From: Phaeosaccion multiseriatum
Taxonomy: Eukaryota; Protista; Ochrophyta, other classes
Direction: 5' to 3'
Assembly (NCBI GenBank): GCA_965112735.1
Contig: OZ218958.1
Coordinates: 124,001 to 188,000 of the forward strand
DNA length: 64,000 nucleotides
Shown here piece by piece: positions 1 through 64,000 of the stretch. Within the stretch, counting starts at the first letter, position 1; each line of letters starts with the position of its first letter. Position numbers and translations under genes: made by a program. Under the pieces are notes generated by a model that saw only the letters and a program-made list of their open reading frames with translations, made no database searches and was not told where the DNA came from.

Positions 1-29
1 CTCTACGGCCATCCCTCCCTCCTCGACAG

Positions 30-3000
30 GTGCAGGCACGCCCTCCTTAGGGACGCCCTCTTCACTCAACCCCTCGCCGCCCCCTTCTGCTGCCAAGCAG
101 CCTCCGAACGGGGCAGCACCGGCCTATAGCGCTGTCATGCAGCCAGGCGGGCAGCCAGGCGGGCAGCCAGGCGGGCAGTCAGGCGGGCAGTCAGGCGGCG
201 GAGGAGGAGGCGGCGGGGGAGCGGGGCCTACTGGTGCGACTCGTGCTCTGTCACCAACTCCTGATACTGCTGCTGATGGAACGTCGCCAGCTGTAGCGCA
301 CAAGACGCACCAGCCCAAGCGTGTCACGAAGAGTGAGTGCCGAGTGCTGCCCTCGGGGTGGGGTGTAGTATGTCAATGGGTGGGTCTGTCCGGAGTGACT
401 GGGCTTGCTCAGCGGCTAGGCTTGGCTTGCTCCTCTTCCGGTGCTCGCCGCCCCCCCCCCCCCCCCCCAACCAAAGGCCACAAAGGGGCACCAGGGGGCC
501 AACGAAGAGAGATGAAAGACCAGCGCCTTCTATCAGCGCCTTCTATCACCCCCTTCCCTGCCTCTTCCTCGCCCCTCATCGACTCTTCCCCTGCCCATAC
601 TCCTCCGTCCATTCACCCCTGCTGCTGTGCCCTGTGCCCTGTGCCCTTTGCCCTCTGCTGCCATCCAGACATGTCGGGGCTGGTGTCCATCGGCGGCCAG
701 CACGGCCAGGGCGGCACCCATACGACTCTAGATGCGGCCTCTTTCCTGGGAAGGATCAGCATGAAGCCCAAGACGCGCATGACGGTCAGGTGAGTAAGTC
801 AGTGAAGACAGTCAAGGGCAGTGCTCAGTGCCAGTGCTGTTGATAGCAGTCAAGGGCAGTGCCGAGTGGTAGTGCTGTTGCTCCTCAAGTCTCTTTGTGG
901 TGTGTGGCTGGGCATGAAGCACGGCCCTCTGGACACACCGATACACTGCCCTTCACTGCCTTGCCCTTTCCTTCCCTCCCCGCTGCCCTGCTTGCAGTCC
1001 CTCTGTGAAAGGCCATTGTTGTCTACCCTTCTCCACTGCCCCTCCCCTCCACTCCACTCCCCTCCCCTTCTCTGACACCCTCTCTGGCACCCTCTCTAAG
1101 GCGGCACGGTGCCACACACACAGCACAAGTGCTGTATAGAGTCAGAGGCAAGGCTCTAGTGCTCTCTCTGCCCCACTGACTGACTGCTGTGTCCAATACC
1201 CCTCCCCTGCCATCCACTGCCATCCACTGCCATCCACTGCCATCCCAGGTGGGAGCTGCCCGCTCGGGAGGTGGAGGGCTTCGGCAAGGAGCGCAACAGC
1301 GACCCCGACAAGAGGCAGAACTTGGTAAGTCAGTGAAAGTAGGCAGAACTTGGTAAGTCAGTGAAAGTAGGCAGAACTTGGTAAGTCAGTGAGGGGGTAG
1401 ACAGTGCTTGAGTGAGGGAGTTTGTACGTTGTACATACGTGTGTGTGGCTGTGTGTGTGTGAGTGAGTGTGTGTGTCGCCGGTTTGCTAACACCACATCC
1501 CATTCCACCCCCCCCCTCTCCCCCCGCCTCTGTCCTCCCTCCCTCCCTCCCTCCCTCTCTCCCTCCCTCCCTCCCTCCCTCCCTCCCTCGCTCCCTCCCT
1601 CCCTCCCTCCCGCCCTCCCTCCCTCCCTCCCTCTCTCCCTCTCTCCCTCCCCCCCGCCCTCTGGTGCCATCAGAAAATGGGGCTGTTCCGGCTGGGTCTG
1701 TCCTCCAACCTCAATCCAATCATTGCGAAAGAGCTCAGGGAGGGGGGGCCGCCCAACACAACGAGGGGAGGCAAACAGGGGGCGGGGGGGGAGGTACTGC
1801 TCGACGGGACTCTGACCTTCTTCGCACCCAAGGTATATGGGCAGCCAGGCAGGCATATGGGCATATAGGGATATGGGCCGGCAGAGCGTCTGTGCGTGTT
1901 TCTCTCTATTGCCACTGGCTGTTCAGAATACGCCATTTGTGGTTTAGTGTGGTGTGGCCGTTGCTCATGCCTCGCTCTGGCAATCATTCTGCAACACCCC
2001 GACACCCACACGCTCACCCACACGCTCTGGCTCTCCCTCCTTCCTCAGTCTGTTGGCTCCTTCGCCTTCCGCGTGTTCGACGACAACGCCCCCCTGGAGA
2101 CCATGGCCGCCTCGCCCCCCTGGGACGTGGACGTGTCCCACAGGTGAGAGGTGTCAGGACCTCCAGAAGGTTGATGACCGCATCCCCCACCCAGCCCCTG
2201 GGAGCGCCACCGTTGGAGGTGCCGGCGAAGCCGCGTCTCCCTTTCGATCTCCCTCTGTCGCTCCTCACACCTCGAACGTCTGGCCCCTCTTCCCCTTTTG
2301 GTCTCTCTCGCACCCCCTTCCCTCTCTCCTCTCTTCCCTCGCCCCTCCCCGCTCCCTCCTCCCCCCTCCCATTGACTGCCATCCCAGGGAAGTGGAGGTC
2401 TCTCTCCGCTTCATCCTGACGCAGCTCGACGACCGCGACAAGGGCAATGCAGGGGCCCTGTCACAGTTGGCGCACGTCCTGCACAACTTGGATGCGCTAC
2501 CCAACAGGTACGTAAGGGTACGTAAGGGGAGCGTGTCGATATCGATATCGATTTATGGAGCTTCCTTCCTCCCTTCCTTGCTTCCTTGCTTCCTCCATCT
2601 CTTCCTTCCTTGCTACTTGCTACTTGCTTCCTCCTTCATTCTTTCTCTTTCTCCGTCGCTCTCCCCCGTGCTCGCGCTCTCTCCTGTCTGAATGAATGGC
2701 CCGAACCCCCTTGCCAGATTCGCCGCTTCTGCAGCAGGGCTCATTGGCCGGGCCGTCTCTCTTGCCCACGAAGGCGTCGAACAAAACGCCGCCGAAGTGA
2801 TGGAGCTGCTCCAAGCAGAGAGAGACCCTCTCCTCCCGTCCTCCATCGACCTCACCAACACTCTCGAGGCAAGGGGTAGCAGCCTCGGCAGCGAGCTCAG
2901 GAGTGCGCGGAGTACGCACGGGTCCGTGTACGCGGTGCTGAAGGCGCTGTGTGACAATGAGGTGGCCAGAAACCTCGCGGCAAGGTCCAAGCAGCCCACC

Positions 3001-4528
3001 CCTCCGGGCTTGGTCTCCCCGGGGGGCGACTCCATGTCTACGCTCGCGCTGGTGGCGCACTGGCAGACGCTGTACAGTCGCTTGGACGAGGTGAGGCGCG
3101 GCGGTGCTTGACACTGACTGCTTGACATGAATGAATTCATGTTTTGATTGACGTGGCTTGATTTAGTTTCTTGCACAGCTCTTGCACAGCTCTTGTCTCT
3201 TCATAGGCGGAGGCGTGTTCGAAGAGCAAGCTGACGGGCAGGGCTGATGGGCAGGGCTGACGGGCAGAGTAGGCCTACTCTCTCCGCTCGACCTCCCCTC
3301 TCGACCGCCCCTCTTGGTTGTTCTGTTGTTGAAACTAACCGAAGCAAGCATTCTCTCTCTTCACCCACTCGCCGCTTGCCTCTACCCACCCCCCCACTCA
3401 CCTCTCACCACTCACACCCCCTCCATCCACTGCCATCCACTGCCATCCACTGCCAACCCCCCTTAAGGTGTACTTGCCCACCCAGGATGCTCTGGAGCAA
3501 CACAGCCTCATGGTCACAGGCTTCTCCTGGACGCACATCCTGCAGCCCCTTGCCGCTGTGCCGCCCCTCGTGCTGGACAAGCTGGATGGGCAGGCTCAAG
3601 CGCTTGGGTTCGAGCTGATACCCAATGACGACTTTCATCGGCCTAGGGAGGAAGTGCGCTCGAGGTAAAGGTGTAGAGGCAGAGGGGAGGAGGGGAGGGG
3701 CAGAGGTGTGGCGTTGCTTGGGTTAAGGCCGGCAGGAACGTTGCATTACTCCAGGTCAAGAGGTCCCCCCCCCCCAACGTTCTGTCCGTTATGATGACCC
3801 TCTTCTAATGCCATCCCCTGCCATCCCCTGCCATCCCCCCACCCTAGACTGGAGGCTCTTGTCCTGCGGCACGTCCCTTCTCTCCCCTCGGAAACCTCCC
3901 TGCGCGTGTTTGGGAGCAGCGCCAACGGCTTTGGAGCAGGCAGTGCAGACCTTGACATGTGCCTTAGCATGCCCCCCGGCAAGGTGAGGAGGGAGGAGGG
4001 AGGAGGGTATATGCATGCAGTGATGTCATCGATCCACTTGAGAGGAGGCTGCGAGGAGAGATGGAAGATGGCAGTGATGGCACCCAATGGCAGGGCATTC
4101 AATCACTTACCTCCTCTGTGCATATCTTCTGTCTCCCTCCTTCTCCTCCGAAACTGCACTACCGAAACATCTGCCACCGAAATTGCACTGCTCAGGAGAT
4201 TTCCGACCTGGCAGGGCTGTGCGAGACGTTGGCAAGCGCTCTGGAGGGTCAGGGCATGTTAAACGTCTCCAGCAGGCCCACTGCGCGCATCCCGCTCGTA
4301 CCGTTCCAGGTATGGGGCACACACAGGCACACACACACACACACACACGCACGCACACACACACGAACACACACACGCGCGCACACACGCACACACACAC
4401 GCACACACACACACGCACACACACATGCACACACACACACACACACACACGCACACACACACATCACACACACACACACAACACACACGCACGCACACAC
4501 ACGCACACACACACACATGTAAACACAC

Positions 4529-4593
<65 letters not shown>

Positions 4594-4629
4594 CACACAC
4601 ATCACACACACTCCACACACACATCACAC

Positions 4630-4665
<36 letters not shown>

Positions 4666-6238
4666 GTGGCATACGGGCTTATCCCCACGGATAGGGGTGG
4701 GGTGGGGTTGGGGGTGGCAGCGGATGGCAGTGGATGGCAGTGGATGGCAGTGCCTCGTCTTTACCAAAGGCGTACATCACATGCTTGTACCCGTATGCTT
4801 TTTTTAGTCTTTCCACGGCCGTCTACCGCTTAGTGCACGCACTCACTCCCCACCCACCCACACACGCCCCATATGCCTCTCTGTGCCTTCCTCCTCCTCC
4901 TCCTCCTCCTCCTCCTCCTCCTCCTCCTCCTCCTCCTCCTCCTCCTCCTCCTTCTCCTCCTTCTCCTCCTCCTGCTCCTCCTCCTCCTCCTCCTCCTCCT
5001 CCTCCTCCTGCTCCTCCTCCTTCTCCCTCTCCCCCTCCCTCTCCGCCCCTCCTTCCTCCTCCACCTCCTCCTCCACCTCCTCCTCCCCTTCCCCCCAGGA
5101 CCCGACCACCGGCCTGCAGTGCGACATCTCCGTGCTGAACCCCTTCGCGCTGCTCAACACGGAGCTGCTCAGGACCTATGCAGAAGCGGACGGAGTTCAG
5201 GGGCGTGTGAGGATGCTCGGCTTCCTCGTCAAGCACTGGGCTGCCCGTCGTCATGTCAACAACCCCTCGGAGCACACGTTGTCCTCCTACGGTTACATCC
5301 TGCTGCTCATCCACTTCCTCCAGGTATGGATGGGTACTGTATCCGAGTATCGAGTGTCAGGACAGAGTGTCTGGACAGAAAGGGGGTGGGGGTGAAGTGT
5401 GGGCAGAAAGGGAGGTGCCGAGTATTCTCCACCTCCACCTCTAACACCTCCACCTCTAACACCTCCACCTCTAACACCTCCACCTCTAACACCCCCCCTT
5501 ATCTCTCTCCCCCCTCCCCTCCCCTCCCCTCCCCTCCCCTCCCCTCCCCTCCCCTCCCCTCCCCTCCCGTCCCGTCCCCTCCCCTGCCCTGCCGTGTAGA
5601 CCCGCAACCCGCCCGTGCTGCCCGTGCTGCAAGCTCTGTCTCCGAGCTGGGATGGCGAGTCGGCGGACGAGCGGGGCGGGCAAGCGCGAGTGCCCGAGGA
5701 GATGACGTACAATGCTGCGGATGGGCGCAAGTACAACACTTACTTCTACCGGCCTCGCTCCGAGCAGGCCCGGCAGAGGCTCTCCGCCTTTTGTGCCCGC
5801 AACAGGGAGAGTGTGGGGCAGCTGCTCGCGGGCTTCTTCCGCTACTACGCCTTTGACTTTGACTGGAAGAGAAGTGTGGTGTCCATCCGTTACAGCCAAG
5901 CCCTGCCCAAGGATGCCAAGGCGGAAACCGAGTGCTGGCCGGCGTCGAATGGGGTCACGCGGCTGTCGGTGGAGGACCCGTTCGAGTCCGGCTATGATGT
6001 AGCGCATGTGTTCAAGTGGGGCACGAGCAGGCGAACGCATAGGGAGTTCATGCGGGCGTACTCGCTCATTTCGCAGGCAGCCAGGGAGCAGGCATCGAGG
6101 GAGCAGGCAGAGCTGAGGGGGGGGGCGGTGCAGGGGGCGGTAAGAGGGGTTGAGGCGTTGGACACGCTTCTCACAGATGTCATGGAGGAGGCGGAGGAGC
6201 CCCAGAGCGTCAGGGCAGCGGCAGGAGAGACGGCCTGA
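30..6238 (+). CDS. Cid1/URT1-like non-canonical terminal nucleotidyltransferase (TUTase/ncPAP), spliced, 5' end lies upstream of the window
   Basis: Phase-matched GT-AG exons ~30-332, 669-789, 1249-1324, 1674-1832, 2049-2143, 2388-2507, 2718-3090, 3468-3664, 3848-3983, 4196-4309, 5099-5323, 5600-6238. Pol-beta NTase motifs [45 protein letters not shown]; PAP-associated motif LSVEDPFE. Confidence 0.9.
4322..4662. repeat. Degenerate (CA)n microsatellite in an intron
   Basis: Directly visible. Confidence 0.95.
4889..5095. repeat. (CCT)n microsatellite / polypyrimidine tract in an intron
   Basis: Directly visible, ends at the acceptor before 5099. Confidence 0.9.
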
Positions 6239-6749
6239 TGAGGGAGAGAGGAGAGAGGAGGGGAGAGGCGCAGGACTCTGATGAGGGAGAGAGGAGAGAG
6301 GAGGGGAGAGGGAGAGGCTCAGGACTCTTGCTAGCCCACAACGGGGTTCGCCCTCGCGAGGGGCCTGTGGGTGCCATGAGGTGCCATCGGCGTGTCCGGG
6401 GACGAACGGGAAGGACGAGAAGGACGACTTCGCTTGAGGGGCGCAGAGGGGAGAGGGAACAGGGGAGAGGGGAGAGGGGAGAGGGAAGGGGGGAGAGGGG
6501 AGAGGGGGGAGAAGAGAGGGCGAAGGGGAGAGGACTGAGGACAGAGGAGGAGGCAGTACACCTTCCCCTTCCCTTTCGTATTGAATGGGCCTACCCTTAC
6601 GTATTGTGGAGTGTGGAGTGTGAAGGGGCTTTCCCCAACTTCAATCTCTCTCTCCTAAGTAACGAATAAGCTAATGAAGTGTCAGCCTTGGCTTTGGCTT
6701 TAGGGAGGGGGCTATCATATATTATATTACACAATTGATCAGTAGCGTC

Positions 6750-7135
6750 TTCCTCTGTCCTGACACCTCGTAGGATAACATGACTAATCGGTTCGCCTCC
6801 CTCCTCTGTCCTGACACCTCAGTGCATACAAAAATAGGCCTTCGTAGGCCTTCCTTAAGGCCCCCTTCCCTCCTTCGCTTGTGCTCCACTTGTCAGAGCG
6901 TTCCCTCCTCTGTCCTGACACTTGTGACTTGCTGTGATTACGTGCATCCCCTGACGCCTGACACCTGATACTTGGTCCTGACACCTGATACTTGGTCCTG
7001 ACAACTCATGCTTCGAATGGATGGATCCTATTCCAACCCACCAAACACCCAATACTTGGATTGCGGACACCTCATGCGTTGTCCTGACACCTCATACTTT
7101 GTCCTGACACCTACTCCTGACACCTGATACCTACT
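6750..7135. repeat. Cluster of GTCCTGACACCT-type repeats between convergent genes
   Basis: About 10 degenerate copies of (G)TCCTGACAC(CT); related words at ~2151, ~5355 and ~35213. Confidence 0.75.
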
Positions 7136-7146
7136 GCTCGGATTGC

Positions 7147-8640
7147 TTACAGCTTGTCCACTGCCTCCTGCACGAGTCTCCTCTTGTAGCCCGTGATGGG
7201 CTCTCCCTGGCGCTTGCCTCCCTTGTACAGGTGAAAGGCGGGGATGGTGCTCACACCCTCCGCCGCGCACAGGGCCTCGAGGCCGGGCGCGGTGGTGTCG
7301 ACTGAGGCGAAGGAAATGCTTCCCTTGTGTTTGTCGCTGAGGTCGTTGAGCAAGGGCTGGATCTGAGCGCACTTGCCGCAGTGCGGGGCTCCGTACTTGA
7401 GCACCACCTTGCCACCGGCCCCTATCAGATTGTCAAAGTCCGCCTTGCTGCTAATCTAAGGAGCGGGGGAGGGGAGGGGAGGGGTTGGTGAGAGAGGTAG
7501 GTAAGGGAACTTTGCGTCACAGAAAGAGCAGTCATGATGATGGGTGCTCCCCACACGCTGTAAACAAAGTCAAGCAAGGCAAGCATGTCAACCCAGAAAC
7601 CCAGGCAGGCAAAGCCCCCGGCCTACCTTGAGCATGTTGTCGCCAAACTCGTCCTCATCATCCCCCTCGGACAAGGCGCCGAAGTACTCCATAGACCCGT
7701 CTGGGTCTGCCTTGAGCGTGACATCCCCGGGCTGCCAGTTGGCAGGGCACACTTCGCCATGCTCGGCCACAAACTGATGCGCCTCGATGAGTCGTAGAGA
7801 CTCGTCCACGCTCCTCCCCACGCCAAGCGCGTTGATGGACATCTGCTCTAGCTCTCCCATGGGGTTGATGATGAAGTGACCGCGGTGAGCAATGCCGAGC
7901 TCCTTGCAGAGCACTCCGTAGTCGGCGGAGATGTCCTTCTTTGTGTCGGACAGGAGCGGGGCGTTCATGCGGCCCAGACCACCCTTCTTCCTCGGGTGCT
8001 TGTTCCAGGCAAGGTTGGTCTCCTCCTTGTCGGTGGACATTAAGAGGAGCTGCGTGTTGAGGGCGGAGAATTCCTTGTGACGGTCCGAGTAGGCGATTAG
8101 CTCCGATGGACATACGTAAGTCCATGACGCCGGGTAAAACAGGAGGAGCACCCACTTCCCCTTGTAGTCCGCCAGGCTCACGTCCACGATCTCCCCGTTG
8201 ACAACGCCCTTACACGTGAACTCGGGGGCCTGTGTGCGGAGGGGAAGGACAAAGGGAGGGACAAAGGGACAGGGTCAGAGAGAGAGCGGGAAGCGAGAGA
8301 GAACAAGAGCGGGGGGGGGGGCGGGGAGAGAGCGGGAGGGATAGCACAAGAGAAGGATCTCCCTCTTCAACAGAGAGAGGGAAGGAAGGATAGAACAAGA
8401 AAAGGATTTCTTCTCTCTCACCGGGTGCATGAGCTCCGCCACAGGGTCGCTGTACGTGACCGTGCCGAGGCGTGGCGGGGTCGTGTGCAAGCAAGCCGCT
8501 GCTGGGACCGGGGAAGAGTAAGCCGCGTGGGATGTGGGCAAGGTTGGTGCTGCTCCCGCCGCCGCCGCTGCTGACGGGATTCTGAGCCCTCCATGCTGCT
8601 GCTGCACCCTCCTGGCAGTGCGCACGACGTGGCGAAGCAT
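7147..8640 (-). CDS. 2-Cys peroxiredoxin (AhpC/Prx1 family) fused to a C-terminal thioredoxin domain, with a probable mitochondrial presequence
   Basis: Exons 8640-8422, 8229-7627, 7455-7147 (all phase 0). Motifs FYPASWTYVCPSE (peroxidatic Cys), GRSVDE, GEVCPANW (resolving Cys), acidic linker, then YGAPHCGKC...VSTIPAF (Trx fold). Arg/Ala/Ser-rich N-terminus. Confidence 0.92.
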
Positions 8641-8867
8641 AGTGTGTGCGGCTAGTAGTAAAGAATCAGAGAGGAGGGGAAGGAAGAGAGGAAGGAGGGA
8701 AAAAAGGAGGACTGAAGGCTGAAAGGGAGAGAAAATCACAGGCTGGCACGAGCGAAGCACCAGCGCCCCCGGGTGGTGATTCCTATTAAGTCAATAGAAT
8801 ATATTTACCCCCCCCGGGTCGCGCCGCTTTGAAGTCGATTGAAGATGTCAAAGATATATTATGCACG

Positions 8868-10741
8868 ATGGTTAAGGGGAAGGGGAAGAAGGAGAAGCCG
8901 CGCAAAACCAGGGAACCAAAAGACGCCGAGAACGCAAGACTACAGAGGCATAGGAAGACCTGCTCGAAATGTAAGAAGAGAAAGACGGTTGCGTACAAGC
9001 AAGAGTGTTGGAAGTGCTTGCACCGAACCGAACCGAATCGACGCGCGCGCTCTGCCCAGGGCGGACGGCTGAGGGATGCCCCCACCATAACCAAGTGGTG
9101 AGGGAGGGGTTGTGCGGACGGTGCAGCGGTGTCCGCCGGTCTCGGGGCGTCTGTACACGCGAAGGGTGTGAGTCCGAACGAGAAATCGGACAGCTGTGCC
9201 ACAAGCACTCGCAAGTCGGGAAGCGATGCGCGAAGCCCGATTGCGGGGGATCGAGGCACCTGAAATCCCATCTTTGTTTTGAGCACCTGGAGGAAGAAAG
9301 GGGCTCGTGCGTGGCTCCGCACTGCAAGCAAGGTCGCGGACGTGCCGTTACGCTGGGCTCCGTTGGCGCTACGCATGTGGGGGCTTCTGCCACTGCTGGG
9401 AGGAGCCGAGGGGGTGCCACCGACAGCGGCACTGCCTCTCGGTCACCAGTCAAGTCTGGACCTGCTACTGCAGCTGTATCACCAAATGGTGGGGGAGCTG
9501 CGAGCCTGGATGGTGGAGACGGGAATGCGCCGCGTAGAGGCACTCTAAAGAGACCCACTTTGGGGGCGACATCGACATTAGTGAAAAGTAAAGGTTCTTC
9601 CTCGGAGAGAGGTGGAGCAGCACCAGCAGACATGGGGCGAAAGCGAGAAGGGTCGAGAAGAGTTAGCAACGGTAGTAGCAGCAGCGCCAAGAGGGGCTTG
9701 GGGGAAGGCTTCTCGGCGCTAAGAAAGGGTTCAGGAGCAGCAGTACCACCACCACCACCACCACCACCACGAACATCACCACCAGCAGCAGCAGGAGCAG
9801 CAGCAGCAGGAGGAGGAGCATCAGCAGCATCGCCAGCGTCGTCCAAATCAGGAGCAAGGGCGGAATTGTTATCGTCGTCGAAGAAGGCCATCAAAGATGG
9901 CAGCAGACGGAGACCGGGAATGGAGGCCTTTCGCCAAGGAGCGGGGGACACCGGGGGCAGGCTCGGTGTGGCTGCAGCAGTTGGTGCTTCAGCGGGAGGA
10001 GGAGGCGACGCGAGAAGGGGCGGAACAAGGAAGGCCGTTCCGGTGAAGGCAGGCCCCATGACTGGGGCGATGTCGCGCACCTCATCTCGCTCTGCGGCTG
10101 TAACTGCGGCTGTAACTGCCACTGCTACTGCCGCTGCTGCTGCTGTATCCCCCCCTGTCGACGAGGATGCGATGAATCGTGACGAGGGGCGAGGGACGGA
10201 CCAACCCCAACCGATGGAACATGCCGTCAAGGAAGCAGAGCAAGCGCAGCAGTTGGTGCTACAGCAGGAGCGGGAGCGAGAGGAGGCCCGACACGCCCGG
10301 TTGCTGAGCCGCTTCGCCGAGACGCAGGAGATGGCACTGCAGCAGGCAGCTTTACTTCTCGACATGTGGTCCCAACAGCAAGAGGCGATACAGCAGGAGG
10401 CAGAGGAGGAGGAGGAGGAGGAGGAGGAGGAGGACAAGGAGGGGGAGGGGGGGCGGGAGAAGGACAGACTTGCGGCAGCGGGGGGAGAGAGGGAGGTGTC
10501 GCCAAGTACGAGTAGTGCGAGGGATCGGAAGCGGAGCCTATCGACAACCTCGTCCTCCTCCTCTGCTGCGGCTGCTGCTACTGCTGCTGCGACTGTTGGT
10601 GTGCGGTCGTCGACTTCTGTGCGCACTCACCGACGTGGAGTGAAATCCTCAACAGCAGGAGCAGCAGGAGCAGCAGGAGCAGGAGGAGGCTCGTCGAGTC
10701 GAGGGCTTAGGGGGGGCAGTGGACAGATGAAGTGGAGGTGA
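8868..10741 (+). pseudogene. Frameshifted WRKY19-like Cys/His zinc-finger gene joined to an unrelated low-complexity tail
   Basis: The ATG at 8868 opens CSKC..CWKC, then the frame shifts at the repeated CCGAA unit (~9023-9038) to CTREGC..CHKH and CAKPDC..CFEH. Homology to the paralog at 28838-29493 ends at ~9340. Confidence 0.6.
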
Positions 10742-11615
10742 TATGATCAGCCCTCCTTGAGAGGGGGTGTTGTGTCTGTCCTCTGTTTCCTGTTTCTCAC
10801 ACGCACGCACACGCACACGCACACACACGTCAGTATGTGTTCAATTCGCTTCCGTCACTGCGGCTGCTTGCTTGACTCCCCAAGAGTGTGGGTAGACGTT
10901 CGGTTGCGCACTTTGGTGCAGCGATGATAAAACAAAACAAAACACCCTTGGAGAGATAGCTTGGGTGTTGACGGTATTTCTCTCTCTCTCTCTCTCAAGC
11001 CACGCACCGACGAGGTCGATGGGGTCCCACTTGGTCCCCTACCATAGCATCCATAGCATTACATCGGCTTGACCTTGCTTAGCTTGACCCGTGAGCGCCG
11101 GACCAGCGACTGTCAAGAGACCAGGCAAAACCGGAAGTGGGAGAGGAGCCTGCATCTTCACGGCCTCCTCATCCAGAGTCACAGATGGCCATCTCCGAGG
11201 GACTGGAGGGGAAGAACGAGCGTCTTGCCCCTCAAACACACACGCACATACGTAATTCTTGGGTTGATTCCTATAATCAATCCCCTGTGGCCGAAGAAGG
11301 GTTGCGGCTGTAGTATACGTTGAATGGAGGTCTTTCACTCGCGGCAGCCCTGCTGAGCCGAGGGGGCCTGTCTCACACCATAACACATATTCGCACCAGA
11401 TGCAAGTAACAGAGTAACAGATGGTGGGGCTCCATCACCAACTTTGGCAAAGCAAGGGCGGGTAGCGAACCCCCCACAACAGGACTCGAAGGCACGCATG
11501 AAGACTTGAAAGAGACGAAACGAATGTCAAAATGTGCATGTATTTTGTAGGGGAGGACAAATTCTCCCCGGGCTTTAGGGGAGGTTCTCCCCGGGCGAAG
11601 CCCGGGGAGAATTTG

Positions 11616-11771
11616 TGTTGAGATAAATCGATGTCGACACTAGATATCGATCTCATATCGCTGGTACAAGTCCGTTCACTTCTTCTTCTTTTAGTGTTAT
11701 GTAGCTAATAAGACGCTTTCCCACACTCGTGCAAGTACGACACCAGTCTCCAGGAGGGAGATATCCCAACA
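11616..11771 (+). repeat. 5' LTR (156 bp)
   Basis: TGTTG...CAACA ends; matches 15543-15698. Confidence 0.95.
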
Positions 11772-11893
11772 CGACAATTGTCGGTTGAAAGCTAATGCGC
11801 ATTAGTGCAGCGGTGGACGTAAAGTACGGGATGAGTACGGGAAGTTGAAACGGTCGGAGTAGACTTTAGCACTGGTGCGTCTGCCACGCTGCA

Positions 11894-13489
11894 TTGAGTA
11901 TGGCGGACCGACGAGTGTCTAGAGCTTCGAGGGAGAAGGCACGTCGTGCGATCAAGGAGCGGTGGCTCCGCGACCAAGAGAGCACGAGACAGGAGGGGGT
12001 TTTGAGTGGAAGGCAGGAGGGGCTACGAGCTGATTCAGCTCCTTCCGTCAGCATCCATTATGACTTGCGTAGGCGGTCAGGTATCGAACACTCAGACCTC
12101 TACCTGTGTGGGTTGCGTAGTGCCCAGGTGGGGCCCGCAACTGAATCCCCCAGGCGGGCAGCAGCGGTGAATCCCTCTGCTCGTAGCGGGAGCGGTGGCA
12201 GAGCGTCTACGCCTGCCATGTCTGGACTTAGGTCTGCTGCAGTGGCCAGTAGACCCACGGTGAAGTCCATCAGAGCTTCGAGAGAGGAGTCACGTCGTTG
12301 GCTCAAAGAGCGGTGGCTCCAGGATCAAGCGAGCAAGAAAAAGGATGGGGTTTTGAGTACTAGAAGGCCGGAGGAGCTTCGAGCTGATTCAGCTCCTTCC
12401 GGCAGCGGCTATGGCTTGCGTACGCGGTCTGGCATTGACTACAGAGAACTCCATCTGCGAGGGTTACGTAGTGCCCAGGTGGGGCCCGTAACGAACTCCC
12501 CCAGTCGGGCAGCAGCGGTGAATACCTCTGCTCGTAGCGGGAGCGGTGGCAGGGCTTTTACGCCTGCCATGTCTGGACTTAGGTCTGCTGTAGTGGCCAG
12601 TAGACCCACGGTGAAGTCCGTTTTGTCACAGTTGAATCAGATGGACGACGAGTCCATTGCAGCAGTGAAAGCAGCGTTGGCACGCATCATGAGGGATGCC
12701 GACGAGCGCTTCATGGACGCTGCAGAGGCACAAGAGAGCGAGGAGGCACCACCGGTTGTGGAAGCTCCTGCTCCACGTCGAGGCACTGTGCAAGACGCCA
12801 CGAATGAGGAACGGAGTGAGGAGGCACCAGGTTTGGAAGCTCCTGCTCCAGCCCGGAGTGAGGAGGCACCAGTCATGGAAGCTCCTACTCCAGCCCGGAG
12901 TGAGGAGGCACCAGTCATGGAAGCTCCTACTCCAGTTCGTGTGCAAGGCGAGGAATTCACTCAAGGAGTTTCTGCCGCGAACGATGACGATACCTTCGTC
13001 TTGAATGTAGACGGAGAAGGGGTTGAGGAGCCGGTGGTACCCGCACAAGGAGAAGGGGTTGAGGAGCCGGTGGTGCCCGACCACGAAGCCACGACATGCC
13101 CTACTGGGCAGAGCCGGCGACAGGCAGATGCGGTGGTGCGTGAGCAGTCCCAGCAACTATTGCGCAAGGAGGGGTGGAAGCGGTCCCAGCAGCGGCTACA
13201 CGAACAAGAGGTGGAGCACGAGGGGCCACAGCTACGTCTGAGGCAGGAGGTGAAGGAAGGCACAGGGGTAGTGGAAGAGACTGCGCCTCAGCGGCTTGGT
13301 CAACTATATCCTGGTCGGCTGGCACCAGCTGGTATTGGTACGGAATGGATATGGTTCCATGTGCGCTTCTGTTTTTTGGCTCAGGATGGCGATGCACCTC
13401 TTCAAGAGCATGAGGTGGTGTATGTGGAGCAGGACAAGGTCATACACATGAGGTGGTGTATGTGGAGCACGGCAAGGTCATGCGCTTGA
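11894..13489 (+). CDS. ORF1 of the LTR element (531 aa): internally duplicated N-terminus, E/A/P-rich repeats, degenerate RT N-terminal fragments at the C-terminus
   Basis: Open frame with a ~360-bp internal duplication and EEAPVMEAPTP repeats. C-terminal IGTEWIW and APLQEHEVVYVEQ resemble the Copia RT motifs IGTKWVF and EEVYVEQP. Confidence 0.5.
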   Translation: MSMADRRVSRASREKARRAIKERWLRDQESTRQEGVLSGRQEGLRADSAPSVSIHYDLRRRSGIEHSDLYLCGLRSAQVGPATESPRRAAAVNPSARSGSGGRASTPAMSGLRSAAVASRPTVKSIRASREESRRWLKERWLQDQASKKKDGVLSTRRPEELRADSAPSGSGYGLRTRSGIDYRELHLRGLRSAQVGPVTNSPSRAAAVNTSARSGSGGRAFTPAMSGLRSAVVASRPTVKSVLSQLNQMDDESIAAVKAALARIMRDADERFMDAAEAQESEEAPPVVEAPAPRRGTVQDATNEERSEEAPGLEAPAPARSEEAPVMEAPTPARSEEAPVMEAPTPVRVQGEEFTQGVSAANDDDTFVLNVDGEGVEEPVVPAQGEGVEEPVVPDHEATTCPTGQSRRQADAVVREQSQQLLRKEGWKRSQQRLHEQEVEHEGPQLRLRQEVKEGTGVVEETAPQRLGQLYPGRLAPAGIGTEWIWFHVRFCFLAQDGDAPLQEHEVVYVEQDKVIHMRWCMWSTARSCA

Positions 13490-14541
13490 AGGATGGCACT
13501 CTACGACAAGGTCATGTGCTTGAAGAAGGCGCTCTATGCATGGCGTTTGCATCAGGCATCCTCATTGTATTTGTTGATGATTTGTCCTGCGGAGGAAAGC
13601 AGGAGGTGGTGGACTGGCTCTTTACAGAGCTGGACAACAAGTTTTCGTTGAAGAGACTTGGGCCCAATGTTGATCAGTTTTTGGGAGTGCGCGTTGTGTT
13701 CAACCGGAGCGTAGGCACTGTCACATTGACATTGGAGCACTACATCAAGAAGATGATAGTGAAGTTTGGTTTGGAGTCTGATCGAGTTTACTCGACACCC
13801 GGTGTGTCTGGCACAGCACTCAGCAAGAGTATGGAGCCATCGTCTGCAGCTGATGTAGCTTTTATGACTGACAAGGACTACCCCGGTGTGGTGGGCGTTT
13901 TGATGTGGATCTCAAACTGGACAAGGCCTGATATTGCCTATGCTGTTCGAGAGTTGTCGCGGTATATGAAGAACCCCGGCCCTGAGCATTGGAAGCAGGC
14001 TATGCGTGTGTTTGGCTACCTGAAGGGTACTGTGGATCGTGCTTTGGTGTTTGGCAAGGGCGAGTGTGTTTTGGAAGCATATGCAGACGCGAATTACGCT
14101 GCATGTGTTGACACTCGCAGGAGTTCGACTGGTTATGCTTTGATGTACGGAGGTGCAGCTATCACTTGGGGTGTGCGATTGCAGCTGAGTGTGGCGATGT
14201 CTTCGCTGGAGAGCGAGTACATGGCAGCCAGTGACTGTGTGAAGGAAATATTATACATTAGGCAGGTATTGAGTTTCTTGTTCCCTGATGACTCGTCGAA
14301 GGCGACAGTTGTTTTTGAGGACAACATGGGGTGTATCAAGCTGGCAGAGAGCAATGCATCGACACGGAGGATGAAGCACATTGATGTTCGGTTTCATTTT
14401 CTGCAAGACGCAGTGAAGGAGGCTCTTATTGCATTTGAGTACGTGGCTTCGAAGGCGCAGCTGGCTGACCTTTTGACGAAGCATGTGACCCCGGCAGTAC
14501 TTGTAGCTTTACGTGAAAAGATGATGGGTTTTAGGGCGTAG
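13453..14541 (+). CDS. Truncated Copia reverse transcriptase (FVDD motif onward) plus RNase H
   Basis: Motifs IVFVDDL, QFLGVRV, TRPDIAYAV, HWKQAMRVFGYLKGT, YADANYA, SSLESEYMA, FEDNMGCI, KHIDVRFHFL, QLADLLTK. Confidence 0.93.
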   Translation: MVYVEHGKVMRLKDGTLRQGHVLEEGALCMAFASGILIVFVDDLSCGGKQEVVDWLFTELDNKFSLKRLGPNVDQFLGVRVVFNRSVGTVTLTLEHYIKKMIVKFGLESDRVYSTPGVSGTALSKSMEPSSAADVAFMTDKDYPGVVGVLMWISNWTRPDIAYAVRELSRYMKNPGPEHWKQAMRVFGYLKGTVDRALVFGKGECVLEAYADANYAACVDTRRSSTGYALMYGGAAITWGVRLQLSVAMSSLESEYMAASDCVKEILYIRQVLSFLFPDDSSKATVVFEDNMGCIKLAESNASTRRMKHIDVRFHFLQDAVKEALIAFEYVASKAQLADLLTKHVTPAVLVALREKMMGFRA

Positions 14542-14574
14542 TTAGCGGAATGGACAGTACCAGGCGAGGAGGTG

Positions 14575-14886
14575 TGTTGAGATAAATCGATGTCGACACT
14601 AGATATCGATCTCATATCGCTGGTACAAGTCCGTTCACTACTTCTTCTTTTAGTGTTATGTAGCTAATAAGACGCTTTCCCACACTCGTGCAAGTACGAC
14701 ACCAGTCTCCAGGAGGGAGATATCCCAACATGTTGAGATAAATCGATGTCGACACTAGATATCGATCTCATATCGCTGGTACAAGTCCGTTCACTACTTC
14801 TTCTTTTAGTGTTATGTAGCTAATAAGACGCTTTCCCACACTCGTGCAAGTACGACACCAGTCTCCAGGAGGGAGATATCCCAACA
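14575..14886 (+). repeat. Two head-to-tail LTRs (CAACA|TGTTG junction)
   Basis: 14575-14730 and 14731-14886; both carry the TTCACTAC variant where the outer LTRs have TTCACTTC. Confidence 0.95.
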
Positions 14887-15194
14887 CGACAATTGTCGGT
14901 TGAAATCTAATGCGCATTAGTGCAGAGGTGAACGTAAAGTACGGGATGAGTTCGGAGAGCTGAAACGGTCGGAGTAGATCTTAGCACTGGTGCGTCTGCC
15001 ACGCTGCATTGAGTATGGCGGACCGACGAGTGTCTAGAGCTTCGAGGGAGAAGGCACGTCGTGCGATCAAGGAGCGGTGGCTCCGCGACCAAGAGAGCAC
15101 GAGACAGGAGGGGGTTTTGAGTAGGAGGAAAGCAGGAGGTGTGTTGAGATAAATCGATGTCGACACTAGATATCGATCTCATATCGCTGGTACA

Positions 15195-15542
15195 GCCAGT
15201 GACTGTGTGAAGGAAATATTATACATTAGGCAGGTATTGAGTTTCTTGTTCCCTGATGACTCGTCGAAGGCGACAGTTGTTTTTGAGGACAACATGGGGT
15301 GTATCAAGCTGGCAGAGAGCAATGCATCGACACGGAGGATGAAGCACATTGATGTTCGGTTTCATTTTCTGCAAGACGCAGTGAAGGAGGCTCTTATTGC
15401 ATTTGAGTACGTGGCTTCGAAGGCGCAGTTGGCTGACCTTTTGACGAAGCATGTGACCCCGGCAGTACTTGTAGCTTTACGTGAAAAGATGATGGGTTTT
15501 AGGGCGTAGTTAGCGGAATGGACAGTACCAGGCGAGGAGGTG
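15195..15542 (+). pseudogene. Duplicated RNase H 3' fragment plus PPT
   Basis: Near-identical to 14227-14574. Confidence 0.9.
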
Positions 15543-15698
15543 TGTTGAGATAAATCGATGTCGACACTAGATATCGATCTCATATCGCTGGTACAAGTCC
15601 GTTCACTTCTTCTTCTTTTAGTGTTATGTAGCTAATAAGACGCTTTCCCACACTCGTGCAAGTACGACACCAGTCTCCAGGAGGGAGATATCCCAACA
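15543..15698 (+). repeat. 3' LTR (156 bp)
   Basis: Followed directly by TSD ATTTG. Confidence 0.95.
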
Positions 15699-15944
15699 AT
15701 TTGTCCTCCAAGCGAGTTAACGAGCGGGAGGGGAAACCTCCCTTCTTAATCCAGGGGGGTGCGTATTTTTTGCAAGGGGGCCCTTATCTCGAAAATGTCG
15801 CTGCGTGCCTGGCTGCGCGCCCTTTTTCGTACTGTAGACGGTCTTTCTCCACACACACTCCTCGGCGGACCGAGCTTCTTTCACCAGCAGGCGCACCGAA
15901 AAAAGCGCTATCAATCCTCCCAGGTACTTCCCACCCCGTGGCGG

Positions 15945-16608
15945 ACTGTGGGGCGAGAAAAATGCCCTAAACTAGGTCTTTAAAAGACTTTGCGGAAAAA
16001 TGGCACGGGCATGGACCACCAGCACCAGCTCCCTCACACCGCGGCAGCAGCAGCAGCAGCTCCACAGCAGCTTCAGCTTTCTCATCAGGTACACCAGGAC
16101 TCGCTCTGCCCTGCTGTGCCGCCCGCACGAATGGATACTGGGGAAGAAGAAGGGGGAGGCAGGTTCTTCTCCTGTGAGGAGGAGGGAGTTCGAAGAAGGG
16201 CACCGACATTAATGGATACAGGTGGGGGGGGGGTGGGGAAACAGCCCAAGGCAGCGGTGGATTACCACGTCCCACCACTGTGGGGCGAGAGAAATGCCAT
16301 AAACTAGGTCTTTAAAAGACTTTGCGGAAAAATGGCACGGGCATGGACCACCAGCATCAGTTCCCTCACAACTCGGCAGCAGCAGCAGCAGCACCACAGC
16401 AGCTTCAGCTTTCTCATCAGGTACACCAGGACTCGCTCCGCCCTGCTGCGCCGCCCGCACGAATGGATACTGGGGAAGAAGAAGGGGGAGGCAGGCTCTT
16501 CTCCTGTGAGGAGGAGGGAGTTCCAAGAAGGGCACCGACATCAATGGATACAGGTGGGGGGGTTGGGGAAGCAGCCCAAGGCCGGTGAATTACCACGTCC
16601 CACCACTC
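15945..16608 (+). repeat. Two diverged direct copies of a ~332-bp unit containing a Gln/Ala-rich coding-like remnant
   Basis: Units start ACTGTGGGGCGAGA at 15945 and 16277. Confidence 0.85.
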
Positions 16609-17732
16609 CGCCAAAGGGCACTGCATACTGGCTGCTGCTGCTGCTGCTCTCGGCCAACAAGCGACAGGGGGGGGGGGGGAAGAGTGGAGGATTAGCCCAG
16701 CCATGACACCCCACCACTCCGCCACTCTGATCCTTTACCCCGACACCGGCAAGGACGTCAGCCGCTAGGAGTATCGCCTCAGCCACAGCCACCACCGCCA
16801 GCAGGAGGGCCTGCAGCAGCTGCTGTGCCGCCCCCACCACACGGCCACCAGCCAAGCCAACCACGACTCAGACCCACCAGGCAGAGAGAGGCTCCCTCCC
16901 CCGGCAAGGCTGCTTTCTCAGGAGTACTACGTTGCCTCCACCACGACGGCAGACGCGAGTGGCAACCAGCCAGGGAAGACGCGGAGGCAGTAGACTAGAG
17001 GGAGGGGGGATATGCACCAGCAGAGGCAGGGCGAGGCAGGGCAGAGGTGGAGGCAGAGGCAGCATTCTAGAACGGATGGCCGCACATGCTGCAGTGGAGA
17101 GAGCAAGGGTCAGCAGGCTCAGTCCCGGTACAGCTGTATTACGGAGGACGACACGTGCTGTAGCGGTCCCGCAGAGGTCACGAGTCCGCAACAGCCCCAG
17201 TCTCACCACGACACCTCGAGCACGGAGAGGACGGCACGTGGTGCAGGGCAGAGATCACGAGTCAGCAACCTGCCAGAGGCCCGGTACTGCTCGAGCACGG
17301 AGGACGAGACGTGCTGTAGCGCAGCAGAGCAAAGGGTGATAGCTGCGAGCCTGCCTGGCTCGATGGTGTGGCTGGTCGGTGCTAACGACAATGTTCTTTC
17401 GGAGGAGGAGCGCGGCGTGCCAGTCCAGTGCCTGCACGCATTGCCGGCACCGTCGGGATGATGCCTCTCCAGTTCGAGCAGCAGCGGCTACAGATCATTG
17501 GTTAGCTCAGTAGCTTCAGTTCCTTACGTAAACTTACGTAAATATGTACCTATTGGCTGCTTTTGGCTGTGTATAGGCCGCGTTGTTGGCCCTGCAGTGG
17601 CTGTCTTAAAACGTAGGCTCCACAAGAAATACTACCACAGCTTGCCTGACGCAGTTACGGGAGAACCTCCCCTATCACGCTCTTCTTGTAAGTATAGACT
17701 AACCCGTGACCCGTTTCCTTTTTTTCTTCCAG

Positions 17733-19400
17733 GGCAGCTTCAGCTCATGGACTGCGAAAACATGGAATACTATGGACAGATCGCCTTGGGCACACCCCCG
17801 GTACGTTTGCGACAAGATGCATGCGTGCATTTCTCTTCCTTCCTCTCTTTTCTCTCTGTCTTCCGCAAACCTTCGTCTCCCTCTCTCACTCTTCGCTCTG
17901 TTGCCATCCTCACTCCCCACACAGGTTTCCTTCAACGTGCTGTTCGACACGGGGAGTGCAGACCTGTGGGTCCCCTCCGTTTCCTGCACCGACGGTTGTG
18001 ACGCAGGTCAGAAACTCTACGATTCCTCCGCCACGTCCACCTACGAGCCCGTCGGTACCCCTTTTGCAGCTGAGTACCAAGATGGCACCACCGCCAGAGG
18101 CTTTCTGTCCATCGACGTGTTGGAGTGGGGCGGGGTCGCGGCGCCCGTCACGTTCGGGGAGCTGGCCTCTCTGACCCTGGTGGGCGGTTGTGGGGGTGTG
18201 GATGGTGTGATGGGACTGGGCTTCACGGAGCTGTCTACCACCCAAACCATGCCGCCCTTCGGCGAGCTGGTGGAGCAAGGGGTGGTGCCTTCCGGGGTCT
18301 TTGGGGTGTACCTTGGGGACATTGACGTCGACGAGGCAGCAGGAGCAGCAGCAGCTTTAGACGGGGCGGTCATGAAAGGAGAGCTGACGCTGGGAGCGGT
18401 GGACCAGAGCAGGTACGAGGGGTGTCTCCATTGGTGTGACGTGCCGCTCTTCACCAGCTTCGGTCTAGGGTATTGGTCGGTGGTGATTGACTCGCTGCGC
18501 GTGGGGGGAGGCAATGCGCCCGTGACGACGGGACCGAGTGAGGCAATGGTGGACACAGGTACCAGCATGCTCATAGGACCGTATGCTGCCATCGGAAAGG
18601 TGGCCGACCAGCTGGGACAAGTCTTGTGCTTTATGGTGGAGGAAGGGGTGTACGGCCGCTCAAGCTCAGCCGTAGAGAAAACTGTGGACTGTGGGGAGGC
18701 TGGAGCGATCCTCGCTGTGGAATGCTCTCAACCCCTGGGCACCATCGAAATGGAAGTCGGAGGAATGATGCTTTCGCTGTCGGGGAGCGATTTGGTCATA
18801 CCATTGGACGACTTTTTAACCACTGACAGCGAGTCGGAAGGAACCGATGCCTTGTGTATTGTTGCCATGCAGGGGCAGGAAGGCGACGCCTGGATACTCG
18901 GGGACACGTTCTTGAGACAGTACTACACGGCCTTTGACTACTCCAATAGGAAGATTGGCTTCGCTGAGTCGGTAGAGAGTGGAGAGAGGCAGTCCGATCT
19001 GTGTGAGGCTGACTTGAGTATTTCGATCCACCACGAGACGCCCAAGGGAGGGAGGGACGGAGGCGGAAGGGCAGGCGACAATGGCGCTGCAGCAGGGACC
19101 ACGGCACCATCGCCAGAGCGGGGAGGAGGCGGAGGGGGCCGGGGTAGCGCTGGTTCACCACCTCCTCCCACTGAGACGCCTCAGACTACGACATCGACCA
19201 GCCCTGTGGTGCCGACAAGTAGTAATGTCATGTCCAACGGTACAGCGGCTTGTCTAGGGGCGGCGGGGGCCAGCCTCGCCATCCTGCTTGTGGTGCTGCT
19301 CGTGAGGGAGTTTAAGCGCTTTGGTGGGCCTGGGGCCTCCTCCCGCCTCGGACACAGCCGCTTGCAGCAAGATCAAGAGCACGAGCATGAGCACGAGTAG
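17733..19400 (+). CDS. Pepsin-family (A1) aspartic protease with C-terminal S/T/P stalk and transmembrane helix; 5' end uncertain
   Basis: Exons 17733-17800 (NMEYYGQIALGTPP) and 17925-19400. Both catalytic motifs present (FDTGSADLWV, VDTGTS), plus WILGDTFLRQYYTAFD and TM segment ASLAILLVVLLV. A possible upstream exon 17458-17500 is phase-compatible but has no signal peptide. Confidence 0.9.
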   Translation, partial: GSFSSWTAKTWNTMDRSPWAHPRYVCDKMHACISLPSSLFSLSSANLRLPLSLFALLPSSLPTQVSFNVLFDTGSADLWVPSVSCTDGCDAGQKLYDSSATSTYEPVGTPFAAEYQDGTTARGFLSIDVLEWGGVAAPVTFGELASLTLVGGCGGVDGVMGLGFTELSTTQTMPPFGELVEQGVVPSGVFGVYLGDIDVDEAAGAAAALDGAVMKGELTLGAVDQSRYEGCLHWCDVPLFTSFGLGYWSVVIDSLRVGGGNAPVTTGPSEAMVDTGTSMLIGPYAAIGKVADQLGQVLCFMVEEGVYGRSSSAVEKTVDCGEAGAILAVECSQPLGTIEMEVGGMMLSLSGSDLVIPLDDFLTTDSESEGTDALCIVAMQGQEGDAWILGDTFLRQYYTAFDYSNRKIGFAESVESGERQSDLCEADLSISIHHETPKGGRDGGGRAGDNGAAAGTTAPSPERGGGGGGRGSAGSPPPPTETPQTTTSTSPVVPTSSNVMSNGTAACLGAAGASLAILLVVLLVREFKRFGGPGASSRLGHSRLQQDQEHEHEHE

Positions 19401-19776
19401 CACGGGGGTGTGGTAGATTGTCCTGCCTGAGGGTTTCCGGTCACACATTCTGGGGTATAATAAGAATGTCGGTTTCCTAGGCACGCCCCGAGGGGGTTCA
19501 ACGGCTCTAGCGTTTCACCCTCCTCTTTGTGGGCACAAGCTTTGCATCAGCAAGTAGTAGAGATATATTATCAATACGGACACTGACGCCCCACCATAGG
19601 CGCAGCATATACTTAGTCCAAACCCCGCAACGTTTCTACTATCTTAGCTTAGCACAGGGGCCATTAGAGAGAGGCGTTGCTTTCGCACATGCCTCTGCTT
19701 TTGGTCACTCTGACACACCGTTCTGTGCTGCACGTGTTAAAGACAAAGTCAAAATAGTAAAAATTAATTCTTCTTC

Positions 19777-22700
19777 TCAGGCATTCGCCCTGTGGTGATA
19801 GCACAGGCCTCCTTTTCGGGCGTCGCTGCCACAGCCTTCTATGCTGCACTTCTTCCTTGCCCCGTGCTTGCCGCACAGGCCTCCTTTTCGGGCGTCTCTG
19901 CCACAGCCTTCTATGCTGCACTCATCCGTTCCCCCGTGCTGGCGGCACAGGCCTCTTTTTTGGGCGTCTCTGCCACAGCCTTCTATGCTGCACTTCTTCC
20001 TTGCCCCGTGCTTGCCGCACAGGCCTCCAGTTATGGCAACGTTGGCACAGCCTTCTATGCTGCACTCCTTCCTTTCCCCGTGGTGATAGCACAGGCCTCC
20101 TTGTGCGGCCACTCTGCCACAGCCTTCTATGCTGCACTTCTTCCTTGCCCCGTGCTTGCCGCACAGGCCTCCAACTCTGGCAACGTTGGCACAGCCTTCT
20201 ACACTGCACTTCTTCCTTTCCCCGTGGTGACAGCACAGGCCTCCTTGTCGGGCCACTCTGCCACAGCCTTCTCTGCTGCACTTCTTCCTTGTATGTACCT
20301 TCGGCTTCGCCGCGGGTGATGCCTCGCTGCTGGCGGCCTCCTCTCGGCTGCTGCTGCCGCCGCCGGCGGGTGGTGGTGGCTTCAAGTTGCTGCCGAGTCT
20401 AGGCTTCTTTTTGGCGGGGCTGCGTGGTGGTGGCGGGGACGTGGACGGTGATCGCGCCCTCTTTCTCCCTTCTGGTCCAGCTGGTGCTGGTGCTGGTGCT
20501 GGTGCTGGTGCTGCTGCCTGCTCCTGCGGCCTTCCCTTGGCACGCAATCGGCCCGCCAAGCCACCGTGGTGACTCGCTCCTCCTCCTCCTCCTCCTCCTC
20601 CTCCTCCTCCTCCTCCTCCCCCGTCTGTGTCGCCCTCCTGCTGCTGCTCCTGCTGCTGCTCGACGACTTGGATGTGCGTGCGTGCGTGCGTACATACCAT
20701 GCATGCATTCATGCGAGGAGAGGGAAGAGAGCAGAGTGTGGTAGCGGCAGCGGTGAGGTGAGGTGTAACGGCTGCAGCAGGCCAAGTGTTGCCGACAAAC
20801 AACAGAACCATCGAGTATTCACTTGATTTGGCACATCGCGTATCTTCACTCACGACCACTTACTCGCCTACTCACTCACCCGCACGTACCCCCCCGCGCC
20901 CCGCTGGCCCTGCCGTGCCCGCCGGCAATCCTCCTCCCCCAGCTCCACCGCCCAGTATGGATGAAGACAGTTCCCTCCGGTCCGTGTCGCCCCCCTGCTG
21001 CTGCTCGACGACTTGGATGTGCGTGCGTGCGTGCGTACATACCATGCATGCATTCATGCGAGGAGAGGGAAGAGAGCAGAGTGTGGTAGCGGCAGCGGTG
21101 AGGTGAGGTGTAACGGCTGCAGCAGGCCAAGTGTTGCCGACAAACAACAGAACCATCGAGTATTCACTTGATTTGGCACATCGCGTATCTTCACTCACGA
21201 CCACTTACTCGCCTACTCACTCACCCGCACGTACCCCCCCGCGCCCCGCTGGCCCTGCCGTGCCCGCCGGCAATCCTCCTCCCCCAGCTCCACCGCCCAG
21301 TATGGATGAAGACAGTTCCCTCCGGTCCGTGTCGCCCCCCTGCTGCTGCTCGACGACTTGGATGTGCGTGCGTGCGTGCGTACATACCATGCATGCATTC
21401 ATGCGAGGAGAGGGAAGAGAGCAGAGTGTGGTAGCGGCAGCGGTGAGGTGAGGTGTAACGGCTGCAGCAGGCCAAGTGTTGCCGACAAACAACAGAACCA
21501 TCGAGTATTCACTTGATTTGGCACATCGCGTATCTTCACTCACGACCACTTACTCGCCTACTCACTCACCCGCACGTACCCCCCCGCGCCCCGCTGGCCC
21601 TGCCGTGCCCGCCGGCAATCCTCCTCCCCCAGCTCCACCGCCCAGTATGGATGAAGACAGTTCCCTCCGGTCCGTGTCGCCCCCCTGCTGCTGCTCGACG
21701 ACTTGGATGTGCGTGCGTGCGTGCGTACATACCATGCATGCATTCATGCGAGGAGAGGGAAGAGAGCAGAGTGTGGTAGCGGCAGCGGTGAGGTGAGGTG
21801 TAACGGCTGCAGCAGGCCAAGTGTTGCCGACAAACAACAGAACCATCGAGTATTCACTTGATTTGGCACATCGCGTATCTTCACTCACGACCACTTACTC
21901 GCCTACTCACTCACCCGCACGTACCCCCCGCGCCCCGCTGGCCCTGCCGTGCCCGCCGGCAATCCTCCTCCCCCAGCTCCACCGCCCAGTATGGATGAAG
22001 ACAGTTCCCTCCGGTCCGTGTCGCCCCCCTGCTGCTGCTCGACGACTTGGATGTGCGTGCGTGCGTGCGTACATACCATGCATGCATTCATGCGAGGAGA
22101 GGGAAGAGAGCAGAGTGTGGTAGCGGCAGCGGTGAGGTGAGGTGTAACGGCTGCAGCAGGCCAAGTGTTGCCGACAAACAACAGAACCATCAAGTATTCA
22201 CTTGATTTGGCACATCGCGTATCTTCACTCACGACCACTTACTCGCCTACTCACTCACCCGCACGTACCCCCCCGCGCCCCGCTGGCCCTGCCGTGCCCG
22301 CCGGCAATCCTCCTCCCCCAGCTCCACCGCCCAGTATGGATGAAGACAGTTCCCTCCGGTCCGTGTCGCCCCCCTGCTGCTGCTCGACGACTTGGATGTG
22401 CGTGCGTGCGTGCGTACATACCATGCATGCATTCATGCGAGGAGAGGGAAGAGAGCAGAGTGTGGTAGCGGCAGCGGTGAGGTGAGGTGTAACGGCTGCA
22501 GCAGGCCAAGTGTTGCCGACAAACAACAGAACCATCGAGTATTCACTTGATTTGGCACATCGCGTATCTTCACTCACGACCACTTACTCGCCTACTCACT
22601 CACCCGCACGTACCCCCCGCGCCCCGCTGGCCCTGCCGTGCCCGCCGGCAATCCTCCTCCCCCAGCTCCACCGCCCAGTATGGATGAAGACAGTTCCCTC

Positions 22701-25700
22701 CGGTCCGTGTCGCCCCCCTGCTGCTGCTCGACGACTTGGATGTGCGTGCGTGCGTGCGTACATACCATGCATGCATTCATGCGAGGAGAGGGAAGAGAGC
22801 AGAGTGTGGTAGCGGCAGCGGTGAGGTGAGGTGTAACGGCTGCAGCAGGCCAAGTGTTGCCGACAAACAACAGAACCATCGAGTATTCACTTGATTTGGC
22901 ACATCGCGTATCTTCACTCACGACCACTTACTCGCCTACTCACTCACCCGCACGTACCCCCCCGCGCCCCGCTGGCCCTGCCGTGCCCGCCGGCAATCCT
23001 CCTCCCCCAGCTCCACCGCCCAGTATGGATGAAGACAGTTCCCTCCGGTCCGTGTCGCCCCCCTGCTGCTGCTCGACGACTTGGATGTGCGTGCGTGCGT
23101 GCGTACATACCATGCATGCATTCATGCGAGGAGAGGGAAGAGAGCAGAGTGTGGTAGCGGCAGCGGTGAGGTGAGGTGTAACGGCTGCAGCAGGCCAAGT
23201 GTTGCCGACAAACAACAGAACCATCGAGTATTCACTTGATTTGGCACATCGCGTATCTTCACTCACGACCACTTACTCGCCTACTCACTCACCCGCACGT
23301 ACCCCCCGCGCCCCGCTGGCCCTGCCGTGCCCGCCGGCAATCCTCCTCCCCCAGCTCCACCGCCCAGTATGGATGAAGACAGTTCCCTCCGGTCCGTGTC
23401 GCCCCCCTGCTGCTGCTCGACGACTTGGATGTGCGTGCGTGCGTGCGTACATACCATGCATGCATTCATGCGAGGAGAGGGAAGAGAGCAGAGTGTGGTA
23501 GCGGCAGCGGTGAGGTGAGGTGTAACGGCTGCAGCAGGCCAAGTGTTGCCGACAAACAACAGAACCATCGAGTATTCACTTGATTTGGCACATCGCGTAT
23601 CTTCACTCACGACCACTTACTCGCCTACTCACTCACTCACTCGCCTACTCACTCGCGCACCCACTCACCGACATGTACCCCGCGTTGCACAGACTCCCTC
23701 TTGCGCGTCTTCTTGACTAGATCGTATGCGACGTGGAGGCGGGAGGATTCTCTATTCACAGCATCGCAAGAGGGGGGGGCAGACGAGGGTGCGAGCCCCC
23801 CAACAGCTGCCCCTGCGCTGCCCGTCCGCTTCTTCCTGCTGCTACTACTACCGGCAGCGGCGGGGGTGGACTGCTGCTGCCGCTGTTCCTGCTGGAGCTG
23901 CTCCAGCTGCCGCTGGTGCCGCTGCTGCAGCTCCCGCTTGTGCCGCTGCAGCTCCCGCTGGTGCCGCTGCAGCTGCCCCCGCTCTTCCTGCTGCTGTAGC
24001 ATCAACTGGTGCTGCTCCTCCCGGTGCCGCTGCTGGTGCTGCTCCTGCCGCGCTGTCTCAGCCTTGAGCAAATCCGCGTCTTCGCGGCGGCATTTCGCCA
24101 GCAGCGATTCCAGCTCTTCTTCCTGTGTCATGCCCATCACCTCATCAATGTACTGCCGCCTCTTGGCGGCGTCGTTCGTCCTCTTGATGCTAAAGGGTGC
24201 GGTGTCGAATATCGCTGTTGGAGACACACACGGGAAGCAAGAGGCAGCCAGAAGAAGCAAAAGCAAACGAATGAGAAAGGAGGCAAACAGTCATGAAGAT
24301 GGTGCAAAAGCAGGTGTGTTCCCCTACAGCCTCATTCATCGCTTTACCCTCCCCCGGCACGTTGAGGTGGTAGCATCACACACACCCCATGTCCCCGATA
24401 CCTTGAGGTGGCACACATGGGGTCTGCCCCTGCTCTTTGTATCTTTGCACCTTTGCATATAGGTTACAGAGGCACATACCTTTCTCCATCATTCTGTCTT
24501 GCCGCGGTGTAACCCTCTCCCAAGCCTCAGCGTGTGAGATGTCCCAGTCCTCCATTTCCCTTAGAACTAAGGCTTCGTCCTGCATACACCATGGCATACC
24601 TTGCAAAAGTAGGAAAGGAATACAGAAAGGCAGGACAGGACGAGGTAAAGTCAGTAAGACAGTAAGCCAGTAAGCCTCACTACCCCACTACCTCACTGCC
24701 CCCCTGCCTCACTACCTCACTACCTCTACAATCAGACAGTCAGGCAGTCAGACGCACCCACCTGGCTGCCCCTTGGAGCTGGGTCTCATGCCACCCCCCA
24801 TCCTCAGACCCAGCCCGTGCTTGCACTCCCCCGTCACCATGCCCCCGTCGAAGCGTGAGTATTGACCTTTGAAGTATTCTCCCGTCGCCATATTTACCAA
24901 GAGGAGGACAGCGCAATACACGAAACTATCCGCCCTCAGAAAACACCAGTGGCCGCTCTTTGTTTTGAAGGTCAGCTGAAGAAGGGGTACGGCTCGTTCC
25001 CAGTTGTTCCAGATCCCGGGAAGCATAAGGCCCACAACATGCTTGTGATGTGTGCACCTGTCATCCCCCTCAGCAACTGCGCCTACCAGTGCGTCGTTCA
25101 GCCTGAGGATCATGGTAGCACTGACTTCGGTAAAGCCATGCTTGGCCTGCTCTGCTCTCTCCGTCCCATCGACTATCCCGCATACAGAGCCGTCCAGCAA
25201 GCCGTCCGTATGCCCCGCATAGGCGACGGTACCATTCGGTACCCCCAAGTCGTGCACTGGCCCCATACGTTGATTGTTCTGCACAAAATTGATAGCGAGG
25301 GCCTTCACCCTCTCCCCTGGTGGTGCTCCTTGCTCGAAAATGGGCATATGCTCCCCCACCGCGGCCCCATGCTTGTCCCATAGCTCCCGCTGGAACTCCT
25401 CCTTCGAATAGACGTCGAAAGCACCACGAAGCCTCCCTGCGTCATTCCGGTTGAAGTACTTCCCATTCCGAATCACCTCTGCTACAAAATCAGGGGGGCA
25501 GTTCGCAAACCTCATGCCCCCCACTCTGCTGGGGACGGGCCCCTCTTTCTCCTTGTCAGGCAGTTGTCGTTTCTCAGGGTCAGGAATCGGCCAGTCTTCA
25601 TACTGCCTGGCTGCATCAGCGACTGCAGCGCGGATACGCATCTCTCGCACAAGACCGGTTCCGTCTGAACCAGTCTCCCTCACAACGTTGGGCCCTTGCA

Positions 25701-26739
25701 GTCGTCCCTGTCGTACCTGCGCAACAAAGAGAGGGATGGGTGAGAGAAAGACTCTCTACCGCGGTCGTAAACAAGTTGCTGGGGCATGGCCCCTCTTTTC
25801 TCCCTAGGTAAAATAGATACAGTACGACCGCGGTAGAGAGTCTTTCTCTCACCCATCCCTCTCTTTGTTGCGCAGGTACGACACGCACTGCAAGGGCTGA
25901 AGGGCCCAACGAGTAATAAAAAAGTGAGAAAAAAAATAGAGGGGAAACTGAAACTGAGAATCCCTCCTTCCGTGTAATACTAATAATGCTTGCTTGCTTT
26001 GCTTTGTGAACACATACCTGAATCCCTACCTCCTCCGGCGAGGGGGGCGACGAGGGGGCTTCGTGGATGGGGGGGGGGTGACCTCGCTCACGCTCGTGTG
26101 CTTCGACTGCGCGCGACGGATGATAAGGGGGAGGGGTTCTTGTCCGGCTGGGGCACGACGCGAGAGGGTGAGGAGACGGGGTGGGCGGGAGGCAAGAGGG
26201 GTGCACGAGGGGCAGGAAGGGAGATAAGAGACTGCAGCAGGGGTGCCTCCGGTAGCGGCCAATATATAAGGAGTCGTTAGCTCGTTACGCACCATCCAGG
26301 AGCGCTGAATGGTTTATAGCGAGGGTTTTAAAGTATGCACATAAGAGGAACGATTGGCATCGCTGTCAAGCTTTTTCCTTCGCGAGCAGTTGATCAGGCT
26401 GGCCCGCCATGATTTTTGTTCGTCCTCCCTTCCGGCCCGCTGGACTCTAAAACCTCTCGCTCACCTCTCTTCGTCGGAGCGATGCTGCTCATCTGCGTTG
26501 TGATGACCTTCTAGCTCCGCCCAGGCCCGCCTGGTTGCCGGGGCTTCTGCGACTTGGTCTAACACTTGGCCCATCAGTCCATTGAGGTCAAACACGTTCG
26601 CGTCGAGCTCCTCTTCACACAAGGCGTTGAGCTCGGCAGGTGAGAGGGCCAGGGAGCCGTCCCCACCGGGGCAAGATTCACACTCCTCATCATGATGGCT
26701 CCCCGCAGGAGGATGAGAGGAGGAGTCGCAGTGTGACAT
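19777..26739 (-). CDS. 14-exon, ~1322-aa protein: putative AlkB-like 2OG-Fe(II) domain, Gln-rich coiled coil, 8 tandem repeated exons, 7 WRKY19-like CCCH zinc fingers
   Basis: Exons 26739-26465, 26147-26018, 25716-24762, 24599-24480, 24214-23669, 23423-23293, 23079-22948, 22734-22604, 22390-22259, 22045-21915, 21701-21570, 21356-21225, 21011-20880, 20666-19777. All junctions are GT-AG; total 3969 nt with no in-frame stop. Exon joining is a hand model without transcript support. Confidence 0.65.
19790..20285 (-). repeat. 72-bp coding minisatellite: 7 x C-x4-C-x9-C-x2-H fingers
   Basis: Translated units CS(R/V/I)EGC-x6-(G/R)GLC-x2-H with a 24-aa period. Confidence 0.9.
20648..23640. repeat. 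Near-identical 345/344-bp tandem array (~8.6 units), each unit a 132/131-nt exon plus a 213-nt intron on the minus strand
   Basis: Units differ by a C7/C6 homopolymer (7,7,7,6,7,6,7,6) and one visible SNP near 22192. Confidence 0.95.
25686..25911. repeat. Inverted repeat (~60-bp perfect core, 25709-25769 vs 25823-25883) covering the acceptor at 25717
   Basis: TGTCGTACCTGCGCAACAAAGAGAGGG...CCGCGGTCGTA and its reverse complement. Confidence 0.9.
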
Positions 26740-27639
26740 GGTGCACCACAAGGGCCTGACTGCGGGCCGAGCGAAAGGGGACAGGATGCATGGAGTCGAG
26801 AGCGAAGCAAGGGGATTGAGGGTGGGGAAGCAAAGGGCGGAGTGGAGAAAACTTTTGGATAGAGGGGGCGAAGAGAAGGCCAGCTAACACGATGAGGGGA
26901 GAGAGGGGAGGGTGCTCGTGTCTGTCTCGTTCTTCCGCGGAAGATCCGCAGTCTCGTTCTAGTCTCGAAGATTTGACTCTCAGAACACTCTCTCACCTCT
27001 CTTGCGTCGTTACAGGTGAGGGCGGGTAGCGATGTGCTCCTCAGTCCACCCAAACAGCAGCTGCGATACAGCGCTGGCTGAGCGACCTAACGCCACGAGT
27101 AGCCACGAGCCACGAACGCTGACCTCAAGCGCGACCCGCCCTGCAAGCCCCTCGCAGCCGGGGCTAAGACGAATGCGCGGCCCGGGGGCACTCGCTGCTG
27201 CCGCTGCTGATGCTCTTCTACCCGCCGTGCTGCTGGCTCCCAGGCTTCCTATTATTATTTTCTAAACCTCCCCAAAAAAAATGGCTCGCGGCCGGGATTG
27301 GAGGCAGGGCTCAACATTACTATTACGTAAGGCATTACTTCATGTATAACAAAAACGAAGGAGACGGAGAGCCATCAGCACAAGGCCTCCACCTCCAAGC
27401 CTCCCGCCCCCATACACAACCTCTACACCGCAGTCGTGGGTTACAATGTCTACACCATCAATCACGGACGGCCCTCTTCGCCTCATCGTGTTGCTTCACG
27501 CGGATAGCCTGGAGGTAAGGATCCGTGGGGTGGGGATGAGTGGAGCGCAGCTCATCCTCACCAACCTCTCTCCCTCTGCTCTTGCACCCACCTCACCTTC
27601 TCCCCCCCCTCCTCCTCTCTATTGCTGCGCTCTCCTCAG

Positions 27640-28329
27640 GCGTGGTGGGGTCTATGAAGGGCCTGCGCTTCACCCTCATAGCCTCCTTGCTGCTGCAGAT
27701 GGTGACTCTGGGGGGCCTCATGCTCACTGACACGGTGTTCGGTGACCTCGAAGATGCGCGAGGGCAGAAGAGGCTCCAGGCCACGGTGTACATCACTGCG
27801 TGGCAGGCGCTGGCGGTTAGAGGTGGGCAAGGAGCCAGGCTACTCCAAAGTGTCCAAAGCGCGAGCAAGCTCCAAAATTACGCTCATGACGTTGCACGAC
27901 TTGAAGCTACGCTTGGAAGGAGGAGGAGAAGGCGCGACAGCAGGAAGCATTGAGGAGTACAAGCCAGACGTGAAGATCACCTCCTTCTCCAGTGGCTACG
28001 GCGGCAACTCCAAGAGGCTGCGTGAGTTGGCATCGGCAGAAGATAGGGCACGCGCGGCGGGGTATGGGCCGGCAAGCCTCACCCAAGAGCCCGACCATAC
28101 CCCCCCGGCGGCACCGACCACGAAGGCGAACAAGAAGAACCCTGCGGCAAGACGACCGGCGGCGGCGACAGCCACACACACCAAGGGCAAGGCCGCGCCC
28201 AAGAAGAAGGCCTCGCCTCGTGTCAAGAAGCGAAGAGCAGCAGGGGAGGACGGAGGAGGCGAGACGAACAAGCCCCCCGGGAAGAAGCGCAGAGCCAGAA
28301 TCATCGTCATCGACGATGATTCCGAGTAG
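27640..28329 (+). pseudogene. Degenerate BRCT-domain gene with a basic low-complexity tail
   Basis: MKGLRFTLI in one frame and VGKEPGYSKVSKARASSKITLMTLHDL in another resemble the N- and C-terminal halves of RFC1/ligase-type BRCT; frameshift near 27810; recognised by eye only. Confidence 0.45.
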
Positions 28330-28837
28330 TCCATGTCGAGATGGTCGATAATATGTCGAGATGGTCGATAATGTCGACATGTCGATGTGTCGATATATGC
28401 CTGCTCGGCGCCGAGCTGGGGAATGTTCTTAATCTTCGGGGGTTGAGGGGAGATAAAGTGCAGAGCTTTGCGAGACGGGGAGGTGATCGATCCAGGGGGG
28501 GCGGAGGGAGGAGGGAAGGGCATGTCTTGTACAAAGGGGGGGCGACACAGCCACAAGGGGAAGGTAGCGCTTGGAGTCTCAGCAGCAGCAACAGCAGCAG
28601 CAACAGCAGCAGCAACAGCATCCAGAGAGCCAGATTCTGCCCATCAAGGGAAGGCAGGAAGAGAAGAGAAGAGAAGGGAAGGGAAGGGAGGGCTGGAGAC
28701 GGGAGGGGAGGGAGGCCCAGACATGTCCGGGCCTGTGCCACTTACTATGGACGGGTTGTGGTTTCATCAGTGCCAGTCAGAGCACGGGGAGAGGGAGAGA
28801 GAGAGAGGGGAGGTGGGGGGGGGGATGCTACTATGGA

Positions 28838-29493
28838 CTATTGGGAGGATGAGAAGACGTCCTCAGTCCCACAAGTTGCTCTGTCGGCGCACCACCCCGC
28901 TTTGACTGCGGGCTTGCCGCAGTCCACAGCCTTGCAAGCGAAGCCCCAATCCGCCTCAGCCCTGCTCACAATCCCCTTCAACCCCCCGCACTTCGCTCTG
29001 TCCTGGCAGAATTCTTTGCCTACGGCCGCGACCTTCTTGCAGTGCGGAGCCACGCACGAGCCCCTTTCTTCCACCAGATGCTCAAGACAAAGATGGGAAA
29101 CCCGGTGCCTCGTTGCCCCGCAATCGGGCTTCGCGCATGGCTTCCCGACTTGCGAGTGCTTGTGGCACAGCTGTCCGATTTCTCGTTCGGACTCACACCC
29201 TTCGCGTGTACATACGCCCCGAGACCGGCGGACACCGCTGCACCGTCCGCACAACCCCTCCCTCACCACTTGGTTCTGGGGGCATCCCTCAGCCGTCCGC
29301 CCTGGGCAGAGCGCGCGCGTCGATTCGGTTCGGTTCGGTGCAAGCACTTCCAACACTCTTGCTTGTACGCAACCGTCTTTCTCTTCTTACATTTCGAGCA
29401 GGTCTTCCTATGCCTCTGTAATCTTGCGTTCTCGGCGTCTTTTTGTTCCCTGGTTTTGCGCGGCTTCTCCTTCTTCCCCTTCCCCTTACCCAT
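28838..29493 (-). pseudogene. Paralog of the 8868 zinc-finger gene with the same frameshift and additional C-terminal Cys clusters
   Basis: Near-identical to 8868-9340, then continues KEFCQDRAKC...CKAVDCGKPAVKAGWC. Confidence 0.7.
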
Positions 29494-29591
29494 ACAAGGG
29501 CGGCCCGGCCCGGCGCCCTGACCCAGCCCTTCCGGCCTTCTCTCTTCCTTCCCCTCCTCTCTGATTCTTTACTACTACTAGCCGCACACAC

Positions 29592-30127
29592 TATGCTTCA
29601 CCGCGTCGTGCGCACTGCCAGGAGGGTGCAGCAGCAGCGTGGTGGGCTCAGAACACCGTCAGCAGCGGCGGCGGCACGACCGCAAGCGTCCTCTTCGCCC
29701 GTCCCAGCGGCCGCAGCAGCGGCTTGCTTGCACACGACCCCGCCTCGCCTGCCTCGGCACGGTCACGTACAGCGACCCTGTGGCGGAGCTTAGCTATGCA
29801 CCCGGTAAGAGAGACCTTGCTTATTGGAGAGGGAAATCCTTCTCTTGTGCTCCCGCTCTTCAAGCTCTCCCCGCTCCCCTCTCTTGAAGAGGGAGATCCT
29901 TCTCTTGTGCTATCCCTCCCGCTCTCTCTCTCCCCCCCCCCCCGCTCTTGTTCTCTCTCGCTTTCCCTCTCTCTCTGACCCTGTCCCTTTGTCCTTCCCC
30001 TCCGCACACAGGCCCCGGAGTTCACATGCAAGGGGATCGTGGACGGGGAGATGGTGGACGTCAGTCTCTCGGACTACAGAGGCAAATGGGTGCTCCTGCT
30101 CTGGTACCTGGCCTCGTGGACTTACTT
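29592..30127 (+). pseudogene. Truncated, frameshifted copy of the 5' part of the peroxiredoxin gene
   Basis: MLHRVVRTARRVQQQ, the same intron, then APEFTCKGIVDGEMVDVSLSDYRGKWVLLL; homology ends just before the VCP active site. Confidence 0.85.
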
Positions 30128-31428
30128 GGGTGGGGAGGCATTATTATTGAGACTCAAACGTACTTTCAAGCGATGATTGTACGCTGAGGTGTGGACAGGA
30201 GAGCATGGACTAGCACCGGCTGGTGATGATAGCTCATTCCTCGTACCTTGCCCCCCCCTCCCTCCTGCCTCCCTCTCCCTCTCCCACCAGCCAGGTGCCA
30301 CCCATCCAAGCCAAGTGGACAAATGAGTGGACTCTCGTGCATTCCAAAATGCCGCGGAGAAGCAGGCCGAGTGTGGTTGCGGAGTGAAGCAAGAGGCCGC
30401 TTTGCTGCCACTCTGCTGCCCAACCCCACCCACCGCCTCCCTCCCTTTCTCCTCTGTGTCCCCGCCCGCCTAGCTACTCTGCTCTGCACTGCACTTCACT
30501 GCCCTGGGCAGGTGTCCCGTCTCTGAGCGGGCAGGTGTCGCTGCCTGAGGGCACCAACTCCAGACAGACAGGTGCAGTAGCTAGTGCATGATGCCAATGT
30601 CTCCACCTCTCTCTCTCTGTGTGTGTATTCCCCTCTCTCCTCTCCCTCTCGCTCTCTCTCTCTTCCCCTCTCTTTCTCACCCCCCCCCCTTCTCTCTCTC
30701 GCGCTCTCTCCTCTCCCTCTCTCTCATCCTCCTCCTGTGCGCAACCTTAGGCAGCCCTGCTGCCCTGCTTCCCCTTGCAGTCGTGCTGACGAGGTGGTGT
30801 CGTCGCATTGGGGAGAGGAGGGCCATAGGAAGGGGATTTTGCGGGCCAGTGCTTGGAAGCACGCGTTGCGAAGCACGCGTGGCTAACGCGTGGCCAACGC
30901 GTGGGGAAAGTGGCGGGCGTGTGGTGGACTGCTTCATTTGTCTCGATCGATCCGAGGGAGGGGAAGGAAGGCAGCGCCGCACTCGTGTAGGGCAGGCAAG
31001 GCGCAACAAGCAAGATGGGCTTTCGCCTTGAAGGTGGAGAGGAAGCGGGGCATGATACTGTCTTTAATTAAGAAGGTTTAGTCGTGACCACATGAGCACC
31101 CCTCGGATCGAAACTCACTCTTCTTCTAAAACAATTGACAACACTATTTGAACATGTGAGGAAAAGACGACTCGCCAGACAGCATATTGGAAAACCTCAC
31201 CCGCCCCCCCCCCTCACCCACGAGAGCAGCTGGCGGGAACGGTGCTACATGCATGAAGAAACTCCAACAGCCCGCGATGGAAAAGCACCTCTTCACACCC
31301 TCTGGAGAGGCCATGCACTTGCTCTCCATAGAGCACTGTGCGATGACGACTTTGAACATTGACACAAAGCAACCCCCCAGAGCTGCGACGCTTCTCACAT
31401 CCGCAGCCCAATTTGTGTCACGTACGCC

Positions 31429-31949
31429 TCACAACCCGGTGGCAGGAAGCGGCGCTGTGCCAGACACTTGTTCTAAGTACACCTGCAACTCCTCCAGTAG
31501 GAGGAGCCGCTCGACCTCCCAGCCCGTGCGATCCAGCTCCGCTTTTCCCTTAATCCTGGTGAGCTCGGCCAGCGACTCGTCGGGCAGACGGTTCCCGTTC
31601 TTGACTGCCTTCTCGCCCAGTTTGACGAAGGTATCGTGGAAGAGTTGAGCAGCCTGCACCTCCGCGTCGTCCTTGAGCCCCTCCTCAAGCAGACTCCGCG
31701 TGACATGCACCACGCGGGCTGAATTCGAATGCCAACAAGGTCGTCGCAAAGGGGGCATGGGGGGGGGGGGGGGTGTGGTGTGTGGTTGAGGGAGTAAGGG
31801 TATAGAAAAGGAGAGGGAAAAGGCCAGAGATACCACCACACAGCCCCCGGAAAGGGCTCCAACGAGAGGAGCGGGAGCACAAGCGAGCCGCGAGGCAGCA
31901 AGACGCCAAGACGCCACTCACCACCACCCGCTCGGCTAGTTGATTGCAT
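31429..31949 (-). CDS. Small hypothetical helical protein (2 exons)
   Basis: Exons 31949-31922 and 31718-31429 match in phase 1; coding-like composition; no family recognised. Confidence 0.35.
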
Positions 31950-32159
31950 CTTCTGCTGGATGGCCCGCCACACGATGGGTAGGGGGGTGTGTTCCTTCCT
32001 TATTGTGTTGTACGCTTGCTTTCAGCAGTGCTTTTTTGCGCTTTTGAAGGAGAGAGCCTTTCATGTCGACTTTTCAATTCGATTGCCTCTTCATTGCAAG
32101 TCGACCTCCTTCGAATTATAATCCTCCCCTCCCCCCTTCGATTATCCCCCTTCTGTACC

Positions 32160-33610
32160 ATGCGCTGGCTACAGTCGTCGCTGCTTCTGCTGGTGGTGGT
32201 GCAAGCCTGCGCCTTTGTTCCACAAGCCACCCCGTCCTCGGCAGCCGCCAAGCCTCCCTGCTCGGCAGCCGCAAGGCCCTTGTCGAGAGGGGGAGGAGCA
32301 CCACTGCCCAGCAGTGTTTGGAGCACGGCAGCAGTGCTGGACCTGCCCCCTTCCGAGCTCGATAGGCACATCGCTTTCGACGCCGAGTACAGCAAAATCC
32401 AGCGCCTACACACCTCTCCCGACGTGTTTATCGTGGACGACTTCCTCTCGCCAATCGAGTGCGATGATTTGATAGATGCGGTGCGTGTACGTGAGGGCGA
32501 GCCTCCCCTCTACATGCGTGGCTAGGTAGCTCGCGTATGCTCCTCGATCGTCCACCCCCCTCTCTCGCTCACCCGCCCCCCCTCTCTTTCTCTCTCTCTT
32601 CCCCATCGTGTCGCTGTGCTCGTCTCTCTCTTCCTCCTGCTCATGTTTGCCTGCTCCCCTCTCCCTGTGTCCAGGCCGTGAAGAAGGGGCTGGAGCAGAG
32701 CCCAACGGTGTACGCCGGTTGGTCACAAGTGAGTAGTGATTGTCATGTCATGTGCTGCTCAGTTGGACTCAACTACTCCGCCCGAGAGAGGGAGCGAGAG
32801 AGAGAGAGAGACAAGAGAGAGGAGGGAGAGACAGGCAGAGAGAAGGGGGGAGGGAGAGAGAGAGAACGAGAGAGGGCGAGGGAGAGAGAGCGAGGGACGG
32901 AGAGGAGGGAGAGAGAGAGAGCGCGAGAGAAAGAGAGAGCGAGAGAGAGAGAGGGAGAGAGAGAGAGAGAGCCTCCGTGTGGGAGGAATTGGGTGGAGAG
33001 CGGCACCACAGCTTGCGTAGGGCCTGTGTTGATCGACCGATCCGATCCCCTCTCGCCGTATGGCTCTGCACTCTGCACATACAAGCTCTGTTCATCAATC
33101 GACTCTGCCCTCCATATATACAAGCTCCCCCTCTGAGCGGTTCCCTGGCTCTCCCCTCCTCCCTCCCTCCCTCCCTCCCTCCAGGACGTGGCAGAGCTAC
33201 TCCGATTGGCGACGCTCGGACCCATAACATGGGCAGGGCTGCTGCGGCTGTGGCTACTCTCCAATGCAGGGGCCAGCAAGGTGGAGGCCTTCGTAGGCGG
33301 CTTGGAGGTGTGGTTCGGAGGGGTGGTGATCACCGGCCTGGGCCTGCTCGCCTGGGCCAAGAAGCGGGAGATGAATCTGCAGGTATATGGGTGTGGGTGT
33401 GGGAACATGAATCTGCAGGTATATGGGTGTGGGTGTGGGAACAGGGGCATGGACAATGGGACACTCTCTCTCTTGTCTCTCTTCCCTCTTCTCTCTCTCT
33501 CTCTCTCTCTTCTCTCTCTTCCCTCTTCTTTCTCTCTCCCTCTCTTCTCATTCTCTTCCTCATGACTCTCTTTGTCCCTCTCTCTTGTATGCCTCTTCCC
33601 TCTTCCCTCT

Positions 33611-33679
<69 letters not shown>

Positions 33680-34035
33680 GTGTGTGTGTGTGTCACTCCC
33701 TCTTTCTCTCTCTCCCACTCCCTCTCCCTCACCCTCTTCTCTCCCCCCCCCTCTCTCGCTCCTCTCTCTTGACTCTTTCTCTCTCCCCCACTCCCTCTCC
33801 CTCTCCCTCTGCTCTTCTCAGGGGCTGCGCACGAGCACAAGCACGACAGTTAAGGACCTCAACCGCTCAAGAGGGGCGGAGGCCTTTGTGAGGAAGGCGG
33901 AGGGGCTGCTACGCTCAGATCCTTCCACCTTCGAGGCTCCCACCGTCATTAGATACGAGCCCGGACAGGTAGGAGGGAGGGAGGGGCGGAGGGGGGGTGT
34001 GAGGGTGAGAGAGCGGCGATGCTGCTGTATCACCA

Positions 34036-34072
<37 letters not shown>

Positions 34073-34681
34073 TATCACCCATCAACCACTGAAACTGCCG
34101 GACAAATGAATGTATCACCAACTACTGCTGCTGCTGCTGCTGCTGCTTTATCACCCATCAACCCACTGAAACTGCCGGACAAATGAATGTGTCATCAACT
34201 CGCCAAGGTGCTGCGTCCGCACTACGACGCCAATGTGGCTGCGGACTTCGAAGATCAGGACAGGGGAGGGCAGACGCTTGCCACCCTCATCGTCTATCTC
34301 AATGATGCGGAGGAGGGCGGGAGGGGCAAGACGAGGTTCGGCAAGCTCACGGAAGGAGGGGTGGGGGAGAGCAGGGGGGGCGAGGAGGGGGAGGGCCCGC
34401 TGGAGGTGGAGCCGAGGAGGGGTAGAGCGCTGCTCTTCTTTCCCGCCAACGAGAACGGCAAGTTCGACGGCAGGCTCGAACACGAGGGCTGTGAGGCGGG
34501 CCAGGTAAGAGCCGCTTCGGCACATGAGGCAAACGGGTAGGCACATCAGGCACCGCAGTTTGACTTGTGTCCTGTCCTCGTTGACTTATTAGCCCTGCCC
34601 TCTTATTAACAGGAGAAATGGATTGCGCGGATTTGGCGGCACCAAAGTGCCGTCGCTGCGCCTTACGGGCTGAGTGACTGA
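32160..34681 (+). CDS. Prolyl-4-hydroxylase-like 2OG-Fe(II) oxygenase, predicted plastid-targeted
   Basis: Signal peptide followed by ACA-FVP; motifs PDVFIVDDFLSPIECD, RTSTST, VIRYEPGQ, PHYD, TLIVYLNDAEEGG, ALLFF, EHEG, EKWIARIW. Exons ~32160-32480, 32675-32718, 33185-33381, 33822-33968, 34208-34504, 34613-34681. Confidence 0.85.
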
Positions 34682-35942
34682 ACTGAACAATAGGGGGGGG
34701 TCAGTCAGTCAGCCAGTCAGCCAGTCAGTCAGCCAGCCGATCGGGCATTTGACCCCTTGAAGGAAGGAAGGAAAGTCTCCTCTCTGCCCTTCCCCTTCGG
34801 TAGGGCAGGCAAGGCGATGGCGAAACACAGGAGGATGGCAAGGCGGTTTCATGCCAGCCCCTCCCTGCCTGGCTGGGGCGGCCATCCACTCGACAAGGCA
34901 AGTCGACCTCGAGTCCTCCTCGAACACATCCAACCCCCTTGATGAGGAGCGGGGAGGAGGTCGACGCGTGCCATCCACTGCCATCCACTGCCCGGATGCG
35001 TGGGGAGAGAGGGGAGCTTTCCCTCCACTATCCTCCAGCAATCCACTGCCATCCACTGCCATCCACCGCCATCCACGGCCATCCAGTGCCATCCTGTGCC
35101 TGCAAGTGGAGTCGAGCCATCGAGCCAAGTGCCACGAGCAAGCAACGGCCTCCCCCCCTGGGGATGGATGGATGAGGTGTCAGGGCCCTCTGAGCTTGTG
35201 CCTCGCGGCGGAGTGTCAGAGGTGTCAGGACCGACCAGTGACAAGCTTGGCCTCAGTCAGCACCAGCCAGTGATTGGTGTCAGTCATGAGTATTCGGTAT
35301 CAGTCAGTCAGTCAGTGAGTCAGTGAGTACTCGATGTCAGTCAGTCAGTCAGTCAGTCAGTCAGTCAGTCAGTCAGTACTCGATGTCAGTCAGTCCATCA
35401 GTACTCGATGTCAGTCAGTCGTCCGTCTCAAAGGACTTGAGATGATTTAATTGTATTGTTTTTTTCTTACTTCATAAAATGGAGTAGGGAGAGGGTCTTT
35501 ACTCCAATGGGCAGTCCTATGGGCAGTCCTATGGTACCGTCCCCACGGCCTATTATGATTCCCTTTCCTGCTTGAGCTCCTCCAAGGAAGGGCTCCTGTC
35601 TTGTGCTCTTCATTTGCTTGCCTTGTCCCTCTCCGGCCCCACCCTTCGCCATTCAACACAAAAGCACGCCTCATCATGACATTCATTCCCTCCCCGAGAC
35701 ATCAACGTGTATCGTTCGTGCCGCAGCAGGAAGCAGGAGGAGCCAATGAGCCCGTCCGTGTATCGCCACAAGTGGACACAAAAGTGGACACAAAAGTGGA
35801 CACAAAACGCCCACGCACACACGCGCCCCACGGCCCAGGCCCCTGCATCCACTGCCATCCCCTGCCATCCCCTGCCATCCCCTGCCGTCTCCCCGGAGCG
35901 CCCCTCGGCCCCTCCGTCGTCCATCATCTCCATCGGCGAAAG

Positions 35943-36015
35943 GGCCATACATAGGGTGCCATAGGCCATAGGGTGCCATAGGCCATAGGGTGCCATAGGC
36001 CATAGGGCGCCATAG
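35943..36015. repeat. 17-bp minisatellite GGGTGCCATAGGCCATA x ~4
   Basis: Directly visible. Confidence 0.85.
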
Positions 36016-36237
36016 GCGGGGCGGGGCACACAAGGGCATTCAATATGTCAGCAACTCAGACAACGACACCTCTTTGGAAAGCAAAGCTTACAAGCTTCTC
36101 TTGCTGTTCTGTTCCTCAAATCAGAAGCCGTCCGTCCGTTCACCCCTCCAGCCCCTCGCTTCAAACTCAAATTGGGTCTCCCCGTCGTCCGTCTTGGCCT
36201 ACTTGGGCCACCCCTACTTGGGCCACCCCTACTTGGG

Positions 36238-39200
36238 TCACCCCTTGCCACTGCTGATGCTGGAGCGCCCCCCGGACCCCCTCGAGAAGGAGAAAGTGCC
36301 TCCCGCCCCTGCTCCCCCTCCTGCCCCCACCGAAGAAGGCCGGGGGGGTGCACCACTGCTGCTGCTACCGCCCCTGTTACTGTGGCTGGATGACCAACTG
36401 CCATGGCTGTGCGTGGCGGCGTTGCTGGCCAGCTTCGCAGCTGCCCTCGCTGCAGTGCTGTACACAGCGTTTGCCCCATTCCCAGCACTGTGATGTCTGC
36501 CCCTCCGTCCGCCCCCCCGCCTCTGCTGGCCCCCCTGCCCCGATACCTGCCCACCCCCCCCGCCGCTCCCCGCCCCTGCCTGCCCCTTGCCTGTGCCCCT
36601 CTTGCCCAACAGTATGGTGCTAAGCCCCTCCATTTTTGCCTCGTCGGACTCTCTGAGCACGTCCATTCTCAACTTGCGCAGCTGGGCAGAGCTCCACCGC
36701 ACTCCACTGCCATCGGGCCGCTCCCCAGATGGCGACGACTGTGCCAACGGGTGGTGGTGGTGCTGCTGTATCACCAACTGTTGCATGTCTTTCCCCTTGT
36801 ACAAGGGGTGGCTATCGGGCAGCAGGGCCAGCACCTTGGGCGGGAGAAGCATGGCCCCCTTCTCAAAGTGAGGTGAGAGCAGACAGGACCGTAGACTATT
36901 CATACTTGCACTCGCTGCAGTGGTGCCTGTCTCGCTGTCGTTGCCTCCCTCCTTGCCCTTAGGGCCTTCTCCGAATGCTGTATCACCAACTGCTGCTGCT
37001 GCTGCTGCTGATGCATCACCACCTGAGGATGATGGCGTCGCCCTCAGGTCCTTCGCCGCTCCATGAGCTCTGCCCTGTTCCCCCTCCTCTCCCTCCCCTC
37101 CCTCCTCTCCCTTCTCCTGCCGTTTCCCCTGCTTGTCCTCCTTGTGCTGCTGCGCCGCTGCCGAAGGCGTCAGTGGTGGCCGTGGAGCACTGCTCTGCCC
37201 TCCGCTGCTGGCAGTCCCCTGACTGCTGCCACTCCCCTGGCTGCTCCCTTGGCCGTCCTTGTCCCCCCCCCTCCCGTCCCTCCCCTTCCGAATGAGCTTG
37301 GCGCCCTCCTCCTGGACGGCGGCTCGCCAATCCTCGAAGGTGATGCCCTTTCTCTGCACCTTGAGCAGTTCTACACACAGCCGAGTGTGGCTATCGGGGC
37401 CATCTGTGACTCTGCCCATAGGACTGCTGCTGCTGCTGCCTACGGCGATGGTGTGGTCGCCGTACGTGCAGCCCCCCGGGGGAGGCTCGGCTGTGAACCT
37501 GCAGAGAGGATTGGATAGGAGAGGGGAGAGGAGAGGAGGGGAGAGAGGGAGTAAGCAAGCAAGCCACATCGAGAGCCAGAGCCACATACACACAGTCGCC
37601 CGTTGGTGATACAGTGCGTGAGCATACGTGCCCATACGTAAGAAGCAGATGGCCAAGCAGAGGGGTGGGCAGGAAGGGATGCTCTTTCATACCCGACATG
37701 CCCAAAGCTTCCTCCCTTGGGGCTCAGTTCCACTCCTTCCCCTCCCTCCCTCCCTCCCTCCCTCCCTCCCTCCCTCCCTCCCTCCCCTCTCACCTCGGAG
37801 CTTCAGCGTTGCAGCATGGATACCTCCCCGTGGTAGAGCCCCCCCCCCCTGCTGCCCCCCCTGCCGCCCCTGCTCCCTCTGCCCCCCCTGCCCCCCCTTC
37901 CCCCCAGGCCGGGAATACGGGCTTCTCTGGGTGCGAGCGGCACTGCCCCACATCCCCGGCCGTGAACACCTCCCCACACTTTGTACATGTGTGCACCTGT
38001 ATCACCAACGGGCATAGAGGGCACAGAGGGCACAGGGGGCACAGGGCAGAGAAGCAAACAGTGGAGAGAGGAGAGGAGAGGAGTATTTAGGTAAGGCCAA
38101 GGTAAGGAAAAGTCGACTGTAAGTGGTAAGAATAGCAAGACTTGTTGTCTCGACATGAGGCAATGCAAGGCTCCTCTTCTCCCTCTTGTGTGCAGCTGCT
38201 TGTGTGATGCGAGGAGACGCTTCTCGACACCGATATCGACATTGGTTCGTCGGGGTCGATAAAAGTGAAACGGAAACCGAATCTGACTCTCTCTCCCACA
38301 CACCCAACCACCCACCCATACACACACACACACACCTGCGTGAGTCCCCAGAGGAACCAAAAGACGTCCGGCCAGCCCATTCCGCGGCGATGCAGTGCCG
38401 TGACGAGCGCCGTGAGGGACCAGGGGTGCAGTACCGAGTGGCGCCGCACCAGGCAGCCGCGGAAGTCAATGACGGGGGGCGCCAGGGGGCAGCTCATGCG
38501 GTCCAGGGCCTTCTCGGGGAACAGCTGCTGGCAGTGCCTGGGGGGGGGGGGAGGGGGAGGGGGGAGGGGGGAGGTTAGGGAAGGAGGGGAGACGGCCCAG
38601 CAGCAGCCGCGGGTACGCAGCGACACCGCTGACCAGTGAGAATGATTCGAGTGCCGTGACTGGAGTGCCGTGACTGGAGTGCCGTGACTCACTTGCAGCA
38701 GTAGATGGTGTTGCTGGGGGTGCGCTCTCTGAAGTCAAGCTCAATCCTCTTCTTGTGGATGCGGCTCAGGAGCTTGTCCTTGCCGTCCTTGCAGGCAGCG
38801 AGCTCCTAAGGGGGGGGGGGAAGGGGAGGGGAGGGGTGAGACACACACGCACACACGCACACACGCACACACGCACACACGCACACAGCGATGGGAGCGC
38901 TCTTTCTCGCCCGGTGACTCCTCCCTCCTTCCCTCTCTCCTCCCTCCCTCCCTCCCTCCCTCCCTCCCTCCTTCCCCTGCTGACCTGCAGCGTGGCCATC
39001 TTGGCAAGGCTGGCCACCATGTCGTCAGTGACACAAGAAAGGTCGATGGGCAGCTTCACCACCTCATTCAAGTGAGCGTTGACGAAGCGCAAACACTCGA
39101 GCACCAGGCGATCCATCTGCAGAAAGGCAGAGGAGATGAGGATGGATACCGCCGTGGAAACCTCCAGCAAAGGGCCGGCCTGCCCCTGCCCCTGCCCCTG

Positions 39201-40298
39201 CCCCAGGCCGTGCTGCTGTATCACCAACTTGTTCCCTAGCTGCTGCTTCTTCTTCTTCCTCTTCTTCTTCCCCTGCGGCAGAGGCTGTGACTTGTGCCTT
39301 CGCTCCTTGCGCCTCTTCCCCTTCCCCCCCTTGTCGCGCCGCGCCTTCTCACCCTTCCCCTTCTCCCCCCCTCCCCCTCCCCCCCCCCCCCCCCCCGCTC
39401 CCCGTGTATGTACTCGAAGAGCCACTCGAAGATGCGCACATCGCAATGTACCATGATATCAATCTCGTCGTAGTTGGTCCAGGCATCTCCCAAGTAACCA
39501 CGGAAGTACTTCATCTCCTTGAGCAGCAACGTTCTTTCGCAGTAAAAGTTCTTGGTGGTGCCCCTCGCTTCGTCGCACACGTGTATAGTCACCATCTGCC
39601 CACCTGTTCCGCCCTCCTTACCGCCCCCCTGCCTAGCCTCAGCTCTCTCTGCTCTCTCCTCCTCTCCCCCTGCTCCAGCTGTGCACCCCGTCGGCTGCAC
39701 CTCCCTCCCCCCTTCCCCCTCGTCCTCTTCGTCCGCCCCCCCCACCCCCTTCTTCCTCCCCTGCGGCCCGCACTCTATCTGCCCCTGTCCCCCTCCATCT
39801 TGCTCTGTCTGCCCCCCCCCTGCTGTGACCCTCCTCCTCCTCCCCTGGAGGCTCCCCTGTGCCGCCCCCCCTGCTGACGAGCGCCGGTGCGACAGACCCC
39901 GGGGGGACTCATGGTCTTGCTCGGCGAAGTGATTGGCGCTATTAGTGCCGTGGTTAGTGCCGCTATTATTGCCACTTTGTGCTGCCGGCCCTCTAGACCC
40001 GACCGACGACGCCCCGCTGCCCTGCTGCTGCTGCTGCTGCTGCTGCTGTATCACCAACTGCTGCGCTTGCTGTCTATGGAGTGCCCCCCCGCCCCTGCCT
40101 TGGCCTTGCTCCCTGCTGCTACCACCGTCCCCTCCTCTGCTGCTGTTACCAAGGCCAAGGCCGAGGTTCGTCCGCCCCGATGCATCCCGCTCGCCCCACC
40201 CCACTGTCTGGGGCCGCCGCTGGAGGTGGATGTGGTGCTGGGGCTCCTGAGAGGAGGACGATGCCGGCTGCATCATCTGGCCTTGGTCCTTCCGCTCT

Positions 40299-40341
<43 letters not shown>

Positions 40342-41134
40342 AACAGAGAGAGAGAGAGCAGTAGCAGCAGCAGCACGGGCAGTGGCCGGCAAGGAAGGAG
40401 GGTTAAGTCCGAGAGAGGGATGAGCAAGTCAAGGGAGGGAGAGGAGGGAGAGAAGAGTGACCAAGGCCCCTAGAGAATTACATTCGCGCTGGGCTCACCT
40501 GCAGCAGCGATGCCACCCCCCCCTCGATGGCGATGTGCATCCGCCTTGACTGTCGAGGGCCTGCGCGCGCTCCCAGGGCGTGTGGCCGTACCCGGGCGAT
40601 ACAGCCCCACTCCTCCCCCTACGCTGCTACCGCCGTTGCCCCTTTCCCTCTCCCCTCGGAAGGAATCGGCCCCTCCTCCGCCCCCGCCCCCCCCACCTCC
40701 TAAGCTTCCCTTGCGGCCCACAATAGGAGGAGGAGGCGCCACAGGCCCTGGCCTGCCTGCCACACTCGCCGCTCTGTCAAAGCTCTGTGCAGTGAAGCCC
40801 TTTCCGAAGGGTGCAACGCCCACCACTCCGCCTCCTACCTTGCTGCCGAAGGAGTTACTCCTGCCACCGCTACTTCCCCAGTTGGCTCCGCCACTCGAAC
40901 CATTGCCCCCGCCTACTGCGCTGCTCGCGATGCCCCCTCCTGATGATGCATTCACTGCCAAGCCCGAGCCCCGGAGAGACAGGTGCTTGCTCTTGCTTCT
41001 CAAGCGGTGTGTGGGAGACATGCTGAGGGAGGCAAGCACCGTGGTGGTACCGCTGCCGCCTCCCTGGGGCATGAGCGGCCAGTCCTCTCTGCTGGAGCCG
41101 GAACAAAGGGCCTCGACTTCTCGACTACTCGCTG
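36238..41134 (-). CDS. SANBR: SANBR/KIAA1841-like BTB (DUF3342) protein, spliced
   Basis: VTIHVCDEARGTTKNFYCERTLLLKEMKYF..IDIMVHCDVRIFEWLFEYIH, VSILISSAFLQMDRLV, NEVVKLPIDLSC, C-terminal Cys/His clusters (CTKC..CRSH..YPCC); start codon uncertain. Confidence 0.85.
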
Positions 41135-43114
41135 GCCCCCTGTCCTTTCTTTCGAAGGAAAAGCTACTGCAATACTGCCAATGTTTGTGTGAGCATTGGC
41201 AAGCCCCCTCACTCTGCGGCCCGCCCACACCTTCCTCCTAATCGTCCCCTAGAGTGATGAGTGAGAAGACCAGGCGTTTTTGATGGCACCAGACGGTTTT
41301 TTTGTGCCCCATCCGCCGCCGCCTGCGAGACAAAATACAAAATACAAAATAATGAAGAAGCTGGAACATCACTTGTTTCTTTTCTCAGCGCACAGGGCTC
41401 TGAGAATATCAGGACAAAGGCCAACATTAATGTCTTGCTTGGGACGATGAGACTTGGGCGCAAACTGCTGCTGCGGTACAACCAGCGACGGCTTCGAAAA
41501 CTGGCACTCACTCAAGCGGTAGTGCAGACTGAGCTTCCGAATATCGTCACAGCGTAGGAGGAGAGGTGGAAACAATTGCAGACAGCTGGACTTGAGCAAC
41601 CAGAAGGCCGTCATAGAAGATGCTTACATGGCTCGAGGAGGACGAGTCCGGCACACCACACAAGGAAGAAGTCAAACCGAGAAGCCACGGTTGGTTGGTG
41701 CAGCAATGAAATGAATTGATGAGGAATTGCCGCTCCCAGCGGAGCAGGAACAGAAGCGAAAGAATGAGATTGAGGGGAGGAAGAAGAAGAAGGGCTGCGA
41801 CATGTCTTCGAGCACGTAGACTCCCTTTCAGCAGGGCCCAGACGCCAAGCCGCCAGTCTGAAGTGGGAGGGTATTGACGTCCTCGTCTGCCCCTCCCACC
41901 TCTTCCCCAACATTGGAGAGGACCATCAGCAGCCTCTTTGCGCATAGCATGCATCCTCAACGTGTATGCAAGCTAAAGGCTGGGAGTCGCCGATGACGTG
42001 TATGCAAGCTAAAGGCTGGGATCGCCGCAGCGGGTTGTGTATGTCACCAGCCTCGAGGACGACTTTTTGTATGGTGGGCAGAAGGCATCGGTGTACAGAG
42101 CGGCTGCTTCTTCGAGGGTGTTCAGCGGTCCCTTCGGAGGGAAGTGGGCCCATCTGCAGCCGCCGTGGGACCTGTGGACAAGGCGTGGGTGCAGCAGTTT
42201 TTGCCCAGGGCACAGACTCTCGCGGCACCACAAGAGGACCACGACGCCATCGAGGGGCAAGAGCGAGCAGAGAACCCTGTTTCAGCTGCGGCTTCAGCTG
42301 CGGGGGAGGGTGGACACCACTTTGGCGAGGACTACTTTCGCGGAGGCACTGCGGAGGACACGGGGCGAGTGGCTGGCGGCGTGGGCTACACCCCCCTCCC
42401 GCTTTCGGGGATGGACTCCGCCACAGCAGGAGGCGGAAGAGGGGGGGCGAACCGGTCCAAGACGGGTCTTCTGTGTCCACCAACACCACCTTCCCACTGG
42501 GGTACAAATGCCGGGGAAGTAGTCAGCAGGGACGTCTGGCTGCCATGCCAGTTAGGCCAGCACAAGCAAGGAAGGCTGGCTGCACAGTAGCTTGTAGGCT
42601 TGTAGGATGGTGTGGTGTGCGGGGGGAGACTATCCGGACGGTATATCAGGGACAAGAGGAGAGAGGGAAGAACATTACAGGACAAGGCAGGGCAGAGCAG
42701 TGCTTGAGGGAGGAGGGAGGGAGGGAGGGATACGGGATAAAGCATCCTTCGCCCCCACTTATCATGTATCGCTGTTACTGTTGACATGTTGGTCATCTTC
42801 CACCTCGATCCCATTTGTGGTGTGGTGTGCGATGTTGATAAAAGGTCACATATATTGAAAACTGGAAATCTTCTTCCTTTCTCGTCCTCCTCCTCCTCTC
42901 CCTCTCTCGCTCTGAGGGTACCTAACTCGTCACCGCTCTGCCCATACGCCTTGACTCACAAAGCACCCCCTCACCCCCTCCCCCCCTCGTCCTGAGGAGC
43001 ACACCTTCACACCTTCAGACCTTACCCCCATACACTGCACTGCAGCGCTGGGGCGTGTGTGTGGGTATGTGTGGGTGCGAGCGTATGTGTGGGTGCGTGC
43101 GTGGCTCAGGCATC

Positions 43115-53068
<9,954 letters not shown>

Positions 53069-53521
53069 CCTGCTGCACCCTCCCTGTAATGCTACCCGGG
53101 CTACTGTAGGTATACCAGAGGGTCAGTCGGTGGGTGTTCCTCAGGGAACTTGTCCGGCTTTCTCCTGCCCTGCTGCTGCTGCTGCTGCTGTTGCTGCTGC
53201 TGCCGCCAGGCCTTCTGCCGGCACTATGCCCTTTGAAGCCCAATGCAGGCACAACGAGGACGGGGGAGCCGCTCTTCTCTTCTGAGCGTCCTCTTGCTGG
53301 GGGGGAAGCGTGGATGGAGGTATACCGGCAAAGATTACGTAATGACACCCTTTTTTTTCCTTCGCTTTTATTCACTTCTCCAGCTACGGGGGGACGAGGC
53401 AAGGCCTTACCCAGGGTGTGCTGGGGGGCACCCTCCTCTCTTCGCTGAGCCTCGGTTCCAGAGAGCGGCTGCTGAGAGGGGAAGGGTAGGAAGACCGACG
53501 TTTTTCAAATTCAAGCACACC

Positions 53522-53560
53522 ATGGCCATGAGGAGCAGCAGCAGCAGCAGCAGCAGTAGT

Positions 53561-53603
<43 letters not shown>

Positions 53604-56138
53604 GCGGTAGGGCCGTCGGCAATGGTGGTGGTGAGGAGAGAGGCCGCCGCAGTAGCAGACGCAGCATCAGCATCGGCAGCAGCAGCGCCAGCTTGAGTGG
53701 GGCCGTGACTGGCAATGGCACGGGGGGCGCAGGCAAGGGGAAGAAGCGAGCGCGACGACGGGTAGAAGCAGCGGAGAACCCGCCGTCACCGGTGTCGTCC
53801 TCTTCGACTTCCTCCTCTGCGTCGTCCACGTACCCTGACTCAGACCCGCCTCCTCGCCCTCCTCCTCGGCGGCGCTCGCTCATCACCAAAACATGCCCTT
53901 CTGGCGCCAAGGCAAGGCCGGTCAAGAAGCGCCCGAAGGCCTCCTCTCTTCCCGCTGCGGCGGCGGCTGCTGCAGCGGCTGCTACTAGTGCTGCTGCTGC
54001 ATCTCCAGCGGCTTCTGCTTCCGCCAGAGGTGCGAGAGGCGCTCCAAGACCGGGGACAGAGGCCTGGCCCGAGGAGCGCCCGGGCCTACTGCCCCCCCCT
54101 CGCATGGGGCGGAGGGGGCCGCTGGCCGTGTTCGGGGGCAGCACTGGGGGGAGTAGAGGGGGCGAACTTGATCCGGACCTGCTGCGAGAGAGGCGCAAGG
54201 GCTTACGGCAGTTCGCAGCGCTTTTTCAAGGGCCTTGCCTGAAGGAGGTAGAAGCAGCGGCAGCAGCCGCCGCAGCAGCAGAAGAGGGAGGGGGGGACAC
54301 TGACGTGCCGGAGGTGGTAGGCGTGGAGAAGAGCTACCTATGGCCGCTGCTGCACGAGCTCAAGAACCCCATCGAGCACATGCCGCTCTTCCCCACGCCA
54401 CACCGAGAGCAGCCACCAACCCAGCCAGTTGGTGATACAGCCGTTTCAGCCAACGTCCCGCAGGGGGCAGGGGCGAACGAAGAGGTCGGTGCGCGTTCCG
54501 AGGAGAGTGTGGGACGCGGCGAAAGGAGGTGGAGAGCGGTGCTGGAACGACGCTGGCAGCTCGTCCTTTTCGATGGCCTCAACCTCTCTTTCTCCTCTTT
54601 CTCTCCCTCTCTCGCTCGGCCTTACCTTCCTCCGTCTTCTCTCTCATTCTTCTCTCTACCCCTCCCCCCCCCCTTCACAAATGGCAGGCACGAAGTGGCA
54701 GTGTACCACCAACTCGTCCCTTCCCCCACCTGCAGGGACTTGCCCGTGTCAACGAGTACGTTCTGCCCAAGGACAAGGGCAAGGTGAGTGAGTGAGTGAG
54801 TCAGTGAGTGAGAGTGAGTGAGTGAGTGAGTGAGTGAGTGAGTGAGTGGGTGAGTGAGTGAGTGAGTGGGTGAATGAGTGAGTGAGTAAGTGAGTGAGTG
54901 AGTGAGTGAGTAAGTGAGTGACTAGATGGGTGACTATGTGAGTGAGTGAGTGAGTGAGTGAGTGAGTGAGTCAGTGAGTGAGTGAGTGAGTGAGTGAGTG
55001 AGTGAGTAAGTGAGTAAGTGAGTGAGTAAGTGAGTGAGTAAGTGAGTGACTATGTGAGTGACTATGTGAGTGAGTGAGTGAGTCAGTGAGTGAATGAGTG
55101 AATGAGTGAGTGAGTGCCCCCCCCCCTCCATCCACTGCCATCCCCTTAGACGCCCCTCTCCCCCCCCCCCTCCATCCACTGCCATCCCCAGGACAAGCCT
55201 ATCTACGATGTGTCGTTCTGCCCGCTGCCCGGCCTCGACTCCTTCCTCGCCACAGTGGCCAGCAATCGCGTACACGTGTATCGCGCTGAGCCGGGCACGG
55301 GCCTCTCTCTGGTAAGTCAGTGATTGGGTGCGTCCCATTTGCCTCGAAATCACCCCCCCTTTCTCCGTCCTTCCTCCTTCCTCCCCCCCCCTCGTGCCCA
55401 CCATACGCCTCTCACATGATCCTCTCCTCACTCCTGCATGCCTTCCCATGTGCCTCCACCCCCCCCTTACTATGCCCGTATGCCCCTAAATACCCTTCCT
55501 ATGCCCGTATGCCCCTAAATACCCATACTATACCCGTATGCCCCTAAATACTCTTACTATGCCCGTATGCCCCCAAATGCTCTTACTATACCCATATGCC
55601 CCTAGATGCCCTTACTATACCCGTATGCCCCTAAATGCCCTTACTATGCCCGTATGCCCCTAAATGCCCTTACTAGGTCCAATGCTACGAAGATGGCGAC
55701 GCAGACGAGTGGTTCTACGCCCTTGCTTGGGGCAGGGGCAGCGAGGGGGAGCCGATCCTCGCAGTGGCAGGGGCAAGGGGCACCATTAAACTCATCGACT
55801 GCTCCCTGCAGGGGCGGGTACGTGCGCCAGTTGGTTCTACGCCACTTGCTTGTTGCTCCCTCCCTCCGTACACACTCTCCTCCTCCCTCTTCCTTCCTCT
55901 CTCTCTCCGTACCTCTCTCTCTCTGTGCGTGTGTGCTATGTACCCTCTCTGCACTGCACCACGAGGGAGAGCGGCCGGACCCCTTTGCCATCACGATCGG
56001 ACTTACACCCTCCTCCTCCTCCTCCTCCTCCTCCTCCTCCTCCTCCTCCTCCTCCTCCTCCTCCTCCTCCTCCTCCTCCTCCTCCTCTCCTCCTCCTCCT
56101 CCTCCTCCTCCTCCTCCTCCTCCTCCTCCTCCTCCTCC

Positions 56139-56170
<32 letters not shown>

Positions 56171-59100
56171 CTCCTCTTCCTCCTCCCCCTCCTCCTCCCC
56201 CTCCTCCTCCCCCCCCCCCCTCCTCCTCCTCCTCCTCCTCCTCCTTCTCCCCCTTCCTCCCCTCCCCTCCTTCTCCTCTCCGCTCTGCCCCCACTCGTAA
56301 TCGCTGCTTCCTCGAAAGGTTGTCACTAGAGTGGACGTCATCGGCCCACCGGAGCCAATAAGCGAGGAGGGCAGCAGCAATTTCGGTGATGGAAGCAGCA
56401 ACTTCGGCGGCGGAACCGATAGTTTCGGTGTGAGCAGCAGTATCGGTGGAAGTAGCAGCAGTAGCAACAGCAGCAGCAGCAATATTGGCGGCAGAAAGTG
56501 CACCACAGCCCCCTCCCCCCCCCCGATTTGCATCTCCCCGCCCTTATCGGAGCCCCACGCGTTTCCTCGCGTGCTTAGAGGCCATGGCGGGGACATCAAC
56601 CGTCTGGCGTTTGTTGACTTACCCATGCCGGGAGGGGGCGCCAGTGGGAGTGCAGATTCGGCGAGGAGGGGCGGAGCAAGCGGAGCAGGCGGAGCGGTTT
56701 CGGGAGGGGCAGACCAGAGCGGATTCGGGGCAGACCAGAGCGGATTCGGGGGGCTCTCCTCGATACCAGGAGGCGGTTCTATTCAGGTACTTATGAGCTG
56801 CTCCGACGATGAGAGCGTGCGCATGTGGCACCTCCGGACAGGCAAGGTCATCGCCATCTTCGGAGGTGAGGGAGGGAGGGAGGGAGGGAGTCGCCGTTTC
56901 AGAATGGATCGATTGCTTTGCTTCGCTTTGCTTTGCTTTGCCCTTGCCTTGCCTTCGTCCCCCTCCTCTTCCTTTGCCCCCCCCCCCCCTGGACGTATGC
57001 CTCTAACATGCCTTTCTCCGATGTGCCTCTAACTGTTTAGGGCACTGCGGCCACGAGTGCCCGGTAACCTACTTCGAGCCACACCCTAGCGGAATGCGCA
57101 TGGCCTCGGGCGGTAAGTCAATGAGTGAATAGAGGGGGGGCGGTAAGTCAATGAGTGAGGAGAGGGAGTGTGACAAACCAAACCATACCGCCCCGTAGCC
57201 TCCCTCCCTTCCTGTTGCTCTCTCCCCCTCTCACTCCCTCCCTCTCTCCCCATGTGCCTCCATCCAGATTACAAAGGGACCATCAAGATTTGGGCCCTGG
57301 ACACCCCGGCCATCCAACTGGCACTCACAGAGGGGGACGCGTACACCCCGGGGGAGGGCAAGGTGCCTCCCAGACACGCCGCAGAGATGTTCCCCCTCTT
57401 CAGCACCTCCAAGGTAGGGAGTGGGGGGACTGGTACCTAGTTTCGTACCTACTTACGTACCTAGTCACGTACTTGCTTACGTGATGCTACGTAAGAATAC
57501 ATGTACACAGAGAGAAGATTCTTCCTCTCCCTCCTCCCGCCTCCCTTCCCCCCTCCTCCCTCCTCCCGCCTCTCTTCCTCCCTCCCTGCCTCCTCCCTCC
57601 ACCCTCCTTCTCCTCCCTCCCTGCTGGTACTGCCATATCACCAACTGTGCTGCTGTATCACCAACTGGTCGTGGTCCATTTGTGACCCCCCTGCACAGCT
57701 GTACTACAGTCTGGTGGACGGCATCAAGTGGGTGGGGCACGCGCTTCTGACCAACAGCGTCGACAGCACGGTAAGCAAGCAAGCAAGCAAGCAAGGGCGT
57801 TTGTGGGGGGGGGTGTTTTGGTTTGACGGAGGAGCCTTCCTTCCCATTTGCACTTCCAAAGAGAAGAGAGAGAGAGAGAGAGACAGACAAGTCACTTCCG
57901 TACTGGTACGTACGCTTCTAATTCTCTGGTCTGGAATGTCCTTCCTCCTCCCCTCCCCTCCCCCTTCCCCTCAGGTAACGATGTGGTGCCCCGACCCTTC
58001 GCCCCGTCGGCCTGATCAGCTCACCGTTCTGAAACGCTTCAAATTCGAGCACGCTGACCTCTATTATCTTCGCTTTGGAGTGTGCCCTTCGGCGCGCATC
58101 CTCGCGGCGGGCAACACGTGGGGCCAAGTGTACATCTGCGACCTTCAGGTAAGCTTACGTAAGCTTACTTACGTGCGGTGCCAGGGAGAGAGAGAGGAGG
58201 ATGGGCCTTCTCTGCCTCTGCCTCCGCCTCCGCCTCTCACTCTCACTCTCACTCTTACTCTCCCTCTCTCTCACGCTCTCTCCCTCTCACCCTCTCTCTC
58301 CCTCTCCCTCTCCCTCTCTCCCTCTCCCTCTCTCCCTCTCCCTCCCTTTCTCCCTTCCTCTCCTCCTCCCTCCCTCCCCCGGTGTCCAGGCGCGGCTGCC
58401 CGACGGGAAGGTCAACATAATGCCAAAGGCGGTGCAAATCCTCACCCCCTCCCAAGAGAAGGATGGGCTGGGCAGGGACGGGTGGGGGGGGGCAAGTAGC
58501 GCTTCAGAGGGAAGGGGCAAGGGCAAGGGGAAGGGGAAGGGGAAGGGAAAGGGCAAGATGATGAGGGGAAAGCTCATGATTGGGGACTGCGTTAGAGCGG
58601 TGAGTGAGTGAGGGAGGGAGGGAGGGAGTGGGTGGAAGGGAGGGGAGGAGGGGGGAGGGGGAGGAGAGGGGAAGGAGAGAGGGAGGGAGGGAGGGAGGGA
58701 GGGAGGGGGCGCGAAGGTCCGAAGGTAGAGCTTGCTGTGCTCTGCACTTTAGAATTGGAGGCGTATGGGAGGGGAGATTGTGGACCATTTCCTTTGACCA
58801 TTTCCTGGCATGTGTTCATCCCCCCCTCTCCCTTACTCTCTCTCTCTCTCTCTCTCTTTCATCCCTTCTCCATCCCGTCCCCTCCCCTCGCATATGACAC
58901 CCTTCGCCCATCCCCCCCCTCCCTCCCTCCACTCTCAGAACGCGTTCAACCCGTCAGGCAGCATGCTTGCAACGACGTTCAAGAACACGCTGGTCGTGTA
59001 CTCCATCACCCCCCCGACCTTCAAGACCAACCCCGACCTTCACCTTCAAGGCCTTCAAGGCCCAAGGGAGGAGACGCTGGGGGCAGCAGCAGCAGCAGGG

Positions 59101-59505
59101 GCAGCAGCAGGGGCAGCAGCAGCAGTGGCGGCAACAGCACCAGCGGCAGGAGGAGGAGCAGTGGCGGCAGCAGCAGGAGCAGGAGCAGCAGCAGGAGGAG
59201 CAGCAGGAGGAGCAGCAGGAGGAGCAGCAGGAGGAGCAGCTGGAGCTCCAACTCCAAAGGCGCGGGGTACTAGAAGCTTTCTCGCCGGCTTCGAGGGGAC
59301 AGAGGGAGATGATGGTGAGTCTTCTTCTTCCTCCTCTTCCTCTCCTCCTTCTCCCTCTGCTTCCGGTGCTGCCCCTCCTGGAGCATCCCCGGCCATCGCT
59401 AGAGCTGCTGCGGCGGCTGCTGCTGCAAGCGCTGCCATTACGGCGGCGGCGGCGGCCACAGGGGGCAAGGCCAGAGGGGGCAAGGCCGCAGGGGCGAGGA
59501 GATGA
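53522..59505 (+). CDS. EED: Polycomb PRC2 WD40 subunit EED/ESC/FIE homolog, spliced, with long low-complexity termini
   Basis: KPIYDVSF, VASNRVHVY, DEWFYALAW, AVAGARGTIKLID, LRGHGGDIN, LMSCSDDESVRMW, IAIFGG.GH, FPLFST, VDGIKWVG, DLYYLRF, LAAGNTWGQVYICDL occur in EED order. Confidence 0.85.
54784..55115. repeat. (GAGT)n tract beginning at a GTGAGT donor
   Basis: Directly visible. Confidence 0.95.
55466..55675. repeat. ~29-bp intronic minisatellite x ~7 (CTTACTATGCCCGTATGCCCCTAAAT...)
   Basis: Directly visible, ends at an EED acceptor. Confidence 0.85.
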
Positions 59506-59593
59506 TACAGATGAGATGCAAGAGGTGCCCAGCCCTACAAGAGGTGCCCTCCAAGAGGGCAAGAGGCAAGAGGGGCGGCAGGAGCTGCGAGAA

Positions 59594-59706
59594 TCGACCC
59601 CTGACGCACTATGGCCCACATTCTCGATAGCGCGCTATCGGGCCCCGGGGGGCCGGATAGCGGATCGGCTGGCGCCGGCGATAGCGGATAGTGCGTCAGG
59701 GGTCGA
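59594..59706. mobile_element. 113-bp MITE with perfect 19-bp TIRs and a 6-bp TSD
   Basis: TIR TCGACCCCTGACGCACTAT at 59594-59612 and its reverse complement at 59688-59706; CGAGAA at 59588-59593 and 59707-59712. Confidence 0.85.
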
Positions 59707-59899
59707 CGAGAACGTAGGAGGTGGCACGGCACGAGTACTGGAGGACGACAAGTAGAGGTGGAATCCTCCCCCAACATCCACCAATCCACCAATCCACCAA
59801 TCCACCCCGTCGAAGGCCCCAAGAGGCCTCAAGAGGCCTCAAGGGCATAGATAGACACATGTCCAAGGGCCTCGGCTCCAGGCGAGGTTTCTCGGGCTT

Positions 59900-60112
59900 T
59901 AGGCTTCTGGGCCGTAGCCCCCTCCAGGCTTCGGGCTTCTGGCCGCAGGCCAGCGTAGGCTTCTGGCCGCAGGCCAGTGGTCAGGCTTCAGGCTTCTCAG
60001 GCTGGGAGAAAAATGGGGGACTTGGCAGGCTTTTCGCTACTTTCTGCAGGCTTCTGGCCGCAGGCCAGCCGCAGGCTTCTTACTTTCGGCCGCAGGCCGC
60101 CGCGGGCTTCTG
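59900..60112. repeat. Dispersed GGCTTCTGGCCGCAGGCC repeats
   Basis: 3-4 copies plus many GGCTTC words. Confidence 0.7.
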
Positions 60113-61016
60113 CTTTATCGGGGGCCCGAGAAACCTCGCCTGGAGCCGAAGGGCCGGCATGGGCACAACACACCAGATGCTAGGGTAGAGGGTAGGGGGG
60201 TAGGGCCAAGGCGAAGCTTCGCTTCCAGCAAGGGGCAAGGGGGTGGTGTTGCTAATGACATACATACATACATACATCATTGCCCCCAAAAACCAAAAAC
60301 TACCACCAAGGCACGCACCAAGTCCACAAAAATGGCGGTTTCGTTTTTTTCCACACTTGGGTCGGGAGCCACATGCTGGAGGGGCGACAGCTTTGAGGAA
60401 GACGTGCGTGTGAGTGAAGGTGCGTGGGGGAGTGCGTAGTAGGATTGGTAGGGTGGGAGTGCTGAGGGCAGGACCGGTGCTGGATATCTCCCTCTCTCAG
60501 GGCAGATCCGAACGACACACAAAGGAAAAAAAAGCACGAACGGGCACCTCACTCACGCCTTTTGAGTCTGGGGGAGGTTTCGAGGGTTGCGTGCACTCGA
60601 CAGCAGCAGACAGAGGTGGGAAAGTCGGCACGGGGATAAGGACGGTGGGAGGCTGAGTGGTTGCGATGTTCTGCTTGTTCGTATTCCCTAACCTTCTCCT
60701 CCGACCCCTTCACCCTGCTCCCATGGGGCGTTTTTGCTCTCCCCGTGTGTGCGTGTGTAGGTCAGCAGCGATAGCAAGAGGCCAACATCCACAGCAAAGA
60801 GAAGGTGGTAGAGTAAGCTTCAGAAACAGGGCGTTTTGAGAGCGAGGCAGGTCCTCTGGAACACAAGCACAATTGGTGGAGTTAGAGGGGTGGCACGCAG
60901 AGAGGGCAAGGCACGGAGCAGCCCGGAGAGCAGAAGTGCGGAGAAAAGGACCAAGGCGAGGAGGAGAGGCGCAAGCAGCAGTGGTAGGATCTGGACGGGA
61001 GAGCAGAGAGCCAAAG

Positions 61017-62398
61017 ATGGCGGCCTCTGCTTACCCCCAGCCTCCAACCCAGCTCCCCCACCCCCTTCCCCAGCAGCAGCAGCAGCAGCAGCAGCAGCTG
61101 GATGCTCCTATACCATCTCCGACGGGCGGTGTGAGCGCTGGTGTGGGACGATCAGCCAAATTCAGCATGGGCTCCACGGGGGTCGGGCGGGTAAGTGTGA
61201 GGATGGGGGGGGGGGGAGAGAGAACAAGGAAGTAGTGAGTGAAAGGGTGGAGTACGCATAGAAAAGGGAGCCAGCAGGGGCAGGGGCAGAGGAAGGGGAG
61301 CTTCTCTCTCTTGTCCAGTGCCATTGGAGGAGGGATGGGAGGAGGAGCGTGGGGTGTGTGAAAGAGGGGCAGCCCGCTAGAGGTGGGGCTGTCCCGTGCT
61401 GTCCGGTGCCAAGAGAGAGTAGTTGTTCTGCTATATATGGGAGGGGAAGCAGTAGGAGAAGCACCAGTGAGAAAGGACCCTTGATGCCAGCATCACGGAC
61501 ATGCTGCAGACAAGGCAATAATTGGTCATGAGGACGGGTGCAGAGGCTAGGCAGAGAGCCCACCATCAAGAGGCAAGAGGCATCCACCCATCCATCCATC
61601 CATGCCATCGATGTTGTGTGCCCACCTCTCACCCTCTCCACTTGGGGCAGCAGATGGCAGCAGATGGTGATTCTCCTGCCCTCGCCCTCCTCGCCCTCGG
61701 AGCTCTCGTCTGCGATTCTTAACAACCCACCCACCCATCCCCCTCACTACACCCCTCCCTCGCCCCACTGTCAGCCGAGTCCCCGCGGAATGCGATCCGC
61801 GTGTGACTTTTGCCACACAAAACGCATCAAGTGCAAGCGCGACGAAAACGCCGCCAAGTGTCAGCAGTGCTCCGCCCGAGGCCTAAACTGCAAATTCTCG
61901 CCCAAAGAGAAGACGGGTCCCAAGCCCAAGAATGTTCGCTCTCGGAGCTCTAGTCCGGTACCTGGTGTCGGGGCGGGTGGGGGCCTCTCCTCGGTCTCCT
62001 CTTCGGTCTCTTCGATGGGTACAATACCCATGACCAAGTTGACGAGCGTTTCGAGTTTATCGAGTGTGTTGGAGCCGCGCAGTTCCAGTTCCAGTGGCCT
62101 GGGCGTGCATACGGGTAGTAGTCAAAACCTTCATGAGCATGTGGGCGGGGGCGGCGGCATGGGTGGTATGTTCAAGGGAGAGGGAGTAGGAGGAGGAGGA
62201 GGAGGAGGAGGGGCGGGGGGGGGGGGGTTGAGCAGCCTGGGGAGCGGCCTCAGCAAGGGAGGGGGTGGAGGCGTGGGGCAGCTGGGCCTGCTCGGTACCG
62301 GCCTGTGCTCTCCCTACAGTTCGGATCTCGTCCATAAGTATGGGGGCTTGGGCGCGGGTGCCAACAGCAGCAGTAGTGGTAACAAGAGAAGCGGCAGT

Positions 62399-62433
<35 letters not shown>

Positions 62434-64000
62434 GAGTGGCAGTCCTTTGAGCATCGGTATCGGTCGAGAGGAGGCCATTCGGCGGGAGCAGCGCTTCCTC
62501 ACCCTCTTCCTACGCTCAGTGGGTCAGCTCCTCGTCTTTGTGGAGCCCTCCGTGCTCGAGACAGCCCTCCAGGAGAGGAACGACGCTAGCGCCCCCGGGG
62601 TGACCGCCGCGGCATCAGCTGCCATCCACAACTCGGACCGAGCGGCAGTGTTGGCATCAGCCCTGGCGGTTGGGGCTCTGATTGCTAACGATCGGGCTGC
62701 GGACATGTATCACACCGCCGCCAGGACCACCCTCAAGGCCGTGAGCGACAAGCCCACAGAGAACGTGGCCGCCGCGCTGTGCATACTGGCCTTCTTCTGG
62801 CAGTACAAGGGTGAGTGGACGGGGAGGAAGGGGGGGTGAGCGAGACAGTGAATGCCTTTTTTGTCTTCTTGTCTTCTTGTGGTAGTATCGGGTTGAGTGG
62901 AAAGGAAGGGGGCGTAAGAAAGTAAGTCAGGGGGGGAGTGAGTCTGTGAGTCAGTGAATTGGTGAGGCAGGAAGGGCGTTTGAGTGAGTGAGTCAGTAGG
63001 GGTATGTGAGTGAGTGAGTGAGTGAGTCAGTAGGGGTATGTGAGCGAGTGAGTCTGGCCTTGTACTGGTGCAACACTGTGGCATGACTGTACAAGGATGA
63101 GTGAGTGAGTCAGTGAGGAGACAAAGGGGAGGGAGAGCGCCTTTGTACCCTGTCTCTCCTTCCTTCCTTCCTCCCACTCTTTCACTCCCTCACCTCTCCC
63201 TTCCATCCTTCCCCCTTCCTCTCTCATCCCTCCCTGCCTCCCTCCCTTCCTTCCTTCCTTCCTTCCTCCACTCTCCCCCCCCCCCCCCCCTTCAGGCGAG
63301 GACGATCAGAAGGAAGCTTACCTCGCCAACGCGCGCATGTGCCGCAGCTTGATCGGGGGGGGGCTCTCCTTCTCCCGCAACCTCGCTCTCTGCCTCGAGC
63401 ACCTGGACTACGAGAAGGAGGCCCACGGAGGCCCACGCCCCGCCGACTGCAACCTCTTCTCCTCTCGGCAGCTGGCCCTCCACACCGTGTCCTGCCTGCT
63501 CAATGCTATGAGTGCGCTGATGGACCCCCTGCAAGGGGAAGGTGTGGCGGAGCTGTACACCAGCAAGCTCAAAGAGTGCGGTGACAGGCTCCAAGCCGAG
63601 TCGGGGGGGGCAGGGGATGGAGGAGGAGGAGGAGGAGGAGGAGGAGGAGGAGGGAGGGTGACTGGTTCTTCCTCTCCCCCGGTGGGCTCGGAGCTGCCGC
63701 TGCTGCTGTGTAGGTCGCTCAACTGCTTCACCCTCGTCATGCTCGGTGAGAGCCTCCTCGCTGCACTCAGTTCACTCACTTTGCTTTGCTTTGCTTTGCT
63801 TTGCTTTGCTTTGCTTTGCTTTGCTTTGCTCGGACCTCACCCCTCTGTGTCAAGCGCCCATTCCCAAACCCATCTCTCTCTGTTGTGTAGGCAGAGCAGT
63901 GTATCTCTATCTCTCTTCCCCTCTCTCTCTCTGTTGTGTAGGCAGAGCAGTGGATCTCTATCTCTCTTCCCCTCTCTCTCTCTGTTGTGTAGGCAGAGCA
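61017..64000 (+). CDS. Zn(II)2Cys6 binuclear-cluster transcription factor, spliced, 3' end beyond the window
   Basis: ACDFCHTKRIKC-x7-CQQC-x6-C at ~61799-61890; exons ~61017-61190, 61775-62809 and from ~63296. Confidence 0.88.

What the first reader, a model, noticed from the sequence alone, without database searches (positions are those of the whole stretch)
20667..23668. Eightfold exon+intron array whose three 1-nt deletions cycle through all frames and restore the ORF
Seen: each 345-bp unit is a symmetric phase-1 exon (132 nt, CCAAG| ... |GTGAGT) plus a 213-nt intron. In transcription order the exon lengths are 131,132,131,132,131,132,132,132 because of a G6/G7 run. The exon has no TAA, TAG or TGA in any frame, so the spliced mRNA reads it in all three frames and returns to frame after exactly three deletions, keeping the fingers. 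Inference: copy-number change, exon skipping or homopolymer slippage would switch the finger module on or off, like a contingency locus. The regular 6/7 alternation suggests a real 689-bp higher-order unit rather than random error.
Basis: partly seen in the sequence, partly recalled or inferred. Interest (0 to 1): 0.75.

Follow-up and report, generated by a model that had tools for sequence, protein, structure and literature searches.

The report
Repeated exon-plus-intron spacer in finger gene
An algal gene carries eight near-identical copies of one small exon with its intron, a known way to lengthen a protein; three copies lack one G, a difference that may be real or an assembly flaw, and nothing shows that it works as a switch.

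Summary
On the minus strand, 23423-20667 is eight head-to-tail units of 344/345 bp. Each is a 131/132-nt stop-free exon (AAG| ... |GTGAGT) plus a 213-nt intron. The exon lengths run 131,132,131,132,131,132,132,132, because a G run is 6 or 7 long. The units differ at only one other base.

The array sits in a phase-1 intron position of an orphan gene: a large N-terminal domain, a coiled coil, this spacer, then seven Zf_WRKY19 fingers.

A roughly 98% identical paralogue on contig 12 has three identical units, all G7. Its three exon differences are all silent in the frame set by the flanking exons. So the cassette was probably a coding exon of 132 nt that encodes a Gly-rich 44-residue spacer.

The other claims are weak:
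- Stop-freeness in three frames occurs in 10-13% of windows of this genome.
- Return to frame has a chance of about 1 in 3.
- The alternation has P of about 0.07.
- Joining the flanking exons directly is also in frame.

Ordinary homopolymer noise is unlikely, because 0 of 21 other runs differ between the paralogues. An artefact specific to the array is not excluded. I found no transcript, read or relative to test exon inclusion.

Verdict: a young tandem exon duplication made by unequal crossing-over. The switch idea is unsupported.

The parts
24762..25683 (-). Large exon encoding an orphan N-terminal domain. Its 5' boundary and the upstream exons are not resolved. It ends ...CCA G|GTGGGT in phase 1.
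   Evidence: Open frame. No Pfam family. No hit among 1.84 billion representative proteins. Two other copies in the genome, 96% and 33% identical.
24480..24599 (-). 120-nt exon (MPWCMQDEALVLREMEDWD...MMEK), phase 1 at both ends, AAG| acceptor.
   Evidence: Read from the sequence. The contig 2 paralogue has a homologous stretch just before its fingers.
23669..24214 (-). Upstream exon: Q/R/E-rich coiled-coil-like stretch. Its tail ...QRGVHV is a decayed half finger. It ends in phase 1.
   Evidence: Translation. Its tail, the donor and the preceding QQQ(S/P)TPAAAG...GGLAPSS stretch match the contig 6 finger gene, where the intron splits GGVCV|xHG.
23424..23668 (-). First intron, 245 nt. It is the unit intron plus 32 extra bases of GTGAGT-like repeats.
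23293..23423 (-). Cassette exon 1, 131 nt, G6 run at 23302-23307, followed by a 213-nt intron.
22948..23079 (-). Cassette exon 2, 132 nt, G7 run at 22957-22963, followed by a 213-nt intron.
22604..22734 (-). Cassette exon 3, 131 nt, G6 run at 22613-22618, followed by a 213-nt intron.
22259..22390 (-). Cassette exon 4, 132 nt, G7. Its intron carries the only substitution in the array (T instead of C at 22192).
21915..22045 (-). Cassette exon 5, 131 nt, G6 run at 21924-21929, followed by a 213-nt intron.
21570..21701 (-). Cassette exon 6, 132 nt, G7, followed by a 213-nt intron.
21225..21356 (-). Cassette exon 7, 132 nt, G7, followed by a 213-nt intron.
20880..21011 (-). Cassette exon 8, 132 nt, G7, followed by the last 213-nt intron (20879-20667).
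19777..20666 (-). Last exon. Its first 18 nt are identical to those of the cassette exon, and the similarity continues to about 40 nt after a 12-nt CAG-rich insert. Then come poly-Gly, (AP)n, a basic linker and seven Zf_WRKY19 fingers (72-bp repeats at 19790-20291), with the stop at 19779-19777.
   Evidence: Pfam PF24906 at E=1.1e-25 with 7 stretches. Translation. Alignment of the exon head.

Best explanation
The array is a young tandem duplication of one exon together with its intron, made and resized by unequal crossing-over inside a phase-1 intron position of a recently duplicated orphan gene. That gene encodes an N-terminal domain, a coiled coil, a spacer and Zf_WRKY19 fingers.

The cassette exon is, or recently was, coding. 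At 132 nt (G7), in the frame fixed by the flanking exons, it adds a 44-residue Gly-rich, probably disordered spacer ([43 protein letters not shown]) between the coiled coil and the fingers. With short identical introns, each intron is most likely removed, so all eight exons would be included (inferred).

I judge the three G6 units more likely real than artefact, at about 55:45. The likeliest history is one slippage in a G7 run, followed by copying of a two-unit (G6+G7) block. This would have happened in a gene copy that is redundant with its contig 12 twin and shows relaxed constraint.

On that reading, the return to frame after three deletions is luck helped by a G-rich, stop-poor exon. It is neither a selected device nor a switch.
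For: Anatomy and phases.

The same cassette occurs in the paralogue on contig 12 as three identical 366-bp units, all G7. So the cassette is not an assembly invention, and its copy number changes (8 versus 3). The finger number changes too (7 versus 10).

All 3 exon differences between the two arrays fall on codon position 3 of the predicted frame and are silent (P = 0.037).

The intron is about 69% similar to one at the same position, splitting GGVCV|xHG, in a finger gene on contig 6. That gene has a G8 run in the same place. The cassette tail RGGVRA is therefore a decayed half finger read in the G7 frame.

The first AG after the pyrimidine tract is the proposed AAG| acceptor, and only this acceptor puts the fingers in frame.

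For the G6 units being real: outside the array, 0 of 21 homopolymers of 6 or more differ between the two paralogous copies over about 9 kb. The contig 12 units are identical to the base, including a (CA)n tract. A uniform error model has a joint probability of at most 7e-4. The order 6,7,6,7,6,7,7,7 is what block duplication would give.

For relaxed constraint: the N-terminal exon shows 12 non-synonymous against 4 synonymous differences, spread evenly over the codon positions.
Against: No transcript, read or protein evidence could be reached. The N-terminal exon has no hit in 1.84 billion representatives. The genomic ORF over a unit has no hit. The spliced-junction and genomic patterns have no hit in metagenome contigs.

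Variation confined to a homopolymer in otherwise identical tandem units is the classic signature of long-read consensus or polishing trouble. The paralogue has only G7.

The alternation alone is not significant (P = 0.07). The silent-substitution argument rests on three events. The gene as a whole shows little purifying selection, so the cassette or the whole copy may be decaying.
Confidence: 0.45

Rival explanations
1. The cassette array is the same, but the three G6 runs are artefacts specific to the array: consensus or polishing errors in identical tandem units, or a consensus that flips between two haplotypes. In that case the true array is eight 132-nt in-frame exons and no frame cycling occurs.
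For: The only variable exon column is a homopolymer. The paralogue's three units are all G7. G7 is the state that keeps the frame in which the substitutions are silent. Short reads cannot be placed uniquely in a 2.8-kb array of identical units (general knowledge).
Against: None of the 21 other runs of 6 or more differ between the paralogous copies. The other G6 run at the start of the exon is constant in all eight units. The contig 12 array is base-perfect. The window holds G/C runs of up to 18 bases, which to my knowledge is unusual for an unpolished nanopore consensus. Random errors give the strict alternation only 7% of the time.
Confidence: 0.35
2. One reading: the G6/G7 pattern is a maintained device. 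The mRNA reads the same exon in all three frames, and slippage, copy-number change or exon skipping toggles the finger module like a contingency locus.
For: The arithmetic is right. The exon is open in all frames, and three deletions restore the frame. Frames 0 and 1 of the last exon hit stops after 94 and 88 codons, so a net shift would remove the fingers. Copy number does differ between the paralogues.
Against: Return to frame is expected by chance about one time in three. Stop-free windows make up 10-13% of this genome window. The paralogue has no G6. The silent substitutions point to a single frame. A run of 6-7 bases is short for a hypermutable tract (general knowledge). The gene has no evident role under fluctuating selection. 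No population or transcript data exist.
Confidence: 0.05
3. The cassette exons do not reach the mature mRNA. Either they are skipped or the whole 3-kb stretch acts as one intron, or this contig 9 copy is a decaying pseudogene. In either case the frame of the cassettes is irrelevant.
For: Joining 23669 directly to 20666 is in frame. The N-terminal exon evolves at omega of about 1 between the copies. No trace of the gene's protein is present in very large public protein sets. A frameshifting variant can persist if the exon is not used.
Against: The donors and acceptors of all units are identical to those that must work at the array's two ends. The gene's other introns are 120-270 nt, so a 3-kb intron would be atypical. 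All three substitutions in the cassette are silent in frame. All exons of both copies remain open.
Confidence: 0.15

Closest known systems
Tandem exon (exon-plus-intron cassette) duplication, as in the one-repeat-per-exon LRR arrays of brown-algal ROCO / NB-ARC candidate receptors (PMC3341825, PMC11378527)
   Same: The units are head-to-tail and each holds one symmetric-phase exon plus a homogenised intron. Copy number differs between paralogues. The units within one array are more alike than those between arrays, which fits concerted evolution or recent expansion.
   Different: The cassette here encodes a low-complexity Gly-rich spacer, not a folded repeat. There are no hypervariable codons. 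Three units carry a 1-nt deletion, which those arrays are not reported to tolerate.
Bacterial contingency loci (phase variation by slippage in simple-sequence tracts)
   Same: A homopolymer inside coding sequence whose length sets the reading frame of a downstream module.
   Different: The tract is only 6-7 bases, in a eukaryote, with eight copies in one gene. No variation between cells or isolates is shown, and no link to a surface or defence function. The resemblance is only arithmetical.
Higher-order repeats of satellite DNA
   Same: A two-unit (689 bp) super-period is detectable.
   Different: The super-period rests on one variable column, covers only three of the four pairs, and lies inside a gene.

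Membership tests
Tandem exon-plus-intron cassette array | Head-to-tail units, each with a complete exon bounded by an acceptor AG and a donor GT, plus an intron | tested here: met
   Eight units, each CACATCCAAG|exon|GTGAGT plus a 213-nt intron.
Tandem exon-plus-intron cassette array | Symmetric intron phase and an exon length that is a multiple of three, so any number of copies stays in frame | tested here: inconclusive
   Met by five units (132 nt, phase 1-1) and by all three units of the paralogue. Not met by the three 131-nt units as assembled.
Tandem exon-plus-intron cassette array | Evidence that the exon is coding in the frame set by its neighbours | tested here: met
   It is open in that frame. 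All 3 differences from the paralogue fall on third positions and are silent (P = 0.037). This is modest evidence. A codon-usage test gave no signal.
Tandem exon-plus-intron cassette array | Exons present in the mature mRNA | not testable with these tools
   No transcript or protein of this gene was found.
Contingency locus | A hypermutable simple-sequence tract whose length varies between cells or isolates | not testable with these tools
   Only one assembly is available. The tract is 6-7 G, and no other genome or metagenome copy was found.
Contingency locus | A change in tract length switches the product on or off | tested here: inconclusive
   On paper a net shift ends in stops 88-94 codons into the last exon, before the fingers. 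This depends on exon inclusion and on the G6 runs being real.
Higher-order repeat (689 bp) | A multi-unit period supported by more than one independent variant position | tested here: not met
   Only the G-run column alternates. The single other variant is private to unit 4. Alternation P = 0.07.
Zf_WRKY19 zinc-finger proteins (Pfam PF24906) | Score above the Pfam gathering cut-off, with repeated CxxxGC...GLCxxHG units | tested here: met
   89.5 bits against a cut-off of 27, in seven stretches.
Tet/JBP or AlkB-type 2OG-Fe(II) dioxygenase (for the N-terminal domain) | Profile match and a conserved HxD...H iron-binding triad | tested here: not met
   No Pfam hit at E<=1. The language-model look-alikes carry Tet_JBP at a score of only 0.82, below the level the tool calls reliable. 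The H of 'GHTDG' is L in the contig 12 copy and K in the contig 2 paralogue. The structure model was unusable, at pLDDT 30.

The most novel reading that the evidence does not exclude
The G6 units are real and the cassettes are spliced in. One polypeptide then reads the same 132-nt exon in all three frames in turn: frame 2, then 0, then 1, then back to 2. A disordered spacer tolerates this, and the DNA-binding fingers stay attached. A second perfect GTGAGT donor lies 4 nt downstream. Using it would make each G6 exon 135 nt and put it in frame on its own, so splice-site choice could also compensate for the deletions.
Probability: 0.25. Interest if true: 0.5.

Novelty: new member of a known kind. 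Interest (0 to 1): 0.3.

Why it matters
As a cassette array it is one more example of how this alga, like brown algae, lengthens proteins by copying an exon with its intron. Here the same spacer occurs in 8 and 3 copies in two young gene twins. If accurate reads confirm the one-base differences, and cDNA shows that the exons are used, it would be a clean natural case of a repeat read in three frames within one protein. It would also show how stop-poor, GC-rich exons buffer frameshifts. If the differences are artefacts, it is a useful warning that homopolymers in tandem arrays of this assembly need checking before frame-based inferences are drawn.

Tried and rejected
1. Word search of the 5.8-billion-protein set with the 110-residue genomic ORF over one unit gave no hit. 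This left no independent copy of the G6 or G7 variant.

2. Exhaustive HMMER search of 1.84 billion representatives with the N-terminal exon gave no hit, not even to itself. So no annotated or transcript-derived protein of this gene is in reach. For that reason I ran no further search on the other exons.

3. An exact-pattern scan of metagenome contigs for the spliced junction (upstream exon or cassette joined to the cassette or last exon) gave nothing. A scan for the genomic G-run context also gave nothing.

4. A codon-usage and GC3 test of the three frames of the cassette was uninformative. This genome shows almost no position-specific composition in long ORFs.

5. I tested whether the cassette exon is a simple chimera of the downstream exon head and the upstream exon tail. 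Only the first ~40 nt (score 46 against shuffles of 19±3) and the last ~15 nt match. The middle ~75 nt has no significant source.

6. Introner or mobile-intron idea: the unit has matches at only three loci in the genome, so I rejected it.

7. The structure prediction of the N-terminal domain from a three-sequence alignment was unusable (pLDDT 30), so I ran no fold search.

8. I tried to calibrate homopolymer fidelity in other tandem arrays of the genome.

9. Exons were handled separately, by reference.

10. The contig is not human; it is a GC-rich stramenopile alga according to the scan's notes.
Full report
WHAT IS THERE

TRF reports a 345-bp period with 8.7 copies and 99% matches at 20649-23636. 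Read on the minus strand and parsed by script, the stretch 23423-20667 is eight head-to-tail units of 344 or 345 bp.

- Each unit begins right after CACATCCAAG, holds an exon ending ...GTACGTGCGG, then GTGAGTGAGT... and a 213-nt intron.
- The exon lengths in transcription order are 131,132,131,132,131,132,132,132. One search printed them one base short because my donor offset was off by one.
- Only two alignment columns vary: a G6/G7 run nine bases before the donor, and one C/T at 22192 in the intron of unit 4.

THE GENE AROUND IT

The array lies in a minus-strand gene whose last four intron positions are all phase 1. From the large exon downstream, the gene reads:

- A large exon ending at 24762, encoding an orphan domain.
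- A 120-nt exon (24599-24480).
- A Q/R/E-rich coiled-coil-like exon (24214-23669).
- The array.
- A last exon (20666-19777) with poly-Gly, (AP)n, a basic linker and seven Zf_WRKY19 fingers (Pfam PF24906, 89.5 bits).

Three points follow from the frames.

- The upstream exon leaves one base over, and the last exon reads its fingers from offset 2. A 132-nt cassette is therefore a symmetric phase-1 exon.
- A direct join of the two flanking exons is also in frame.
- The proposed AAG| acceptor is the first AG after the pyrimidine tract. It is the only nearby AG that puts the fingers in frame; the CAG repeats just downstream all give a frame that stops after 88 codons.

I did not resolve the exons upstream of 25700.

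RELATIVES INSIDE THE GENOME

The window is C9:124001-188000 of a 67-Mb, 22-contig assembly. The scan's notes call it a stramenopile alga. It is not human.

The unit occurs at three loci only.

Contig 12:
- It carries a near-twin of the whole gene. Window 9337-28853 aligns to C12:457548-469341 at 94-99% identity, and the window copy is interrupted at 11165-17678.
- This twin has three cassette units of 366 bp. The extra 21 bases are a (CA)n-containing insert in the intron.
- The three units are identical to the base and all carry G7.
- Its cassette exon differs from the window's at three positions. All three are third codon positions of the predicted frame and are silent, so the 44-residue peptide is identical. 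The chance of 3/3 is 0.037.
- The twin also has 10 fingers where the window copy has 7.

Contig 6:
- A different Zf_WRKY19 gene has an intron about 69% similar to the unit intron.
- That intron sits in the homologous place. It splits a finger between GGVCV and xHG, in phase 1, with a G8 run just upstream of the donor.
- The QQQ(S/P)TPAAAG...GGLAPSS stretch before it also matches the window's upstream exon.
- So the tails ...QRGVHV (upstream exon) and ...RGGVRA (cassette) are decayed half fingers, and G7 is the state that reads them in frame.

Contig 2:
- A distant paralogue (33% identical in the N-terminal domain) joins that domain to the fingers with no cassette.
- The domain-plus-fingers architecture is therefore older than the spacer.

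ORIGIN OF THE CASSETTE

The first ~40 nt of the cassette exon match the head of the last exon (score 46 against shuffles of 19±3). The last ~15 nt match the tail of the upstream exon. The middle has no significant source.

This fits an old duplication across the intron, followed by divergence. Recent amplification came after that:
- Units within the window array are more than 99.9% identical.
- The two arrays differ by 2.3% in the exon.
- Each array carries its own private variants in every unit.

This pattern is what unequal crossing-over and concerted evolution produce.

HOW MUCH OF THE FRAME STORY EXCEEDS CHANCE

- A 132-nt stretch with no stop in three frames occurs in 3.8% of shuffles of this G-rich exon, but in 10-13% of all 132-nt windows of this 60% GC region.
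- Given some number of 1-nt deletions among eight units, a net multiple of three is expected 18-33% of the time.
- The strict alternation has P = 4/56 = 0.07. With long periods allowed, TRF does report a 689-bp period, but it rests on one column only.

None of this calls for a selective explanation.

ARE THE G6 RUNS REAL?

Evidence against ordinary consensus noise:
- Over about 9 kb of paralogous alignment outside the array there is not one single-base homopolymer difference, although the aligned stretches hold 21 runs of 6 or more.
- The other G6 run of the cassette is constant in all units.
- The contig 12 array is base-perfect.
- A uniform per-run error rate that could give three short runs in eight has a joint probability of at most 7e-4 with that concordance.

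Evidence for an artefact:
- Homopolymer-only variation in identical tandem units is exactly where consensus and polishing fail.
- The twin has only G7.
- A consensus flipping between two haplotypes would give the same mosaic.

I put real against artefact at about 55:45.

IS THE CASSETTE USED?

Inferred, not shown.
- In favour: the splice sites are identical to those that must work at both ends of the array, the introns are short (120-270 nt elsewhere in the gene), the phase is symmetric, and the substitutions are silent in frame.
- Against, or unknown: no transcript or protein of this gene is within reach of the tools.
- The N-terminal exon evolves at 12 non-synonymous to 4 synonymous differences between the twins, spread evenly over the codon positions. 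One copy may therefore be under little constraint.

If the G6 runs are real and the exons are included, the frames would run as follows:
- Exon 1: frame 2.
- Exon 2 and most of exon 3: frame 0.
- Exon 4 and most of exon 5: frame 1.
- Exons 6-8: frame 2.

Use of the second, equally perfect GTGAGT would make a G6 exon 135 nt and in frame on its own, with no stop (read). This is an untested alternative route to an intact product.

VERDICT

This is a young tandem exon-plus-intron duplication encoding a repeated spacer, a known kind that other notes report as common in this genome and that is described for brown-algal receptor genes (PMC3341825, PMC11378527).

The contingency-switch reading is unsupported. 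The frame cycling is either a neutral accident in a redundant gene copy or an assembly flaw, and reads across the G runs will decide which.

Each exon was analysed by reference.

Noticed in passing
window 9337-28853 and G000:C12:457548-469341 (L011, L016-L019): The whole gene lies in a segmental duplication of about 13 kb, 94-99% identical. The window copy carries an extra 6.5 kb at 11165-17678, the region where another note places a Copia element. The twins differ in finger number (7 against 10) as well as in cassette number (8 against 3).
   Followed up: partly
window 8868-9343 (+) and 29022-29493 (-): A 476-bp inverted repeat, 96% identical, brackets the contig 9 copy of the duplicated segment almost exactly. 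The contig 12 copy lacks it; the only other match is a partial one 200 kb away on contig 12. This could mark how the segment was copied or inserted.
   Followed up: partly
window 24762-25683 (-): The N-terminal domain is an orphan. It has no Pfam family and no hit in 1.84 billion representative proteins. The language-model look-alikes carry Tet_JBP / 2OG-Fe(II) families, but only at a score of 0.82. The candidate HxD (GHTDG) is not conserved in the two paralogues. Between the twins the domain evolves at omega of about 1.
   Followed up: partly
L012:5400-6200 (+), G000:C6 about 1695400-1696200: Another Zf_WRKY19 gene has a homologous phase-1 intron splitting a finger, with a long run of GTGAGT-like repeats at the 5' end of the intron. 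The upstream coding stretch matches the window gene's upstream exon. The window gene therefore looks like a chimera of a finger gene and the orphan domain.
   Followed up: partly
window 26402 against C12: A C8 run is present in the contig 12 copy and wholly absent from the window copy. The window as a whole is unusually rich in G/C homopolymers: 80 runs of 6, 43 of 7, and some up to 18.
   Followed up: no
L012:6570-6600 and L012:7540-7560: The word CAGTTGGTGATACA(G/A), embedded in CAG repeats, appears twice in the contig 6 locus. It matches the dispersed 15-nt element described in another note on this genome.
   Followed up: no
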